64,000 bases of DNA, taken from positions 5,734 to 69,733 of the forward strand of contig JAXFZD010000021.1 in NCBI GenBank assembly GCA_034185265.1, read 5' to 3'. The notes beneath the pieces are model-generated. The model saw nothing but the letters and a program-made list of their open reading frames with translations. It was not told the DNA's origin and made no database searches. Shown here piece after piece: positions 1 through 64,000 of the stretch. How positions within the stretch are numbered: the stretch's first letter is position 1; each line of letters begins with the position of its first letter. Made by a program: the position numbers and the translations under genes. Origin of the DNA: Bacilli bacterium (GTDB taxonomy: Bacteria > Bacillota_I > Bacilli_A > RFN20 > CAG-826).

Positions 1-596
1 GTAAAACAACATTACTTTCATTGCTGCTTCGTTTCTACGATGTAGATTCAGGAGAGATAAGTATAAACAATATTTCAGTAAAAGATGTTCTTATTTCTTC
101 TTTAAGAAGTCATTTAGGTATGGTTTTACAAGAGAATTTTATATTCTCCGCATCATTAAGAGAGAATATAACTCTTGGAGAAAATTATACCGACAAAGAA
201 ATATTAAATGCCTTAAAAGAAGTCGATGCAGTCTCTATTTATCAAAGTCTACCTAATGGATTAGATTCTCTAATTTCTGATGAAGGAGATCTTTCATTTG
301 GGCAGAAACAACTTATTTCTCTTGCTAGAATCGTACTTTTCAATCCTGAAGTAATTATTTTAGATGAAGCAACATCTAATATTGATATAAGAAGTGAACT
401 ACTTATCACGAAGTCTTTAAATAGAATTATGAGAGGTAGGACTTCTGTTATCGTCGCCCATAGATTATCTACCATTAAAGATGCTGACCAAATTCTAGTT
501 ATTAAAGATGGAGTTGTATCTCAAAAAGGATCCTTCAAAGAGCTTTTATCAGCAGAAGGTGAATTTAAGGATATTTATAATTCTCAATTTGCTTAA
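1..596 (+). CDS. ABC exporter, C-terminal ATP-binding domain (5'-partial, continues upstream of window)
   Basis: Frame 3 is open from the window edge. It reads ..KTTLLSLLLRFYD (tail of Walker A GKTT), then the signature-like LSFGQKQ and Walker B VIILDEATSNID, then an H-loop AHRLST. The ORF-track start at 21 (TTG) is an artefact of the window edge. Confidence 0.9.
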   Translation, partial: KTTLLSLLLRFYDVDSGEISINNISVKDVLISSLRSHLGMVLQENFIFSASLRENITLGENYTDKEILNALKEVDAVSIYQSLPNGLDSLISDEGDLSFGQKQLISLARIVLFNPEVIILDEATSNIDIRSELLITKSLNRIMRGRTSVIVAHRLSTIKDADQILVIKDGVVSQKGSFKELLSAEGEFKDIYNSQFA

Positions 597-1055
597 TCAC
601 CAAGATATATTTTTACATAGCCCTGGCTTAATATATTTTCGAAGCATGATAGAAGATTCGTTGAACTCATTTATGCTTAAAAAATTGAATTTTTCAAAAA
701 AATATCTGCAATTTGAAGGTTTTTTGATTAAAAATGAATACGTTTTATAGTTGGATAGAAGTGAATTTAATAGTTCACTTCCGTAATGTTTGTTCCTTAG
801 ATTCTCATTTATAAAGATATATTTAAGAGCAATAAGGGAGTCGTTTTCGATGCCTAAAGAGAATAAGAAATTAAAATATTCTTTGTTCGAAGTAAAACCA
901 AATTCTTTCTCTATGTCAAAAGAAAAAACTAAATATCCTATAGGTAATTTTTCTTTGTAGACAATTAGAACATTCAATTCATCTTGACTAGAAAGACATT
1001 CGCAGTCAAATAAACTACTTAGCTCTTGAATATTACTTTTAGAAATTCTAATCAT
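597..1055 (-). CDS. putative GNAT-family N-acetyltransferase
   Basis: 152 aa. It has a motif-A-like segment, FINENLRNKHYGSELLNSLL (the R/Q-x-x-G-x-G/A region), and a size typical of GNAT. The match is weak. Confidence 0.4.
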   Translation of the reverse strand: MIRISKSNIQELSSLFDCECLSSQDELNVLIVYKEKLPIGYLVFSFDIEKEFGFTSNKEYFNFLFSLGIENDSLIALKYIFINENLRNKHYGSELLNSLLSNYKTYSFLIKKPSNCRYFFEKFNFLSINEFNESSIMLRKYIKPGLCKNISW

Positions 1056-1104
1056 TATTTAATTATTTTATATCTAAAAAAATAATTATATATATAATTC
1101 TTTT

Positions 1105-1593
1105 ATGGAAAAAATAGAGATATATTCAACTCTTGCTTACATAAAAAAAGATGACTCTTATTTATTTCTTTATAGGAACAAAAAAGAAAATGATTTAAAT
1201 AAGAATAAATATGTTGGAATTGGGGGAAAGCTAGAGAAGGGTGAATCCTATATAGCTTGCTTAAAAAGAGAAGTTAAAGAGGAAACAAACCTAGATATTA
1301 AGAAATATAGATATTTAGGAAAAATTGACTTCCTAAACACTAAATATCCAAAAGAAAGAATGTATCTATTTGTGATTTTAGAAACTGAAGGAGAAATTTC
1401 TCCTTGTAATGAAGGAGAATTAGTCTGGGTAAACAAAGAAGATATAAACAAGCTTAATTTATGGGAAGGAGATAAAATATTCGTCCCATATTTAGAATCA
1501 GATAAGAGATTTTATCTAAGACTGAATTATGAAGGAGACACTTTAGTTAGCTATATAGGTCCAATATTTAAGGAGACGAGCAATGAAAGATAA
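1105..1593 (+). CDS. NUDIX hydrolase (MutT/8-oxo-dGTPase-like)
   Basis: Nudix box GGKLEKGESYIACLKREVKEETNL (G-x5-E-x7-REUxEExGU). Confidence 0.85.
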   Translation: MEKIEIYSTLAYIKKDDSYLFLYRNKKENDLNKNKYVGIGGKLEKGESYIACLKREVKEETNLDIKKYRYLGKIDFLNTKYPKERMYLFVILETEGEISPCNEGELVWVNKEDINKLNLWEGDKIFVPYLESDKRFYLRLNYEGDTLVSYIGPIFKETSNER

Positions 1594-2188
1594 TGAGAAA
1601 ACTGTTTCAATTGATCAATTAAAGTTATTAGATTTTGCAACGCTATTTGGCGTAATTATTAAAGCTTTAGATGATGAAGATAAAAGAATAAATGCTAATC
1701 AGTTACATTCTATAGAAACAATAGTGCTTTTAGCTTCTTCAATCATGCTTCCAAAAGGAATGAGCGAAGAATTCTGGTCTTCAGCAATCTTATCTATTGC
1801 CGATGCTTTATATTTTAGAACCCTAGCTTCAGGATCTGCCAGACCTATAATTCTTCCTCCATGGGACGAACAAGATCATTATAAAGAGGATTGCCATCAA
1901 TTTACTGATGCATTTTTTATTCTTTATGGATGGAAACTAGCTTTTAATGACGAAAAGCAGATAGACTTCTCTGATTATTTGGGTGCAATTTTTACTTTTT
2001 CGGGAGTTGTTCTAGAAGGAATTTATAGAGGATATCATCAAGAAGATGAGAATATGAAAACTCTTTATAAGAATTTTTTAGAGTCGTATAGAAGTACAGT
2101 AAAAGCTGAGGATAAAGATAGAGATTTGACTATGAAACTAGATGCGATTAACTCGTTAGTTAATCAATATATTGAGTTAAGGAATTAA
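1583..2188 (+). CDS. hypothetical protein
   Basis: 201-aa ORF that overlaps the NUDIX stop by 11 nt, which suggests coupling. No motif recognised. Confidence 0.5.
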   Translation: MKDNEKTVSIDQLKLLDFATLFGVIIKALDDEDKRINANQLHSIETIVLLASSIMLPKGMSEEFWSSAILSIADALYFRTLASGSARPIILPPWDEQDHYKEDCHQFTDAFFILYGWKLAFNDEKQIDFSDYLGAIFTFSGVVLEGIYRGYHQEDENMKTLYKNFLESYRSTVKAEDKDRDLTMKLDAINSLVNQYIELRN

Positions 2189-2250
2189 TTCTTTGAGCAT
2201 ATAGAAAGAAAAATTTGACAGACAAGATATAATATCTAAAAGGAAAAGCT

Positions 2251-4053
2251 ATGGAATTTAATAAGAAATATTTAGTTAGATTAAGAGAAGAAATGGCTAA
2301 AAATGGCCTCAAATCATATTTAGTTGTAACAGGAGATCCTCATTCTTCTGAAGAACCAGCTGAATATTTTAGAGATGAAAGAGCTGCTTTATGTCCTTTT
2401 ACAGGTGACAATGCTTTACTTTTAGTCTTAGAAAATGAAGCTTACTTATGGGTTGATGGAAGATTCTTTATATCTGCTGAAAAAGAACTTTCAGGAAGTG
2501 ATATTAAGATGATGAAGATGGATACCAAAGGATATCCAGACATAGAAGAATTCTTAAAAGAAGAGAATTGTTTCCCACTTGGCACAGATTTTTCTGTTCT
2601 TCCATTTAACTTTTATGAGAAGTTAAAAGAAATTGGCAAAGTTATCGATTATAGATTCTCCAAACTCTTGGATAAGAGAACTCCTTTATGCGATTCTAAG
2701 TTAATTGATTTTGATAAAGAAGAATTCCAAAAGTATAGTGCCGCAGAAAAAATAGATCTTATTCAAGAAGATTTAATCAAAGAAAGATTAGACGGATATT
2801 TATTTTCTAGTTTAGATGATATTGCCTGGATAACTAACTTTAGAGGAAATGATGTTCCATTTACTCCACTGTTTTATTCTTTCTTATTTATCCCAGCAGA
2901 AGGCGATGTTCATTTATTTGTTAATCCTGCCCGTGTTGAGAATGAGTTAGAAGGATTTGTTATTCATCCTTATGAAGAAATTGCTGCTTTCTTGGAAGAA
3001 AGAAAAACTGAAGTAATTGGTGTCGATAAAGCCATTATCAATGCAGAACTCGGCTCAATTTTACAAAATTCGGTAGATATGTTATCTCCAGCAATGCTTA
3101 AAAAGGCTATAAAAAACGAAGTTGAAATAAGGAATATTATTCGTGCTCAAGAAGAAGATGGAGTGGCTTTATTGAAGTTTATTTATTTCCTATATTCAAA
3201 TTCCACAAAGAAAATTTCCGAACTTGAATTAGCTAAAATCCTAACCAATTTTAGAAAAGAAAATCCCCACTATTTATATGACTCTTTCCAACCTATAGTT
3301 GCTGTAAATGGCAATGCAGCTATGATGCATTATGCACCAAGTGAAAAAGATTTTAGTTATGTTAACTATGATACGTTAGAACTCCTTGTAGATTCTGGTG
3401 GACAGTATTTTGGGGGAACTACAGATACAACCAGAACATTTCTTCTTGGAGAACCAACAGATGAGTATATTCACGATTATACTTTAACTTTAAAATCCTT
3501 GATCGCTTTGTCTAAGGCTAGATTTATTGATGGTACAACAGGAAAACCTTTAGATATGCTAGCTAGAAATATCATGTGGAGAGAAGGACTTGACTATAAG
3601 TGTGGTACCGGCCACGGAGTTGGATATCTTTCCGTCGTTCACGAAGGGCCAAATAGCTTTAGATATAAATCAAAAACTCCATATTCAGCCAAATTAGACC
3701 TTCCTAACGTTCCAGGAAATGTCACAACAGTTGAACCTGGTGTATATAAAGAAGGAAAATACGGAATAAGAATTGAAAATAATTTATTAACCGTCGAAGA
3801 TCAGGTAACTTCAGATGGGACATTCTATAAATTCGAGACAATTACTTATGTTCCAATTGAATTAAAAGCAGTTGATTTCTCTTTATTAGATAAGGAAGAA
3901 GTAGATTGGATTAATTCATATCATAAATCAGTTTATAAACATCTATCTAAATATGTTGACGGAAATCTTAAGAAGTTCTTAAGAGATTTAACTCTGCCTG
4001 TTTTAAAAGATGTTAAGAAAATTTTATTAGTGAGAAATCCAAAATGCGAATAA
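2251..4053 (+). CDS. aminopeptidase P family protein (M24B, three-domain type)
   Basis: Intact M24 metal ligands: VDSGGQY..TTDTTRTF, GHGVGYLSVVHEGP, VEPGVY, IRIENN. RBS AAAGGAAAAG lies upstream. Confidence 0.85.
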   Translation: MEFNKKYLVRLREEMAKNGLKSYLVVTGDPHSSEEPAEYFRDERAALCPFTGDNALLLVLENEAYLWVDGRFFISAEKELSGSDIKMMKMDTKGYPDIEEFLKEENCFPLGTDFSVLPFNFYEKLKEIGKVIDYRFSKLLDKRTPLCDSKLIDFDKEEFQKYSAAEKIDLIQEDLIKERLDGYLFSSLDDIAWITNFRGNDVPFTPLFYSFLFIPAEGDVHLFVNPARVENELEGFVIHPYEEIAAFLEERKTEVIGVDKAIINAELGSILQNSVDMLSPAMLKKAIKNEVEIRNIIRAQEEDGVALLKFIYFLYSNSTKKISELELAKILTNFRKENPHYLYDSFQPIVAVNGNAAMMHYAPSEKDFSYVNYDTLELLVDSGGQYFGGTTDTTRTFLLGEPTDEYIHDYTLTLKSLIALSKARFIDGTTGKPLDMLARNIMWREGLDYKCGTGHGVGYLSVVHEGPNSFRYKSKTPYSAKLDLPNVPGNVTTVEPGVYKEGKYGIRIENNLLTVEDQVTSDGTFYKFETITYVPIELKAVDFSLLDKEEVDWINSYHKSVYKHLSKYVDGNLKKFLRDLTLPVLKDVKKILLVRNPKCE

Positions 4054-4880
4054 TAGAAGGCAAAAATTTTACTGATGAACGTTCTCTATTTAAGGAGAAA
4101 AATTTAGAAATTGTCAATTGCTCTTTTGATATTGGAGAATCTCCTTTGAAAGAGAGCATGAACATTTCTGCAAAAAAGTGCAAATTCTTGTATAAATATC
4201 CATTTTGGTATTCTTTCGATGTAACTATTTCTGATTGTGTTTTTGAAGAAATGAGTAGATCAGCAATTTGGTATTCTTCAAAAATGTTAATTAAAAATAC
4301 AATATTCAACGCACCAAAATTCTTTAGAAGAGCTAAAGATATTACGATTATTGATTCTACTTTTAGTAATGGAGACGAAACATTCTGGCAAAGTGAAAAT
4401 ATAAATGTTCGTAAAACTAAATTTAAAGGGAATTACGTCTTTAAAAATTGTAGAAATATCGTGATAGAGGACGTAACAATCGATGGTAATTATTCTTTTG
4501 ATGGGTCCATGAATATCGTTGTAAAGAATTGCATATTAAATAGTAAAGATGCTTTTTGGAATACTGAAAATGTTGTAGTCGAAAATAGCGTTATCAATGG
4601 CGAATATGTTGGATGGAATTCTAAAGATTTGATCTTTAAAAACTGCAAGATAATTTCCCATCAAGGATTTTGCTATATAGATGGTTTGACCTTGCTTAAT
4701 TGCGAAATTAATGAATCTGATCTGATTTTTGAATACTGTAAAAATATCAATGCTGATGTTAAGGGACACATTATTTCAATATTAAATCCAACTTCTGGTT
4801 CTATTATTTATGAAGAATGTGACGAGATCATTCTTAATCAGTATCACGAAAATGAAGGAATAGTTATTAAAAAAAGATGA
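4044..4880 (+). CDS. DUF3737-like beta-helix repeat protein
   Basis: The N-terminus MRIIEGKNFTDERSLF..ESPLKES..KYPFWY..SRSAIWYS..APKFFR..DETFW matches my recollection of the DUF3737 family. The start overlaps the upstream stop. Confidence 0.6.
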   Translation: MRIIEGKNFTDERSLFKEKNLEIVNCSFDIGESPLKESMNISAKKCKFLYKYPFWYSFDVTISDCVFEEMSRSAIWYSSKMLIKNTIFNAPKFFRRAKDITIIDSTFSNGDETFWQSENINVRKTKFKGNYVFKNCRNIVIEDVTIDGNYSFDGSMNIVVKNCILNSKDAFWNTENVVVENSVINGEYVGWNSKDLIFKNCKIISHQGFCYIDGLTLLNCEINESDLIFEYCKNINADVKGHIISILNPTSGSIIYEECDEIILNQYHENEGIVIKKR

Positions 4881-6040
4881 ACTCTTATTTTGATCAAAAA
4901 ATCGATAGAAGAAATACGAATTCTTATAAATGGGATGTTAAGGAAGGCGAACTTCCTCTTTCTATTGCCGATATGGATTTTAAAACTGCGCCTGAAATCA
5001 TCGATGATTTAAGGAAAATTATTGATAAAGGGGTTTATGGCTACTGTCAGCCTACAAAAGAATGGTTTGAGGCCTACAAAAGTTTTTATAGAGACTTACA
5101 CGGGCTAGATATAGAAGAAGATGAATTAATTTTTTCTACTGGTGTTGTTCCAACTATATCAAGTTCTGTTCGAGCTTTAACTGATGTTAATGATGGTGTT
5201 ATTGTTCTCCCGCCTGTTTATAACATTTTTTATAATTCGATAATTAATAACAAAAGAAAGGTAGTTGAAGTTCCTCTTCTTTTCGATGGAACTTCCTACA
5301 ATATTGATTTTGCTTCTTTAGAACTAGAAATGGCGAAAAAAGAAAACAGATTATTAATATTTTGTAATCCTGGAAATCCTGTTTCTAGGATATGGTCTAA
5401 AGAAGAACTAGAAAGATTAGTTGCGTTAGCTAGAAAATATTCAGTGATTATTCTTTCCGATGAGATTCATGGGGATATCACCAGGCCTGGAAAAGTTTAT
5501 TGTCCATTTTTTACGATAAATAGAGCAAAAGAAGTGGGTTTTGCGGCGATTTCGCCTACAAAATGCTTTAATTTAGCTGGAATTCAAACATCCGCAATAG
5601 TCATTAAAGATGAGAAAATTAGAACCAAAGTTGTTAGACAATTAAACACAGATGAGTGTGCAGAGCCAAATGTTCTCGCTATACAAGCTGCTATATCAGC
5701 TTTTACTAAAGGGAGAGAATTCTTGAAATCTTTAAACTCATATTTATTTGAAAATAGAGATTTCTTAGAAAAGTATATAAAAGAAAATATCCCTGAACTG
5801 GAAGTCATCCATGGCGATGCAACTTATTTAGTTTGGGTAAATATTGAGAAAACTAAGTTTTTATCAGATGAATTTGTTGAAGAGTTAAGAAAAGAAACCG
5901 GATTAATTGTTGCTTCAGGAGCGCACTATGGAAAAACAGGAGAGAAATTTATAAGAATTGCTGTTGCTGTTTCTAGAGATGTCTTGATTGACGGCTTAAA
6001 TAGATTAAAAAAATTCTGCGAGTCAATTAGATCTCGTTAA
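4877..6040 (+). CDS. MalY/PatB-type PLP-dependent C-S lyase (class I/II aminotransferase fold)
   Basis: The N-terminus FDQKIDRRNTNSYKWD is diagnostic for MalY/PatB, and there is a CNPGNP motif. ATGA overlap with the upstream gene. Confidence 0.85.
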   Translation: MNSYFDQKIDRRNTNSYKWDVKEGELPLSIADMDFKTAPEIIDDLRKIIDKGVYGYCQPTKEWFEAYKSFYRDLHGLDIEEDELIFSTGVVPTISSSVRALTDVNDGVIVLPPVYNIFYNSIINNKRKVVEVPLLFDGTSYNIDFASLELEMAKKENRLLIFCNPGNPVSRIWSKEELERLVALARKYSVIILSDEIHGDITRPGKVYCPFFTINRAKEVGFAAISPTKCFNLAGIQTSAIVIKDEKIRTKVVRQLNTDECAEPNVLAIQAAISAFTKGREFLKSLNSYLFENRDFLEKYIKENIPELEVIHGDATYLVWVNIEKTKFLSDEFVEELRKETGLIVASGAHYGKTGEKFIRIAVAVSRDVLIDGLNRLKKFCESIRSR

Positions 6041-6746
6041 TATTTATTTGATATTTTTTATTACAATAACCACAATTTATCTCGATTGTTTCATCGTTTT
6101 GAAATATTTCTTTCACTTTATCCTTAGGTAGACTTTTTAGGACTTTTACAAAGTGATTTTTTGAGCAGGAGCAAGAAATTTTATATTCGTGGTCAAGAGA
6201 TAATTTAAGATTAAGAAGAGATACATATTCTTCCAAACTTAGTTTTTCGTTTAAGACTGTATTTGATTCATTTTCGTTAAGTTCTGAAGATGGAAATCTT
6301 TCAAATTTGAATACACGTATGCCCTCTTTTTCATTTTTAGCCATGAAAAATGCTTCAACTAAATTGTTATCTTTTTTGAAGTCATTTCTAATTGAGCCAA
6401 ATAAATCATTATTTATGATATCTATATAATGTGTCGATTTTTCTTTTCCCTGAGTTGTAATTATTTCAATAAAAGAATTTTCCAAATCAAAAACTTTATA
6501 TGGATTTAGTGTGTAGCCAGTAAAGCGTTCATTAGATAAAAAGACCGATATTTTGTCTTCTTTATTTGAAAGGTTAATAGTGATTGCCAAATCATTTTTT
6601 TCTTGATCCAAAATAATAGCTAGGGCAAATAAAGAAGCACATAACTCAAAATTCTTTCCATAAGAAATAGGAGATAAATCTTCTTTAGATATATCAACAT
6701 ATGTCAAAAAGAGTGATTTTTTAAAATATTGTTTCTTTTGAATCAT
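6027..6746 (-). CDS. hslO: Hsp33-family redox chaperone (short form)
   Basis: The C-terminal zinc centre C-S-C-S..(x27)..C-G-Y-C (CSCSKNHF...INCGYCNKKY) is typical of Hsp33. At 239 aa it is shorter than the usual ~290 aa. Confidence 0.7.
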   Translation of the reverse strand: MIQKKQYFKKSLFLTYVDISKEDLSPISYGKNFELCASLFALAIILDQEKNDLAITINLSNKEDKISVFLSNERFTGYTLNPYKVFDLENSFIEIITTQGKEKSTHYIDIINNDLFGSIRNDFKKDNNLVEAFFMAKNEKEGIRVFKFERFPSSELNENESNTVLNEKLSLEEYVSLLNLKLSLDHEYKISCSCSKNHFVKVLKSLPKDKVKEIFQNDETIEINCGYCNKKYQININEI

Positions 6747-6747
6747 A

Positions 6748-7269
6748 TTAATGCGAATCGCTTAAGGTAAGTAAACTTTTGCATGGCAATCCAACAATTT
6801 CTTCGCCATGAAGTTCTTCTAAATTTATTAAGGTTAAACATCCAACAGGAATTGCTCTAGCTTCTTCAATCAAAGTTTTTAAAGCTTTGAAAGTTCCGCC
6901 TGTTGCCATTAAATCATCAACAAGAAGAACTCTATCTCCAGGTTTTATAGCGGAAGCTGGAACTTCTATTGTTGCTGTTCCATATTCTAATTGATAAGAG
7001 ACTTTTGTTGTAATCCCTGGAAGTTTCCCAGCTTTTCTAGCCATTACAAATCCAATTCCCATCTTATAAGCCATTGTTGACCCAAATAAGAATCCTCTGG
7101 ATTCAGGACCAATTATTAAAGTTGGTTTGAATTCTTCGGCTAGTTTGCACATTTCATCTATTGCAGCTTTATAAGCTTCAGGATTTTGTAGAAGTGGAGA
7201 AATATCTTTAAAACTAATCCCTTTTTTTGGGAAATCAGGTGTAACACCAATATATTTTTCAAAGTCCAT
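6748..7269 (-). CDS. apt: adenine phosphoribosyltransferase
   Basis: PRPP-binding VLLVDDLMATGGT. Typical Apt N-terminus (IGVTPDFPKKGISFKDISPLL) and 173-aa length. Confidence 0.95.
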   Translation of the reverse strand: MDFEKYIGVTPDFPKKGISFKDISPLLQNPEAYKAAIDEMCKLAEEFKPTLIIGPESRGFLFGSTMAYKMGIGFVMARKAGKLPGITTKVSYQLEYGTATIEVPASAIKPGDRVLLVDDLMATGGTFKALKTLIEEARAIPVGCLTLINLEELHGEEIVGLPCKSLLTLSDSH

Positions 7270-7448
7270 AGTTTAACCTCACCTAGAAATTATAATTTGT
7301 CGTTAATTATTCTCAATATAAATAGATGTTTTTTGAAATTCTTATATGAAAGAAATTTAGTAAGAAAATTATTGAGATTTAGACAATGTAAAAGAATGGA
7401 CCAAGAAGAATGTATAACATTTTGTTTTTACTAAAGTAAAATATAAAT

Positions 7449-8096
7449 ATGAAATACGAAAATTATGAAAATGTAATCGTACTGGATCATCCTTTAATTC
7501 AACATAAGGTTTCTATGTTAAGAAAAAAGGAAACCGGAACAAACGAATTTAGACATTTAGTTAAAGAAATTGCTGTTCTAGAAGGGTATGAAGCATTAAA
7601 AGATTTGCCTTTAGAATATTTAGATATAGAGACTCCTATTGAAAAATGTAAAGCTCCGTTCATTTCAGGAAAAAAGCTTTGCTTCGTGCCTATTTTAAGA
7701 GCTGGATTAGGAATGATAGATGGAATGATTGAACTTGTTCCTAGCGCAAAAGTTGGCCATATTGGCTTAAGTAGAGACGAAAAAACTCACATTCCTTATG
7801 AATATTATTGTAAGTTGCCTGATTCAATAGAAGATAGAGCAATTTACATTCTTGATCCTATGCTAGCAACTGGCGGAAGCGCAGTTGATGCTATCAAGAT
7901 GATTAAGAAACACGGAGGCAAGAATATTTACTTCATTTGTATTATTGCTGCTCCCGAGGGAATAAAGCACTTTAAAGAAAATTTCCCTGAAATTCCTCTT
8001 TATATTGCTGCTGTTGATAGAGAACTTAACGATAGAGCCTACATCTGTCCTGGATTAGGGGATGCAGGTGATAGAATATTTGGAACTTATAAATAA
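7449..8096 (+). CDS. upp: uracil phosphoribosyltransferase
   Basis: [17 protein letters not shown] and the C-terminal [13 protein letters not shown] are canonical Upp motifs. Confidence 0.95.
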
Positions 8097-8098
8097 TT

Positions 8099-9028
8099 AT
8101 GGAAAGAAAAGATATACTTTTATTTAGTTTGCATCCGGATTATCCATTAGGGAAAAATCTTTCTGCTGATTTGGATATTCCTATGTCACCGGTTCAAATA
8201 AATCATTTTGCTGATGGAGAAATTTTTGCAAAACCTCTAGTTAGCGTTAGAAATAAAGTTGTTATTGTTATTCAATCTTTATGTACTCCAGTTAACGAAA
8301 GAGTTATGGAGCTTCTTATCTTTACATCTGCTTGTAAATTAAACGGTGCTAAAGAAGTAATTCTAGTTTCCCCATACGTTCCTTATTCTAGACAAGATAG
8401 AATAATCAACGAAGGCGACCCGATTTCTGCAAAGCTTTTTGCTGATCTTCTTTCTAGCGCTGGAGTCGATACTTTAATTAGTGTTGATTTACATAATGCT
8501 TCAATTCCAGCCTATTTTAATTTCCCTGTAATTAACTTAAATCCTCTTCCTTTATTAGCTAAAAACTATAAAGAAATATTAGAAGAAAAAGGAATTCAAC
8601 TTCCTGATTTATGTATTGTTTCTCCTGATAAAGGAAGTATTAATAGAGCTAAAGTTTTCTCTTCTTTACTTCCAGGAAGCACAGTCGCATATATGGATAA
8701 ATATAGACCATCTCCAAACCACGCTTTAATTAAAGATTTGCATGGGGATGTAGATGGAAAATACTGTTTAATCGTTGATGATTTAATTGATACAGGTGGA
8801 ACAGTTATGGCTTGTTCAACTTGTTTAAAAGAGCATAATTCAAAAGATATTTTCGTTGGTGCAACCCACGGATTATTCTCTAATCAAGCAATCCAAAATC
8901 TTTATAGCGCATCAATTTCAAGTTTAGTTATATCTGATTCTTTAGATGTTCACCATGATGAAATTGAAAAATATACTTTATCTCCTTTATATGCAATGTA
9001 TCTAAAGGACTACTTGTATTTAGATTAA
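8099..9028 (+). CDS. prs: ribose-phosphate pyrophosphokinase
   Basis: FADGE, YSRQDR, DLH, VSPDKG and the PRPP loop VDDLIDTGGT. Confidence 0.85.
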   Translation: MERKDILLFSLHPDYPLGKNLSADLDIPMSPVQINHFADGEIFAKPLVSVRNKVVIVIQSLCTPVNERVMELLIFTSACKLNGAKEVILVSPYVPYSRQDRIINEGDPISAKLFADLLSSAGVDTLISVDLHNASIPAYFNFPVINLNPLPLLAKNYKEILEEKGIQLPDLCIVSPDKGSINRAKVFSSLLPGSTVAYMDKYRPSPNHALIKDLHGDVDGKYCLIVDDLIDTGGTVMACSTCLKEHNSKDIFVGATHGLFSNQAIQNLYSASISSLVISDSLDVHHDEIEKYTLSPLYAMYLKDYLYLD

Positions 9029-9057
9029 TATCTTTATTTATTAGAATAATAAAACGA

Positions 9058-9095
9058 CACTAAAGTTCCGTGTTTGACTTAGTGCCTTTTTATTT
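9058..9095 (+). terminator. putative rho-independent terminator after prs
   Basis: CACTAAAGT / ACTTAGTG stem (one bulge) with a 10-nt loop, followed by CCTTTTTATTTT. Confidence 0.45.
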
Positions 9096-9117
9096 TAATT
9101 GGTCTATAATACCGCAA

Positions 9118-9966
9118 ATGAGTGATAACAGGCTGATTGATTTTGGAAAGCGAATCAAATCTCTTAGAGAAAAGAATTCTTTATCTATTAATGAATTAGC
9201 TTTTCTTGTAGGAATTTCTCCTACATATTTAGTTTCAATTGAAAGCGGAGAAAAAACACCTGATATCGTATCAATTTCCTTATTTTCTCAAGTTCTAAAT
9301 GTATCTTTAGATTATTTACTAAATGGAAAAGAAAAATCTTCTGAAAGTTCTTTTACTTCTCTAAGTAAGAAATTTGGAACAATGGTTAAAGCCTATGAAC
9401 AAGTTGCTGATGAACATTATTGTAATTCCCCAGGATCTTTTTTAACTAATTGTTTAATCGCAGCAACATTATCTCTATTTAAAGAAAAAGTATCAGAAAA
9501 GAAGCTTCTTTCAATGATTTATGTAGGAAAATCCTTATCTAAATATGGACATTTTCCTTTAAATGCTAATAAAGTTTTTCTCCCAATTAAAAAGGATGAT
9601 TTAAACGAAGAAAATCACGAAGTAGTCGCATTTTGTTTTGGTGTAATTGCTTTTTATAATTACTCAAAAGATGAAATTGATGAATTCTTTAGAGCTTCTC
9701 TTCAAGCTAGCTTAATAGAATTTGATGAAATCGCTCAAGGAGTTCTTTTGGGGTATATTTTTCCAAAGGACAGTGCCTTAAAAAATTCAAAAAATATTAT
9801 CTATAAAAATAGAAATGACAAAACAATGGATTCAACGAGAATCTATTTAGAAAATATCTTCAGATACGTTAATGGAGTTTCTTATAAAATTGACCGTCTA
9901 CAAGAGAGTGTTTTAGATAATGTAGATGAAGAAAATATTATCAGATTATTGACAAATAAAGGCTAA
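9118..9966 (+). CDS. XRE-family HTH transcriptional regulator with a ~200-aa C-terminal helical domain
   Basis: HTH_3 pattern: IDFGKRIKSLREKNSLSINELAFLVGISPTYLVSIESGEKTPDIVSISLFSQVLNVSLDYLL. I prefer ATG 9118 over the track's GTG 9070, because the terminator hairpin occupies 9058-9095 and a TATAAT lies at 9105-9110. That TATAAT is only 7 nt from the ATG, so the mRNA may be leaderless. Confidence 0.75.
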   Translation: MSDNRLIDFGKRIKSLREKNSLSINELAFLVGISPTYLVSIESGEKTPDIVSISLFSQVLNVSLDYLLNGKEKSSESSFTSLSKKFGTMVKAYEQVADEHYCNSPGSFLTNCLIAATLSLFKEKVSEKKLLSMIYVGKSLSKYGHFPLNANKVFLPIKKDDLNEENHEVVAFCFGVIAFYNYSKDEIDEFFRASLQASLIEFDEIAQGVLLGYIFPKDSALKNSKNIIYKNRNDKTMDSTRIYLENIFRYVNGVSYKIDRLQESVLDNVDEENIIRLLTNKG

Positions 9967-10461
9967 ATACTCTGCAAAATCCGCCTCAATTAACGGAATT
10001 TCATCATTTTTGAATTGTGCTTTATTCAATAAATCTAGAATTGGAAATAGCTTAGATGTGTCAAGTTCTCTTATAGGAAATCTTTCCAGAACAGTTCCTT
10101 TGAATTCAATAAGAAACTTTTTATAAACTTCAAAATCAAATTTATCTATGTCTAAGGTTCTATAAGACGCTTCAGGGTATTTTTCTTTATCGAAAGAATG
10201 AGAGAGATTAATTAAATCTTTCCCTAAAGAGAATTCCTCGATTAGTTTTAAATCGATATAAGCTTTGACGTTATCTTTTATATGATTAAATTCATAAAGT
10301 TGAATTACAGCGGAAAAAAAGTTAGATAAATGAATAAAACATGCTCCTTGAGGAAGTTCACCTCTATATTTTTTAATAAAGGGTAAAAGAACTTCATCCT
10401 CAAATTCAATGTATAGATTTTTTGATTTTCTTAGATTTCTTTTTTGAGCGAAAGATAACAT
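9946..10461 (-). CDS. hypothetical protein
   Basis: 171-aa ORF convergent with the XRE gene (21-nt overlap). No motif recognised. Confidence 0.5.
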   Translation of the reverse strand: MLSFAQKRNLRKSKNLYIEFEDEVLLPFIKKYRGELPQGACFIHLSNFFSAVIQLYEFNHIKDNVKAYIDLKLIEEFSLGKDLINLSHSFDKEKYPEASYRTLDIDKFDFEVYKKFLIEFKGTVLERFPIRELDTSKLFPILDLLNKAQFKNDEIPLIEADFAEYLAFICQ

Positions 10462-10516
10462 GAATATATTATAAATGCTTTTGATAAATAATCTAATTTA
10501 CTTTAAGATAAAGAGG

Positions 10517-10999
10517 ATGAAAAAGAATAAGAAAAAGAATAGCTTAAACTCTTTCTTTATTGAACGAGTTAAAAAAGAAAATGATTATGTTTTAAACGAT
10601 TTAAAGATTAAATCTGATAGCGGATTTGTTTACGGTATTGATTCATGTTTAGTCTCAAAAAGAGGAATTTTCTTATTCAATTTTAATGACGAGAAAAAGG
10701 TTTTCTATGGGGATGAAGGAGAATTTTCATGGATAAAAGCTGATCCTCATACATTTGTTAAAGTAGAAGTTTCTTCTCCTTCTAGATATATTGAAGGGGC
10801 TGTTTTAACTTTAAAAAAGAAAACAAATTTAGAATTCAAACCCTACATTATATTTTTTAATGCGGATATCATTCATGTAGATTCTTCTCTAACTTATAAT
10901 CCTGAAAAATTCTTGTTTCACATTAGAGACTTAGAAGATATTTATTCTCAAGAGCAAGTCGATAGTTTCTACAAAGAGCTTTCTAAAATAAATGATTAA
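10517..10999 (+). CDS. NERD-like domain protein (catalytic residues apparently substituted)
   Basis: The pattern YVLNDLKI..GIDSCLVSKRGIFLFNFND..G....W......P..Y......L...T...F.PYIIFFNA follows the NERD layout (ID-x-vvv-x-G-ifviExK). It reads F-N-F-N where E-x-K is expected. Start chosen at ATG 10517 behind AAGAGG. Confidence 0.45.
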   Translation: MKKNKKKNSLNSFFIERVKKENDYVLNDLKIKSDSGFVYGIDSCLVSKRGIFLFNFNDEKKVFYGDEGEFSWIKADPHTFVKVEVSSPSRYIEGAVLTLKKKTNLEFKPYIIFFNADIIHVDSSLTYNPEKFLFHIRDLEDIYSQEQVDSFYKELSKIND

Positions 11000-11429
11000 C
11001 GATAACCTAACTTTTTATTCATATATTGGCGAAGTAATCATGTTTTGCCAAAAGGTAGAACATGACGTAAAACTTCTTTCTGCTGGAGTTTCCCCTCATG
11101 GATATAAGGTTGCGAAAGCTATTTTAGATGATGATAAGCTTAGTTTAGGACAAGCTATTAAAACTCTTCAAGATTTCGACGCTTTAAGAGATCATCCTTA
11201 TTTTTCTAGGGAAGATTACAATGCTTTATGGGAAGTAAATAAGATAAGAAATTACTATGCTCATCAGTGTTTTCAAGATCTTTTATATCTTCCTAATGAA
11301 GAAGAAAGAAAAGGAAAACTTCGCGAAGTAGCTGATAAACTAGAGCAACATCATTTAATGCTTAAATCTCTTTCTGACAAAATTGAAAGGGAAAGAATTA
11401 AGTTTTTTAAATCAGAAATCAAATTATAA
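10992..11429 (+). CDS. HEPN-like protein (Rx4H motif)
   Basis: KIRNYYAHQ is an R-N-x-x-x-H motif (HEPN Rx4-6H with Asn after Arg) in a predicted all-helical 145-aa protein. It overlaps the upstream stop by 8 nt. Confidence 0.45.
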   Translation: MINDNLTFYSYIGEVIMFCQKVEHDVKLLSAGVSPHGYKVAKAILDDDKLSLGQAIKTLQDFDALRDHPYFSREDYNALWEVNKIRNYYAHQCFQDLLYLPNEEERKGKLREVADKLEQHHLMLKSLSDKIERERIKFFKSEIKL

Positions 11430-11437
11430 ATAAAAAA

Positions 11438-11464
11438 TTAGCAGTCGACACTTGAGAGTGCTAA
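11438..11464 (+). promoter_or_regulatory. CIRCE operator (HrcA binding site)
   Basis: TTAGCAGTC-N9-GAGTGCTAA against the consensus TTAGCACTC-N9-GAGTGCTAA (one mismatch). It sits directly upstream of a TATAAT (~11473) and of clpB. Confidence 0.85.
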
Positions 11465-11501
11465 AAATAGTAGTATAATAATGCCTGAGGAGGTACTTAT
11501 T

Positions 11502-13622
11502 ATGCAATTTACTGAACAACCATTAGATTATTCTCAAGACCCAAAAGTTCTTGAACGTTTCGGCAGAAATGTGAATGATTCTGTTAAAAACGGCAAAGTA
11601 GATCCAGTTATTGGAAGAGATGACGAAATTCGTAAAGTTATACAAGTTCTTGCAAGAAAGACAAAAAATAACGTTGTTTTACTTGGAGAGCCAGGCGTTG
11701 GAAAGACTGCAATTGTTGAAGGCCTCGCTGAAAGAATTGTTAAACACGATGTTCCTTCTTCATTAGAAGATAAAGAAATTTATGAACTAGACATGGGCTC
11801 ATTAGTAGCTGGGGCTAAATATAGAGGAGAGTTTGAAGAAAGACTTAAAGCTGTCCTAAATAAAATTAAAGAAAGCAATGGAAAAATTATTCTTTTCATT
11901 GATGAAATCCATCTTATTGTGGGAGCTGGTGCTGCTGAAGGAGCAATGGATGCATCTAATATGTTAAAACCTTTACTTGCTAGAGGTGAAATTGATTGTA
12001 TTGGTGCCACGACTTTAAATGAATATAGAAAATATATTGAAAAAGATCGTGCTCTTGAACGTAGATTCCAACCAATTCTAGTTGGAGAACCTACTGTTAA
12101 TGACACAATTTCTATTCTGCGCGGTATAAAAGAGAGATTTGAAACTTATCATGGAGTTAAGATTACAGATAGTGCTTTAGTCTCTGCTGCTGTTTTATCA
12201 AATAGATATATTACAAATCGTTTCTTACCTGATAAAGCTATAGATTTACTCGATGAAGCCTGTGCTTTAGTCAAAGTGGAGATTGAATCTATGCCTACAG
12301 AGCTTGACGAAATTAACCGTAAAATCCGTCAATTAGAAATAGAAAAAGTAGCTTTAACTAAAGAAGTTGATGAATCTTCTAAACTTAGATTAGAAAAGCT
12401 TAATACTGAACTTTCTTCATTAAAAGAAGAGTTTAATGCCTTAACATCAAAGTGGAATAAAGAAAAAGATATTGTTGCTTCTATAAAAGAAATCAAAGCT
12501 CAATTAGATAAAGCAAAAAGAGATTTAGGTATTTACTTCGGAAATGGAGATTTTGAAAAAGCATCAAAGCTTCAATATCAAACTATTCCTTCTTTAGAAA
12601 ATCAAATTGCTGAATTAACCAAACAATCTAACGATTCTAATTTAGTTAACGAAGTAGTTGATGAACAAGAAATAGCTAAAATTGTCTCAAGAATGACAAA
12701 AATCCCTGTTTCTAAGATTTCTAAAGGAGAAAGAGAGAAAGTTCTTGATCTAAAATCTACTTTAGAAAAAAGAGTAATAGGGCAAGAAGAAGCAATAACT
12801 CTAGTTTCTAACGCAATATTACGTCAAAGAGCTGGAATCCAAAATCCTAATCGTCCAATCGGAAGTTTCCTCTTCCTTGGACCAACTGGGGTAGGTAAAA
12901 CAGAAGTTTCTAAAGCTTTAGCTGAAGCCTTATTCGATAATGAAAACAACATTATAAGAATCGATATGTCTGAATATATGGAAAAATATTCCGTTTCTAG
13001 ACTTATTGGTGCAGCTCCTGGATATGTAGGATATGAAGAAGGTGGACAACTAACAGAAAAAGTTAGAAGAAATCCATATTCAATCGTACTTTTTGATGAA
13101 ATAGAAAAAGCTGATAATGAAGTATTCAACATTCTTCTTCAAATCTTAGATGAAGGAAGACTTACCGACTCTCAAGGAAGAACGGTAGACTTTAAGAATA
13201 CAATCATCATTATGACTTCCAATCTTGGTTCTTCTTTACTTCTTGAAGGAAAAGAAAATCAAGCAAAAGATCTCTTATTCCATTCATTTAAGCCTGAATT
13301 TCTTAATAGAATTGATGAAATTGTCTACTTTAAACCTTTAGACAAATCTACTCAATCTAAGATAGTTGATAAGATGCTTAATGAAGTTAAAGAAAGAGTT
13401 ATGAGTCAATATTTCTTCATCGATTTCTCTAAAGAAGTTAAAGATTGGATTTTATCTGAATCATTCTCTCCTGAATTTGGAGCTAGACCAATTAAGAGAT
13501 TTATTCAAGATAAGATCGAAACTTTCCTCGCAACAAAGATTATAAAAGAAGAGATCAAACCTAATAAAAAATATTTGGTTGATCTCGAAAATAACGAATT
13601 AGTTATAAATTTACTTAAGTAA
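11502..13622 (+). CDS. clpB: ATP-dependent chaperone ClpB lacking the N-terminal domain
   Basis: Two AAA+ modules ([18 protein letters not shown]) with a long coiled-coil middle domain. The protein starts at the ..VIGRDDEIR.. region, as in Mollicutes ClpB (~705-715 aa). Start moved to ATG 11502, 8 nt after GAGGAGG. Confidence 0.9.
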
Positions 13623-14159
13623 TTCTTGGTTCGCACTAAGCCATTTAGCGATAACTATGTCTGCTGAATTTAAAAATACTGCCGAAACCGCAAATCCCTC
13701 GACAACATTTGTTTGAGGGATTTCTTTTTTAATCTCATCAATAGAGGACATAAAAATTTGTCCACCATGAGTTACAAAAGGAATAACGAGTTTGTTTTTA
13801 AAGTTATGACCTTGCAAAAAAGATAGGACAGGAGTAGGGCAAGTTCCCCACCAATTTGGATATCCTAAGAAAATTAAATCATATTCTTCAAAATTATCTG
13901 GTCCTTCAAAAATTAATGGACGAGCACCAGTTTCATATTCTTCATGAGATCTTTTATTGGTCTCTTCATATGAAAATGGATAGTCCATAATAGGCTTTAT
14001 TTCAAAGCAAGGAGCCACGATTCCGTAAGAAATAAGGGCTTTTTGCAGACTTTTTGCAACTTTCATAGTGTTGCCTTCGTTACCTAAATCAACGATTTCG
14101 TCATCTACTAAGTTCTCACCTCCGTGAGAGAAATATGAAATTAATACTTTTTTGCTCAT
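13611..14159 (-). CDS. flavodoxin-like fold protein
   Basis: N-terminal [14 protein letters not shown] and later GYPNWWG are typical of the flavodoxin/NAD(P)H-oxidoreductase-like family. RBS GAGGA. Confidence 0.7.
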
Positions 14160-14238
14160 AAAAAATCCTCGTGCGATAGTTTATACGATTTTACGATAAT
14201 AAATAACATATTTTTTTAATTTTGCTATAATAATTTAT

Positions 14239-15147
14239 ATGGTTGTCTATGAAGATTTAATTCAAGGGTATGGATATAGACCTAGACAGAAGTTTATGCC
14301 ATGGCTTTTATTATGCTTCCTTTTAGTTGTTGCTGGCATTTGTTTATATTATTTATCCTCGATGGAACCAATTAGAGGAGACCTTATAATTAAGTCTAAT
14401 GGAACTGAAGATCTTGTTAATGCTTTTGGCTTAGTAGGAATGATTATCGGCTTTGTTGGTGTCTTCTTAGGAACTTTTTTATGTTTAATTATAGGTAAAG
14501 GTAGAGCTGCGGTTCTTACTTGCACTTTAATTTTATTCATTCCATTTATGGCTTGCGCTGCTTTTGCTATTGTTTATATTGTCTTAGTTAATGGTAATTC
14601 TGCAGCTAATCTAGAATTGTTGTCTAAGATGCCTTGGATTGGAATGACCGGTTATTATGGACTAGCTTTTGCTGGAAGTTTATATGCTGTTTTACTTTTT
14701 GTTGTAGCAATTGCTATTCTTTCTTTCACTCAAAAATTTGACAAGATTAAGACTGCCTTAAACAAAATGCTTGCTTGCTATGAAGATAAAGCAACAAGAA
14801 AGAAAATGAAGAGAAGATTTATGATCGACTGGAAATATAAAAATTATGAACACTGTTTAAATGATTTATATTTTCCTAGAGTAGGTCAACCTGATGATAA
14901 AGAAATAATCGAAGAAGATGTTCTCCATTATATAATTTATAAGCAAAAACAAGATGTTTCTGCAATTAGAGAAAAACAAATTATGCTCATTTATAGAGCA
15001 AGAAATTACGATAAGATTAGAGGTTTATATTATCGCAATATAGCGATGAATAGAGCTCAATTTGAATACCATTTAGGCAAAAATTCCACACTTGCTAAAC
15101 GAGCACGCGCAACTAAGAGTGTAACTCCAATTGTTGCTAAAAAATAA
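14239..15147 (+). CDS. integral membrane protein, unknown function
   Basis: About five hydrophobic helices followed by a basic cytoplasmic tail of about 130 aa. Confidence 0.55.
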   Translation: MVVYEDLIQGYGYRPRQKFMPWLLLCFLLVVAGICLYYLSSMEPIRGDLIIKSNGTEDLVNAFGLVGMIIGFVGVFLGTFLCLIIGKGRAAVLTCTLILFIPFMACAAFAIVYIVLVNGNSAANLELLSKMPWIGMTGYYGLAFAGSLYAVLLFVVAIAILSFTQKFDKIKTALNKMLACYEDKATRKKMKRRFMIDWKYKNYEHCLNDLYFPRVGQPDDKEIIEEDVLHYIIYKQKQDVSAIREKQIMLIYRARNYDKIRGLYYRNIAMNRAQFEYHLGKNSTLAKRARATKSVTPIVAKK

Positions 15148-15148
15148 T

Positions 15149-16912
15149 TTATTTAAGCATTTCTTCTAAAGCATTTACTAACTCATTCATTCTATGAATA
15201 ACGCTAAGGAATGCTTCTTTTTTTGTTAAATCAACTCCAGCTTTCTTAACTTGATTAATAGGATAGCCGCTTCCTCCTGATTTAAGTAATTCTAAATAAG
15301 ATTCAAACGCTCCCTCTTCTTTATTCCTTACTCTTTCATAAATTAGCATAGAAGAAGTAAAGGAAGTTGCGTATTGGTAAACATAGAAAGGAGAATAGAA
15401 TAAGTGAGGGATATAAGCCCAGACAAGTTCTTTAAGCTTTTCTTCTTTAATGTCTATTCCATAATATTCTTTATAAAGATCAATCATTACGTTAGAGCAA
15501 ACTTGATAATTTATAGGTTCTCCTTTTAAAGCGAGGTTAGAGATTCTATATTCATATTCCCCAAATAATGTTTGTCTATAGAAAGTACCACATATTTCAT
15601 CAATTGATTTTTGTAATAGATAAATTTTATCTTCTTTAGAAAGAGAATCTGATTTAAGTAAATAATCTAATAAATTATGCTCGTTAAATGTTGAAGCTAT
15701 TTCAGCAACAAAAATAGTGTAATCTTGCTTTAATGTTGGCTGAGCTTCTTCAGCAAACATTGTATGGATAGAATGGCCTGCTTCATGAGAAATAGTGAAT
15801 ACGTCATCTAATTCTCCTAAGAAGTTTAACAAAATAAATGGATGGAAATCATAACCGCCATTAGAGTAAGCTCCAGTGCGTTTTCCTTCTCCAGGATAAA
15901 CATCTACATAGCCTTCTTTTAAGACTTCATGAGCTTTATCTTGGAAAGTTTTAGGATAATCTTTGATAGATTCAAAGAATAGTTCTTTTGCTTCTTCATA
16001 AGTATATTTCTTAGAAGACTTAGCTAAAGAAAGGAATCTATCGTAGGAGCGATGAGCTTCTAAACCAAGGTATTTTCTTCTTAATTCATAATATTTTTTA
16101 AGTGGACCACTACCTTCTTTTGCGACTTCAATTAAATTTAGGAAGACTTCTTGAGGAATATTGTTCCCCTTTAAATGAAGTTCTAATAAAGATGAATAAC
16201 CTCTAGATTTCATCGTAGCAATTTGACTTTGAACAACTAGATTATAGATTTCTCCATATACATTTTTATGAGCATCAAAGTAACTATAAAGAGCTTCAAA
16301 TATTTTTGCTCTATCTGCAGTAGAAGCTTTTTTAATTAAAGAAGTCCAATTAGCAGTGGAGACGCTAACTTCTTCTCCGGTTTCCAAAACTACTTTTTTA
16401 GGTAAATAATCACCTACGCTAAGTTGAGAATAAAGATTTCCTCCTTCTCCCATAATTGGGCTGAAGTTAGAAAGAAGCATTTCTTTATCGTTAGAAAGAA
16501 CATGATCTTTGTTTAATAAAAGTTTATCAAAATAGTATGAAAACTCCGCAAATTCCGGATATTTGTTCAAAAATTCATCTAAATAAGGCTTTCCTAGACT
16601 GATTAATTCAGGCTCTAAATAGGATAAAGCGCTACCATAATCATCTAAAGCTAAACGAACTTTATTTAAGGCAGCAAGGTTTTCTACATTCTTTTTATTT
16701 TGATCAGATTTCATACTTGCATAGAAATATAATCTAGCTAAGTCGATATTTGATTGCTTGTAGATTTTTAAGAATACAGCAAGTTTTTCTTCTTTGCCAA
16801 GTAAACCATTAAATTTAGCTAAATCTCCTGCATAATGTTTAAAATAATCTAAGAAATCAAAAAACTCTTTTTCTTCTTTGAAGAATACTGTTAAGTCCCA
16901 TTTATAATTCAT
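15149..16912 (-). CDS. pepF: oligoendopeptidase F (M3B)
   Basis: HEAGHSIH zinc motif. Length and overall pattern are typical of PepF. Confidence 0.9.
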   Translation of the reverse strand: MNYKWDLTVFFKEEKEFFDFLDYFKHYAGDLAKFNGLLGKEEKLAVFLKIYKQSNIDLARLYFYASMKSDQNKKNVENLAALNKVRLALDDYGSALSYLEPELISLGKPYLDEFLNKYPEFAEFSYYFDKLLLNKDHVLSNDKEMLLSNFSPIMGEGGNLYSQLSVGDYLPKKVVLETGEEVSVSTANWTSLIKKASTADRAKIFEALYSYFDAHKNVYGEIYNLVVQSQIATMKSRGYSSLLELHLKGNNIPQEVFLNLIEVAKEGSGPLKKYYELRRKYLGLEAHRSYDRFLSLAKSSKKYTYEEAKELFFESIKDYPKTFQDKAHEVLKEGYVDVYPGEGKRTGAYSNGGYDFHPFILLNFLGELDDVFTISHEAGHSIHTMFAEEAQPTLKQDYTIFVAEIASTFNEHNLLDYLLKSDSLSKEDKIYLLQKSIDEICGTFYRQTLFGEYEYRISNLALKGEPINYQVCSNVMIDLYKEYYGIDIKEEKLKELVWAYIPHLFYSPFYVYQYATSFTSSMLIYERVRNKEEGAFESYLELLKSGGSGYPINQVKKAGVDLTKKEAFLSVIHRMNELVNALEEMLK

Positions 16913-16972
16913 AAAAAAATAAGTCTCCTTTTCAACGTTTAAATTTTAGAAGAAAAAGCATATTATAGAAAC

Positions 16973-17863
16973 ATGAAAATGTATTTTTTATTAATTTTAG
17001 GCTCTGCCTTACTTCTAGCTTCTTGCGGAGGTAATTCCTCTCCGGTAGTAAGTTCAAGTGCTACTCAATCATCTATTGAATCTTCTCAAATAAGCGAAAG
17101 TAGTTCTTTTATTGAATCTAGTTCAGAAATAGAAGTTTCTAGCGAAGAAGAATCTATCCCAGAAATAAGCGAAGAATCCGAAGTTTTTTCTTCTGAAATA
17201 GAGCTTTCTTCTGTTGAAGAATCTTCAGAAACTCAGGAAATTTCAGAAAGCGAGCTATCTGAAGAATCAGAATCAGCAGTTAGTGAATCAGAAGCTGAAG
17301 AATCATCTTTAGTTGAATCTTCTGAAGAAGAATCTTCTGAATCTATTTATAGTTCAGAGAGTGAATACATTTCTGAATGCGAAGAAGAATCAGAAATTGA
17401 AGAGAGCAGCGATGAAGAAGCTACAGTTATTACGATTGATAGAAATTGCATTCCTGAAACAAAACAAAGTCAATATCTCGATAACGTTGATTTTACAGAT
17501 GTAAGTGAAGAATATAATTTCCACGGAGATAGAATTCAAAGAGGAACAGGAGATTTTGATGGATATATCCAATTCTCTTCTGCAAGTAAAGGAGCTGGTT
17601 ATTTATATAATAAGGATAGAATAAAAGGAAGTGTAGAGCTTAGATTCCTTCATATGGATAATCATCAGGGCGCTTCTGTTACTGGAATTCCAACTGTTTA
17701 TGTTGGAGAAGAAATGAATCCTTCTACAGAAATTGAATTAGAAAGCAAATATACATCAGGTTTAGATTATTACTATTTTAGCTTTGATGGATTCTTTAAA
17801 CTTACAACAAAAAGCAATTATAAAATGGAGTTAGAATACTTAAAAATAACTCTAGTAGACTAA
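16973..17863 (+). CDS. lipoprotein with Ser/Glu-rich acidic spacer and a C-terminal ~140-aa globular domain
   Basis: Signal peptide plus lipobox LLLASCGG. Residues ~24-150 are almost only S, E, I and V. Confidence 0.75.
   Translation: MKMYFLLILGSALLLASCGGNSSPVVSSSATQSSIESSQISESSSFIESSSEIEVSSEEESIPEISEESEVFSSEIELSSVEESSETQEISESELSEESESAVSESEAEESSLVESSEEESSESIYSSESEYISECEEESEIEESSDEEATVITIDRNCIPETKQSQYLDNVDFTDVSEEYNFHGDRIQRGTGDFDGYIQFSSASKGAGYLYNKDRIKGSVELRFLHMDNHQGASVTGIPTVYVGEEMNPSTEIELESKYTSGLDYYYFSFDGFFKLTTKSNYKMELEYLKITLVD
17042..17423 (+). repeat. low-complexity coding repeat (GAA/TCT-rich, encodes the S/E-rich spacer)
   Basis: Imperfect reiteration of gaatct/gaagaa/tcagaa units. Translation: SSEIEVSSEEES..SESELSEESES.. 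Confidence 0.6.
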
Positions 17864-18222
17864 TGAAAGAAAAAGATCCGTTTTTAAAGAATATAAAGAT
17901 AGATTCTTTTCCAACTTCTTTTGATGATTCTCCTAACTTTAAAAAAGGTTATGAGATTTTTACTAGTGGCGGAGTTAACTTTATTGAGCAAGTTCGTCCT
18001 GGGTTTTATAAAGGGGAAACCGAAGTTGATAATAAAACATATTTCACACATATAAAGATAGATTCTTTTGGCAAAATAGAATCAAAATGCGACAACAAAA
18101 AATGCAATGATTTTCCTGGAATTTGCATACACGGGTGTGCTATTTTGTTTGAAATCATTAAAGAATATGGTTATTCAAATGATGTTGAGGATAGTGGATT
18201 TTTTGCCGATGATTATTTATAA
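17863..18222 (+). CDS. SWIM zinc-finger-like small protein
   Basis: KGYEIFTSGGVNF...Y.THIKI....CDNKKC..(x7)..CIHGCAILFEI follows the bacterial SWIM layout (RG..Y..G.V ... C.C ... CxH..A.l). TAATG overlap with the upstream lipoprotein gene. Confidence 0.5.
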   Translation: MKEKDPFLKNIKIDSFPTSFDDSPNFKKGYEIFTSGGVNFIEQVRPGFYKGETEVDNKTYFTHIKIDSFGKIESKCDNKKCNDFPGICIHGCAILFEIIKEYGYSNDVEDSGFFADDYL

Positions 18223-21200
18223 GCGTACGGCGTTGAATTAGTCACAGCAGAAGTATTATTTGTAAAGTAAGTCTTCATAATATTCTTAAAGGTATCGGTT
18301 CCGCTGATTGTTAAAGTATTTTTGTTTTTAGTACTATTAGTCGGTTTATAGTAAGTTGCTTTGTAGCTAGTGTTATCGTAGCAGTTTTTATATGTTCCTG
18401 TTTCTAAATTCTTGATTGTTATACTAAATGTGACACCCAAGATAGAGACAATACTCATGGATTCTGTTGTAGCAAGAGAGTAAAGAACACGTTTTCCATT
18501 GCTTAAAGCTTTTGTTCCTAATTTTGCGTTTAACGTGGATAGAGCGCTTGAGTGAGCTAAAGCATCGACTCCTAACCCAATATTCCATGATTTATCAGAA
18601 GAATTATAAGTAAATGATGTGATCATATCTTCGCCATGTAGAGAAGATGGAGAAGCCTCATCTAAACTCATTGCATCGTATGTTTTATTATTAAATCCAA
18701 GCATGAATTTAAGTAACCACTGTAATAAATTATCCTTAAAGTGGGCTGAAGTCATCTTTTCTGTATATGTACGATAGTTATGGTAATTTAAAACAAGCAT
18801 TCTCATCGTCGTGTAATAGTCAACCCGTTGTAAAATAACTTTATCTGTATCTGAATTTCCGGTGAAATGAGCAAAAATAGAAGAGTAGTGCTTCATAGTT
18901 GAGTGATTATCATCAAAGTTTCCATAGCCAAGAAGATATACACAGTCTACATCAATTAATCCATATAAGTAGATTTCACTTCCTTTAAGCCATAAATAGA
19001 AATCTAATCTAATATTGAAGTTACCGAATATTGAAGCACTTAAAGTAGCAGATCCGTTAATATGATAAGTAGAGAAATCTGCTGTATCTAAACCTAGATA
19101 GAAAGTATCTAGGGCGTATTGTCCAAGTTGCTTAAATGAAGAGTAATCTGAGAAGTTAGACTTTGATTGCCCTGCAAAATTCATCTGAATTTGTTCATTT
19201 TCACCTAAAACTTTGGTTACGTCTAGCTCTAAATAGATGTGCTTTTTATTACTTCCATCACTATCTCCGCCTGTAGCAAGAGAGATAATTAAAGATTTAA
19301 TTCCAGCAGTAGATAATTTAGTTTGATCGCTAGACTCAGGATCATAAGAAGAATCAAAACCAATTTTAACAGTAATATAGCCATCGCTTCCTGCAACCCA
19401 AGGTTCAATTAAAATAGTATCAACGTTATTGGATCCAATTTGAATTGAATGAATCATAGGTCTAGTTAATAGTGTGGCGTATTGTCTATCTAAAATTTCA
19501 CTTAAAAGTGAATTAGAGTTAGATAAAAGGGAGAAAAGTCTATTAAGTCTTCCATCATCTTGATCTTGGAAACTTCTTACTACATCAAGGATTCCATTTA
19601 ATGAGTGGATAGAGAATCTACCTTTCATAGCGCTCTTATGTGGTTCTGTTCTAGTTTTGCCGTCAGAATCCGTATAAGTGTAGCCGCTATCATATCCGCT
19701 AGCAGATTTAGATTTTAGAGTGGTATTTACGTTCTTTGAATTATATTCAAAAAGCATGTTATTGAAGTTAGCGGTATTTTCATCATCAGTTTCTCCTTCA
19801 ACTTCATCACCTTCAATATCAATTTTTAATGTATGATCGTTACGATATTCTTCTTTTCTATCGGTAAATACAACGGATCCTGCTCCTTTTTTAGCTAAAA
19901 GGTCAAAGGCAAAATTACCATTAAAGGTAAATCCTTGAAGAGTTTTATTATTGTATTTTGGCTCTGTAATATTAGAGAAAGCTTGAGAAGTTCCTACATC
20001 GTTAAGTTTATCTTTTAAAATGTAGCCTCTTAAAGTAAAGCTTGCTCTAGTGGATTTAGTTAAAAGTCTAAGCTGATCGCTAACTCCTTCTAAATGAGAC
20101 ATTTCTACATAAGAAGAAACATCGTAATTGTTTTGAACTTTGTTATAAGGAACAACTTTAATTTCTCCTCTAATTCCTAAAGTGGCTTTTTCTGAAGAGC
20201 CATGTAAAGCAACTCCGTCAGGGAAAGTGATGACTACCAGTGGTCCAGATTCGCTTACATCTTTAAGTTCAATAACTACGCTTCCTTCCAGTCCGGCATT
20301 AGCTAGGCTTAATTCTACTTTTAGATAGTTATTTCCATTAACTAAAGTAGTCACCATATCGAGAATATCGTGATATTTTCCTTCTTTCATATTGGTTACT
20401 AAAGAAGAATCAGTTATAGCTTCAATTCCTTTAAATACATAGTCAGCTAAAGAAATTAAATCGGAAAGATTTTCGTTGTGAATATTTTCATCATCTAAGA
20501 TTGCAGAAAGGTTTTCAAATATGGCATCTACGACAGTTTTAGAAGTTTTAACTTGAGCAATATCGTTATAGTTAATTAAATATTCGTTATTTGCATCATT
20601 AGCTTCTGCTGATGATTTATCGTAGAAAAGATTAAGGAATTGCGAGTATTTTAGGTTATTTGAGCCATCAAATGACTTTAAAGTAGCTAGTGCGCCTAAG
20701 TCATCAATGTTATTTGAAGATAGATTAATTGATGAATTTAAAGTTACATTTACTGTTTCATCTACGGCTGGGTGATTTGTTTTATCTGGATCAGTAATTG
20801 CTGCCTCTTTATGAATGAAATTTATGTCAGCTTCAACGTTAAATTTCTTTAAATTGATGTATTTTGCAATTTTCTTAAATAGAGCAGTGGAATCCGTGAT
20901 ATCTCTATAATTTGCTGCATCTTCAACTACAAAAGATGGAAGAGTGTTAGCAGAAGTGATAGAAGCTTGAAGTTTTAACTTTAAGTTATCTTTTAAGGTA
21001 CATTCATCTTGAATCCCATTATTTATTGCTGGGAAATCAACTCTAGAAAGTGAATAGTCATTTTCAGTTAAGAAGCCAATTGTGTAAGTATTATCGTTGT
21101 TTTCTATTTCCATGCTGAAATAAGGCTTTCCTCCGATTCTTGTTTCTACAATTGAGTCAAAAGAAGCAAAAAGCTTAGAAGTATTAAATACTGAAGTGGA

Positions 21201-21884
21201 TTCTTCTTCTAGTTCAGAAGAAACAGAAACAGGATCTTCTATATCGCTAGATTGAGTTAAAGTTTCAAGTATATCGTGGATAAAGGAATCTAAATTTCCA
21301 TATTCAAACCAATAAACTCCTCCTGTAACAGGGTCAATTGATTGGTTATTTATTGTTGTATCTGCGGATTCTAAGCTGGCTTTATAAGCAAAATCATATT
21401 TATCTTGGTTATTTTCGATGTTTGCGATTCTAAAGTAGAGTTCGTCATCAGATAAAGTTAAAGCTAGTTCTCTAGAAATTCCGTTATAAGAAATTGGTGC
21501 ATCTAAACAAACTTTCAAATCATGGACGGAGAATCCATCTAAGCAAAGAACACCTGTAGTTCCTTGGAAATCGATAACATTCTCTCCTGTTTTTGAGGAA
21601 TCGCTAGAAGTAAATGAAAGAGTTCCATAATCTATATCGAATCTAAGTCCGCCATTAGTGATGTTAACTAGGCTACTAATAAATTTCGTTCTGCTTTGTA
21701 AAGTGTCTGGAACATCAGCAAACTTATCAGTGTCATATTCATTGTTAAGATTTTGATTTGTAATTTCTGGATTATTAGCTTCGTTTATGTCTGGTTTAAC
21801 CGAGCAAGAAAAAAGCATTGCTGAAATTAGTGCCAAAAGCACTAATCCTTGTGAATGAATTTTTTTCTTAAATAAGTTTCTCAT
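18213..21884 (-). CDS. large (1223 aa) lipoprotein, paralog of the 22739..26791 product
   Basis: Signal peptide with Cys (LALISAMLFSCSV). Co-linear similarity to the 1350-aa protein (see findings). Beta-rich and N/S/T-rich. No known domain recognised. Confidence 0.8.
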   Translation of the reverse strand: MRNLFKKKIHSQGLVLLALISAMLFSCSVKPDINEANNPEITNQNLNNEYDTDKFADVPDTLQSRTKFISSLVNITNGGLRFDIDYGTLSFTSSDSSKTGENVIDFQGTTGVLCLDGFSVHDLKVCLDAPISYNGISRELALTLSDDELYFRIANIENNQDKYDFAYKASLESADTTINNQSIDPVTGGVYWFEYGNLDSFIHDILETLTQSSDIEDPVSVSSELEEESTSVFNTSKLFASFDSIVETRIGGKPYFSMEIENNDNTYTIGFLTENDYSLSRVDFPAINNGIQDECTLKDNLKLKLQASITSANTLPSFVVEDAANYRDITDSTALFKKIAKYINLKKFNVEADINFIHKEAAITDPDKTNHPAVDETVNVTLNSSINLSSNNIDDLGALATLKSFDGSNNLKYSQFLNLFYDKSSAEANDANNEYLINYNDIAQVKTSKTVVDAIFENLSAILDDENIHNENLSDLISLADYVFKGIEAITDSSLVTNMKEGKYHDILDMVTTLVNGNNYLKVELSLANAGLEGSVVIELKDVSESGPLVVITFPDGVALHGSSEKATLGIRGEIKVVPYNKVQNNYDVSSYVEMSHLEGVSDQLRLLTKSTRASFTLRGYILKDKLNDVGTSQAFSNITEPKYNNKTLQGFTFNGNFAFDLLAKKGAGSVVFTDRKEEYRNDHTLKIDIEGDEVEGETDDENTANFNNMLFEYNSKNVNTTLKSKSASGYDSGYTYTDSDGKTRTEPHKSAMKGRFSIHSLNGILDVVRSFQDQDDGRLNRLFSLLSNSNSLLSEILDRQYATLLTRPMIHSIQIGSNNVDTILIEPWVAGSDGYITVKIGFDSSYDPESSDQTKLSTAGIKSLIISLATGGDSDGSNKKHIYLELDVTKVLGENEQIQMNFAGQSKSNFSDYSSFKQLGQYALDTFYLGLDTADFSTYHINGSATLSASIFGNFNIRLDFYLWLKGSEIYLYGLIDVDCVYLLGYGNFDDNHSTMKHYSSIFAHFTGNSDTDKVILQRVDYYTTMRMLVLNYHNYRTYTEKMTSAHFKDNLLQWLLKFMLGFNNKTYDAMSLDEASPSSLHGEDMITSFTYNSSDKSWNIGLGVDALAHSSALSTLNAKLGTKALSNGKRVLYSLATTESMSIVSILGVTFSITIKNLETGTYKNCYDNTSYKATYYKPTNSTKNKNTLTISGTDTFKNIMKTYFTNNTSAVTNSTPYAYK

Positions 21885-21956
21885 ATCAAAACCCGGTTAA
21901 TTATTTCATAATTAATAAAGAATGTATTCTATTTCAATCTAACAAGATTAAAGAAA

Positions 21957-21981
21957 ACTATTCTCTAAACAAGAGAATAGT
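21957..21981 (-). terminator. hairpin ACTATTCTC-N7-GAGAATAGT followed by a T-rich tract (terminator and/or operator)
   Basis: Perfect 9-bp inverted repeat with a 7-nt loop, followed on the minus strand by TTTCTTTAAT. It lies between the XRE-TM gene stop (22018) and the 1223-aa gene start (21884). Confidence 0.45.
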
Positions 21982-22017
21982 CTATTTTTAAAAAAGAGGC
22001 GACCCGTATATGCGTTT

Positions 22018-22650
22018 TTATCTTTTGAAGTGATAATTTTTCGCAAGAATTAATATGACTTGTAGAGGAGCTCCTACTGCCATCAGGAACCAAACATTCT
22101 CTGGTGGATCGACAAAATATGCCATTTGGAAACCAAAACAAATTAAGAAAGTCCAAACAAAGGCAGATAAAAGTACTATTACGGCAATCTTATTGTGATA
22201 CATAATGTGTGTTAAGAATGCGGCAACTAAACAGCAAACAGGAACTACCCAGAAGAAGATATTCCACATTAATCTATTTTCATTTGGCTTGAAATAGTAG
22301 TCTGAAAAGAAGACACAGAACGCAACTAAAAGGATGAACATCATACTCATAGCAAGTACAACTGCCTTGTTAGTATTACTTCTTGCCATGTCTCTTTTAT
22401 CTACTTCTACAACTTTAACAATATCTTCCTGAGTTTGTTCTTTAACTAGATAATCGATTGTAACATCGTAATATAAAGCAAAATCTTTTAGGACATCTAC
22501 AGCAGGGATAGCATAGCCTAATTCCCATTTAGAAATAGATTTATCTGAATAATTGATTTCTCTTGCTAAATCTTGTTGAGTTAATCCTTTTGCTTTTCTT
22601 AAAGAGGCAAGGTTTTTACCGATAATTTGAGCTAGATTTTCATTTTCCAT
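22018..22650 (-). CDS. membrane-embedded XRE-family HTH regulator
   Basis: N-terminal HTH_3 (IGKNLASLRKAKGLTQQDLAREINYSDKSISKWELGYAIPAVDVL) followed by four hydrophobic helices. Confidence 0.8.
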   Translation of the reverse strand: MENENLAQIIGKNLASLRKAKGLTQQDLAREINYSDKSISKWELGYAIPAVDVLKDFALYYDVTIDYLVKEQTQEDIVKVVEVDKRDMARSNTNKAVVLAMSMMFILLVAFCVFFSDYYFKPNENRLMWNIFFWVVPVCCLVAAFLTHIMYHNKIAVIVLLSAFVWTFLICFGFQMAYFVDPPENVWFLMAVGAPLQVILILAKNYHFKR

Positions 22651-22685
22651 GGAGACATTTTAATACTATTGTTTTTCTTTAGAAA

Positions 22686-22718
22686 GAAAAAAGTTGGACC
22701 AACATAGTCAATCCAACT
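22686..22718 (-). terminator. putative terminator after the 1350-aa gene
   Basis: On the minus strand: AGTTGGA-(13 nt)-TCCAACT followed by TTTTTTCTTTC. Confidence 0.45.
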
Positions 22719-22738
22719 TAATTTATTTTGATTAAGAA

Positions 22739-25700
22739 TTAGAGAGCGTAAGCTCCAAATCCAACGTAGAGGTTGTAATCGTTGTTGAGGATGGAGTTAG
22801 CGGTGTAGTTCTTATAACCTACGAATCCGCAACCAGCTTTTTCATCTTCTTCGGTCCAAGAATCTGTGTATCCATTGATCTTATCAACATTCTTAAGGCC
22901 TAAGGAAATGTTAACAGCAGCAAGCTTAATTCCATGTCCTTGATCAGAATTTCCTAATTTAACATTAGCGCCAATATCGAGTTTGGAGATAGTGGAGAAG
23001 GTGTCTCCTTTTAATCCTGATAAACCGATATGGACTGTGTCAAGAAGGTATTCCATATGGAGTAACTTACCTAAATTCACTGACAAATCCCACTTGGATT
23101 CACCGATTTCGTTTTCTTGGAGGTTTTCTTCTCCATCAACGAAGGTGTAGGAGAGCTCACAGTCTTCTAAGTGTAAAGCTTCTTTAGCAAATGGATTCCA
23201 ACCAGATTTTTCTTCTGCTTGTTCTTCAACAGGTTCTGCAACTGGTTCAGCTGGTTCAGCTTCTTCTTCAGTAGCGAAGTATCTAGTATCGACACCAACC
23301 ATGTATTGTAATAAGTATTCAAGAGGATGTTCACCGAATTCGGCGCCAGTTAAAGTGAGAGTATCTCTAACGTCTCTAACTTTTCCGTAGTCAGATTCTC
23401 TTGTGAGGAATAATTCTCCACCTTCTTCAGTGTTAGATGGAACAAGAATTTCTTCTTCATTTTGTCCATTCATTGTAGTGACAACGCTATGAGCATCGTA
23501 ATAAGCATGGACATCATGATTTCCTTCTTCTTCAAGTGCTCTAAAGTAGATATCTGAATCTGGAGCATTGAGGCCTTTAATGGCTGGAAGAAGCATAGAA
23601 GCATGTAATTTAGTGGATGAAGAACCAATGTTTGTCTTTAAGGAAGCATTGATTAAGTCAATTTCGTGTTGGAATAAAGTGACAGAAGCATTTAATCCAA
23701 AGTCAAATGTAGTTGGAGTAGCAGAGTTATTTTCGCCCATCATTAATCCATTGGCGGCATAAGACATTAATCTATCAACACCTTTAATTTCCTTCATTCC
23801 TTCTGTATCTAAAGAAACGAATGTTTCATTTGGATCAAGTTCGTTTAAGTTAATCTTTAAATCAACTTCAAGAGGTTTAGCGGATTCTTTAGAAGCATTA
23901 GCAATATTAACGCCAATGTAAGCAAGTCCGTTTCCGTTGTAAGTATTTTCTACTTCACTATTATCATTTAAATATGTATTAGTGTTTTCTTCGTCGATAG
24001 CTTTGGCTGGCTTATCGGTTTGATAACCTAAAGAGACAATGATATCAGAAGAAGTACCAAATACTTGTTTATTGAGTCTGAATGAAGATTCTTCGTCACC
24101 AATAGAGGCTTCGAGGAGTAATTGATTTTCGAATAATCTAAATAAATAAGGATCATCTTGAACTTCGCTTTCACCAAGTCCACCAAGTAAGTTACCTAAT
24201 GATGGTTCAAGGATAGCCCATGTGAACTTACCAAAGAAGGAAACTCTATCTTTGAATTCTTGTTGAGTTAAAACATCTTTAACTTCGGTAAATACGCTAG
24301 AGAATGAAGAGTAGTCAAGTTTAGCAGCAATACCGTTTTGATTGACTGGGTTTGTAGCAACTTTTCCATCTTCTCTATAAAGTTTAGAATCTTCTAAATC
24401 TGTTGGATTTTCGTGCAATTCCCCGTTATTTGTATCGTATTTGAAAGCAACATATTGATTTCTATCAACTATTTCGTTTTCTTCATCGACTGTCTTTTCG
24501 TTGACGACATCGAAAGCCACATTATGTTTTTGAGCATAGTTTTCAGCAATGTGGTCGATAGAAAGAGCAGCTCTTCCTTTACCTTCATTTTTAGCCCAGG
24601 TAAATGCAGCTTCACCTTCAATCTTAACTCCAGTGGTTTCTTGTTCATATTCATCTTTATTCATGATAGAACCTTCGATTCCAATAGAGACAGCTTCGTC
24701 ATCAACTATTTCTTTAACTTGATCATAGATGCCTAAGATGTGATTCATAGAATCATAGGAAGCAATTTCTTCTTCAGTTAAGAAGACTTTATCGCTTTGT
24801 CCTAATTCATTAATTAAGATAGAACCATCGAGTTGGACTAAGTCAAATCTAACTCCTCTGAAGTTAAGTCCGACTAAACCTTTAGAATCGCTTCTTGCAT
24901 CAATAGCAAGTTCGATTTCTCCAGGAAGACCTAAGTAATTTAAATCTAAGACAATGTGTAAATAGTTATCATCGTTTTGAATAGTTTTGATTAAATCTAA
25001 TGCAGATCCGAAAGTCATTTGTTTGACATCTTGAATAAATGGAGAGTCAATGATGTTCTTTACGGCATCTTTAATATCGCTGACTAAAATAAAGTTTTTA
25101 GCAACAATTTCAATAACTTTCTTAGCTGTATCTAAGAGTTTATCTGTATCAATTGTGGATTCAGAAGTAGTGGATTCTTCTTCAGAACTTGAACTGATGA
25201 GATTTTTAATTCTTGCATATAATTCATCAATAGTTAATTTGTTGGTTTTTGCTTTTAAAACATCATTAATGTTAATGAATGCACCAGTAGAAGCAGCAAA
25301 TTCTTTAGATTCGTTAACAGTTTGGAATCTTCTATCATAGTTGACTCCTAAAGCAGCTCTTGAAACTAAATCATTTAAATCTTCATCTTGATATTTACTT
25401 TCAAATTCAAGACCTAATCCTAAACCTTCAAGAGAATATTTCTTTCCAAATTTAGCATTAACATTTAAGTCTAAGGTAGCAGTTTCTTGTGGGACATAAG
25501 CAACTGTATCGCCATGGAAAGAAGTTCTCTTATAATGAGTTAATAAGAGACCTTTCTTATCTTCATCACCTTCAGTATGCAATGTTTTTAATGCAAAAGA
25601 AGGGGATTTTGCAAGCTTTGCGATTCTTTCCCATAAATCCATAGAGTCTTCAAGAGCTCTATAAGAATCTTTATCAGCAGGAGCCATGATTAAGTTGTTA

Positions 25701-26791
25701 TTGGAACTTGAGATGTTGCTAACATCAGCAGATAAAGCAATTTTAGCAACTGTTTTTGTATCAGCTCCTTCACCTTTTGTAATAACTAAAGGATCAACTT
25801 CAGCTGCACCAGTTGGATTTGCTGGAAGATCAATTTTAGTTAAGTTATAAGAAGTATCTGTTCCTAAACCAACGGATAAATCAAGGCTTCCTAATTCAAG
25901 ATTTAATGTGAAATAGTGGCCTGTGTCGGTGTTAGTTTCAACCATGTGATTAAGAGAATCTAACATTCCATCGAGATCTAATCCTGAAGATTCAGTATCA
26001 GATTCTTCTTCGGAAGATTCTTCGCTGCTTCCATTAATTAAATCAAATAAGGAAGGAATAGTAATATCCATACCATTTCCATCTTCATTAGAATTTAAAA
26101 TTGTAAGGATTGTATCGATAATTTCGTCAAGAGAACCAAATTCATAGATTTGTTTACCACCAGTGATTTCATCGTAAACACTAACGAATTCTTGAGCGGT
26201 TTCATCCCAAACAAGCATTTCCTTCTCTTTAATAGAAGTTTTGTATTTTAAATCCCAGACTTGTTCTGCTTCAGCAGTGTCTTTAATAGGATTAGTTAAG
26301 CCAATGTAAGCCTCATCATCAACTAATGTGACTTTAAGATTTCTTTCGTGTGCATAACCTGTTGTTGGGTTATATTTTAAGTTTGCATCTAAATCAAGAT
26401 TAATGGAGTGAATAATCTTCATATCGGTAGAGGATAAGTTTCCAATTTGTAACTTTAAGTCAATTCCCCCGTTAGTTCCGTTAGTAATTGTATTCATTCC
26501 TTCACCTTTACCTGGAATTTCAACTTTAAATGTGTGAACGTTAAGATTTAATCCGCCAACGATTCCTTCTTGTAAGTTATTTACTAATCTTGCAGAACCT
26601 GAAAGAGTTGGGGTAGAAGGAACATAATTTTCTTCTTCATCTTCTTCGTTAACTACAGCTGGAAGACTATCTTGAGGTAAACCAAAATAAACTCCTGCGG
26701 CAGTTACACCAAATAAAGCTACAAACAATCCAGTTTTAGCTAAGGTTTTCTTCAATTTATTGTGTTTTTTCTCGGTATTGCTATTTTTCAT
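22739..26791 (-). CDS. large (1350 aa) signal-anchored extracytoplasmic protein, paralog of the 18213..21884 product
   Basis: One N-terminal TM helix (GLFVALFGVTAAGVYFG). S/E-rich linkers (SSEESSEEESDTESSG, SSSEEESTTSEST) and a PAEP-type acidic stretch near the C-terminus. RBS GGAGG at 26800-26804, 2 nt after the upstream stop. Confidence 0.8.
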   Translation of the reverse strand: MKNSNTEKKHNKLKKTLAKTGLFVALFGVTAAGVYFGLPQDSLPAVVNEEDEEENYVPSTPTLSGSARLVNNLQEGIVGGLNLNVHTFKVEIPGKGEGMNTITNGTNGGIDLKLQIGNLSSTDMKIIHSINLDLDANLKYNPTTGYAHERNLKVTLVDDEAYIGLTNPIKDTAEAEQVWDLKYKTSIKEKEMLVWDETAQEFVSVYDEITGGKQIYEFGSLDEIIDTILTILNSNEDGNGMDITIPSLFDLINGSSEESSEEESDTESSGLDLDGMLDSLNHMVETNTDTGHYFTLNLELGSLDLSVGLGTDTSYNLTKIDLPANPTGAAEVDPLVITKGEGADTKTVAKIALSADVSNISSSNNNLIMAPADKDSYRALEDSMDLWERIAKLAKSPSFALKTLHTEGDEDKKGLLLTHYKRTSFHGDTVAYVPQETATLDLNVNAKFGKKYSLEGLGLGLEFESKYQDEDLNDLVSRAALGVNYDRRFQTVNESKEFAASTGAFININDVLKAKTNKLTIDELYARIKNLISSSSEEESTTSESTIDTDKLLDTAKKVIEIVAKNFILVSDIKDAVKNIIDSPFIQDVKQMTFGSALDLIKTIQNDDNYLHIVLDLNYLGLPGEIELAIDARSDSKGLVGLNFRGVRFDLVQLDGSILINELGQSDKVFLTEEEIASYDSMNHILGIYDQVKEIVDDEAVSIGIEGSIMNKDEYEQETTGVKIEGEAAFTWAKNEGKGRAALSIDHIAENYAQKHNVAFDVVNEKTVDEENEIVDRNQYVAFKYDTNNGELHENPTDLEDSKLYREDGKVATNPVNQNGIAAKLDYSSFSSVFTEVKDVLTQQEFKDRVSFFGKFTWAILEPSLGNLLGGLGESEVQDDPYLFRLFENQLLLEASIGDEESSFRLNKQVFGTSSDIIVSLGYQTDKPAKAIDEENTNTYLNDNSEVENTYNGNGLAYIGVNIANASKESAKPLEVDLKINLNELDPNETFVSLDTEGMKEIKGVDRLMSYAANGLMMGENNSATPTTFDFGLNASVTLFQHEIDLINASLKTNIGSSSTKLHASMLLPAIKGLNAPDSDIYFRALEEEGNHDVHAYYDAHSVVTTMNGQNEEEILVPSNTEEGGELFLTRESDYGKVRDVRDTLTLTGAEFGEHPLEYLLQYMVGVDTRYFATEEEAEPAEPVAEPVEEQAEEKSGWNPFAKEALHLEDCELSYTFVDGEENLQENEIGESKWDLSVNLGKLLHMEYLLDTVHIGLSGLKGDTFSTISKLDIGANVKLGNSDQGHGIKLAAVNISLGLKNVDKINGYTDSWTEEDEKAGCGFVGYKNYTANSILNNDYNLYVGFGAYAL

Positions 26792-26806
26792 AATTTAAAC
26801 CTCCAA

Positions 26807-27778
26807 TTATTTAAAATATTCTGAGTAAGCAATCGTTTCATTTAAGCTCGGAATTTTGTAAGCTTCCGAATCAGTAGAATATGTGTAATATTTTGTACTA
26901 AGTGATGCTGTCATCTTGGCTCCTATGCCAGCCGCTTGCTCAGCAAAATATGACTCATATACCACCGAATCTACGAAATTTAGATCAAAATCGAGATTAA
27001 ATGTAAGATGGCAATAGTAGAAACTTGGTAATGAGGCAAGTCCTGAAATAGATTTCATCTGTAATCTATAGGTAGAGACGCCTTTGTCATCACCGGGATT
27101 AAGCTCAATTTCAACTTGATAACCTTTTGAAGTTTTTGAAGCTGATGTAACTCCTCTTCCTGAAAGGTTGTTACTCTTCAAACAAGTTTTTTTAGAAATT
27201 ATGTAGGAAGATGGTGTAGAAACGTTTCTTCCCATAAGTTCTTTGTAACTTTTTGCATCATAGGTCTTAGGGGTGACTGCAGAATAATTTGCTGAACCTC
27301 CCCAGTAAGTTGTGGTGGTATCACCTTCTTGATACATACGATCATAGAGGTTGATTAAGCCAGTAGAGATTGATTCCTCAAAGTATTTGTCGTTATTCTT
27401 TGCAAATGATGCGTAGATTGCTTGGTTAGCAATAGATGCATTAGTGTAACCAACTCCTACTGAGAAATAATTTCTAGAGGAAGTGAACTTTTCCATGGCA
27501 ACATCAATCATTTCCCATGGTCTAAGTTGTTCGTGAAGATTGCTAGCGTTTTTGACACTGTTGTATTTAGCCATTACTTCATCAATGTCATCAACAAGTT
27601 CATTTCTATCAACAACGACATTTGAACCCTTAACAACTTTGAAGAAATTGGCTGCAACAATACCAACGCCAACGCCAAAACCAATAACGACAGCACCGAT
27701 AATGCAATCTTTTATGATTACACGCTTCTTGCTGCGTTTTGATTTGTCAACACTTCTTCTTCCAAAATTATCTGGCAT
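26807..27778 (-). CDS. signal-anchored extracytoplasmic protein (~323 aa), first gene of the island
   Basis: Basic N-terminus plus one TM helix (IIGAVVIGFGVGVGIVAANFF). Start chosen at ATG 27778 behind AAGGGAG; the track's 27805 is an alternative. No known domain recognised. Confidence 0.7.
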   Translation of the reverse strand: MPDNFGRRSVDKSKRSKKRVIIKDCIIGAVVIGFGVGVGIVAANFFKVVKGSNVVVDRNELVDDIDEVMAKYNSVKNASNLHEQLRPWEMIDVAMEKFTSSRNYFSVGVGYTNASIANQAIYASFAKNNDKYFEESISTGLINLYDRMYQEGDTTTTYWGGSANYSAVTPKTYDAKSYKELMGRNVSTPSSYIISKKTCLKSNNLSGRGVTSASKTSKGYQVEIELNPGDDKGVSTYRLQMKSISGLASLPSFYYCHLTFNLDFDLNFVDSVVYESYFAEQAAGIGAKMTASLSTKYYTYSTDSEAYKIPSLNETIAYSEYFK

Positions 27779-27863
27779 TTTTCCCGCTCCCTTGAGCGGT
27801 AACATTTTAAAAGAATCATTGTCAATGTCACTCTATTAGCGTGTATCCGCACGTTAGAAAGCC

Positions 27864-27882
27864 ATTCTCTAATTTAGAGAAT
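27864..27882. promoter_or_regulatory. perfect palindrome ATTCTCTAA-T-TTAGAGAAT (candidate operator)
   Basis: 19-bp dyad located 59-86 nt upstream of the two candidate starts of the first island gene. It shares the ATTCTC-N7-GAGAAT core with 21960..21978. Confidence 0.4.
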
Positions 27883-28140
27883 TTAATTTATTCGATAGTT
27901 ACTGAACTTTTTAGGTATTAAATTAACAACTATCATTTCAGTAGAATTTATGAAAACGCTTACAAAGAATTGACTTTCGCACAAAAAAAGAATCTGAAGA
28001 AGAAATAATACAAGCTTTTTGATTGACAAATCTATCGACTAAAAATCACCTTATCCTTATATATATAAATATACAAAGCATTTTTTAGGGATTTTAAAAT
28101 GACAAAAAACAAGTTATAATATGTGCGTTAAAGTGGCTAT

Positions 28141-28626
28141 ATGTTTAAATTAAAGGATTACGTGTTTCATACGCACTGTGGTGTATGTTTAGTCACCGAT
28201 ATTGCTCCTCTTCCAGGAGATAATAGCGGAAACCTTTACTACGTCCTTAGGCCTTTATACGGCGATGATAAAGGAAATATAGTCAGAGTTTTAGTCAAAA
28301 ACAGTTCTTCTTTAAGAGAACCATATACAAAAAAAGATATCTTAAAAATGATCGAAAGCTGGCCTTCTATTAAACAAGATTTATATATTGTTGATTCAAA
28401 AAGAAGAAAAACGTGCTACGAATCTGTTCTTTCTACAGGAAATGTAAATGAGATGGGGCCTCTTATTTATGGGGCAAAGCAACGTAAAGCAAAGGATGGC
28501 CATCTTAATGCTATGGATGCAATGTTTGTTTCTAGAGCGGAACCAATCCTTTATGGAAGTGTTGCGCTTGCTCTTAAGCTTAAATTCGAAGACGTACCCG
28601 CTTATTTAGAAGAAAAACTAAGTTAA
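28141..28626 (+). CDS. CarD/CdnL-family RNA-polymerase-binding regulator
   Basis: The N-terminus MFKLKDYVFHTHCGVCLVTDI...YYVLRP resembles the CarD_CdnL_TRCF domain. The 161-aa size is typical. Confidence 0.65.
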   Translation: MFKLKDYVFHTHCGVCLVTDIAPLPGDNSGNLYYVLRPLYGDDKGNIVRVLVKNSSSLREPYTKKDILKMIESWPSIKQDLYIVDSKRRKTCYESVLSTGNVNEMGPLIYGAKQRKAKDGHLNAMDAMFVSRAEPILYGSVALALKLKFEDVPAYLEEKLS

Positions 28627-28641
28627 AAAAGCATAAAAAAA

Positions 28642-28670
28642 CTCAGCAATTAATGAAGCTGAGATTTTTT
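28642..28670. terminator. bidirectional rho-independent terminator
   Basis: AAAAAA-CTCAGC-(10 nt)-GCTGAG-ATTTTTT between convergent genes. Confidence 0.7.
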
Positions 28671-28678
28671 AATGCTAA

Positions 28679-29131
28679 TTAGTTATCTTTCTTTACTGTG
28701 CCGTAAAGACATAAGACAGCACCAATAAAGGAGAAAATTGCTGATAAAATTGGACCAGCTCCAAGATTTCCTAAACCTGGGCTTGTTGTAAGAGCATCAA
28801 GTCCGTAGGCTTTTGTAACAATTCCCTTGGTATTAAGGAATATAATTCCTGCTGCAACAAGTAAGCCAAATGTTAAGAAGAAAAGAACTCTAGAAATAAG
28901 TCCTGGCATAAATGAAGCAATCAATCCAAGTCCAATTGCAGAAACAATGAATGAGAATGCAACTATAAGTAGTGGAATTGCAGGTTGATGGAGAACACTA
29001 GCTCCAAACATAATTTGGAATGTGTTTCCTCTTTCTGGTTGTGAAAACCCATTGGCAAATAATACAAAAACAGCTACCATAGCCATTAAGGCTGCACCAA
29101 TTCCAATTAATAAACGTACTTTATTCTTCAT
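28679..29131 (-). CDS. small integral membrane protein (4 TM)
   Basis: 150 aa and hydrophobic throughout. RBS GGAAGG. Confidence 0.6.
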   Translation of the reverse strand: MKNKVRLLIGIGAALMAMVAVFVLFANGFSQPERGNTFQIMFGASVLHQPAIPLLIVAFSFIVSAIGLGLIASFMPGLISRVLFFLTFGLLVAAGIIFLNTKGIVTKAYGLDALTTSPGLGNLGAGPILSAIFSFIGAVLCLYGTVKKDN

Positions 29132-29242
29132 AATATAAACCTTCCGAGTAGATAATATACCCTAATCAAAGGTTATGAGCAATATTTTTAATATTTATAT
29201 TAATTAAAAAAATTATTTGTGTAATAATAATAAAAGAAAATT

Positions 29243-31099
29243 ATGAGAAAGAAGAATTTAATTTCATTATTATTCCTTACAGCGATGTTTTCCGCTACTT
29301 CTTGTACTCTTAAAACCCAAGGAGATGCAGAAGATTATTACGTTGTAAAGTTTTATACTGATTTCGAAGGAATTCAGTATGATAGCTCAACTTTAAATAA
29401 TCCTGAAAAATATAAAGCTGCTAAATTTTTAGGAACTGGATACTTCTACAAGAAGAATTCAAATCTTTCTTCAGAACAGCAAGAAGAGGTTGCTGATGTT
29501 AGAATAAGCGATTTTTCTAATATTGACCGAAATGCTGATGCTTATGTTTCTGAAAGGAAAGAAACTAAAGCTTATAGATATAAATTTGATAAATTTGTAG
29601 GATTCTATGGCGATGGAACTCCTGTAGTTATGAATAATATAACCGGGAATTGCAACGTTTTTTCTCATTTTGAAGAAGTTACAAAGAATTATTTACTTAG
29701 AGTTTTCACTTCAGGTCAGCGTTTAATATTCACAGGAAATGTTGAATATGGAACTAAAGTCGGAGATAACTTAAGTGAAGAAGAAAAAACCGATTTACCA
29801 GTAGAACCAGATCATGATCCAGAAAAGACAAATGATGCTTACTACATGGTTTACCCATTTAAAGGCTATCAAGGAACTATAGCTGATGATAATGAAGAAG
29901 AAGTAAAAACTCCTTTATTAAGTAAAGAACAACTTTTAAATTGGACAGTTGAAGATAAGATCTCTTTCTATCCAGTTTTTGGAGATGAAGAGGATTCTAA
30001 AACTGCTGTTCCTTCTTACCATCCTTACTATAAAGATTACACAATCAATTATTATAAAACTAATGTCTTTACTCCTGAAAATCTTATTAAGAGTGAAGAA
30101 TATGAATGGGGACAACCTTTATCTTCTAAGCCAGTTGATGCTCCAGCTTGCAGCGAACCAGTAGATGAATCATTTACTTGGGAATTTAAGAGTTGGGTAG
30201 GCGAATATAATGTTGAAGACGAAACTGATCCTAGAGTTGAAAAAGCTTTACGTACTGCTGGACTTGATGGTGAGCTAGTTCCTTTCTCTGAAGATTTTGT
30301 TAGATATCACTGCAACGTTTATCCTTTATATGAAAAGGTTAAGAAACAAGTTAAATTTACTTGCTACATTAACCCAGATTATACAGAAACTAAAGAAGTT
30401 AACTTAGATTATGGTCAAACTGACTATACTTTACCAAAAGTTTCTGATACTTCTTCAAAGTGTTTCACTGGAAGATGGAAATTATCTCCAACAGGCGAAG
30501 CAATGGAACAAAGCGAGCTTCCAGTTAATGAAGATTTAGCAATTTATGCTGAATTTGTCGATACAGATTTAGTCTTAGGAACAGGAGAAAAGCTAAGCTT
30601 TAGAAAAGAATGTTTCATTGATTATGATGCTAACTCTAATACAACATATGATAGAGGTTATGTTCTAGAAAGTGTTCCAGATACACTTCATTCATTAGAT
30701 ATTGCTTCTTTACAAGCTGGACTACCAGTTCCAATTAAAGCTATTAATTTAGAGGATGCAACTCATCTAACTTCTATTACTTTAGATGAAAATATTACCT
30801 GTATTTATGCTAATTCATTCCGCGGAATTAAAGCAACTTCATTAGATTTATCTAATGCAAGTCACTTAATTAAAATTGATGCTCTTGCGTTCTCTTATGC
30901 AGATGCTTTAACTTCTCTTACTCTTCCTGCTTCAATTAAAGGATTAGGAAAAGGCATAATTCAAGGATGCGAAGCTTTAACTACAATCAATTTGAAAATG
31001 TCAGAAGCCAACTATAATTCTTATAAGAGCAGTGGATTAATTTCCTCTAAGTGGAATTATGTTGATTCCGTACTTAAAGTTGATCCAGCATTTATTTAA
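29243..31099 (+). CDS. lipoprotein with C-terminal BspA-type leucine-rich repeats
   Basis: Lipobox MFSATSCTL. The C-terminus (..HLTSITLDENITCIYANSFRG..ATSLDLSNASHLIKIDALAFSYADALTSLTLPASIKGLGKGIIQGCEALTTINL) has LRR_5/BspA-like periodicity. Confidence 0.75.
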   Translation: MRKKNLISLLFLTAMFSATSCTLKTQGDAEDYYVVKFYTDFEGIQYDSSTLNNPEKYKAAKFLGTGYFYKKNSNLSSEQQEEVADVRISDFSNIDRNADAYVSERKETKAYRYKFDKFVGFYGDGTPVVMNNITGNCNVFSHFEEVTKNYLLRVFTSGQRLIFTGNVEYGTKVGDNLSEEEKTDLPVEPDHDPEKTNDAYYMVYPFKGYQGTIADDNEEEVKTPLLSKEQLLNWTVEDKISFYPVFGDEEDSKTAVPSYHPYYKDYTINYYKTNVFTPENLIKSEEYEWGQPLSSKPVDAPACSEPVDESFTWEFKSWVGEYNVEDETDPRVEKALRTAGLDGELVPFSEDFVRYHCNVYPLYEKVKKQVKFTCYINPDYTETKEVNLDYGQTDYTLPKVSDTSSKCFTGRWKLSPTGEAMEQSELPVNEDLAIYAEFVDTDLVLGTGEKLSFRKECFIDYDANSNTTYDRGYVLESVPDTLHSLDIASLQAGLPVPIKAINLEDATHLTSITLDENITCIYANSFRGIKATSLDLSNASHLIKIDALAFSYADALTSLTLPASIKGLGKGIIQGCEALTTINLKMSEANYNSYKSSGLISSKWNYVDSVLKVDPAFI

Positions 31100-31100
31100 T

Positions 31101-31688
31101 TTATAAAATTAAAAACAATTTCAATTTTGTAATTGCTTTAGCTCGGTGACTAACCGAGTTTTTTTCTTGAGGAGAGCAAGTTCCAAAATAAAAATTACCC
31201 TCATCAGATTTAAATATAGGATCGTAACCAAAACCATTAGATCCATGAGGCTCTTCTAAAATGGTTCCAGGGCAAATTCCTTTAAAATAAAGGGGTTTTG
31301 CAATGGAATTTTGTAATAAACAAATAGTACAAACGAATTTTGCTCTGTTATTATTCTTCTTTTTTGTTTCTTTAATTATATAGGAAAAGCATTCTTCTCT
31401 ACTTGGGAAAGAAGAGAGAAATCTAGCGGTGTTTAATCCAGGTTTATTACCTAATGCTTCAATTTCTATCCCTGAATCATCAGAAATAACTGGGAAAGGA
31501 ACTAATTCAGCTAAAGCTTTCGCTTTCAGATATGAGTTTTCTTCGTAGTTTGCCCCAGTTTCATCAACCTCAACATTCAAATTCAAATCTGAAATTGAAT
31601 ATATTACATAGCCTAAAGGAGCCAAAATTTGGCGATATTCTTCTAGTTTATGAGCATTATTAGTGGCTAATACGATTTCTTTATTCAT
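31101..31688 (-). CDS. rdgB: dITP/XTP pyrophosphatase (RdgB/HAM1)
   Basis: VLATNNAHKLEEY, DDSG..IEAL..PG and GFGYDPIF motifs. Confidence 0.9.
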   Translation of the reverse strand: MNKEIVLATNNAHKLEEYRQILAPLGYVIYSISDLNLNVEVDETGANYEENSYLKAKALAELVPFPVISDDSGIEIEALGNKPGLNTARFLSSFPSREECFSYIIKETKKKNNNRAKFVCTICLLQNSIAKPLYFKGICPGTILEEPHGSNGFGYDPIFKSDEGNFYFGTCSPQEKNSVSHRAKAITKLKLFLIL

Positions 31689-31699
31689 GTTTTTCCTTT

Positions 31700-31723
31700 A
31701 AAAAAAGTTCGATTTTATCGAAC
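31700..31723 (-). terminator. rho-independent terminator after tRNA-Gly
   Basis: On the minus strand: GTTCGAT-AAA-ATCGAAC followed by TTTTTTT. It ends 11 nt before the rdgB ATG. Confidence 0.65.
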
Positions 31724-31736
31724 TAATTAATCAATC

Positions 31737-31810
31737 TGGAGCAGGTGACGAGAATCGAACTCGCATAATCAGCTTGGAAGGCTGATGTTCTACCACTGAA
31801 CTACACCTGC
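31737..31810 (-). tRNA. tRNA-Gly (anticodon UCC), CCA encoded
   Basis: The reverse complement folds as GCAGGTG-TA-GTTC-AGTGGTA-GAAC-A-TCAGC-CTTCCAA-GCTGA-TTAT-GCGAG-TTCGATT-CTCGT-CACCTGC-T-CCA. Confidence 0.92.
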
Positions 31811-31815
31811 GTGTC

Positions 31816-31892
31816 TGGCGGACCATACGAGATTCGAACTCGTGGTCTCTTCCGTGACAGGGAAGCATGTTAGGCCGCTACACCAATGGTCC
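31816..31892 (-). tRNA. tRNA-Asp (anticodon GUC), CCA encoded
   Basis: The reverse complement folds as GGACCAT-TG-GTGT-AGCGGCCTA-ACAT-G-CTTCC-CTGTCAC-GGAAG-AGACC-ACGAG-TTCGAAT-CTCGT-ATGGTCC-G-CCA. The discriminator G73 is typical of Asp. Confidence 0.9.
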
Positions 31893-31970
31893 GCGTGGCT
31901 TATATTAAATCACAATTTCAAGGACTTGAAAACACTTTTTTAATAAATATTAAAATTGTATTTTTTATCT

Positions 31971-32270
31971 TTATAAGCCTAAAAATTCGAGAACTTTAAC
32001 TTTTGGTTGATATCCAAGAGCTTGATTAACTTTCTCTCCATTCTCAAAATAAATAAGAGTAGGGATGGAATAAATTCCATATAAAGAAGCAAGCTCGCCG
32101 TTTTCATCAACATTAACTTTTAATACTTTAAGTTCTGGATGTTCTTCAGCAATTTGTTCGATGATTGGAGCAAGCATTTTGCATGGTCCACACCAATCAG
32201 CATAGAAATCTACTAAGACTTTTCCTGCAGCAACTTCTTTTTTAAATTGTTCTAAACTTGTAATTTCCAT
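31971..32270 (-). CDS. trxA: thioredoxin
   Basis: WCGPCK active site, 99 aa, RBS AGGAGG. Confidence 0.95.
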
Positions 32271-32281
32271 TATTTTTCCTC

Positions 32282-33205
32282 CTATAAAGCAAATTCAAAG
32301 ATCAGATATATTATAAATAAATGAAGTGGAAAATAAAGATAAGAGAATATTCTGAAGAACTTAGAATCATATCCTCTTTTTCCGTTATATAACATAATAG
32401 GTAATATTGCTAAAATCGCGTAAGATTGGAATCCACTTATATGTTTATAAGAATATGACATTCCGATTATATCTAATCTAGGACCGATCTCTGGATAATA
32501 TTTAATAACATAGAATATGACATTAATCGTAAAGAAAAGTACACAAGAAACTATATTTATTAATCTGCTATATAAGATAGAATTAACCAAAGTTTCATCT
32601 GACATTCCTAGATCTTCGCTTTGTTTAGTAAGAAGGAATTTAGCGATTGGTCTAGCATAGAAGAACCCTAAAGTAATTAATAATCCATATATTCCATAAG
32701 AAGATCTAAACATTAATGGCAGCCAATAAATAGTTTTCGAATATAAAGATTCATAAGTTGATAACGCTGTCATTCCAATAGTAATGGCGGCAGGGATAAG
32801 AGCGAGAATCTTTAATTTATTTTTCCTAGTTAAGAAATATAGGACTAAACCATTTAAAACTAAGTCAGTAAAAGGATTTTGGAAATTTACATCAACTTTA
32901 GCAACTCCTTTTAGTCCATAAGTAGTAATAACTTGGAAAAGAGTAATTCCTAAATAAACTAAGAATAATCTAGCTAAATATTTTTCTTTATGTTTAGAAT
33001 GGAACATTCCTTCTGCAAGCATTAAAGCAAATAGTGGAAAGGCAATTCTTCCAAATATACGGAAAATCTCTCCTGTAAAATATTGAGCTGAAGTAGTTGC
33101 GTAACGTTCAATTAGAAAAATACCAATATGATCTAAAGTCATCATTAAAATAGCGATGATTTTAAGTCCAAATGAAGATATGGAAAAACGTTGCTTTTCT
33201 ACCAT
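32282..33205 (-). CDS. TraX-family membrane protein
   Basis: [15 protein letters not shown] at the N-terminus and a polytopic 307-aa protein, typical of the TraX family. Confidence 0.7.
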
Positions 33206-34161
33206 ATTTGAATAGACGCCCTCGCTGTTTTAAAGAAATTAGCATTTATAAATAAAGGAATTCTTGTAACTTGAACTAGACCCGCTTGAGAACCAAGAAT
33301 TTGGAAATAAGAGATAGCATTAATGGTTACATGAGCTAAGAAAGCTGCTCCAAATCCTCCAAAATCATAAGCCAAAGTTAAGACTAATCCTCCAAGAAGA
33401 TATGAAGGCATTGAAATTATTTCGTTGAGAAGCTCTTCGCCTCTAATTCCAGAGAAAATTATGTCCCAATCGATGTGAATAGACATAAATACAAGCATTG
33501 AAGCAATATAGGCAATTGGCTTTCCAAATCTACTTGTGAAATTAAATAAGCCGACCCTGTATGTTAATTCTTCTACAAATGGAGCAAGTAAAACGACGAC
33601 AAAAAACATCAAAGCAGGGTTCATTCTTATCATTTTTATGACTTCAAGTTGATTTTTTGAATCTCCAGAAGGGGGAGTTTGACCAATCGCGTTGAAAATA
33701 CCTAAAACAATAGCATTATTTATTAAAGAACCAACAACATTAGCAACTAGAGCCCCAATTCCTACTAAAACAAAAATAGTTGCGAAGGATCTGCCAAATT
33801 GCTTTCTTTCCTTTAAAACTACAAGTGCCATAATGATTGCAGTGGCAAAGAAAGAGATAGAATTCGCTACAACCATATACTCAGTTGATTCAACATATAA
33901 CTGCAAAGTCTCTTTTCCATAGTTAGAGATGTAGATCATTTGCATTATAAAAGCAACGATAATCCCGATTATAGATTTCCCTAATAAGCCTATAAAAAAT
34001 AGAGCTAATTCTTTTGTATAAGAAATGTGAATTTGATGGTTAAATTGTGAATTTAAACGGGAATTTACGGAGATTTCACCACATTTTGGACATTTTGAAA
34101 CCTTAGCGTCATAACCGCATCCACAGTGCTTACATCTTTGCTTTCCAAAGTACAAATTCAT
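33199..34161 (-). CDS. CPBP-family intramembrane glutamic protease with N-terminal zinc ribbon
   Basis: N-terminal CKHC..(x11)..CPKC. CPBP motifs are present: FVEELTYRVGLF (EExxxR) and FLAHVTINAISY (HxxxN). Confidence 0.8.
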   Translation of the reverse strand: MNLYFGKQRCKHCGCGYDAKVSKCPKCGEISVNSRLNSQFNHQIHISYTKELALFFIGLLGKSIIGIIVAFIMQMIYISNYGKETLQLYVESTEYMVVANSISFFATAIIMALVVLKERKQFGRSFATIFVLVGIGALVANVVGSLINNAIVLGIFNAIGQTPPSGDSKNQLEVIKMIRMNPALMFFVVVLLAPFVEELTYRVGLFNFTSRFGKPIAYIASMLVFMSIHIDWDIIFSGIRGEELLNEIISMPSYLLGGLVLTLAYDFGGFGAAFLAHVTINAISYFQILGSQAGLVQVTRIPLFINANFFKTARASIQIW

Positions 34162-34246
34162 AGACCTGGCATAGTATAAACATTTTTTAAAATTAAAACT
34201 ACTAAGAAACTTTCTTTTAATTTATAATTAAAAAAAGGAGTCTGTT

Positions 34247-37200
34247 ATGGCGAAAATGAATTTGTTAGCTGATATGAGCGGTACTATTTCAATGGTTGAA
34301 ACAATTTTGTTATGCGTAGGTATCGGTCTTATCGTAGTTTTAGTACTTTGTTTTTTAAGAGGATTACTTAGAGGTTGGAAATATGGAACCTATCGTTTAG
34401 TTTTCATTGGAATCTTGATTGCAATTGCAGTTTGTATCCTAGGTTCTGTTTCTCAAGCAATAGGAGAATTTAATATTAGCAACTTTGTTGGGAAAATATC
34501 TTTCAATTTAAATAATAAAACGGTTGTTGTGACTCCTCAAACCGTTTTCCAAACATTAAAAGATTTAATTTACGGTATAGCTGATGCATATAACGTTAAA
34601 TCTAGTCCTGCAGAACTTCTAAATTATTCTTATGCTTTAGCATCCTCAACATTAAAGCTACTTACTTTAGCAGCAGAAATGTTAATTATTATCATTATTG
34701 GACAACTTCTTTGCCTTCTTTTCTGGCACGTTCTTTTCAAAAGAATCTTTATGCGTAAAGAAAGAGCTGCTAAGAAAGCTGCTAAATTGCAAAAGCAACA
34801 AATGGGAGTTGATGGTACAGTTCAAGGAACAGGGGAAGTTAAGAAATATAGAAAATTACGCTTAGTTTCTGCTTTTGAAGAATTTGTTTTAGCAACGGTT
34901 TGTGTATGCTTATTCTTAATGCCATTTACTGCAATCGCATCCGCAGTTAAAAATAATTTCAAAGTAAAAAATGAAGATCTTAATGGAAACGAGATCTTAA
35001 TTAATGTCAATAATATGCTCAACGCATATGATAATTCGATTATGTCTAAGATTTTCTTCGATTGGACTAAAGGCGATGGAACTAAATCATTAGATATGAG
35101 CTTAATGGATTTCCTAGGAACTGGGGAATATGGGACTGTAAAAACTTCCTTGATTAATGAAGTTTCCAATATTGCTTCTGTTGGAGGAAAAGTTGTTAAT
35201 TCTGGCCTTCTTAAATCCTTCAATCAATCTGGAGGAATTAAGTGGTACATGCTTTTAACTTGTTCAACCATTCCTGAAATTATTACTACAATCGCAAATG
35301 TTGATTTAGTTAAAATCGTTTTACCATTCGCGGTTAATATCGCAATGAATATGGAAGATGTTAAGAATGTTCTTGGCGAAGAAACAATTGCTTATTTAAC
35401 TGATGAAAAGAATCAAATTAACTGGACAAACGAACTTAAAAACCTTTCTACTGTCTATCAAAATCTCCTTGATTCAGGCTTATTTAACTGTATTGTTGAG
35501 GAAGATGAATATCTCAAGATTCCTCGTTTTAATCTAAAACAGGTTTATGAATTAATTAGCTCTGATTCAACTAAAACTCAAATTCATAATCTAACTAATA
35601 ATCTTAATGATTCAAAGGTTTTAAATAGAATCGTCACAGGTTTAACCTACACAATGTCTACCAAAGAAGAAGTAAACGACGATCCTGATGTAGTTACAGT
35701 TGGACTTTCTGATTTCTTACCTAAAGAAGGTGGAAATGTTTCTTATAACAAGATGACCAGCATGGATTGGTTTAGAGAATTAAGAATCGTTTATGATGGA
35801 TTCTATGATTTAAACAAAGTTAATCCAACTCAAGTTAAGAAACTTTTTGATGACGTTCCTTCTTATTATGATCCTGAACAACCAGTTGATAGTAGTGAAG
35901 AAGAAGGCTACATCAAATTTGGACCAGTTAAAATTAAAACAAATTCATTAACTGATGTAGTTATCGATAACGTTTCCGGAATAACTGACATTCTTGTTGG
36001 TAAATTTAATAATACTGAACCTATTGTAGATGCTAAAGGTAATTCTACCCAAGGAAACTGTATGTTAGACTCTGACTTATTAGCTAACGGTATGCCTAAA
36101 ATACTTGATGTTATCGAGAAAACCGTCAATGATTCTAGCGAAACAAAGATTAATTTAGATGACGCTAGAGCTGCATTAAATAGTGAAGATACCCCAACAT
36201 TAAAGAAGAATTTCAAGAAAGAATATAAGCATGTTCTTGAAGTTTTAGGTGACTTTGCCGCAACTGATGATGGAAAAGCTTTCTTAAAAGATTTAGAAAA
36301 TCATCCAGGATTATATTTTGATCCAACTGGAGCTCTTTATGATGTTAAAGAATCTTTAGTTGACTCCTTAATGGAAGGTATTCAAAATGTAGATAATTCT
36401 CTTATTTTAACCGGAATTATCCCAGCATTTGCTGATAATTTACTTACTTCTTTCAAAGAAAGTTTAACTGACCTTGGAATGAGTGAATTTAAATTCCCAA
36501 AACAAAATTTAGGAACCGAACTTTCTAAATTATTCTCAATTCTTAAATATTCTAAGAACGTAGTTTTAAATAGCTCTCAAATTAATTCTCTAGCTTCCGC
36601 AGGACATTTATTAACAAACTACTCAGATGAACTAATTCATTTAATCGACACAGTCGCTCAATCTAAGATTTTAAATCCAGAAAATGTTGAAGTTGGGGGA
36701 GTAACTTATGCTAAAAACTACAATTTAACGCAATTACTTAACAATATCTTCTCTAAACTTGGTGATGAAGAAGCAAAATTAACCGTTGATGAAGTTAACT
36801 CAGTTTCTAATTTATATAATCCAATTAACTATCGCGGAGAATATTTGCAACCTGTAAGTGAAACTAGTGCAGAATCTTCTCTTTTAGTCAACTTTATGAA
36901 GAGATTAGCGGATTCTCCATCATTCGATAGATTAGATAAGCTTTCCTTAGATACAACATCTTTAGGAACAAAAATTGAAATAATTTCTACCTTAAACTTA
37001 GAAGATATCTTTACTCCTGTAGATGATTCTTATTTCTTACCTAAGATTATGTCTTCAGTCTTAGATAAAGCTTTTGAAGAAGTTTTAGATCTAAAAAATT
37101 TAGGAATGACTGGACAAGTTTCATTTAAGAATATTGCTAAAGGTCATTGGCAAGCTGAAGGAAGATATTTCAATTCAATTATTTATGCCGCAAGTAACGG

Positions 37201-40200
37201 ATTAGATTTAGCAAATCTTAACTTCCTAACTGTAGATTCTAATTTACTTAGTGAAGTTTTAGTTAACTTAGCAAGTAGCAATATATTCGTTCAAAATGGA
37301 GAATATGTCTTCCCTAAATTCCTCTATAACAAGTTAATTATGTCTATGGATAAAGATTATTTAGGTTATGTTTGCGATCCTTATGTAACTCAAGCTCAAA
37401 TCGATCAAGCCTGTGCATCTTCTGCCACTATCGTAGATAAACAAGAACTTACTACAGGGCTTCAAGGAGATATTTTATCTTTATCTTCAAAATCTGATTG
37501 GCTAGGTGAAGGAAAAGAAATTGAAAGACTTACTCGCACATTAAATGGACTTAATGCTATTGGCGGTCCAGAAAAAATCGAGAAATTTAACTACGAATCT
37601 CTTCCTTTATTCTCTCAAGTCTTAAAAGATATCAACGAATGTAGATCTTTCGGCAGAGTCGTTTTATATAACGCATGTAAAACTGCTATTTCCGATGTTG
37701 ATTTAAAACAAACAGTTGGTGATGAATCAATTATCGTCATGAGCGATGCTAATACAATTTATCTCTGGGAAGCGAGTAGAGAAGCAAGAACTCAAGAAAT
37801 TAACGATATGGTCGATATTTTCTATAGACTATATGATCCTCATTACGGATTAATTCAATCTGAAAAAGGTTCTTCAACATTCTCTTTAGGTAATATTGAT
37901 CCTGACTATTTACTAGAACCTCTTCTAAAAGGAATGAAAGCTTCTACTATCTTTGGAGTTAGAGGTCATGATGAACACGGAAAACAAAACGCCTATTCTA
38001 TCTTTGAAGAGCTCATGATTGAATTCGTCGCTAGAGCTGGAGTTTATGCTGATGCAGGAAAAACTGCTCCATATTATGCTCCAATAAATCTTCAAACAAA
38101 TAAGAGCATTTCTGAAATGGTTTTAGATGTTAGTGAAGCTAATGGATGGGAAGCAGAAATTGATTCAATTGTTAAATTAGTTAAAGATTTAAAGAGTTCC
38201 CCATTCTTAAATTCTAGCGGTGGAATTGACTTCTCCATGTTCTCTAAAAAAGATTTCTTCCAAGGAAATCCAGCTTATTTAGAAAGTGTTTCCACTTCCT
38301 TAAATTTAATCATGAACGATATTAATTCTTCTGAAGTTCTTTATAGATGCTTACCTTCTAAATTAGAAACTCCTATGAAACAAGTTGGCGATCCAGGAAG
38401 TGATTTACGTAATATCTTAGGTAAAGCTGACTTCTATTACACAACTAATGGAGAAAGTGATCCAGAAAAGATTGACTACGGCAAATTTTCAACTGAAGAA
38501 ATCGATAATTTCATCAATTCTATATTTACTTTAGGTAAATTATCTAATGCTAACTTCACTAATCTTTCTACAATTGATTTTGAAACATTAACCGATGGCA
38601 TTGCTTTAATGGGGCCAAGTGGAATCTTCAATAGTAAGAAAGATGGCGAAGGACTTACTTCATTTACAGCTATTATTAAAAGAGTCCTTAATATTGAAAA
38701 ATTAGGTCAATATTTATACATGGAATCTTCACCTAAAGATGCATATCACATTTCTCAAGGTCACTATAATTCTTATGAAGGAAAAGTCCTTTACACAATT
38801 AATAACGTCTTTGGACAATATAAATATGATTCTGCAAAGTTAAAAACTCAAATTTATAAATATATTAACGGAAGAAATGATACAAGCTTATATTCTCTAC
38901 TAAATAAGATCACTAATCCTAGAATTTCTTCAATTCTTGATAGTTCAACAACCGACTTACAAAATCTTTCCTACGAAGATTCTTATTACTTACTTAGCGC
39001 GTTAAATAACAACGAATTCTTCTACGATGCTGTTCCTAATTTACTCGCTAAACTTACAACTAATACAAGTTATAAAGTTGAGAACATCTTCTTAGATTCA
39101 GCGAACATTTTCTATCATTACGATCAAGCTAACAACAAATATGATGCTAAATTCGATGACAGTGAATTATCAATTGTTTTGATTATCTTTAATGAATTAA
39201 AGAGTGCACAAAGCGTTCTTAATACAATGGATTTAAATTCTATCGACTTAGATTTAATTCATAACTTACTCGTAGATATGTCTAACTCTGAAATCTTCCA
39301 TGAAGCCGGAGCTTATAAAAATGGATCTGGCTATGGAGACTTTGTCTATAACGCTGTAACAGATAAAGTTGAAAAGACCAAGATGTCTATTTATGAACAA
39401 TTCATGTTCAATTTATACAAGAAGAGTTCCTTAGGAAAACAAGATTATCAAGAAGGAATTGATTACGAATATTATTCAAAATACGGGGCTTCTGCGCAGT
39501 ATTACAAATTATATGACTCAATTTCTAACTTTAACGGATCTTGGCTAAAAGAAGTTGATACTCTTATTGGTAAAGATTCTGAACCTACTTTAGGCTTCCT
39601 TTCTTACGCTAAATCTTTAGGCTTTGCTACAACCGGAAGTGTTAACTATAGCAACGAAACCTTATCTAAATTAAATCCAGATAACTTAATGATTTTATTT
39701 GGAAAATTAAATGATTTATCTATCACTTCTGACGCTGCAAGAAATACAATGGCTTCGCTTCTTACTAGTGATGGCGGATCTAATGGTATCGGTTTAAATA
39801 AATATTCTGCTTACGTTGACACAGCTGCTGGAAATATTACCAATTTTACTAATGTAACTAAAGACGATGTTCCAGTAAAAGTTAATTATATTTCTTCAAT
39901 AACTGAATCTACTTATCAAATTAGATCTGTAGTTGGAAATTATGATTTAAGTGGACTTGTTAGTGTAAGTGAAAATGCTGGAGTTTATACATACGATTTA
40001 CATAAATTAACCGATAAGTATGTAATAACTTTCGCAACTCAGTTAGATAGTGCTACAGTTTCTTACGATTCTTTATATTACTTACAAACTAAAGATGAAA
40101 TGACAAATAAAGACATGATCGGACTACATGCCTTCTTACAATCTGCATGGCATGATAATGGTGATGGAACTGGTTCTTACTTCGAATTTAAGACCAATGC

Positions 40201-41293
40201 TGGTGGGCAATTTAACGATTATTTAAAAGATCATTCTGTCTCAGGAATCATTGAAATGCTTAGAATTTCTTCAATGTTTAGTAAGATTGAAGTTGAAGAT
40301 GCTAGTGGAATCGTTAGAGGAAGATCAGTTACTTTAGGTTCATTAATGTCTTACGAATCTTCATTTAGTGGATCTAACAAAATTAAGATTAACATGACTG
40401 ATTATTTCTCTATTTCTGTTGGAGATACTCATACTTCATTAGTTGAATTAGAACGTTCTCTTTCTGAAGTTAGCTCTCCTGCTCAATCAGAAGAACTTGG
40501 ACATTGGATCGATAACCATATTCTTGATGCTGGTTTAATGAGAACATATATCGACTTAATTGGTGATGAAGTCTTTGAATCAGCAATTTCCGATGCTCAA
40601 AAAGCTGTCATTTTCTACACAATGTCTACTCAATATTTATATGGAAATCTTGCAATAGATGCTAGTGCAAGAACAATGAGAGACGTAATTGCAGATCTTG
40701 TATATTCTGTTTCTATTGAAAATGAAAATAGATCGACATATAGATTTGCTAGAAATATTGTTGCTGGTGTTTATAAAGGATTATCTTCTGCCGCATTAAA
40801 TTACATTAATTTACCAAATCAGGTTAGATCGTCCTTTGCTTATCCAACAACTTTAAGAATTAATGTTTTACCTGCTTCAGAAAGAACTATCTTTGTTGAT
40901 GCTTATGGAACTATTAATGATGGTGTTTGTAATTACGATTTCGCAATGTTTGACAATGCTAATATGTGCAAATCCTTATCATATATAGTTAATTTCACTC
41001 ATGAAGTATATGTTGGAGTTACTTCTGAAACTAAAGATACAATAACAAATATTTATGCTCCAGTTTTAGATGCTGTTGGACAAAATGCTTTCTTAGATCA
41101 ATTCTATTTAGGCTACATGTACGATGCTCTTGTTAATAGGGGCAAGTATAAACTCGATCCAGGAACAATGAAATATACTGATCTTTACGATGTTGATAGA
41201 AGCAAAAACACTACTGAAACATTTGTAAACTACATCGATAGTTTGGTCCCGAATGTTTCATTTAGCTACGCATTAGTTGCTTCAGTTTTATAA
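34247..41293 (+). CDS. giant (2348 aa) polytopic membrane protein, unknown function
   Basis: An uninterrupted ORF behind AAGGAG. It has at least four N-terminal TM helices within the first ~240 aa, then ~1950 aa of largely helical sequence with recurring motifs. No known domain recognised. Confidence 0.85.
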   Translation: MAKMNLLADMSGTISMVETILLCVGIGLIVVLVLCFLRGLLRGWKYGTYRLVFIGILIAIAVCILGSVSQAIGEFNISNFVGKISFNLNNKTVVVTPQTVFQTLKDLIYGIADAYNVKSSPAELLNYSYALASSTLKLLTLAAEMLIIIIIGQLLCLLFWHVLFKRIFMRKERAAKKAAKLQKQQMGVDGTVQGTGEVKKYRKLRLVSAFEEFVLATVCVCLFLMPFTAIASAVKNNFKVKNEDLNGNEILINVNNMLNAYDNSIMSKIFFDWTKGDGTKSLDMSLMDFLGTGEYGTVKTSLINEVSNIASVGGKVVNSGLLKSFNQSGGIKWYMLLTCSTIPEIITTIANVDLVKIVLPFAVNIAMNMEDVKNVLGEETIAYLTDEKNQINWTNELKNLSTVYQNLLDSGLFNCIVEEDEYLKIPRFNLKQVYELISSDSTKTQIHNLTNNLNDSKVLNRIVTGLTYTMSTKEEVNDDPDVVTVGLSDFLPKEGGNVSYNKMTSMDWFRELRIVYDGFYDLNKVNPTQVKKLFDDVPSYYDPEQPVDSSEEEGYIKFGPVKIKTNSLTDVVIDNVSGITDILVGKFNNTEPIVDAKGNSTQGNCMLDSDLLANGMPKILDVIEKTVNDSSETKINLDDARAALNSEDTPTLKKNFKKEYKHVLEVLGDFAATDDGKAFLKDLENHPGLYFDPTGALYDVKESLVDSLMEGIQNVDNSLILTGIIPAFADNLLTSFKESLTDLGMSEFKFPKQNLGTELSKLFSILKYSKNVVLNSSQINSLASAGHLLTNYSDELIHLIDTVAQSKILNPENVEVGGVTYAKNYNLTQLLNNIFSKLGDEEAKLTVDEVNSVSNLYNPINYRGEYLQPVSETSAESSLLVNFMKRLADSPSFDRLDKLSLDTTSLGTKIEIISTLNLEDIFTPVDDSYFLPKIMSSVLDKAFEEVLDLKNLGMTGQVSFKNIAKGHWQAEGRYFNSIIYAASNGLDLANLNFLTVDSNLLSEVLVNLASSNIFVQNGEYVFPKFLYNKLIMSMDKDYLGYVCDPYVTQAQIDQACASSATIVDKQELTTGLQGDILSLSSKSDWLGEGKEIERLTRTLNGLNAIGGPEKIEKFNYESLPLFSQVLKDINECRSFGRVVLYNACKTAISDVDLKQTVGDESIIVMSDANTIYLWEASREARTQEINDMVDIFYRLYDPHYGLIQSEKGSSTFSLGNIDPDYLLEPLLKGMKASTIFGVRGHDEHGKQNAYSIFEELMIEFVARAGVYADAGKTAPYYAPINLQTNKSISEMVLDVSEANGWEAEIDSIVKLVKDLKSSPFLNSSGGIDFSMFSKKDFFQGNPAYLESVSTSLNLIMNDINSSEVLYRCLPSKLETPMKQVGDPGSDLRNILGKADFYYTTNGESDPEKIDYGKFSTEEIDNFINSIFTLGKLSNANFTNLSTIDFETLTDGIALMGPSGIFNSKKDGEGLTSFTAIIKRVLNIEKLGQYLYMESSPKDAYHISQGHYNSYEGKVLYTINNVFGQYKYDSAKLKTQIYKYINGRNDTSLYSLLNKITNPRISSILDSSTTDLQNLSYEDSYYLLSALNNNEFFYDAVPNLLAKLTTNTSYKVENIFLDSANIFYHYDQANNKYDAKFDDSELSIVLIIFNELKSAQSVLNTMDLNSIDLDLIHNLLVDMSNSEIFHEAGAYKNGSGYGDFVYNAVTDKVEKTKMSIYEQFMFNLYKKSSLGKQDYQEGIDYEYYSKYGASAQYYKLYDSISNFNGSWLKEVDTLIGKDSEPTLGFLSYAKSLGFATTGSVNYSNETLSKLNPDNLMILFGKLNDLSITSDAARNTMASLLTSDGGSNGIGLNKYSAYVDTAAGNITNFTNVTKDDVPVKVNYISSITESTYQIRSVVGNYDLSGLVSVSENAGVYTYDLHKLTDKYVITFATQLDSATVSYDSLYYLQTKDEMTNKDMIGLHAFLQSAWHDNGDGTGSYFEFKTNAGGQFNDYLKDHSVSGIIEMLRISSMFSKIEVEDASGIVRGRSVTLGSLMSYESSFSGSNKIKINMTDYFSISVGDTHTSLVELERSLSEVSSPAQSEELGHWIDNHILDAGLMRTYIDLIGDEVFESAISDAQKAVIFYTMSTQYLYGNLAIDASARTMRDVIADLVYSVSIENENRSTYRFARNIVAGVYKGLSSAALNYINLPNQVRSSFAYPTTLRINVLPASERTIFVDAYGTINDGVCNYDFAMFDNANMCKSLSYIVNFTHEVYVGVTSETKDTITNIYAPVLDAVGQNAFLDQFYLGYMYDALVNRGKYKLDPGTMKYTDLYDVDRSKNTTETFVNYIDSLVPNVSFSYALVASVL

Positions 41294-41302
41294 TAATCAT
41301 TC

Positions 41303-41899
41303 ATGGTTATTTATGCTTATCATAAAGAAAAAATAGAAGTGCTGTCTTCAATCTTTATTTGCGTAGGATTTCCTCTACTTAAGGAAGAAGACTTCGCTTC
41401 TATTTATAAGCAAATCAAGGAAGAATATCCTAAAGCTGCCCATTATCCATACGCTTTTATTGTAAATAATTACATTAAATCAAGTGATGATGGAGAACCT
41501 TCTAACGCAGCGAGTAAGAACCTAGTTCTTCTACTTAAAGAAAAAGGGTTCAACTATTCCGGATTAATTATTATTCGTTACTTTGGAGGAACTAAGCTTG
41601 GTCTTCCTAGACTTAGAAGAACATTCCTAGATGTAGCTAAACTTACTCTAGATAACGCTCCTAAAGGAGAAATAAAGAAGCTAAATTATTATTCCTTAAG
41701 TTTATCTTATTCGGAATTTGATTACCTTAAACGCATCGCGAATAAATATGAAGTTGAGATCTTAAATAGCTTATTTGAAGTTGACGTTAAAGTAGAAATT
41801 AAAACTGTTTTAGATAAACAAAAGATTATCGATATATTTAAACTTAGTGAACAGAATATCTTAAAAAGTGAAGAAAAAGAGGAGGTTGTTAAGTTATGA
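41303..41899 (+). CDS. yigZ: YigZ/IMPACT-family (UPF0029) protein
   Basis: The IIIRYFGGTKLG motif and preceding ..SDDGEPS..A.. are typical of the IMPACT N-terminal domain. Confidence 0.7.
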   Translation: MVIYAYHKEKIEVLSSIFICVGFPLLKEEDFASIYKQIKEEYPKAAHYPYAFIVNNYIKSSDDGEPSNAASKNLVLLLKEKGFNYSGLIIIRYFGGTKLGLPRLRRTFLDVAKLTLDNAPKGEIKKLNYYSLSLSYSEFDYLKRIANKYEVEILNSLFEVDVKVEIKTVLDKQKIIDIFKLSEQNILKSEEKEEVVKL

Positions 41900-43164
41900 T
41901 TCCTAGTGATGAATACGCTTCTAGACGTAAATTACTTTTTTCTAAAATGAAGGATAATTCAGCCTGTATTCTTTTTTCTGGCCAAGAAATAACTAAATCT
42001 GCTTCAAGCAAATATCCATTCTTTGTAAATCGAAATTTCTATTATTTAACGGGGATTTGCCGGGATAATTGCATTTTATTGCTTATTAAAAGTGCTTCAG
42101 AATTAAAAGAATTTCTCTTTATAGAAGAGGATAACGAAGCTAAAGAAAAGTTTACTGGAAAAAGATTATCTTTTGAAAAAGCCGAGATTCTTAGTGGGAT
42201 TCAAAACTGTTTATTGATCTCTTCTTTCAACTCTAGAATTAACTTTTATCTTTCTCCAACTAACTTAGTTGATGCTCTAGATACTTTATATTTAGATGAC
42301 TATGAAAATGTAGATTTAAAGATATTTGATAATATGTATCTTAAAGATTATTCAGCGACCATCTTTAACGAATATCCTAACGTAGAAATAGTTGACATCC
42401 ACGATACTTTAGCTGCTTTAAGAAATATTAAATCTAACTTAGAAGTCAATGAAATCAAAGAAGCTGTAAGAAGAAATATTATTTCTATGCAAGCTACAAT
42501 GAAAGAAATTAGACCTAATCAGAAACTTTATGAATTAGGTATTAAATACATAAATTCTTCTCTAGAAAACAATGAATATGAGGATTTTCCAGTTGATCCT
42601 GTTTTAGCTATAAATAAAGATGCGTGTATTTTAAAAAATAGAAATTATGCAGAAAGATTAGGAAATGGAGATCTAGTTTTACTTGAAGGATGCGCTACTT
42701 CTAATTTATATAATTCACGTTTATGTAGGGTTTATCCTAGCGGAGGAACTTTCGATAACGTGCAAAAGAAGATCTATAGAATCGTTTTAATGTGTGAGAA
42801 CGTCTTGATTAATAGCTTGAATTTAGGGGTACCGTTAAGTGAAATTCAAGCAATTGGTTATCAATTTTTAGCTAGAGAATGTCAAAAAGAAGGCTTAATT
42901 AATAAACCAGAAGACATAAAAAAGCATATTTATCATAACTTGATTCAAAATGTTGGTTTAGATATTCCTGATTTAGGTAATAAAAACCAAGTTATTGAAA
43001 AAGGAAATATTCTTTCTATTTCTCCAGGTCTATATTTCCCATCATTAAATATAGGAATTAGGTTATCTGATATGGTTTATGTTAATGGGAAGGGAAATGA
43101 GATTTTATCTAATTCTTTAATAAAAGAAATCGATGAAATAGAGCAATTCTATAGAGGAAACTAG
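41896..43164 (+). CDS. M24 (Xaa-Pro peptidase) homolog with all metal ligands substituted (predicted pseudo-peptidase)
   Basis: The pita-bread fold pattern is retained, but the metal-binding positions read LLEGCA (D to E), YNSRLCRVY (D to R), YHNLIQNVGLDIPD (GH..HE lost), SISPGLY (E to S) and IRLSDMV (E to S). ATGA overlap with yigZ. Confidence 0.75.
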   Translation: MIPSDEYASRRKLLFSKMKDNSACILFSGQEITKSASSKYPFFVNRNFYYLTGICRDNCILLLIKSASELKEFLFIEEDNEAKEKFTGKRLSFEKAEILSGIQNCLLISSFNSRINFYLSPTNLVDALDTLYLDDYENVDLKIFDNMYLKDYSATIFNEYPNVEIVDIHDTLAALRNIKSNLEVNEIKEAVRRNIISMQATMKEIRPNQKLYELGIKYINSSLENNEYEDFPVDPVLAINKDACILKNRNYAERLGNGDLVLLEGCATSNLYNSRLCRVYPSGGTFDNVQKKIYRIVLMCENVLINSLNLGVPLSEIQAIGYQFLARECQKEGLINKPEDIKKHIYHNLIQNVGLDIPDLGNKNQVIEKGNILSISPGLYFPSLNIGIRLSDMVYVNGKGNEILSNSLIKEIDEIEQFYRGN

Positions 43165-43165
43165 G

Positions 43166-44650
43166 ATGAAAACTTACATTTTATCTATCGATCAAGGAAC
43201 AACTTCAACTAGAGCTGTATTAATTAATAAGCAAGGAAATGTTTGCTTTCAAGCAAGTAGACCTATTGAATGTCTTTATCCTAAACCTGGCTGGGTAGAA
43301 CAAGATCCTGATAGAATTTGGATAAGTGTTATAGATGTTATAAATGAAGTTTTAGTAGTCTCTGGGGCTAGTTTTGAAGATATTATTTCTATAGGAATTA
43401 CCAATCAAAGAGAAACTTCTATTGTTTGGGATAAAAAGACCGGTAAGGCTGTTTATAATGCAATTGTTTGGCAATCTAAACAAACTCAATCTTTATGTGA
43501 TTCTAAGTTAGACAAAATGGAATTTATCCAAAATAAAACGGGTTTACGTATGAATTCGTATTTTTCGGCATCAAAAATTAGATATATTTTGGACCATATT
43601 GTTAAAGGACAAGAAAGAGCTGAAAAAGGTGAACTTTTATTTGGAACGGTTGATACATGGATAATTTATAAGATGACAAAGGGCAAAAATCATCTAACCG
43701 ACTATAGTAATGCTTCTAGAACGCTCTTATTTAATATATTTGATTTAAAATGGGATGATGAATTATTAGCTTTATGGAATATTCCTAAAGCTATGTTACC
43801 TAAAGTTCAGAATAATAGTGCTGACTATGGAATAGCTGAATTCTTTAGCAATAATGTGCATATTAATGGCGTTGCTGGGGACCAACAAGCAGCTTTATTT
43901 GGACAATGCTGTTTTAATAAAGGTGACTCTAAGAATACTTATGGAACAGGATGCTTCATGTTGATGAATGTTGGAGATAAGCCTCTTATTTCTAAAGGAG
44001 GATTATTAACGACTATTGCCTGGAGAGAAAATGATAAAGTTACTTATGCTCTAGAAGGTTCGGTTTTTATTGGCGGGGCAATAGTTCAGTGGCTTAGAGA
44101 CCAGACTAAATGGTTTGAAAACTCTGCAAATTCCGAGTATTTTTGTAAAAAAGTTCCTGATACTGGAGGAATTTATTTTGTTCCAGCTTTTGTTGGACTA
44201 GGAACTCCATGGTGGGATGATGATGCTAGAGGAGCTATATTTGGGATGACTAGAGGAACCAATGCTCATCATATTGCTAGAGCTGGCTTATTCTCTATTG
44301 CATATCAATCTAAAGACGTAATTGAACTTATGAAAAATGAAGCTAAATTAGAACTTTCTTCATTAAGAGTCGATGGAGGAGCTTCTCATAATAACTTATT
44401 AATGCAGTTCCAGTCAGACATTCTTCAATGCAAAGTTGTTTTACCAAAAAGTTTAGAAACTACAGCTCTAGGAGCAGCTTATTTCGCTGGATTAGATGTA
44501 GGATTTTGGAAAGATAAAGAAGAAATTAAGAAGAATCAAAAAATTTCCCAAACATTTAAACCTGCTATGGGAAAAGAAGAAGCTAACAAATTATATAAAG
44601 GATGGCTTTGTGCTGTTAAATCCACAAGAGAATTTAAACCTGAAAATTAA
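43166..44650 (+). CDS. glpK: glycerol kinase
   Basis: YILSIDQGTTSTRAVL, ITNQRETSIVWD, GDQQAALFGQ and YGTGCFM motifs. Confidence 0.95.
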   Translation: MKTYILSIDQGTTSTRAVLINKQGNVCFQASRPIECLYPKPGWVEQDPDRIWISVIDVINEVLVVSGASFEDIISIGITNQRETSIVWDKKTGKAVYNAIVWQSKQTQSLCDSKLDKMEFIQNKTGLRMNSYFSASKIRYILDHIVKGQERAEKGELLFGTVDTWIIYKMTKGKNHLTDYSNASRTLLFNIFDLKWDDELLALWNIPKAMLPKVQNNSADYGIAEFFSNNVHINGVAGDQQAALFGQCCFNKGDSKNTYGTGCFMLMNVGDKPLISKGGLLTTIAWRENDKVTYALEGSVFIGGAIVQWLRDQTKWFENSANSEYFCKKVPDTGGIYFVPAFVGLGTPWWDDDARGAIFGMTRGTNAHHIARAGLFSIAYQSKDVIELMKNEAKLELSSLRVDGGASHNNLLMQFQSDILQCKVVLPKSLETTALGAAYFAGLDVGFWKDKEEIKKNQKISQTFKPAMGKEEANKLYKGWLCAVKSTREFKPEN

Positions 44651-45198
44651 TTTGAATCCAAGAACCATTTTTCGATTCGTCGACATAAAGGGTAGCAAAC
44701 AATCGTTAAAACAACGGTTGTTATTAAGCTTGTAACGAATCTTAATATTGTTGAAATCCAGGTAATTGCGGCATCATATTCAAATATAAGTCCGTCAATA
44801 TAGGTGGCTAAAGTGTTAGCGCCAGTAACAACAAGTCCAGCTACAATCGAAGTAATTCCAAAAATTACCTTATGATTAGATAGTCTATCATTTTTCTTAA
44901 AGAAAATTTGAGAGACGATTCCAATTACAACAGCCCTAAGAATTGGTGGAATCATCCACATTGGGGTAGTTATTGAAATTCCATACTGGAATACTTGCAT
45001 TAAGAAAGATCCTAAAGTTGCAACAGCAAGTCCATCGATTAGGCCGAAGCTAGCAGCAACAAAAATAACTGGAAGTCCAGAGAAAGCGATTTTTCCATTT
45101 ATTCCTGGTAAAGGAATTGAAATATAAGAAAGCACTATATAAAGTGCTGTAAGCATTCCATAGAGTGTTATTCTATGCGTAATTGATAGTTTTCCCAA
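44647..45198 (-). CDS. folT: ECF-transporter substrate-specific (S) component, folate family inferred from the riboswitch
   Basis: 183 aa with six hydrophobic helices. TTG start 6 nt after GGAGG. It lies immediately downstream of a THF riboswitch. Confidence 0.75.
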   Translation of the reverse strand: MGKLSITHRITLYGMLTALYIVLSYISIPLPGINGKIAFSGLPVIFVAASFGLIDGLAVATLGSFLMQVFQYGISITTPMWMIPPILRAVVIGIVSQIFFKKNDRLSNHKVIFGITSIVAGLVVTGANTLATYIDGLIFEYDAAITWISTILRFVTSLITTVVLTIVCYPLCRRIEKWFLDSN

Positions 45199-45205
45199 AA
45201 GAAGT

Positions 45206-45219
45206 CCTCCTTCGGGAGG
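45206..45219 (-). promoter_or_regulatory. SD-sequestering hairpin of the riboswitch expression platform
   Basis: On the minus strand, CCUCC-CGAA-GGAGG, in which GGAGG is the folT ribosome-binding site. Confidence 0.5.
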
Positions 45220-45227
45220 TTAAACAA

Positions 45228-45322
45228 GTTAAGCGGCTGCGATAAATGACCGCAGAATTTCTTCTTTCGTCCTAAGGCAACCTCCCATCCTTAGGCACTT
45301 GACGTCATTTACCTACTCTTAA
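45228..45322 (-). promoter_or_regulatory. THF (tetrahydrofolate, folT-motif) riboswitch aptamer
   Basis: Minus strand AGAGUAGGUAAAUGACGUCAAGUGCCUAAGGAUGGGAGGUUGCCUUAGGACGAAAGAAGAAAUUCUGCGGUCAUUUAUCGCAGCCGCUU. This parallels the Eubacterium siraeum THF aptamer as I recall it (GAGAGUAG..GCGUUAAGUG..AAUGGGAUGUC..ACGAAGCGAGAGCGCGGUGAAUCAUUGCAUCCGCUC). Confidence 0.85.
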
Positions 45323-45334
45323 TTTGGCTTCTGT

Positions 45335-45362
45335 ATCTTACAACTTTTATTATTTTCTTCAA
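45335..45362 (-). promoter_or_regulatory. candidate sigma-A promoter of the riboswitch-folT unit
   Basis: On the minus strand, TTGAAG-(16 nt)-TAAGAT. This places a transcription start a few nt before the aptamer. Confidence 0.35.
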
Positions 45363-45429
45363 GAAAATATAAAAAATATAAATTAAATTATTGTAATAAA
45401 AATCGAGTTTTTTAAATTTTAAGCGGGTT

Positions 45430-46143
45430 TTACCGTGTTTTTGTTTCAATTATGGCTTTGAAACAACTCATTTCATTAACAAATCCTTGGACTTTGATAT
45501 CGTTATCTATATTGCCTTTTAAAACAATTTCTTCGTTTTCTTTAATCTCTTTATCATAATTTATTAAGATGCGCGTTATTTCGTGGGTTGAATAAAAAGA
45601 AGAATCCTTAAGATTTAAAATTGTTTCAATATATCTTGTATTGTTTAAATGTCCGTTTAAATCAATTTCAGAAAACTTGACTTTATGAACTCCTAATATG
45701 TGATCATCATCGATAACGACTTTTCCAGGTCTAGGAAGTTCTCCTTCTTTTGAAATTCCATCTTTTCCAATTATTGGAGGATTGAAACATACTGTTCTAT
45801 TTTTTGCATCCATTAGAACATTTATTGAGGAAGCTTTGATAAGAACATTTCCTTCTTCATCTAAGATTTGATAATGACGAGGGAAGAAACAGCCAAAAAT
45901 AGGTCCAGGATATGTAACACCTTTAACATTAGAAAGATATGAAGGAAGTTTTTCTATTTTAACTTCCATTCTTGTGTATACCCAAAGAAGTCCTTTGTCT
46001 ATTGTAGCCTCTTTTCCATATCCATTATATGTTGAACCTCTCATTCCTAGATCTTGTAGTATCTTGAATAATGAAGGAATTTTAAGTGTTAAGTCTGGGT
46101 TGACATCATTTGAATCTATAAAATAATTTTCTTCGTAAACCAT
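45430..46143 (-). CDS. acyl-ACP thioesterase
   Basis: Double hot-dog layout. It has an N-terminal ..Y.IDSNDVNPD..L.IPSLFKILQD segment and the second-domain motif EIDLNGHLNNTRYIE (D-x-N-x-H-V/L-N-N). Confidence 0.7.
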   Translation of the reverse strand: MVYEENYFIDSNDVNPDLTLKIPSLFKILQDLGMRGSTYNGYGKEATIDKGLLWVYTRMEVKIEKLPSYLSNVKGVTYPGPIFGCFFPRHYQILDEEGNVLIKASSINVLMDAKNRTVCFNPPIIGKDGISKEGELPRPGKVVIDDDHILGVHKVKFSEIDLNGHLNNTRYIETILNLKDSSFYSTHEITRILINYDKEIKENEEIVLKGNIDNDIKVQGFVNEMSCFKAIIETKTR

Positions 46144-46349
46144 ATAAAAATGATACTACATATTTTTATTTTTTTGAATCGAAGGGTAAAAATTGATTTA
46201 TTCTAATTATTTCAAAAATGTAAAAATCTGCAAAAATATGTCATTTTATGTATTTCTGTGGATTTTGTTTAATATTTTAGTGTCTTAACCGAAATAGATT
46301 TTCTATTTTATGTCTTATAAAATAGGTCGAATTAAAGTAAAATAAATTT

Positions 46350-47459
46350 ATGCCAACCAAAAGAGAAGATTTTGATAGCCTTTTAAGAGAACTCAAAGTT
46401 CCTGAATCTTTTAACTATGGGTTCCTTTTTACTGCTTTTGAATATGCAATGGAAGGTGCGGCTTCTATTTCACAACAAAATGCTTCTTTTATTTCTAACG
46501 GAATCAATCCTCTTGAGGTGGTTTTTTATCTTATAAACGAGCATTCTTTCTATATAAAAACTCATCCAAATCTAAACATGGATGAACTAATTAAGAATGA
46601 GCAATACCTTCAAATGCTTGCTTCTATTACTTTAGATAAGTATTTTACGAACGAACATCTTAATTATAAAATGGGGAATTTAACTTCAAGATTCTCCCCA
46701 GAAATGTCTACTTTAGACCTATATTTCAATTTTATATTAGGCATGCTATCTAGATATCAACATGGAAATCCTAGACAAACTCTTATAGTTGATATTATGA
46801 ATAAAGGTTTTCAGATAGGAAAATGTGTTTCTTCCTTACTAGAAGGAGGCTATGAAACCGAAGCTTTCTCAACTTGGAGAACTTTACATGAAAATGAATG
46901 TATTCTGGCAATCATTGTTAAATATGGGCCACCAGTTATTGAAGCTTATTTAAAGCATATGAGTTACGGAATAGCTTTTAGAGGTGGAATTCCTAGTAAA
47001 GAAGAGACGGATAAGATCTTTTTACAGATTAAATCCGAGATGAAAGTTCACGATTTAAAGTCTAAAGATATTAAGAAATTTATCGAATATGGCTGGCTTT
47101 TATCTGTTCCAGGAATTGAAAATGTTTCAGATTTCAAACTTAATTTTAGAGATGGAGTAGAAAGAGTAGCAGAACTCAATACATATTCAAAAGTCTATGA
47201 AATGTCTAGTGAAATAGCTCATTCATCCCCATTATTAATTTATTCTAGACGTGGGTATTTCTTCTATTTTACCTTACTTAATCTTTATGAGTCTTTCTTC
47301 CGCTTAGAGAAGATATTCACTTCTTTATATATGTCTAATGTTGAAGAAGAGCAAAGAAAAAAGTATGCGGAAATGAGAAAACTTTACTATTGGGAAGTAG
47401 TTGCTGCATATAATCAAATTAAAGAAAACTTTAAAAAATATAACGAAAAGAAAAATTAA
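46350..47459 (+). CDS. hypothetical protein
   Basis: 369-aa helical protein with no motif I can name. It follows a 206-bp AT-rich leader containing overlapping AT-only inverted repeats. Confidence 0.55.
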   Translation: MPTKREDFDSLLRELKVPESFNYGFLFTAFEYAMEGAASISQQNASFISNGINPLEVVFYLINEHSFYIKTHPNLNMDELIKNEQYLQMLASITLDKYFTNEHLNYKMGNLTSRFSPEMSTLDLYFNFILGMLSRYQHGNPRQTLIVDIMNKGFQIGKCVSSLLEGGYETEAFSTWRTLHENECILAIIVKYGPPVIEAYLKHMSYGIAFRGGIPSKEETDKIFLQIKSEMKVHDLKSKDIKKFIEYGWLLSVPGIENVSDFKLNFRDGVERVAELNTYSKVYEMSSEIAHSSPLLIYSRRGYFFYFTLLNLYESFFRLEKIFTSLYMSNVEEEQRKKYAEMRKLYYWEVVAAYNQIKENFKKYNEKKN

Positions 47460-48076
47460 TGTTTCTTTCTAATCATTAGTTGGTGGGCTCCATTAATTAT
47501 ATAAGAGAGCAGCCAAGTAAGAAGAATGATGCCAAATATCGATAATATCGATACAACAACATCATTATTTTTTATATCTAGGAATGAATATGGCGCCTTA
47601 ATCGCATCATTAACTACTGCAATAAGAATAACTGCTCCATAAATAAGTTCAGGTAAATTAATAACTAAACAATAAATATTTTTCATGTCATATCTATTGT
47701 CATCTAAGAAGATATTTATGATAGCTAAAACGGGGATTATTAAATAGTAAACACAGCTAGTAAAAGTGGAGATATATTTAACTCCATAAATAGGGATGTA
47801 AACCATCACACATACTGAAAATCCCAGCAAAACCCCGGTATTTGATAAGATATTGAGTATATAAAGCCATTTACATTTAAAGTCTTTTTTGAAGTTTATA
47901 ATGTTAAAAACGATATTAAATGCAGAGATTCCTATTAATAATAAATGGAAGTAGGAAACGTATGAAAGAAAGAAAATTCCCCAAGGCTTTGGCTGCAAAA
48001 TAATAGCTAAAATTTCGAAAAGAAAAACCAATCCGTTAAGTATAATGAATAATAAACGACGTAAATTAATATTCAT
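47456..48076 (-). CDS. integral membrane protein (6 TM), unknown function
   Basis: A hydrophobic 206-aa ORF starting 9 nt after the upstream stop. Confidence 0.55.
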   Translation of the reverse strand: MNINLRRLLFIILNGLVFLFEILAIILQPKPWGIFFLSYVSYFHLLLIGISAFNIVFNIINFKKDFKCKWLYILNILSNTGVLLGFSVCVMVYIPIYGVKYISTFTSCVYYLIIPVLAIINIFLDDNRYDMKNIYCLVINLPELIYGAVILIAVVNDAIKAPYSFLDIKNNDVVVSILSIFGIILLTWLLSYIINGAHQLMIRKKH

Positions 48077-48084
48077 GCGAGAGA

Positions 48085-49731
48085 TTATACATCTGCATAG
48101 CAGCTTCCACCAATAAATTCTCTCATCAAAGAATTAGATGGAATCCATTGATCTGGTAAATCAACGAAGAATTTGAGCATTCTAAGTAATCTTAAAGAAA
48201 TCTGATAGAATTCAGAGTTTTTATCGATTTGTTGTAATAGTGGAAGAGCATATTTCTTTAGAACTGGTAATTCATATGGAAGCATTGAATTATAGACATA
48301 ATCGCAGCCCTCTTGGCATGGATAAATCCACTTAAATTCACCTTTTCTAACATTTGGCCACATGGCTAATGTTTCTTCAGCGCTGGCTCCTCTAAATTTA
48401 TAGTCTCTAACTATTCTTCTTAAAAGTCTTAAATCGGTAAGAGAAACAGGATTATGATCATCAAGATTCATTTGAGCTTGAGGAGCGATGAAAATCTTAA
48501 ATTTAGCAGATTTAGGGATACCTGTAGTTAATTTATCGTTTAAAGCATGGATTCCTTCGATGATGATTGGCTCATTCCTGCTTACTTTAATTGTTCTTCC
48601 TGGAACTCTCTTTCCAAGTTGGAAATTAAAGGAAGGAAGAGTAACTTCTTCACCATTAATTAAATCGAGCATGTTTTGGTTAAATAGTTCGATATCAAGA
48701 GCTTCAAGAGCTTCTAAATCAGGTTTTCCATCTTCACCTAAAGGAATTTGATCTTTCATTAAGTAATAATCATCTAGGGAGATTCTAATAGGTTTGATAC
48801 CTCTAGAAAGAAGTTCTATTCTTAATCTATTTGCGAATGTTGTTTTTCCACTAGAAGAAGGTCCTGCAACGCAAATAAGAGAAATATCATCGATTCCATC
48901 TTCGATTAATTGTCCTAATTCACATAATTCTCTGTTATGTTTTGCTTCACTAAGATTAATAAATTCGATTGGACCTGCGGTTTCAATAATCTTGTTTATT
49001 TTAGCAACAGTGTCGGTTTGAATTGTTTTTGACCATTCATGAGATTCTTTTAAGACTCTTCTAAATGTTGGAGCGTCTTCAAATTCGGGAATTCTTCCAC
49101 CTTCTTCAGCACGTGGATATTGTAGTAAGAATCCAGGAGCATAAAGTCTTAAAGTAAAATCTGTGATATATCCTGTAGAAGGAACCATGTGAGAATACAT
49201 GTAATTGATGTAGTTTTCACAAGAGTAGAGGTGGACTGTTTTCTCAGGTCTATATTTAAGGATATCTAATTTGTCGTAGAACCCTCTTTCTTGGAAGACT
49301 TTTTCAGCTTCTTGAGAAGAAACAATATATCTCTTTAAAGGTAAATCAGCTTTAATAATGTTCTTAATTTCATGAGTTACTTTGATAAGCATTGCGGTAT
49401 TTGCAACATATTCATTACCAAGAAGATTGATGGAAATAGATCTAGAAACATTATAAGAGAATTTAATCCTTAATTTTGGATAACAACGAGCAAAAGCCAT
49501 CGCAACTACGTAACGAAGACTTGCTTCATACATTCTCATTGCTGCAGTATCAGAGACACCAAGCCATTCAATTTCAGCATCATAATAAACTTCGTAAGTT
49601 AATTCTCTAACTACGTTATTTACTTTTGCTGCAATTATTTTTCTATCATCATTATTTTCTAATAGAGAAAGAAGAGAAGCCTTCTTTTCACATTGAATTT
49701 CTTTACCACCAATTTTCACAGTAAAACCCAT
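48085..49731 (-). CDS. uridine-kinase-family nucleoside kinase fused to N-terminal TGS/ThrRS-SAD-like domains
   Basis: P-loop VAGPSSSGKTTFANRL in the C-terminal half and a TGS-like N-terminus (MGFTVKIGGKEIQCEK..SLLSLL). RBS AGGAG. Confidence 0.75.
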   Translation of the reverse strand: MGFTVKIGGKEIQCEKKASLLSLLENNDDRKIIAAKVNNVVRELTYEVYYDAEIEWLGVSDTAAMRMYEASLRYVVAMAFARCYPKLRIKFSYNVSRSISINLLGNEYVANTAMLIKVTHEIKNIIKADLPLKRYIVSSQEAEKVFQERGFYDKLDILKYRPEKTVHLYSCENYINYMYSHMVPSTGYITDFTLRLYAPGFLLQYPRAEEGGRIPEFEDAPTFRRVLKESHEWSKTIQTDTVAKINKIIETAGPIEFINLSEAKHNRELCELGQLIEDGIDDISLICVAGPSSSGKTTFANRLRIELLSRGIKPIRISLDDYYLMKDQIPLGEDGKPDLEALEALDIELFNQNMLDLINGEEVTLPSFNFQLGKRVPGRTIKVSRNEPIIIEGIHALNDKLTTGIPKSAKFKIFIAPQAQMNLDDHNPVSLTDLRLLRRIVRDYKFRGASAEETLAMWPNVRKGEFKWIYPCQEGCDYVYNSMLPYELPVLKKYALPLLQQIDKNSEFYQISLRLLRMLKFFVDLPDQWIPSNSLMREFIGGSCYADV

Positions 49732-49928
49732 AAATTATTAAGCTCCTTTTTCGAGTAGAGTATATTAATATGAAAGCCCTTTCATTTCAATACTTTAAAA
49801 TTTCTTTTTTTATGGTATGGCAAGGGGAGAATTTCTAACTATTTTCTATCGATATATTTATTAAAAATAAATAGGTCAATATTGCCTAAGAGCTTTTTTT
49901 AGTTTAATATTTTCGTGTTTTGAATCGT

Positions 49929-50351
49929 ATGGGGAAAAGTAAAATTAAAAAATTTAGTCTAAAGTTGAACGTCATTGTTTTACTTTGTATAGATTTTTTA
50001 GTACTTCTCGCTCTAATTCCTTATGCAGTTAATGGCTATATCGGGTTTATGTATGGCTGGATACTTGGCTGTGGAGTAGAGATGATTTGCTTACTTACTA
50101 TTTATTATTCAACTTTTTCTGTTCTTATTGACCCTGATAAGACTAAAGGAGTTGCGTTAACTATCCTTTTCTCTGTTGTTAGATTAGGTTTAATTGTTGG
50201 AATGCTTATTGTTTCCGCTATGTATACATTTTTATTTGGCTGGCCAAATTTATTATATTTTTGGACAACAGTAGGAGGAATTTTACCTCTTCCTGTCGTG
50301 CTTGGAATTACAACATTAATCATAAATAGAGAAAAAGGAGCCGAGAAATGA
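49929..50351 (+). CDS. atpI: ATP synthase protein I-like small membrane protein
   Basis: A hydrophobic protein of about 140 aa immediately upstream of, and overlapping, atpB. ATG 49929 is preferred over the track's TTG 49920. Confidence 0.55.
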   Translation: MGKSKIKKFSLKLNVIVLLCIDFLVLLALIPYAVNGYIGFMYGWILGCGVEMICLLTIYYSTFSVLIDPDKTKGVALTILFSVVRLGLIVGMLIVSAMYTFLFGWPNLLYFWTTVGGILPLPVVLGITTLIINREKGAEK

Positions 50352-51151
50352 TGAGTTTTTTGTCTTCTAACCCTCTTAACGACCTCAAAGAGCGTTTTTT
50401 AAATTTTGAAATTACTGGACCTGTTTATGTCTCTTTAGTAGTCATGGGTTTTGTTGCAATCCTTTGTTTAATTATTTTTATTGAGACCTTAATTCAAGAT
50501 CCTTTAAAGAAACCTAGAAGGATATTAGCTTTAGTAGAAATCTTGGTTAACTGGATTGAAGACTTTGCTGAAGAGAAAATGGGACCTAACCATGGAAATT
50601 GGGGCGGATATCTCATGGGATTATTCGTCTATTTATTTCTTTCATTTATTTGGTCAATCACTGGAATGACCGGCGTTATTGAATATTTACTTATTCCTTT
50701 CTCTTTGTCAGTTGTCATGTTTGTATTGATTCAAGTTACAGCAATTCATCATAAGCATCTTTATTACTTCCATAGATATATCGAACCAGTAAAAATCTGG
50801 TTACCAATTAACTTGATTACTATGTGGACTCCAATAATTTCCACTTCATTACGTATGTTTGGTAATGCTCTTGCTGGAAGTGTAGTTATTGGATTAGTTT
50901 CCTGGGCTTTAAGAAAAATTTCTCTATCTATTTTTGCAGCCCTTCCAAACAATGCTGGACAGGTGTTTTTAGCACCAGCTGTCATAGCAGTTTTAAATCT
51001 TTACTTTAGTTTATTCTCTGGATTTATCCAGACTTTAGTTTTTGCCTCATTAAATGCCGTTTGGATTGGGCAAGAACTTCCTCAAGAAGAAACAATGGGG
51101 AAAGCAAGTCAGGTGACAAGACAGAAGGATAAGGAATTAAAAAACGCATAA
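50348..51151 (+). CDS. atpB: F0 ATP synthase subunit a
   Basis: SLRMFGNALAG contains the essential Arg. Polytopic protein. Confidence 0.9.
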   Translation: MMSFLSSNPLNDLKERFLNFEITGPVYVSLVVMGFVAILCLIIFIETLIQDPLKKPRRILALVEILVNWIEDFAEEKMGPNHGNWGGYLMGLFVYLFLSFIWSITGMTGVIEYLLIPFSLSVVMFVLIQVTAIHHKHLYYFHRYIEPVKIWLPINLITMWTPIISTSLRMFGNALAGSVVIGLVSWALRKISLSIFAALPNNAGQVFLAPAVIAVLNLYFSLFSGFIQTLVFASLNAVWIGQELPQEETMGKASQVTRQKDKELKNA

Positions 51152-51163
51152 GGAGGAAAAACT

Positions 51164-51454
51164 ATGTCTTTATTTAATTCATTATTAGCTTTACCAATGC
51201 TAGACAATGCCATGGGTATTGGATTAATCGCTATTGGTGCAGCTCTTTGCGTTTGCGTCGGAACATTCTCTTCTTTAGGAGAATCCAAGATCTGCTGTCA
51301 CGCAATTGATGCTATGGCAAGAAACCCAGAAGAGAGAGGACATCTTCAATCAACAATGATTTTAGCGGTCGCTCTTGACGAATCTTGTGCTATTTACGCA
51401 TTAATTATCGCTATCTTAATTATCTTCATTCTTCCAGGAAACTTAGCAGCCTAA
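51164..51454 (+). CDS. atpE: F0 ATP synthase subunit c
   Basis: Helical hairpin with an ARNPE loop and the carboxylate motif ALDESCAIYAL. RBS AAGGAGG. Confidence 0.9.
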   Translation: MSLFNSLLALPMLDNAMGIGLIAIGAALCVCVGTFSSLGESKICCHAIDAMARNPEERGHLQSTMILAVALDESCAIYALIIAILIIFILPGNLAA

Positions 51455-51468
51455 TTTAGGAAGATAAA

Positions 51469-52074
51469 ATGATTGATTTAAGCAATATTGTTTTTGCTTT
51501 AAAAAGTAGTGCTTCTTCCGAATCTAACACGGCAGCTCCGGGAAGCAATCCTTTTAGCGCGGACGATTTTGTAAACAAGGTATTTCCTAATAACATATGG
51601 GAACTTGTTATTCAAATCGCTGCTTTTGTCATTCTTCTTTTAATTGTCTTCTTCATAGCTTATAAACCCGTGAAGAAAATGCTTAAGAAAAGAGGAGATT
51701 TTATTGAAACTAATATAAACGAAGCTTTAGAAAAAAATAAAATCGCAACCGAAGCAGCTTTGAATAAAGAAAAAACTATTGAAGAAGGAAAACTTGAAGC
51801 TTCTAGAATTATTAATGCTGCAAAAATTGAAGCAGCAGCTGAAGCGAACAAAATTCTAGCTGAAGCTAAAGAAGATGCTGCAAAAGTTAAAAAGAAAGCT
51901 GATGAAGACATCAAACTTGCTAAAGAACAATCTCTTCTTGAGACGAGAAATGAAATGGTTGATGTTGCTTTATCTGCTTCTAGTGTTTTGCTTGGAAGAG
52001 AGATTAACGATGAAGATAATTCAAGATTAGTTTCTGATTTTATTAATTCAATTAATTCTAAGGAGGGCAAATAA
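51469..52074 (+). CDS. atpF: F0 ATP synthase subunit b
   Basis: One TM helix followed by a long A/E/K-rich helix. Operon position supports the call. Confidence 0.85.
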   Translation: MIDLSNIVFALKSSASSESNTAAPGSNPFSADDFVNKVFPNNIWELVIQIAAFVILLLIVFFIAYKPVKKMLKKRGDFIETNINEALEKNKIATEAALNKEKTIEEGKLEASRIINAAKIEAAAEANKILAEAKEDAAKVKKKADEDIKLAKEQSLLETRNEMVDVALSASSVLLGREINDEDNSRLVSDFINSINSKEGK

Positions 52075-52619
52075 TGGATTCGTATGCTTATACTTATTCT
52101 TTTGCCCTCTATGATTTGATTGATAAATCTAAGCAGGAAGACTACGTTAATGCTTTGAAAGAAATCAGTCTTATATTTAAGAACGAGAAAGATTTCTTTC
52201 GCCTTCTTTCAGGATATTCTCCTTCCTTTGATGAGAAAGAAAGAATCATTGATAAAGTATTTAAAAACGTTGAATTACCTTATTTAAAAGAATTCTTAAA
52301 ATTAATCGTAAAACGTCATAGATGTTGGGGATTTACGGAGATTTTAGAGAATTTTGAGAGTTTGGTTAATGCTTCAATAGGTATAAAAGAAGGCTTGCTA
52401 TATAGCGCATTTCCTCTTAAGGAAAAGCAGCTTAAAGAGATTCAAAATAATCTAGAAAAGTATTTCAACTGTAAGGTTAAACTTACAACGAAAATTGATC
52501 CTGAACTTATTGGTGGAGTAAAAGTCGCCATTGAGGGAAAAGTGTTTGATGGATCGCTTAAAACAAAAATTACCAATTTAAAGAAAGAACTTATGGGAGG
52601 AAGTAGAAATGAAAATTAA
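52074..52619 (+). CDS. atpH: F1 ATP synthase subunit delta (OSCP)
   Basis: Operon position, and C-terminal [18 protein letters not shown]. Confidence 0.85.
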
Positions 52620-54114
52620 TTCTGCTGAAATTGCTTCACTTATTAAAGAACAGATTAAGAACTACAAAAGTGAAGTAGAACTCGATGATGTTGGTACAGT
52701 TATTTCTGTAGGTGATGGAATTGCCTTAGTCTATGGCTTAGATAAAGCTATGTTAGGTGAACTTTTAATCTTCCCTCATGATGTTTACGGAATGGTAATG
52801 AACCTTGATGAAGAAGATGTCGGAGCTGTTTTATTTGGTTCTGACAAACAAATCATGGAAGGTGACACAGTTAAAAGAACAGGTAAAGTAGTTGAAGTTC
52901 CTGTTGGCGATGCTGTTTTAGGTAGAGTTATTAATTCCTTAGGACTTCCTCTAGATGAAAAAGGAAAAATAGAACTAGATAAGACTAGACCAATAGAAAG
53001 AATTGCTCCTGGAGTCATGAAAAGAAAGAGCGTTAACACTCCTTTAGAAACCGGATTAAAGGCAATTGACGCTATGATTCCTATTGGAAGAGGCCAAAGA
53101 GAACTTATTATTGGAGATAGACAAACTGGTAAAACAGCTATTTGTTTAGACACAATAATCAATCAAAAAGGTAAAAATGTTAAATGCGTTTATGTTGCAA
53201 TTGGTCAAAAGAATTCAACCGTTGCTTCTTTAGTTGAGAAATTAAAGCAACATAATTGTTTAGATTATGTCTGCGTTATTTCTTCTTCTGCTTCAGAAAG
53301 TGCTCCGCTTCAATACATCGCTCCATTTGCTGGTATGGCAATTGCTGAAGAATGGATGGAAAGAGGAGAAGATGTCTTAATTGTATTTGATGATTTAAGT
53401 AAGCATGCCGTTGCTTATCGTACTTTATCTCTTTTATTAAAGAGATCTCCAGGAAGAGAAGCTTATCCAGGAGACATTTTCTATTTACATTCAAGATTAT
53501 TAGAGAGAGCTTGTAGACTTTCTGATGAATATGGAGGCGGTTCTATTACTGCTTTACCAGTAGTTGAAACTCAAGCTGGAGATATTTCTGCTTATATTCC
53601 AACAAATATTATTTCTATTACAGATGGGCAAATCTTTCTTGTTGTAGATTACTTTAACGCAGGTCAAAGACCAGCTGTTGATAGTGGATTCTCTGTTTCT
53701 AGAGTAGGATCTAGTGCTCAATTTAAAGCAATGAAACAAGTTGCTTCTAGCTTAAAAATTGAATTAGCTTCCTATAGAGAAATGCTTTCTTTTGCTCAAT
53801 TTGGTTCTGATTTAGATGAATCTACTAGAGAAACTCTTAAACATGGTTCAATCTTAATGGAAACCTTAAAGCAAAAACAATTTGACCCATATCCAATGTG
53901 GAAGATGGTTGTCGAATTATTCGCTGTTAAACATAAATATCTAGATAATCTCGAAGTTAAAGAAGTTGAATCTTATTTAACTGGGTTAGATTCTTTTGTT
54001 GAGGCTTCTTACCCAAATTTAATTGAGAAGCTAAACAAAGAAAAAGCAATTACTGAAGAAATTGATAATTTACTTCATGTTGCAATAAAGGATTATTTGA
54101 TTTCTAGGAGATAA
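52609..54114 (+). CDS. atpA: F1 ATP synthase subunit alpha
   Basis: [10 protein letters not shown]-loop and canonical alpha-subunit sequence throughout. Confidence 0.97.
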
Positions 54115-54117
54115 TTA

Positions 54118-56406
<2,289 letters not shown>

Positions 56407-56407
<1 letters not shown>

Positions 56408-56820
56408 TGTTTAAATTGTCTATTTATACACCTAATGGAATCTTTATAGAGAAGGAAGTTAATGAAGTAATCGTTCCTTCTTTAAAAGGTCCTTTAAGCA
56501 TATCTAGCGGTTATACAAATATTATTGAAGTTTGCGAAGATGCAGGGGTTATAAAGATAATTGATGAAAAAGGAGCAAGTTTTGCGGCGATTTTCAATTC
56601 TATAGTTAAAGTCATAGAAGGTCACTGTATCATTACAGCTTCAGATATTAATTCAGGAATTGAAGTAGATTTAGATAGAGCAATCAGAGCAAAAGATAAA
56701 GCTTTGAATTCTCTTCAAGAAAATCTATCTGCTGAAGATATTAAGATGGCAAAAGTTAAACTAGCTAAAGCCATATCTAGAATTTCAGCTAAAAATTTAA
56801 CAAACGGAAAGGACGCATAG
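56407..56820 (+). CDS. atpC: F1 ATP synthase subunit epsilon
   Basis: Operon position (TAATG overlap with atpD), 137 aa, beta-sandwich plus helical hairpin pattern. Confidence 0.9.
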
Positions 56821-56822
56821 TT

Positions 56823-58058
56823 ATGATTAATTTCGTTTTTGTTTCTCCAAATTTCCCATCTCGCTATTTTAAATGGGTTGAATCTCTTTCAAGAAGAGGA
56901 ATCAGAGTTTTAGGAATAGGGGACTCCCCACATTATGACTTAAGTCCTAGATTAACTAATTACTTGACTGAATATTATTTCTTAGCTGATTTATCTAACT
57001 ATGAAGAAATGAAGAAAGCAATCAGATATTTTGAATCTAAATATGGAAAAATAGATTATTTAGAATCAAATAATGAATGGTGGCTTGAACAAGATGCTTC
57101 TTTAAGAAAAGAATTTGGCATTAATACAGGTTTCCATCCTGAAGATATGAGAAAAATCAAAGCTAAATCTGCTATGAAAGCTTATTTTGAAAAAGCTGGA
57201 GTCAAAACAGCTAGATATATCTTAATTAATGGAACTGCTGATAGAGTTGCCGCTTTAGAATTTATAGAAAAAGTTGGATATCCGGTATTTGTTAAACCTG
57301 ACATCGGAGTTGGTGCTGCTAAATCCTATTCGATTAAAAACGAAGCTGATTTAAATAAGTTCTTCATGGAAGAGTTCAATCAAACTTACATTATGGAAGA
57401 ATATGTTGATGGCTGGATTATGTCTTTCGATGGAATTTGTAATTCTAAGAGTGAATGCGTATTCTGCTGCTCAGATCATTTCCCAATTCCTACAGCAGAT
57501 GTTGTTAATCTTCTTCTTGATGATGTTTATTTTATCAATCCATTTGATCTCTCTTCTTATGATATTGATATCAAAGAATTCGAACAAATGGGTAGAAGAG
57601 TTGTTAAGAGCTTTGGAATTCAAAAAAGAATGTTCCATATCGAATTCTTCGTTCTGAATAAGACTAAAAAAGGCTTAGGAAAGAAAGGTGATATTATTGC
57701 TCTAGAGTGCAATATGAGACCAGCTGGAGGATATACTCCAGACCTCATAAATTTTGCAATTTCCGCCTCTGTTTATGAAATATACGCTGATGTAATCGCT
57801 TTTGATGAAAATAGACAAGACATGTCTTTAACTAAATATTATTCATTTGCAATCTCTAGAAGAGATAACCATAAATATGAGCATAGTAATGAAGAAATAT
57901 TCGAAAAATATAAAGATTATATCTGTGCATATGGAAGATATCCAAAGCACATAGCTGATGATATGGGCGATGAATATTTCTACGGAAAGTTCACAGACTA
58001 TCAAAAAGCTTGGGAATTTGATGCCTTCATTAGAAAGCAAATAGATCAAGAGAAATAA
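56823..58058 (+). CDS. ATP-grasp domain protein (carboxylate-amine ligase-like), substrate unknown
   Basis: The layout FVSPNFP..YF.W...L...G..VLGIGD ... GYPVFVKPDIGVGA ... HIEFF ... ECNMRPAGG is typical of an ATP-grasp fold. The ATG is 2 nt after the atpC stop. Confidence 0.7.
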   Translation: MINFVFVSPNFPSRYFKWVESLSRRGIRVLGIGDSPHYDLSPRLTNYLTEYYFLADLSNYEEMKKAIRYFESKYGKIDYLESNNEWWLEQDASLRKEFGINTGFHPEDMRKIKAKSAMKAYFEKAGVKTARYILINGTADRVAALEFIEKVGYPVFVKPDIGVGAAKSYSIKNEADLNKFFMEEFNQTYIMEEYVDGWIMSFDGICNSKSECVFCCSDHFPIPTADVVNLLLDDVYFINPFDLSSYDIDIKEFEQMGRRVVKSFGIQKRMFHIEFFVLNKTKKGLGKKGDIIALECNMRPAGGYTPDLINFAISASVYEIYADVIAFDENRQDMSLTKYYSFAISRRDNHKYEHSNEEIFEKYKDYICAYGRYPKHIADDMGDEYFYGKFTDYQKAWEFDAFIRKQIDQEK

Positions 58059-58849
58059 GAATCAATTTGATCATAAGAAACGCTAGTTAAAGTAGCGTTT
58101 TTTGATACGTAAAATTCGTTAGGGTAATTCTCAAGTAAATAGGATTTTTCTTGTTCACTTAAGAAGGAAGTCTCAACTCTAATTATTTTCCTTTTTGTCT
58201 CTTTTACTTTCAAAAAGAGGTGATACGTATGTTCATTTTCGCCATTATCAAAGTAAATTAGTGAATCAAATTTATTTAAAATATTTTGGAATCCCGTCAT
58301 GGTTCTTATACTATACATATTTAATAAATTTGACTGAGCGGAGATTGCATTTTTAAATGCTTTAGAGGAGACTCTAGCATCGTCGATGTTTACTTTAAAG
58401 GCTTTATTCTCATCTTGAAGGAAATAAACACTTGGAGTAACTAAGTATTCAAAAGTTTCCGCATAAGATGGGAAAGCAGCAATCAAAGGATTTAAAGACG
58501 ATAATGTAGCCGAATGAGCATACATTTCATATTGATATTCTTTTAAGAAAGAAAACAAAATAGGTTTGAATTCAATGCAATGTTGGCAGAATTCGCCATA
58601 TAAATATAGGAAGATAGATTCTCCAGAACATATTTTACTTATTATCGTATCTAAATTTGCTTCTCTAGCGTATGAATAATAATCCTGAGACTCGATATTT
58701 GTGTTATAAATATCACCGTTTTTTTGGAAGTAAGGAAAAGAATTATCGTAAGGATAATCTGCTGGATCGTCTTTTGAAGAAGTAGAAGAGCAACTTAAAA
58801 GCGCTCCTACAAAACTTAAAGTAATTAATGTCCTCGCTACCTTTTTCAT
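58046..58849 (-). CDS. thioredoxin-fold lipoprotein (CxxC)
   Basis: Lipobox GALLSCSS. The segment IFLYLYGEFCQHCIEFKP is a thioredoxin-like C-Q-H-C motif. Confidence 0.6.
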   Translation of the reverse strand: MKKVARTLITLSFVGALLSCSSTSSKDDPADYPYDNSFPYFQKNGDIYNTNIESQDYYSYAREANLDTIISKICSGESIFLYLYGEFCQHCIEFKPILFSFLKEYQYEMYAHSATLSSLNPLIAAFPSYAETFEYLVTPSVYFLQDENKAFKVNIDDARVSSKAFKNAISAQSNLLNMYSIRTMTGFQNILNKFDSLIYFDNGENEHTYHLFLKVKETKRKIIRVETSFLSEQEKSYLLENYPNEFYVSKNATLTSVSYDQIDSYFS

Positions 58850-58942
58850 CCTTATTATTATATACTTAATGTAGTGAGAGCGTATGATACTAATTTTAGA
58901 TATTTTACGTGTCTAAAGTATTAAATAGGAAAGGAGTAAAGA

Positions 58943-59482
58943 ATGAATATTTTACATTCAATCGATAGATCTAAAATTCAACCAGATCACTTCTATGCGT
59001 GTATTGAGATTCCCGCTGGAAGCTCAAATAAATATGAAATAGATCATGAAACAGGATGTTTAGTTCTTGATAGAGTTTTATATACAGCAACTCATTATCC
59101 TCATAATTATGGATTTATTCCTAGAACTTGGGGAAATGATGAGGATCCACTAGATGTACTTGTTATTTGTTCAGCACCTTTAGTTCCTCTAGCTTTATGT
59201 AGATGCTATCCAATAGGCATTTTATCAATGAATGATAGTGGAGAATCTGATTCCAAGATTATTGCTATATGTGAAAATGATCCTCTTTATAATTCTTTTA
59301 AAGATATTAAGGATTTACCTCCACATGTCTTTGATGAAATAGAGCATTTCTTTAAACACTATAAAGAATTAGAGAATTTTAAAGATACAGTTATTGAAGG
59401 AATTCATGGCGTAGAAAAAGCTAAATCCACAATTAAAAGAGCTATAAAACGTTATGAAGAAAAATTTCCTGAATATCTATAA
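58943..59482 (+). CDS. ppa: inorganic pyrophosphatase (family I)
   Basis: EIPAGSSNKYE, YPHNYGFIP and DPLDVLV motifs. Confidence 0.95.
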   Translation: MNILHSIDRSKIQPDHFYACIEIPAGSSNKYEIDHETGCLVLDRVLYTATHYPHNYGFIPRTWGNDEDPLDVLVICSAPLVPLALCRCYPIGILSMNDSGESDSKIIAICENDPLYNSFKDIKDLPPHVFDEIEHFFKHYKELENFKDTVIEGIHGVEKAKSTIKRAIKRYEEKFPEYL

Positions 59483-59484
59483 TT

Positions 59485-60876
59485 TTAATTTTTTAAGCGG
59501 ATTTTGCGGGCATTTTTGACAATTTGCCTTAATTCTGAGTCAATTTTATTTAGATAAGCCGAGTTATATGAGCCAAGAATTACTTGCCCTGGAACTTGGC
59601 CTTTTCTTATATTTTTATGAAGTGTATATTCGATTTCTCCTGAGGACAAATCACTTAAAATAAGAATAATTTGACAGGCGGTTTCTATTTCTTTATTTGA
59701 TGGAGAGACTTTTTTCAAAATCAAATGTGAGCTAGGTCTATCTTTTAGATGGAAGAAGAGGTAGTTTGGATTTGTTTCAATTCCAAAAGTTAATAGATCG
59801 TTTTGAGATGAAGTTTTGCCAAATCTATAGACTACATCATTAATAATAACTTCATAAGGAAGAGCGGGAGATATTTGAATTTTCTTTTTAGAGTTCAAAT
59901 TATTTAAATGATTCTCCGCAATAAATCTATCAAGAGCAGCTTCTGATGACACACTTAAAAGACAAAGAAGTGTCTCATATTCAATTAGATCCTCTTTGGC
60001 CTTTTCTGTTTGGATTGAACTTTCTTCTATGCATTTTTTTGCTTTCTTTGATTTTTTATAAAAATCATTAGCAAAATTTGAAAGTGATTTATCTTTAGGA
60101 ATTTCTATTTTTCTATCCTCATAAATAAAGAAAGATTTATTTAATAATTCATCGTAATTTGTGTAGATAAAGTCACCTATTTCATTGTAATTTAGTTCTT
60201 TTTTAGACTGCTCTTTCTCATTTTCAATTGAATTGATTTTCTTTTTTAATGACTTAATTTTACGAGTCAAAAAACTTTTTATTTGTTTATATTTATCATC
60301 TTTTCGTCTATTCAAGATTTTTTGTTCATTTGCTTTGCAGAACTCGTAATAATCTTCTAAAGAATCTTCTTCAATTTGAGCTGAATTTACTGTTTTAGAT
60401 GGCAAAGTATAATTCATTCCCTTAAACAGAGGGCGAGAATAGGTGAGCGGGGTAGGTCTTAAAACAAAATAAATATTATCTTGCTCATTGAGAATTAAGA
60501 AATTTGCTCTATTTGTAATAAGCTCGACAATTATATATTTTATTTCTTTTTTAAATATCTCATTAGTCGATTCAATTTTTATTTTTAGAATACGATCTTC
60601 ATTGATTTGCTCAACTTTCAAAATCGTAGAATTTGAGAATTCCTTTCTAAACTGTAACTGTAGATTTGAGGGTGTGTTGTTTGCTTCAAAACTAGTCGAA
60701 TTTAGATATACGTATGGCCTGTTTTGTTCTAAATTAACAATTAATTCATCACTTTTATTTATGTAAAAAATGAAAATATCCTTCGTATAAATTACGACTT
60801 TGTTAATACGCTTTCCAGCTAGTTTTTCATTTAAATCTAGGGAAAGTTTTTCAATTAACTTGTTAGATATCTTCAT
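59485..60876 (-). CDS. NFACT-family protein (RqcH/FbpA-like ribosome quality-control factor), short form
   Basis: N-terminal ..L..L..KLAGKRINKV and the C-terminal NFACT-R/DUF814 motif YLFFHLKDRPSSHLILKK. About 460 aa against the usual ~570. ATG 60876 is preferred over TTG 60882. Confidence 0.7.
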   Translation of the reverse strand: MKISNKLIEKLSLDLNEKLAGKRINKVVIYTKDIFIFYINKSDELIVNLEQNRPYVYLNSTSFEANNTPSNLQLQFRKEFSNSTILKVEQINEDRILKIKIESTNEIFKKEIKYIIVELITNRANFLILNEQDNIYFVLRPTPLTYSRPLFKGMNYTLPSKTVNSAQIEEDSLEDYYEFCKANEQKILNRRKDDKYKQIKSFLTRKIKSLKKKINSIENEKEQSKKELNYNEIGDFIYTNYDELLNKSFFIYEDRKIEIPKDKSLSNFANDFYKKSKKAKKCIEESSIQTEKAKEDLIEYETLLCLLSVSSEAALDRFIAENHLNNLNSKKKIQISPALPYEVIINDVVYRFGKTSSQNDLLTFGIETNPNYLFFHLKDRPSSHLILKKVSPSNKEIETACQIILILSDLSSGEIEYTLHKNIRKGQVPGQVILGSYNSAYLNKIDSELRQIVKNARKIRLKN

Positions 60877-60964
60877 GAGCAAGATTTTAAGTTAAGAAAT
60901 TGCATATAGCAAATCTATTATTTTAGATATTTTCTTTTCATAAAAGAAAATGTAAAATTAGCCC

Positions 60965-61522
60965 ATGTCTAAGAGAGGTAAATTAATTATTTTGTCAGGA
61001 CCAAGCGGTGTTGGTAAGGGAACTATCAGGGTCGAACTTTTCAAGCACCCTGAACTTAATTTGTTCTATAGTGTTTCGATGACTACTAGACTTCCAAGGA
61101 ATGGAGAAGTCGATGGAAAAGAATATTATTTCGTTACAAAAGAAGAATTCTTAAAAGAAATTTCAGAAAATAATTTGCTTGAATATAACGAATTTGTTGG
61201 AAATTTTTATGGTACTCCTAGAGACAAAGTTCTTAAAAAACTCGAGCAAGGTTTTAATGTTCTTCTTGAAATAGATGTTAACGGAGCTCGTAGAGTTAAG
61301 AAAAATTTACCTGAAGCTGTTTCTATTTTCCTTGCTCCTCCTTCATTAGAAGAACTTGAAGAAAGAATTAGAGGAAGAAATACAGAAACCGATGCGATTA
61401 TTCAAGAAAGATTAGAAAAGGCACGTAGTGAAATCGATCTTGAAAGTGAATATGACTATGTAATCTTGAATAAAGACGTTGAAGAAGCAGCGAATCAAAT
61501 CGCTAAGATTATTTTGAAGTGA
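60965..61522 (+). CDS. gmk: guanylate kinase
   Basis: GPSGVGKGT P-loop, TTR.PR.GE.DG.EY.F and the remaining Gmk pattern. Confidence 0.95.
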   Translation: MSKRGKLIILSGPSGVGKGTIRVELFKHPELNLFYSVSMTTRLPRNGEVDGKEYYFVTKEEFLKEISENNLLEYNEFVGNFYGTPRDKVLKKLEQGFNVLLEIDVNGARRVKKNLPEAVSIFLAPPSLEELEERIRGRNTETDAIIQERLEKARSEIDLESEYDYVILNKDVEEAANQIAKIILK

Positions 61523-61530
61523 GGTAGAAA

Positions 61531-62091
61531 ATGATAAGAATTTCAATATATGGGTTAGATCAATTTGTTGTCGGAGACTATTCAGGAGACCATACTGCAA
61601 ATATTGCAAATATTCTTGAAGTAGAAGAAGATGAAATTATCTTTTATGCTCCAAATGCAATGATTTTCCATAAAGGAATTGAGCAAACTTCTTGGAATGT
61701 TATAGTTTCTATTAATGCTCCAATCAAATTTAAGCCATTTGAGAAATTGTTAACTGAATACATTTTCAAAACTTTAAGTATGTTCGCGATTCATATTGAA
61801 ATTGAATTTGAATATTTTGAAGAAAGTTCAAGATATCAACAAATCAATAAAAAATATCCTCGTTACATTAAGAAGGAAAACATTACTCCAATAGAGGAAG
61901 TTGATGATTCCGAAGAAGAATTTGAGGAACATCATTGTGAAGATGAGCATTGTGAATGCGGACATCATCATGATCACGAGCATGAAGAAGAATCTGAAAT
62001 TGACATTAACGATGAAGAACAACTTTATTTAGGTAATGCTTTTGAAGAATTTGAAGACATGCTTGAAGAAATGGATGAAAAGAAAAATTAG
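61531..62091 (+). CDS. small protein with a DUF1904-like N-terminus and a His/Cys/Glu-rich acidic tail
   Basis: The N-terminal ~100 aa (MIRISIYGLD..IIFYAPNAMIFHKG..) resemble the tautomerase-like DUF1904 pattern. The tail reads EEHHCEDEHCECGHHHDHEHEEE. Confidence 0.45.
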   Translation: MIRISIYGLDQFVVGDYSGDHTANIANILEVEEDEIIFYAPNAMIFHKGIEQTSWNVIVSINAPIKFKPFEKLLTEYIFKTLSMFAIHIEIEFEYFEESSRYQQINKKYPRYIKKENITPIEEVDDSEEEFEEHHCEDEHCECGHHHDHEHEEESEIDINDEEQLYLGNAFEEFEDMLEEMDEKKN

Positions 62092-62100
62092 GTGATTTTA

Positions 62101-63426
62101 ATGAGAGAATTAGATTTAAGCTTAGTTGTTTTAGAAAAAATACTTGATGAAGATTGCTATTTTAATGATGCTTTAAAGCAAGTTTTTTTAAAGGATGTCG
62201 AGTCTAGACCTTGTAGAAAAGAAGTTGCTGGACTAGTTGGATGTCTTTTAAGACATTATCTCCTTTTAGAATACTTAACTGCTGAAGCAGGTTTGGCAAA
62301 AAGAGAAAGAAGACTTACTGAATTAGTTTTAGGGAATAATTATTTCTATCGTCATTTTGAAACTGCAAAGCTTAATGCAGTTTTAAAAGAAGAAATTGGA
62401 GAGCTTACCTATAATCTTATTCGTGATTTAGTAGAAAAAGAGCCGGGAAATGATAACTTTATCCCTGAAGATATCTCTAGAACATCTAATAAATATCTCT
62501 CTTTAAGATTTAATGCCCCTGAATGGTTACTTAAAATATTTGTTCATTTTGGTTATGGAACCACATATAGAACTTTAAAAAAGATGGCTAAACCTTTCGC
62601 TCCTGTTTGCAGAGTTAGAGAAAGTTTAATTAGCGTCGATGAAGTTTTAAAAATCGAAGGATTCCAAAAGACTAAAATCCCAGCTTTATTAGTTTATAAA
62701 GGAAAAGTTCCTCTAAAGAAATTAAGTGTCTATAATGAAGGAAAAATTTTCCAAATTCGTCCTGCAACTAAATTTATCTTTGATAAATATAGAGTAGAAG
62801 ATCCTTCTCAAGTTATGCTATATAATGGAAATTCTGATTCTTCTTTAGAAAAAGAATTAATCGAAAGCTATGGAAGTGAAGTCGGAATGAATATTGGCGT
62901 CAAGAATGCTATTAATAGACCTGAAATTTATAAGATTCTTAAAGAAAGACAACTTAAGAATGTAAATTTCTTTGACTGTAAAGACCCTCTTTCAATGGAA
63001 GCATACATTTCTGACTTACAAGAATTAGTTTTCTGTGCTCCAAATTCTACTAATTTTGATTTAATTCCATTTATTCCTGATTATATCCTTCACTTTAAGA
63101 AAGAAGATATGACCAAAATTTTTGAAGAAGAAAAAGCTGCTTTACATGGATGTTCTAAATTTGTCAGACTCGGTGGCTTGCTTGTTTATATGGTTTACAC
63201 AATTTCTAAAAAAGAAGGTAGAGGTATTGTTACTTCATTCCTAGAAAATCATAAAAATTTCAAAGTTATTGAAGAATCTCAAATTTTCCCATATCAAGAG
63301 CTTGATACATCTTTATATGTAGCAGTAATGGAGAAAGTTGAAGAAGAAGACACCGTTCTAATTCCCGGTTTATCAACAACTTCTACCTACGCCTCTGTTT
63401 CAATTTCTTCTGCATCTGAAAAATAA
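62101..63426 (+). CDS. RsmB/Sun-like protein with a NusB-like N-domain and a degenerate methyltransferase domain
   Basis: N-terminal LVVLEKILDEDCYFNDALKQ is NusB/RsmB-like. The C-terminal region reads VFCAPNSTNF against D-A-P-C-S-G, and GGLLVYMVYTISKKEG against GG-x-LVYSTCS-x-EEN. The gene lies directly upstream of rlmN, as rsmB does in Bacillota. ATG 62101 behind AGGTGA is preferred over GTG 62092. Confidence 0.7.
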   Translation: MRELDLSLVVLEKILDEDCYFNDALKQVFLKDVESRPCRKEVAGLVGCLLRHYLLLEYLTAEAGLAKRERRLTELVLGNNYFYRHFETAKLNAVLKEEIGELTYNLIRDLVEKEPGNDNFIPEDISRTSNKYLSLRFNAPEWLLKIFVHFGYGTTYRTLKKMAKPFAPVCRVRESLISVDEVLKIEGFQKTKIPALLVYKGKVPLKKLSVYNEGKIFQIRPATKFIFDKYRVEDPSQVMLYNGNSDSSLEKELIESYGSEVGMNIGVKNAINRPEIYKILKERQLKNVNFFDCKDPLSMEAYISDLQELVFCAPNSTNFDLIPFIPDYILHFKKEDMTKIFEEEKAALHGCSKFVRLGGLLVYMVYTISKKEGRGIVTSFLENHKNFKVIEESQIFPYQELDTSLYVAVMEKVEEEDTVLIPGLSTTSTYASVSISSASEK

Positions 63427-63427
63427 T

Positions 63428-64000
63428 ATGGAAAAAAAGAATATATTTGATTTCAGTTTGGAAAAATTAACAACTGAATTTGTTAATTTAGGTCAAACAA
63501 AATTTAGATCTAAACAACTTTTCTCATGGATTTATAAAAAGAATGTCTATGATTTTTCTTTAATGACCGACGTATCTCTCTCTTTTAGAGAGTATCTAAA
63601 TGAGAATTATTCTTTTTATTGGCCATCCATTTATAAAAAACAAATTAGTTCTGATGGAACCATTAAGCTTCTTTTAGAGATGAAAGATGGTGCTAAAGTT
63701 GAAACAGTTTTAATGAAATATAATTATGGCAATGTAATTTGTGTATCTTCTCAAGTTGGCTGTAATATGGGCTGTGCTTTCTGTGCATCTGGTTTACTTA
63801 AGAAGGAAAGAAATCTTTCTACAGGAGAGATGTTAGCTCAACTTTTAACTGTTAATTCTCTTTTAGAGAATGAAAAAGTCACTCATGTTGTTGTAATGGG
63901 AACAGGTGAACCTTTTGATAATTATGAAAATGTTTTAGATTTCATTAGAATTTGTAATCATGTTTGCGGATTAGAAATTGGCGCTAGACATATAACTGTT
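63428..64000 (+). CDS. rlmN: 23S rRNA/tRNA A-C2 methyltransferase RlmN (3'-partial, runs off the window)
   Basis: The frame is open from ATG 63428 to the window end. It reads FRSKQLFSWIYKK and the radical-SAM cluster motif CNMGCAFCASG. Confidence 0.9.
   Translation, partial: MEKKNIFDFSLEKLTTEFVNLGQTKFRSKQLFSWIYKKNVYDFSLMTDVSLSFREYLNENYSFYWPSIYKKQISSDGTIKLLLEMKDGAKVETVLMKYNYGNVICVSSQVGCNMGCAFCASGLLKKERNLSTGEMLAQLLTVNSLLENEKVTHVVVMGTGEPFDNYENVLDFIRICNHVCGLEIGARHITV

Follow-up and report, generated by a model that had tools for sequence, protein, structure and literature searches.

A conserved four-gene envelope module with giant paralogous proteins and a membrane-bound XRE regulator in uncultured gut Bacilli

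A linked four-gene unit

Why would a gut bacterium keep two giant extracytoplasmic proteins, a small membrane protein and a membrane-bound DNA-binding protein side by side? A sequence-only reading of the window, the whole 64-kb stretch of DNA analysed here, had picked out such a group of four genes as one unit. The unit is real: its linkage is kept across related loci, and it constitutes a previously undescribed envelope module of an uncultured gut bacterium.

All four open reading frames lie on the minus strand, at the positions reported by that reading. The small gene (26807..27778) encodes a bitopic protein of 323 aa with one N-terminal transmembrane (TM) segment. It is followed by the gene for giant A (22739..26791; 1350 aa, the TM-type paralog), the XRE-TM gene (22018..22650; 210 aa, an XRE-family HTH plus four TM helices), and the gene for giant B (18213..21884; 1223 aa, the lipoprotein-type paralog). 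The coupling described for the first two genes holds to the letter: the TAA stop of the small gene (26809-26807) is followed after 2 nt by GGAGG, the ribosome-binding site of giant A as read from the sequence (26800..26804, minus strand), and by the giant A ATG at 26791. From stop to stop the small frame permits an earlier ATG at 27805 (332 aa); we prefer the start at 27778 because the alignment of orthologs, a promoter-like site ending at 27804 and the NCBI call of 323 aa agree on it.

That promoter-like site (27804..27831, minus strand; GTGACA, 16 nt spacer, TAAAAT) is with 10/12 positions the best sigma-70-like match in the region. Another precedes giant B (21908..21937, minus strand; TTGAAA, 18 nt spacer, AATTAT). 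Both are consensus matches only, and sites of this kind show no enrichment over shuffled sequences. Past giant A lies a terminator-like hairpin (22691..22719, minus strand) with a 13-bp stem and a T-run.

Two ancient paralogs of a family without known relatives

Are the two giants truly related? They had been proposed to be paralogs from blocks matched by eye, and the pairwise alignment is significant (BLASTP E=8e-26, 22% identity over ~800 aligned columns) and includes every one of these blocks. In a 10-sequence family alignment the colinearity reaches the C-terminus. The duplication was also rightly called ancient: in the gene tree the TM-type and lipoprotein-type clades separate before lineages whose orthologs are only ~25% identical.

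The N-termini of family members are all of two kinds: some carry a lipobox, the others a hydrophobic segment and, with it, a conserved YxxxP motif. Giant B has the lipobox L-F-S-C at residues 24-27, with Cys27. Of the signal anchor ascribed to giant A, the hydrophobic segment stands (a single one, residues 20-39, followed by a conserved ..TYF..P.. motif); the anchoring itself is presumptive, since the end of the segment, ..VTAAG, aligns with the lipobox (..VTAC, ..ISAC) of some homologs, so that giant A may instead be cleaved there.

An exhaustive profile search collected 190 cluster representatives at 50% identity, 114 of them at E<=1e-30. Nearly all are 950-1460 aa long and all come from MAGs of uncultured gut Bacilli, Erysipelotrichaceae or 'Mollicutes'. 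The family diverges faster than the housekeeping genes adjoining it, close to the rate of the BspA-type LRR lipoprotein next door: giants are 52-53% identical where PepF is 68%, and 27% where PepF is 65%. As the first inspection had suspected, neither the giants nor the 323-aa protein belong to a known family; no match was found in Pfam, NCBIfam, PADLOC, PHROGs or PDB, and even a 54-sequence profile of the giants hit no PDB chain at E<=10.

The giants had also been read as free of adhesin repeats; at profile level, a lack of any repeats proved wrong. Profile-profile comparison reveals in each giant cryptic tandem repeats of a two-part, beta-rich module of ~280 aa, present in three detectable copies in giant B (hhalign probabilities of 64-91% for s1~s3, s3~s5, s2~s4 and s4~s6), and the C-terminal quarter of this protein has the same secondary-structure pattern as the repeats. 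Each giant would thus be a chain of four two-part units of ~290 aa apiece, built from long-stranded meander sheets and helices; only three of these units are detectable as sequence repeats.

An AlphaFold (AF2) model of a giant, built from a 64-sequence alignment, reached a pLDDT of 81.9 and a pTM of 0.68. Foldseek found no convincing neighbour for it in PDB or BFVD; the PDB matches have TM-scores of 0.06-0.39, below any accepted threshold. The weak top matches include LptD, microsomal triglyceride transfer protein and lipovitellin; porins rank level with these, and long antiparallel sheets alone could be the cause. The only local match of high probability (0.97) is VioE (2zf3), a LolA-like half-barrel, which covers 228 columns at an rmsd of 9.7 A and a TM-score of 0.39, under the usual same-fold level. 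LolA3 also surfaced in Foldseek with a first, poor model of the giant.

Conservation across related loci

How far is the arrangement kept? The contigs with related loci bear the labels Bacilli, Erysipelotrichaceae or 'Mollicutes' bacterium, and the small protein has an ortholog in 51/51 loci. It consists of the N-terminal TM helix and an outer domain of ~270 aa, with the conserved motifs YFEES.S, DRMYQ and QMK.IS.L..P.F.CHL. Among those of the 51 loci whose sequence extends far enough, a giant gene directly follows the small gene in all but one; the two stand in this order on one strand in 27/27 loci from two collections and in 23/24 further metagenome loci. An XRE-TM ortholog accompanies the cluster, either within it, next to it or at a distance of a few kb. 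Three layouts occur: the gene separates the giants, comes after them or is divergent and upstream. In locus L008 it is 3.4 kb away. The gene-neighbourhood check thus bears out the co-occurrence of small, giant and XRE-TM genes across the 51 loci.

The wider neighbourhood differs between lineages. A patatin-like phospholipase gene lies 18-24 bp past the XRE gene in L003, L031 and L032 and near the module in L006, L035 and L037. In L010 and L042, genes for PAP2, GT2, a PlsC-like acyltransferase and ABC/FtsX have been added on to the giant gene. Lipid-enzyme genes have entered the operon on two independent occasions. Near the module in L012 and L009 there are genes for an LPG-synthase TM protein and a GDSL lipase. 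The window itself has no such neighbours, and nor do many other loci. Chance neighbours of this kind are fairly frequent in small genomes. Further loci bring HAD and GGDEF genes (L039), teichoic-acid-type genes (ADH and IspD-like, adjoining in L046) or EzrA (near in L008 and L009).

A membrane-bound regulator and its candidate operator

The XRE-TM protein matches Pfam HTH_3 above the cut-off of the model (E=3e-14), reaches the cut-off of no NCBIfam model, and has four hydrophobic segments. Its orthologs show 36-68% identity and all share the recognition-helix stretch YSDKSISKWELG without change.

Can its target be read from the DNA? The 64-kb window has just two perfect copies of a 19-bp palindrome, ATTCTCT-N5-AGAGAAT, both in intergenic regions of the cluster. 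One copy, ATTCTCTAATTTAGAGAAT (27864..27882), lies 86-104 bp upstream of the small-gene ATG, and the other, ATTCTCTAAACAAGAGAAT (21960..21978), 76-94 bp upstream of the giant B ATG. A relaxed form of the motif is found at the equivalent relative position in most related loci. In 407 kb, 22 of 26 matches to AYTCT-N9-AGART fall just upstream of a small gene or of a giant that follows an XRE gene. In 29/48 loci the core TCTC-N7-GAGA falls in the 220 bp before the small gene, where the background rate predicts ~0.2, and most of the remaining loci have a variant with one mismatch.

The palindrome is likely the XRE-TM operator, a pairing that we infer from co-occurrence and that the unchanging recognition stretch of the HTH favours. 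The copy before giant B also scores as a terminator-like hairpin for the XRE gene; because it copies the small-gene palindrome, it is more likely an operator than a terminator only, though it could act as a terminator as well. This site between the XRE gene and giant B is likewise present in L001, L002, L006, L033 and L038. The co-occurrence of XRE-TM genes in three arrangements, together with the conserved palindrome, strengthens the earlier idea of a self-contained module with a membrane-bound regulator of its own.

ToxR/CadC-type regulators likewise fuse a cytoplasmic DNA-binding domain directly to membrane segments, and the palindromic site before the controlled genes, in a layout that fits autoregulation, recalls both these and XRE-family repressors. 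The ToxR/CadC type is, however, a winged helix, whereas XRE-TM has an XRE/HTH_3 fold and four TM helices, and lacks an external sensor domain of notable size.

Competing views of the module

Could the giants simply be a coat? The main rival explanation, possible but in our estimate rather unlikely, is a coat or adhesin system in which the giants bind host mucus, food particles or other cells, or shield the membrane, while the small protein serves as membrane dock or export helper and XRE-TM tunes expression. A lipid or TM anchor at the N-terminus of a very large extracellular body, the tandem-repeat build with S/E-rich disordered linkers, the fast divergence of the giants, the flanking LRR_5 and S/E-rich lipoproteins and the gut origin of all hosts would suit it. 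Typical variable adhesins expand and shuffle, but this module is single-copy, with gene order and partner strictly conserved; no Ig-like, LRR, collagen-binding or lectin domain was detected by Pfam in 41 members or by Foldseek, adhesins seldom show strong conservation of an N-terminal TM motif or a dedicated regulator that is itself highly conserved, and the operon twice recruited lipid-enzyme genes. We regard as improbable a scaffold for envelope biogenesis or morphogenesis, whose giants organise a thin wall, teichoic acids or division. The membrane HTH protein would here be structural, for which the precedent is RodZ, a membrane protein that carries an XRE-type HTH and has a role other than regulation. 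The teichoic-acid-type genes and EzrA seen nearby would fit, as would the unusual, partly reduced walls of related orders (PMC10868615). Yet the conserved palindrome before the genes argues for DNA binding and regulation, neighbours vary by lineage, and no link to mreB, ftsZ or mur genes appears among the loci examined.

A comparison offered as speculation in the sequence-only reading concerns AsmA-like bridge proteins (TamB, YhdP, AsmA; PMC10345924), whose membrane-anchored, continuous hydrophobic groove would carry bulk lipid to another membrane. They share with the giants the N-terminal anchor and a periodic, beta-rich body of more than 1000 aa with strand-plus-helix units; weak Foldseek matches to LptD (E=1.5e-4) and the lipid genes nearby also point this way. 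The comparison is not supported: among 41 members none matches AsmA, AsmA_2, TamB, DUF748 or related Pfam models at E<=1, TamB, YhdP and VPS13/ATG2 are absent from the top 50 PDB matches of the pLDDT-82 model, and all long Foldseek alignments have TM-scores <=0.10. Neither Pfam profiles nor Foldseek placed the giants in this family. The repeat of ~280 aa (sheet, helices, second sheet) differs from a 5-strand groove unit, and the hosts belong to Bacillota, a mainly single-membrane phylum, with no outer-membrane gene in the loci examined. One paralog is moreover a lipoprotein, and we know of no lipoprotein in the AsmA/TamB family; we consider this reading very improbable. Still less credence, next to none, goes to the idea that the cluster is a cassette of a mobile element, a prophage or anti-phage defence. 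Prophages and defence islands often encode XRE-type repressors, and the HTH domain gives generic matches to PHROGs and PADLOC regulator models, but the giants and the small protein match neither collection. Neither GC content nor skew stands out along the region, housekeeping synteny with PepF, Ham1 and a CarD-like gene is kept in the flanks across relatives, the gene tree is compatible with vertical descent, and no integrase, repeats or tRNA junction was seen.

A tentative model

The explanation we prefer is an autoregulated surface complex. It would comprise the 323-aa bitopic protein, one or two extracytoplasmic proteins of ~1000-1400 aa, fixed to the membrane through an N-terminal helix or a lipid anchor, and the XRE-TM regulator. 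The latter most likely binds the conserved 19-bp palindrome with its core TCTC-N7-GAGA, which fronts the operon of the small protein and giant A and, in clusters split by the regulator gene, also giant B. In this way the regulator would govern expression of the structural genes and also of its own gene wherever the layout is divergent or in-operon. XRE-TM lacks a sizeable external domain and so may pick up its signal inside the membrane itself, or via the conserved TM segments of its partner proteins. At the surface the small protein would assemble with the one or two giants, and the complex may bind, extract or pass on lipids or other hydrophobic molecules, which is the weakest step of the scheme. 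The lipid-enzyme neighbours and the weak fold matches to lipid proteins hint at such a role; the fast evolution of the giants, typical of exposed adhesins and antigens, counts against it.

Open half-barrels of the LolA/LolB/VioE type carry hydrophobic ligands, and the alternating 6-7-strand antiparallel sheet and helices of the giant would fit their fold. However, no Pfam model for LolA, LolB, LppX or DUF4367 matches any of 41 family members, and the giant unit occurs four times in tandem per chain. A surface protein known to extract lipids is P116 (MPN_213) of Mycoplasma pneumoniae (PMC10023570, PMC12487902). Both it and the giants come from reduced-genome relatives in the Bacilli/Mollicutes radiation and are surface proteins of large size (~1000 aa), and both folds were new when first found. 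P116 is, in contrast, helix-rich around a cavity, the giants being mostly long beta-meanders in four tandem units, and it lies outside the top 50 Foldseek matches of the giant model. To our knowledge, P116 has no small partner, paralog or XRE-TM regulator.

The module is conserved and chromosomally inherited in uncultured, gut-associated Bacilli. Our best guess, a tentative one, is that it is a self-regulated system for handling lipids or other hydrophobic compounds on the cell surface; lipid scavenging would be a plausible need of such reduced-genome organisms.

A four-gene module in an ordinary chromosomal setting

Four consecutive genes on the minus strand make up the module, all of them found exactly where a sequence-only reading of this DNA had placed them. 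The finding is real and the descriptive core of that reading is correct, while the module is more widely spread and better defined than could be seen at that stage. The first gene (26807-27778) encodes a small protein of 323 residues with one N-terminal transmembrane (TM) helix. It is followed by giant A (22739-26791, 1350 residues), with one N-terminal hydrophobic segment at residues 20-39; by the regulator XRE-TM (22018-22650, 210 residues), which combines an HTH_3 domain with four hydrophobic segments; and by giant B (18213-21884, 1223 residues), with the lipobox LFSC at Cys27. The succession of stop codon, GGAGG and ATG between the small gene and giant A is present on the sequence as claimed. 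The longest possible reading frame of the small gene begins earlier, at 27805; the start at 27778 is preferred because of the ortholog alignment, a promoter-like site ending at 27804 and NCBI's own call of 323 residues. No riboswitch or other RNA element was found in the 360-bp leader.

The module takes up some 9.6 kb of a small genome; neither GC content nor skew is remarkable across the region. Genes for ATP synthase, PRPP synthetase, a ClpB-type ATPase and tRNAs mark the window as ordinary chromosome. On the plus strand (16973-18222), a 296-residue lipoprotein with a long, acidic S/E-rich linker overlaps (ATGA) a 119-residue Cys-rich reading frame, both pointing toward the 3' end of giant B; the counterpart of the Cys-rich frame in the related locus L001 gives a faint SWIM zinc-finger match. 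A tetrahydrofolate (THF) riboswitch (RF01831, 76.8 bits; 45229-45322, minus strand) lies upstream of a 183-residue reading frame (44647-45198), which is probably a folate-family transporter.

Two ancient paralogs outside the known families

The giants are homologous at low identity, as had been proposed: BLASTP aligns them at E=8e-26, with 22% identity over about 800 columns, and every block quoted for the homology falls within this alignment. The proposed colinearity over the whole length is borne out by ten A-type and B-type sequences from five genomes, whose alignment is colinear to the C-terminus with invariant residues throughout. A neighbour-joining tree separates a TM-type from a lipoprotein-type clade, the former keeping a ..TYF..P.. 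motif directly after the hydrophobic segment. Since the tree puts the duplication before the divergence of lineages that share only about 25% identity between orthologs, the term 'ancient paralogs' is justified.

The N-terminus of giant B, MRNLFKKKIHSQGLVLLALISAMLFSC, shows a K-rich n-region and a hydrophobic h-region, followed by Cys27. Judged from this sequence by eye against the pattern [LVI][ASTVI][GAS]C, giant B classes as a lipoprotein, though with an atypical Phe at position -2; the lipoboxes of B-type orthologs are LISC, VSSC, LSSC and the like, which agrees with the earlier assignment. Giant A had been described as signal-anchored. The N-terminal hydrophobic segment stands, but its retention does not follow from it, as the end of the anchor (..VTAAG) aligns with the lipobox (..VTAC, ..ISAC) of some homologs; the helix may be either kept or cleaved.

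When 1.84 billion cluster representatives were searched exhaustively with an HMMER profile, 190 giant-family proteins emerged at E<=1e-3, 114 of them reaching E<=1e-30. Full-length members almost all have 950-1460 residues, and the source name, where present, is 'MAG: hypothetical protein [Bacilli bacterium]'. Word-indexed homolog searches had returned 4 and 3 relatives only, and their 10-sequence profile version 2, with candidates dominated by low-complexity words. The small protein was considered as a fragment or relative of the giants and rejected, hhalign aligning the TM helix only. Also rejected, as a third paralog, was a 2348-residue reading frame (34247-41293, plus strand) unrelated to both giants; its N-terminal part contains 4-5 TM segments, Pfam offers no match to it, and locus L006 has a 2469-residue counterpart in the same place, beside Rce1-like and TraX genes.

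Neither the giants nor the small protein could be placed in any family by the sequence-only reading, and the databases agree. Pfam and NCBIfam give no match even at E<=1, PADLOC and PHROGs no family, and PDB sequences no match, whether the proteins are searched singly or profiles of 54 giants and of 9 small proteins are used at E<=10. Scanning 41 diverse giants, and likewise the small protein, against Pfam yielded no recurrent family. NCBI annotates all three as 'hypothetical protein', and a full-text literature search found no paper describing this module. As far as these tools can measure, the module belongs to no known kind of system. New here are two protein families without annotation or structural neighbour (PDB, BFVD) and a newly recognised candidate operator.

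A repeated fold without a convincing neighbour

An AlphaFold model of giant B (residues 27-1223) built with 64 family members reached a mean pLDDT of 81.9 and a pTM of 0.68; it was used instead of a model from a 7-sequence alignment (pLDDT 46), whose Foldseek matches were meaningless. Only four stretches are disordered: the tether at the N-terminus, a single S/E-rich linker, a single short loop and the tail at the C-terminus. The predicted unit, seen four times in the model, consists of a helix, 6-7 antiparallel strands of 10-16 residues, two to four helices and a second sheet of 5-6 shorter strands. Profile-profile comparison of segments s1 to s6 of the giant pairs s1 with s3 (hhalign probability 64%), s3 with s5 (91%), s2 with s4 (86%) and s4 with s6 (91%), which corrects the earlier statement that there are no repeats. 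By this comparison the first three units are true internal repeats; the C-terminal quarter shares the pattern of the other units, with no sequence similarity detectable between profiles.

When the whole model was compared with the PDB and BFVD by Foldseek, no convincing neighbour emerged, and the BFVD search gave nothing useful. Long alignments remain at TM 0.05-0.10, the best E-value (1.5e-4) belonging to an LptD model, and microsomal triglyceride transfer protein, lipovitellin and many porins lie near 1e-3. The sole local match of high probability is VioE (2zf3; probability 0.97, rmsd 9.7 A, 228 columns), a LolA-like half-barrel, but its TM of 0.39 falls below the same-fold level of TM>=0.5, and none of 41 giants has a Pfam match of LolA type.

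A membrane-embedded regulator and its candidate operator

XRE-TM had been read as an XRE-type regulator with four TM helices, and this is what the searches return: residues 14-68 match Pfam HTH_3 (PF01381) at E=3e-14, with 53.2 bits against a cut-off of 23, and there are four hydrophobic segments. These are the only possible sensor parts of the protein. NCBI labels it 'helix-turn-helix transcriptional regulator', and its PADLOC and PHROGs matches are generic HTH only. It is orthologous throughout the related loci (36-68% identity): the YSDKSISKWELG stretch does not vary, and residues of the TM segments are conserved. The window encodes another XRE/HTH_3 protein (298 residues) at 9070-9966 (plus strand).

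What might this regulator bind? A 19-bp palindrome occurs at 27864-27882, 86-104 bp upstream of the small gene, and at 21960-21978, 76-94 bp upstream of giant B. These are the only two copies of the perfect form ATTCTCT-N5-AGAGAAT in the 64-kb window, with fewer than 0.001 expected by chance as estimated from base composition. The relaxed form AYTCT-N9-AGART has 26 matches in the window and 27 loci (407 kb); 22 lie directly upstream of the small gene or of a giant that follows XRE-TM, and the other four are about what chance would give. Of the 51 loci, 48 are usable for the core TCTC-N7-GAGA; in 29 of these it stands no more than 220 bp upstream of the small gene, where background predicts about 0.2, and most loci without the exact core have one-mismatch variants such as ATTCTAC..GGAGAAT or ACTCTCA..TGGGAGT. 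Where XRE-TM is divergent from the small gene, the palindrome lies inside the intergenic region common to both; where it separates the giants, the palindrome is present in two copies. In the divergent loci L010, L026, L040-L042 and L050 it is followed by an extra direct copy of a half-site (..GAATTCTCA..), which hints at a third binding position or cooperative binding.

The second palindrome also scored as terminator-like in a hairpin scan. Its conserved arms, together with the identical site before the first gene, where nothing needs terminating, argue for an operator, possibly with a dual role as terminator. A separate terminator-like hairpin (22719-22691; 13-bp stem and T-run) follows giant A, so three transcription units are likely in this genome: small gene with giant A, XRE-TM, and giant B. 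Given an invariant recognition stretch and an invariant operator core, XRE-TM is the obvious candidate to bind the palindrome, as we infer from this co-conservation.

Conservation across loci and hosts

We collected 51 related loci (L001-L051) by exact-protein look-ups, a metagenome scan (24 loci) and a search of GTDB genomes. The last used a degenerate DNA pattern, written by hand, for G[DN]xYFEES-x10-[DN]RM of the small protein, and all 15 of its hits were true. Every locus has an ortholog of the small protein (27-63% identity to that of the window), and in all those that extend far enough the next gene on that strand encodes a giant, with L029 as sole exception. There (7403-9938), as in no other of the 51, the small gene is followed by an 866-bp gap and PepF; this may be a decayed or rearranged module.

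The order small gene, giant A, XRE-TM, giant B is shared by the window, L001, L002, L006, L033 and L038. XRE-TM comes last, after both giants, in L003, L005, L028, L031 and L032, and is divergent from small gene and giant in L009, L010, L012, L026, L035, L037 and L039-L051. In the distant loci L008 and L011 the lipoprotein-type giant comes first, XRE-TM lying 3.4 kb off in L008, behind groESL and tyrS; several loci have a single giant of TM/YxxxP type. Because the major clades have different flanking genes, the linkage is more than synteny, and the proposal that these genes form a unit clearly survives comparative genomics. The module is conserved in relatives down to about 20% identity. In the window it is flanked (28141-31099) by a CarD_TRCF_RID-like protein of about 160 residues, a membrane protein of about 150 residues and a BspA-type LRR_5 lipoprotein. 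This flank recurs in L001, L002, L006 and, at 50% GC and beside another module layout, L037 (14286-17505); it may be an extended conserved neighbourhood or synteny only.

Genome records with the module are titled Erysipelotrichaceae bacterium, uncultured Bacilli bacterium, uncultured Mollicutes bacterium UMGS153 and Candidatus Alloenteromonas pullicola, besides a few implausibly labelled bins; metagenome loci range from 33 to 54% GC. Contigs in bins titled Roseburia hominis, Lachnospiraceae bacterium and Parasutterella excrementihominis (L015, L018, L021) are most likely mis-binned or mislabelled and do not reflect true hosts. For the related uncultured orders RF39, RFN20 and ML615J-28, small genomes and walls that are in part reduced have been described (for the walls, PMC10868615).

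Lipid handling, surface coat or neither?

Hints to function come from the neighbours. A patatin-like phospholipase gene starts 18-24 bp after the XRE gene in L003 (14155-15336), L031 (14479-15663) and L032 (17673-18878), and three further loci, of other layouts, have one no more than a few kb away. In L010 (4943-11585) and L042 (6262-12683) a PAP2 phosphatase, a GT2 glycosyltransferase, a PlsC-type acyltransferase and an ABC/FtsX transporter follow the single giant co-directionally. The operon is extended by lipid enzymes twice independently, once by the patatin set and once by the PAP2/GT2/acyltransferase set; an LPG-synthase membrane protein and a GDSL lipase lie near the module in two further loci. 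Patatin as an obligatory partner was rejected, with 6 distinct loci in all and none in the window, and no other consistent functional partner emerged, the neighbours of distant loci being heterogeneous.

These enzymes, the weak echoes of open-sheet lipid binders and a regulator whose sensor can only be its membrane part favour a lipid or hydrophobic role. It is weakened by the window, which has no such neighbour, by the unrelated neighbours of other loci, by fold matches below threshold and by the fast evolution of the giants. The last resembles that of exposed surface proteins and speaks for an adhesin or coat, a role that we regard as possible, if on the unlikely side. Weighing the points for and against together, we put an autoregulated, membrane-anchored surface complex with a probable role for lipids or hydrophobic ligands at somewhat below an even chance. 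Its regulatory part, taken alone, is likely; its lipid part is tentative. In its most specific form, a previously unrecognised uptake or transfer machine of gut Bacilli for lipids or other hydrophobic compounds, with a new fold, two paralogs, a small partner and XRE control, the lipid reading is less likely than not. Each chain would carry four tandem open-sheet modules, two ancient paralogs would act with a small membrane partner, and the membrane-embedded regulator would sense the membrane state and bind the TCTC-N7-GAGA operator. Such a machine would be a functional counterpart of P116, LolA or AsmA-type systems without common descent; Mycoplasma P116 is absent from the PDB chains matched at E<=10 by the 54-member profile and from the top 50 Foldseek matches.

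A lipid bridge of repeating beta-grooves, after the comparison with AsmA/TamB drawn in the sequence-only reading, is very improbable, as sequence, fold and host all speak against it. Models of AsmA, AsmA_2, TamB, DUF748, DUF3971 or related families match none of 41 diverse giants at E<=1, nor either giant of the window. Chains of TamB, YhdP and VPS13 are absent from the top 50 PDB matches of the pLDDT-82 model, whose long alignments do not exceed TM 0.10. A two-membrane host is not indicated either: the contigs are titled Bacilli, Erysipelotrichaceae or Mollicutes bacterium, and no outer-membrane gene was seen in the loci examined. Bacillota are mainly a single-membrane phylum. A morphogenetic scaffold appears improbable, and an origin as mobile or defence element scarcely credible, given giants and a small protein without PADLOC or PHROGs match and unremarkable GC and skew.

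Implications for uncultured gut Bacilli

The host lineages, labelled Bacilli, Erysipelotrichaceae or 'Mollicutes' in metagenome-assembled genomes, are abundant in the gut and have so far escaped cultivation. A module with its own regulator and a recognisable candidate operator offers a concrete, testable entry point into how such bacteria build and feed their envelope. At a minimum, the module warrants the entry of two new protein families and the definition of a new regulatory motif. If the lipid-handling reading is true, the module would represent a new way for bacteria of a mostly single-membrane phylum to acquire lipids; if the giants form an adhesin or coat, it would be the dominant surface structure of these gut organisms.

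Follow-up and report, generated by a model that had tools for sequence, protein, structure and literature searches.

Stalked, transmembrane (TM)-anchored S-layer proteins of archaea (tetrabrachion) place a distal domain on a membrane-anchored elongated stalk, in a cell without peptidoglycan; the stalk is made of coiled coils or Ig-like domains, a single TM helix anchors it at the C-terminus, and the proteins form lattices. In proteins of the MarP/CvpA type, four TM helices at the N-terminus precede a C-terminal domain that is extracytoplasmic. Staphylococcal Ebh/Embp have a YSIRK signal peptide, a C-terminal TM anchor and repeats of about 125 aa that Pfam recognises as FIVAR/GA bundles. They are giant matrix-binding proteins with FIVAR-GA helical-bundle repeats (PMC7587433, PMC9302970). 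In small-genome Bacilli, a precedent for a helical-repeat rod with a binding head is provided by Giant1-3 of Apilactobacillus (PMC12863079).

The protein analysed here is encoded in a window of 64,000 nucleotides (the whole stretch of DNA that was studied) from the RFN20/CAG-826 lineage, in which Ca. Enteromonas has been placed (PMC8035907). Published work describes most of the RFN20 group as deficient in peptidoglycan and free of sortases; peptidoglycan, teichoic acids and sortases are predicted to be absent from it. Judged from these relatives, the window organism is probably wall-less. (The remaining large surface-type proteins of the window are lipoproteins or TM-anchored.) The gene and its start signal are:

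34235..34240, plus strand: Shine-Dalgarno AAGGAG of the giant gene, 6 nt before the ATG (sequence read)
34247..41293, plus strand: giant gene, complete ORF with ATG start, 2348 aa plus TAA stop (translated)

This is the single 7-kb ORF with an AAGGAG ribosome-binding site that the first-pass annotation described, and it is intact. In its reading frame TGA is absent and TGG occurs 13 times, which makes table 11 suitable for the gene. Of the window it occupies 11%, and genomes of the lineage are roughly 1.2 Mb in size. As had also been claimed, no recognisable domain is found: the 2348-aa protein matches 0 families in Pfam and has 0 matches in NCBIfam, PDB sequences give no match with the single protein as query, and the whole-family profile produces chance matches only in the PDB (E 0.022 and 0.45). 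The description 'orphan' has to be given up, since an exhaustive HMMER profile search returns 702 clusters at 50% identity, none of them annotated. Full-length homologs (n=56) span 99% to 24% identity with conserved ends, and the gene, which is single-copy and strictly syntenic, is intact and syntenic at 59 loci in species-representative genomes. The named carriers are all RFN20-type Bacilli MAGs (Ca. Enteromonas and relatives), uncultured, from gut and rumen; a literature search found no cultured relative, and searches of phage and plasmid collections gave no matches. The giant protein belongs to a large, unannotated family that is new, although proteins of this kind are already known.

The N-terminal region comprises the following elements:

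34247..34942, plus strand: four-TM anchor domain, aa 1-232 (hydropathy), best-conserved part of the giant protein
34301-34357, plus strand: TM1, aa 19-37 (hydropathy)
34358..34396, plus strand: loop 1, RGLLRGWKYGTYR, aa 38-50, nearly invariant, charge +4 in 13 aa, predicted cytoplasmic (positive-inside rule)
34397-34453, plus strand: TM2, aa 51-69 (hydropathy)
34682-34738, plus strand: TM3, aa 146-164 (hydropathy)
34739..34882, plus strand: loop 3, aa 165-212, family consensus FKRFxPKxxRKxKKLRLVSAFEE, predicted cytoplasmic
34883-34939, plus strand: TM4, aa 213-231 (hydropathy)

At least four TM helices had been proposed for the first ~240 aa; hydropathy finds exactly four in the giant protein, all N-terminal, and all four helix strings originally quoted are present. 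AF2 places helices at aa 10-42, 44-73, 122-185 and 198-237 of this region, and residues G39, G43, T48, W160, H161, F164, K165 and P226 of the four-TM module are invariant. The basic loop noted earlier between helices 3 and 4 is present (aa 170), and is itself a basic insertion of ~30 aa (aa ~168-200 in the alignment) that is specific to the lineage of the window protein. The basic character of loops 1 and 3 is common to all 34 aligned members (loop 3 keeps about 9 K/R in about 23 aa across the family), while the other flanks of the TM helices are K/R-poor. By the positive-inside rule alone, these two basic loops would be cytoplasmic, which would place the N-terminus and the ~2100-aa C-terminal part outside the cell. 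The large domain that follows TM4 is acidic, with a high content of N, S and T.

In the giant protein, highly diverged helical modules follow one another in a membrane-anchored array:

34943..36361, plus strand: membrane-proximal ectodomain, aa 233-705, conserved, helical with small beta-hairpins (conservation, AF2)
36362..36991, plus strand: repeat unit 1, aa 706-915 (unit HMM 706-906, E 4e-20; hhalign)
36992..37603, plus strand: repeat unit 2, aa 916-1119 (unit HMM E 4e-29; hhalign)
37604..38293, plus strand: repeat unit 3, aa 1120-1349 (unit HMM 1120-1343, E 2e-41; hhalign)
38294..38989, plus strand: repeat unit 4, aa 1350-1581 (unit HMM E 1e-32; hhalign 98% probability vs unit 5)
38990..39676, plus strand: repeat unit 5, aa 1582-1810 (unit HMM E 8e-34; hhalign)
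39677..39802, plus strand: partial sixth unit capping the array, aa 1811-1852 (hhalign 1575-1618 vs 1810-1852, 61% probability)

Profile-profile comparison (probability 88-98%) resolves aa 706-1810 into five tandem all-helical units of ~225 aa, each consisting of two ~105-aa halves; the ten halves, plus degenerate pieces, correspond to the 'about ten or more' modules of the first-pass annotation. Internal periodicity is significant by both hhalign and the unit HMM. When 140-aa slices of the family alignment were compared all against all with hhalign, many off-diagonal pairs reached 95-98.8% probability (best E 6.5e-17; the median was 1.4%), and a single unit compared with the whole profile located units at about 706, 918, 1118, 1348 and 1575 as well as the partial one at 1810-1852. 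(The short terminal match to the unit HMM is also present in homologs.) The five units of the window protein are 12-22% identical to one another. Upstream of the array, the membrane-proximal ectodomain contains a degenerate half-unit (aa 341-463) and its own invariant residues (Y261, S264, D283, E305, P360, G585, D608, K657 and E659).

The recurring motif that first pointed to repeats does exceed chance. There are 23 instances of S-x-[IVLF]-[LF] in the ectodomain, compared with 8.7 +/- 2.9 in 2000 shuffles, and the originally proposed strict form is found 3 times where 0.27 would be expected (P=0.0025). The diverged helical array that it suggested stands, with a period of about 225 aa instead of 100-180 aa. 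All 11 listed motifs map to two fixed positions in the unit, the eleventh falling in the degenerate half-unit upstream, and at both positions a conserved Ser lies at a helix junction. The Ser motif was rejected as a binding motif; it is a helix-junction (capping) position.

Unit number varies among homologs, from about 2.5 (in proteins of 1628 aa) to 11 (in one of 3921 aa), with five units in 62/80 homologs and 7-8 in those of 2.8-3.0 kaa. Protein length follows unit count (r=0.94, about 252 aa per unit, computed on proteins kept out of HMM training). The extra units of expanded homologs share 41-56% mutual identity, as against 12-22% for the ancient units, which implies that the expansions are lineage-specific tandem duplications.

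AF2 models of the two halves of the protein (first half: pLDDT 81.4, pTM 0.56; second half: pLDDT 85.2, pTM 0.72) are almost entirely helical to aa ~1850, and in them the repeat units form a continuous predicted alpha-solenoid. Beyond it lie a beta-sheet and then an alpha/beta region:

39809..40069, plus strand: long-stranded beta-sheet domain, aa ~1855-1941 (DSSP strands E707-793 of model 2, offset +1148)
40070..41290, plus strand: C-terminal alpha/beta plus helical 'head', aa 1942-2348, least conserved part

The last ~500 aa are non-repeat, a correction to the first-pass annotation, in which this sheet and head had gone unnoticed. The head has no match in Pfam or the PDB, and comparisons with Foldseek, Pfam and the PDB found no recognisable binding fold in it. 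Neither model has a significant structural neighbour in Foldseek; the weak ones are alpha-solenoids only (karyopherins, Nup192, UBR4; E 3e-3 or weaker, TM-scores about 0.1). Conservation declines from the TM and juxtamembrane parts to a minimum in the head.

The giant gene sits in a block of nearly invariant order (Trx, TraX, CPBP protease / giant, YigZ):

31971..32270, minus strand: thioredoxin (Trx) gene, third member of the conserved upstream block (Pfam)
32282..33205, minus strand: TraX-family membrane protein gene, 7-nt overlap with the CPBP gene (Pfam)
33199..34161, minus strand: CPBP (Rce1-like) intramembrane protease gene, divergent, 85 nt from the start of the giant gene (Pfam)
41303..41899, plus strand: YigZ/IMPACT (UPF0029) gene, starting 10 nt past the stop of the giant gene (Pfam, NCBIfam)

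CPBP is the adjacent divergent neighbour in 43/46 loci, TraX lies upstream in 43/43, and YigZ, probably co-transcribed with the giant gene, is directly downstream in 49/52. Beyond the block the flanks differ by kilobases, and the block is kept even in a 21%-identity subfamily of ~1600 aa.

The reading favoured here, to which we give roughly even credence, is that the protein serves as a spacer or adhesin at the cell surface, an extracellular stalk on a TM anchor with a distal head that evolves fast; the architecture is what the analyses show, the outside location and the function are what we infer. The four-TM bundle would substitute for wall anchoring in a lineage predicted to be without peptidoglycan and sortases; the solenoid would be a fairly rigid stalk, holding the head some tens of nanometres off the membrane (a length taken from typical solenoid geometry), and this 'pillar' might bring the cell into contact with particles, with host surfaces or with other cells. 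Over evolution, stalk length would be tuned as repeat units are gained and lost. An important, undescribed envelope function had been proposed earlier, and intact, syntenic retention in at least 59 species-level genomes fits it, although the function is itself conjectural. On the other hand, typical adhesins tend to be variable, multi-copy and mobile; with its single copy, strict synteny, mostly five units and conserved TM domain and loops, the protein looks more like a component of the core envelope or of a membrane machine.

A core envelope scaffold or coat, that is, a housekeeping TM-anchored pillar or lattice that supports or organises the wall-less cell surface in the manner of archaeal stalked S-layer proteins, is rather unlikely. 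Order-wide conservation in single copy with fixed synteny, the prevalence of five units, the superior conservation of the TM and membrane-proximal regions, the predicted lack of peptidoglycan, teichoic acids and sortases, and the expenditure of 11% of the window in so small a genome all favour it, but in a lattice of fixed geometry one would not expect the unit number to range from about 2.5 to 11. It is doubtful, too, that the membrane domain is itself the working part, the four-TM module being a transducer, transporter or processing partner with CPBP and TraX, and the solenoid serving outside the cell as its sensor or as an antenna that captures substrate. Conservation is highest in the TM domain and cytoplasmic loops, and CPBP and TraX stay linked while the farther flanks vary; yet gene order is generally kept in reduced genomes, which makes linkage alone weak. 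CPBP-family proteins function in maturation of surface proteins and lipoproteins in staphylococci (LnsB, PMC7387801; SpdC, PMC5854430), which is compatible with a processing partnership. Weak Pfam matches of a minority of members to families of small polytopic proteins (VTT/DedA, EI24/CysZ and CvpA) point the same way, but all are below gathering thresholds and inconsistent (6, 2 and 5 of 34 members), hhalign does not bear out the CvpA lead, and four helices without conserved intramembrane charge would make a poor transporter.

It is very improbable that the topology is reversed, with the alpha-solenoid in the cytoplasm as an internal scaffold attached to the membrane and resembling a cytoskeleton, as found in other wall-less bacteria. 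Large solenoids of the HEAT/ARM-like kind do usually reside in the cytoplasm, and the only weak structural neighbours are solenoids from the cytoplasm or nucleus of eukaryotes, but the two basic loops (+4 in 13 aa; about +9 in 23 aa) would then face outward, which strongly violates the positive-inside rule in all 34 members, and the large domain is acidic, N/S/T-rich and fast-evolving at its distal end, as expected if exposed. That the ORF is no single functional gene (an annotation or assembly artefact, fusion or decaying pseudogene) is effectively refuted: in one relative (L070) the gene is split into ORFs of 314 aa and 1371 aa with a 4-nt overlap, but most orthologs are intact, dozens of them full-length with conserved ends in independent assemblies at 24-99% identity, both halves give high-confidence AF2 models, and translation meets no internal stops.

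The proposed extracellular stalk can be compared with known systems at several levels. HEAT/ARM alpha-solenoids (karyopherins, Nup192, CAND1) share the fold class, a long superhelix of stacked helices, and are the top Foldseek matches for both models at the non-significant level given above; their unit is a ~40-aa helical hairpin, compared with a unit of about 225 aa, or halves of 105 aa that include beta-hairpins, in the window protein, which has no Pfam HEAT or ARM match, is bacterial and is predicted to be extracellular. MarP/CvpA-type proteins share four N-terminal TM helices followed by a C-terminal domain (predicted extracytoplasmic in the window protein). The loop-1 motif 'LRGxxRG' superficially resembles 'LIRGFVRE' of CvpA; a relationship was rejected (profile comparison with E. 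coli CvpA, 0.5% probability), as were the Pfam Colicin_V (CvpA) matches of 5/34 members, all below threshold. Proteins of the tetrabrachion type are similar in that an elongated membrane-anchored stalk holds a distal domain off the membrane, as predicted here, but have no sequence or fold relationship to the window protein. Ebh/Embp resemble the predicted stalk in being giant, membrane-anchored Gram-positive surface proteins whose tandem alpha-helical modules form an elongated fibre with adhesion and envelope roles (PMC7587433, PMC9302970); the window protein is without YSIRK, C-terminal TM anchor and FIVAR/GA, and four N-terminal helices anchor it instead. Giant1-3 of Apilactobacillus kunkeei carry a cleavable Sec signal, with a beta-solenoid tip at the N-terminus and DUF5776 domains at the C-terminus (PMC12863079), whereas the window protein is anchored at its N-terminus by four TM helices, has its head at the C-terminus and units of ~225 aa, and matches no Pfam domain. 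The likeness to Giant1-3 is that both are very large proteins of small-genome Bacilli, at the surface (by prediction in the window protein), with a long rod of imperfect alpha-helical repeats, non-repeat beta-rich end domains, and repeat regions that alter in evolution (PMC12863079).

The 2348-aa product of the giant gene is composed of a four-TM anchor, a conserved base, an α-solenoid of tandem units and a head made of a β-sheet and an α/β part. The first-pass annotation, whose quoted peptide strings are all found in the protein at the expected positions, had described it essentially correctly as a membrane protein with helical repeats, and had missed its distinct, non-repeat C-terminal head. 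The gene and its closest surroundings are laid out in the window as follows:

31971-34161, minus strand: thioredoxin, TraX and CPBP protease genes of the conserved block
34235-34240, plus strand: AAGGAG, 6 nt 5' of the ATG of the giant gene
34247-41293, plus strand: giant ORF (ATG start, 2348 aa, TAA stop)
34247-41899, plus strand: giant gene and YigZ gene of the conserved block
34748-34846: Lys/Gln-rich insertion of ~30 aa in loop 3 (RKERAAKKAAKLQKQQ...), aa ~168-200

The reading frame contains 0 in-frame TGA and 13 TGG codons, which implies use of the standard bacterial code. A promoter and terminator scan yields one promoter-like site (34166-34193), not above chance expectation, and no terminator. 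The giant protein has no paralog within the window.

A 19-residue hydropathy scan finds exactly four TM segments (aa 19-37, 51-69, 146-164 and 213-231). The sole later peak (aa 345-367) is weak and corresponds to ordinary buried helices in the AlphaFold model. The modeled TM helices are long (H10-42, H44-73, H122-185 and H198-237), and loop 2 contains a β-hairpin and a helix in the model of aa 1-1200. In an alignment of 34 family members, loop 1 (RGLLRGWKYGTYR) is short, strongly basic and nearly invariant, and so is loop 3 (consensus FKRFxPKxxRKxKKLRLVSAFEE). The segment following TM4 and the flanks of loop 2 contain few K and R, as does the N-terminal tail. On the positive-inside rule, basic loops 1 and 3 are predicted to be cytoplasmic, which would leave the N-terminus and the C-terminal 2100 aa on the outside. 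Acidic residues prevail in the large domain (D+E 12-14%, K+R ~8%), which also abounds in N, S and T, a composition that is frequent among exported proteins. The basic loop singled out from the sequence at first does not characterize the family: it is the local ~30-aa insertion in loop 3, which most homologs lack. Unrelated insertions are found at the same spot in a few other lineages (homolog loci L003/L060, L028 and L065), which implies that loop 3 tolerates changes of length.

The initial claim of a cryptic repeat is borne out by motif counts: the ectodomain contains 23 copies of S-x-[IVLF]-[LF] (8.7 ± 2.9 in shuffled sequences). Profiles support it more strongly: an alignment of 47 full-length homologs was cut into 140-aa slices, and these were compared all-against-all with hhalign. 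Many non-overlapping pairs match at 95-98.8% probability (best E 6.5e-17; median pair 1.4%), and their offsets gather at about 215-230 aa and its multiples. Comparison of one unit with the whole profile locates unit starts at ~706, 918, 1118, 1348 and 1575 and a partial unit at 1810-1852; a unit HMM assigns residues 706-906, 916-1119, 1120-1343, 1350-1581 and 1582-1810 of the window protein to units, and recognizes aa 341-463 as a degenerate half-unit. Since these units are mutually just 12-22% identical, "cryptic" is a fair description. The unit consensus contains LxxLLxxLxxSxI(L/F) twice and (D/W)xxEIxxLxxxL twice, and its first half matches its second (~53% probability, E 1.3e-4). (The doubled motifs and the match between halves suggest that each unit probably arose when a ~105-aa half was duplicated long ago.)

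The eleven motifs from which a repeat was originally proposed do map to the units, at two unit positions and in one degenerate half-unit, but the period is ~225 aa and not ~100-180 aa. Five motifs (aa 714, 1128, 1358, 1585 and, within the partial unit, 1821) occupy position A, about +8 in the unit, and five (aa 803, 1007, 1229, 1454 and 1677) occupy position B, about +100; the one left, at aa 452, falls inside the degenerate half-unit. The motif's conserved Ser sits, in both AlphaFold models, in a break of 1-2 residues between successive helices: residue 718, for instance, separates H702-717 from H719-742, and residue 1233 separates helices 71-84 and 86-89 in the numbering of the C-terminal model. 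Such a placement suggests helix capping more than ligand binding.

Two AlphaFold2 models, generated from an alignment of the window fragment with 57 homologs, span the whole protein (aa 1-1200: mean pLDDT 81.4, pTM 0.56; aa 1149-2348: mean pLDDT 85.2, pTM 0.72). They are nearly all helical from aa 233 to ~1850, with occasional small hairpins. A long-stranded sheet follows at aa ~1855-1941 in the second model, then a mixed α/β region and a helical C-terminal part. Foldseek comparison of both models with the PDB gives no match at E≤1e-3. The weak top matches are all α-solenoids (karyopherins, Nup192/188, UBR4, ATM and CAND1; E 3e-3 to 1, TM ~0.1) and the best (E 3e-3 to 3e-2) have probability ≤0.35: the predicted fold is similar in class to HEAT/ARM solenoids and has no specific relationship to them. 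A BFVD fold search with the model of aa 1149-2348 returned nothing.

The number of units varies among homologs. Counted with the unit HMM in proteins outside its training set, it is ~2.5 in 1628-aa homologs and 5 in most, and rises to 7 at 2.8 kaa and beyond in expanded orthologs:

L046:7887-16355: 2823-aa ortholog, 7 units
L012:2195-11368: 3058-aa ortholog, 7-8 units
L015:7881-19643: 3921-aa ortholog, 11 units

Five units are present in 62 of 80 anchor-bearing homologs, and across these 80 protein length follows unit number (r=0.94) at ~252 aa per unit, with an intercept of ~1100 aa. The extra units of expanded proteins are 41-56% identical to one another. In the 11-unit protein they alternate (U6/U8/U10 at 42-54%, U5/U7/U9/U11 at 35-45%), which implies repeated duplication of a two-unit block. 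Array length has thus been altered repeatedly and independently, with anchor, membrane-proximal domain and head kept. The TM and juxtamembrane regions are the most conserved, the last ~250 aa the least.

The protein had been taken for an orphan; it has, in fact, many homologs. A first search returned 56 of full length (2090-2790 aa, 99% to 24% identity), none of them named and none with a Pfam match. Scanning one genome per GTDB species gave 59 loci, all in MAGs from guts, rumens or digesters and labeled Ca. Enteromonas, Ca. Alloenteromonas, "Bacilli bacterium", "uncultured Mollicutes" or "Erysipelotrichaceae", besides a few clearly mislabeled bins. (A scan of genome contigs with the single protein produced no related match; the alignment-based scan succeeded.) Exhaustive HMMER search of 1.84 billion cluster representatives with an N-terminal 1095-position profile yielded 702 clusters at E≤1e-3, 245 of them at E≤1e-30; details are drawn from the best 150 of the 702, and the only source name among the matches listed is "hypothetical protein [Bacilli bacterium]". 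A profile search of a word-indexed collection of 5.8 billion proteins added at least two further proteins. A search of that collection with the TM domain only was dominated by hydrophobic words, its sole return being one split ortholog. Phage and plasmid collections contained no match to the giant protein, and a literature search found neither a description of the family nor a cultured RFN20 isolate. Ca. Enteromonas belongs to order RFN20, family CAG-826 (PMC8035907). The window has a GC content of 31% and comes from a poorly sampled genus; the nearest giant homologs are 44-46% identical, bar one 99%-identical copy.

Gene order at these loci is nearly invariant. Minus-strand genes for thioredoxin, TraX and a CPBP protease (Rce1-like) precede the giant gene, which shares the plus strand with the genes that follow it: YigZ/IMPACT, Xaa-Pro aminopeptidase and glycerol kinase. 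Among fetched loci, the CPBP gene is the adjacent divergent neighbor of the giant gene in 43 of 46, TraX lies 5' of it in 43 of 43, and YigZ is immediately 3' in 49 of 52; Ham1 and GlpK lie at distances that differ by kilobases. In the window, the CPBP and TraX genes share a 7-nt overlap. The thioredoxin/TraX/CPBP trio is kept even beside a 21%-identity subfamily of ~1600 aa, where the downstream genes differ. In one locus of that subfamily (L070:10001-15057) the giant gene is split into 314-aa and 1371-aa ORFs overlapping by 4 nt, probably a frameshift (pseudogene) or an assembly error.

The window protein carries all the defining traits of the new family: the loop motifs FLRGLxRGWxYGTYR and WHxxFKR...SAFEE, at least two ~225-aa units (LxxLLxxIxxSxLLxxxLP ... 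LAxSxIFN ... WxxEIxxL) and synteny with CPBP/TraX and YigZ. That it has no recognizable domain holds for Pfam and NCBIfam (0 matches) and, with the single protein as query, for PDB sequences (0). The whole-family profile gives only chance matches to PDB sequences (E 0.022 and 0.45), a profile of the C-terminal 500 aa matches neither PDB sequences nor Pfam, and the longest homologs carry no additional Pfam domain. No HEAT, ARM or related repeat profile of Pfam matches the window protein or its homologs, alignment-wide scans included.

Several identities for the 4-TM domain were rejected. A CvpA/MarP-like anchor scores 0.5% probability (E 0.11) when the 34-member alignment is compared with E. 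coli CvpA by hhalign, a weak test in that the template is a single sequence; Pfam Colicin_V appears in 5 of the 34 members, below threshold (best E 0.0055). VTT_dom of the VTT/DedA type is found in 6 of 34 (best 22.4 bits; cut-off 33.9) and EI24/CysZ in 2 of 34 (25.6 bits; cut-off 32); these matches, and those to DUF4131 and Wzy_C, are sub-threshold and inconsistent, and are treated as generic polytopic-helix noise. Known surface-protein classes fare no better. The C-terminus (...FSYALVASVL, followed by the stop) has no LPXTG motif for sortase anchoring, and the N-terminus has no lipobox, unlike those of neighboring orphan proteins. Pfam detects no SLH or other known anchoring module that would indicate S-layer membership. 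Membrane proteins of the T7SS EsaA, YueB and Pip phage-receptor type have a helical ectodomain between a single TM helix at the N-terminus and a multi-TM block at the C-terminus, whereas the TM helices of the window protein are all N-terminal and no YhgE/Pip Pfam match is found.

Other genes in the window also specify envelope-type proteins. A cluster of large orphan genes without Pfam or NCBIfam match (18213-27805, minus strand), interrupted by an HTH_3 regulator (22018-22650), encodes a 1223-aa protein whose N-terminus resembles that of a lipoprotein (LLALISAMLFSC) and 1350-aa and 332-aa proteins with one N-terminal TM helix each. Two predicted lipoproteins are encoded on the plus strand: a 618-aa BspA-type leucine-rich-repeat protein (29243-31099; lipobox ...MFSATSC) and a 296-aa Ser/Glu-rich protein (16973-17863; LLLASC). 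The other large proteins of the window being lipoproteins or TM-anchored fits a Mollicutes-like surface on which everything is membrane-held; a wall-less lifestyle would call for membrane-tethered surface proteins. Elsewhere in the window are a complete F1Fo ATP synthase operon (50348-56820, plus strand; a, b, δ, α, γ, β and ε identified), which is ordinary housekeeping, two M24-family Xaa-Pro peptidases (2251-4053 and 41896-43164, both plus strand) and an M3 oligopeptidase F (15149-16912). Such a set of M24 and M3 peptidases would fit a life of scavenging peptides.

RFN20 is reported to lack sortases, and loss of the cell wall, independently of mycoplasmas, is predicted; the families CAG-826 and CAG-288 are taken as peptidoglycan-deficient, CAG-631 and CAG-449 as walled. 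Topology rules, composition, plasticity of unit number, the conservation gradient and a lineage reported to be wall-less and sortase-less together suggest that the solenoid would lie outside the cell and serve as a stalk that presents the head. The main reservation, and the reason why two other serious readings are kept, is that the gene is single-copy and strictly syntenic and its TM module highly conserved. These properties look more like those of a core component of the envelope than of a classic adhesin. The protein could instead be a structural coat or pillar, although we consider this unlikely. Quite improbably, its function might center on the membrane domain, coupled to the linked CPBP and TraX proteins: staphylococcal CPBP-family proteins act in the maturation of surface proteins and lipoproteins (PMC7387801, PMC5854430), but what connects CPBP and TraX to the giant protein is gene order. 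A functional link, for instance processing or N-terminal modification, is possible on that evidence. A bolder proposal, which we hold to be speculative and rather doubtful, is that the family is the chief building element of a hitherto unseen type of bacterial cell surface, its TM-anchored α-solenoid pillars forming a spacer layer or coat that replaces wall-anchored display in wall-less, sortase-less RFN20, and the linked CPBP and TraX membrane enzymes maturing the pillar or coupling to it, perhaps by modifying its predicted extracellular N-terminus.

The size of the gene (among the largest in genomes of ~1.2 Mb), its order-wide conservation and the lack of an annotated relative make the giant protein a leading candidate for the main structure that RFN20 cells, bacteria common in human, poultry and ruminant guts, expose. 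It gives antibodies, metaproteomics, cryo-ET and handles for cultivation or enrichment a defined target. The ~225-aa helical module, confidently modeled and with no structural neighbor, is new, and the family offers a clean natural case of stalk length shifting through unit duplication.

The nearest functional analogues are Apilactobacillus Giant1-3 (PMC12863079) and staphylococcal Ebh/Embp (PMC7587433, PMC9302970), which are helical-repeat rods of other Bacilli that bear terminal binding domains. Giant1-3 have a Sec signal peptide, an N-terminal β-solenoid and C-terminal DUF5776 domains; the window protein has no DUF5776 or other Pfam match, its β-rich part is C-terminal and its anchor N-terminal. 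Ebh/Embp have a YSIRK signal peptide, FIVAR/GA repeat modules and a C-terminal TM anchor. The window protein has no FIVAR/GA Pfam match, signal peptide or C-terminal TM helix, and its N-terminus is a 4-TM bundle. All testable defining features of both analogues are missing from it. Giant repeat-bearing surface proteins of reduced-genome bacteria are an already known kind; what is new in this family is anchoring by a conserved N-terminal 4-TM bundle, a ~225-aa repeat module without Pfam, NCBIfam or PDB relative, a confidently predicted fold without structural neighbor, and single-copy conservation across a whole order.
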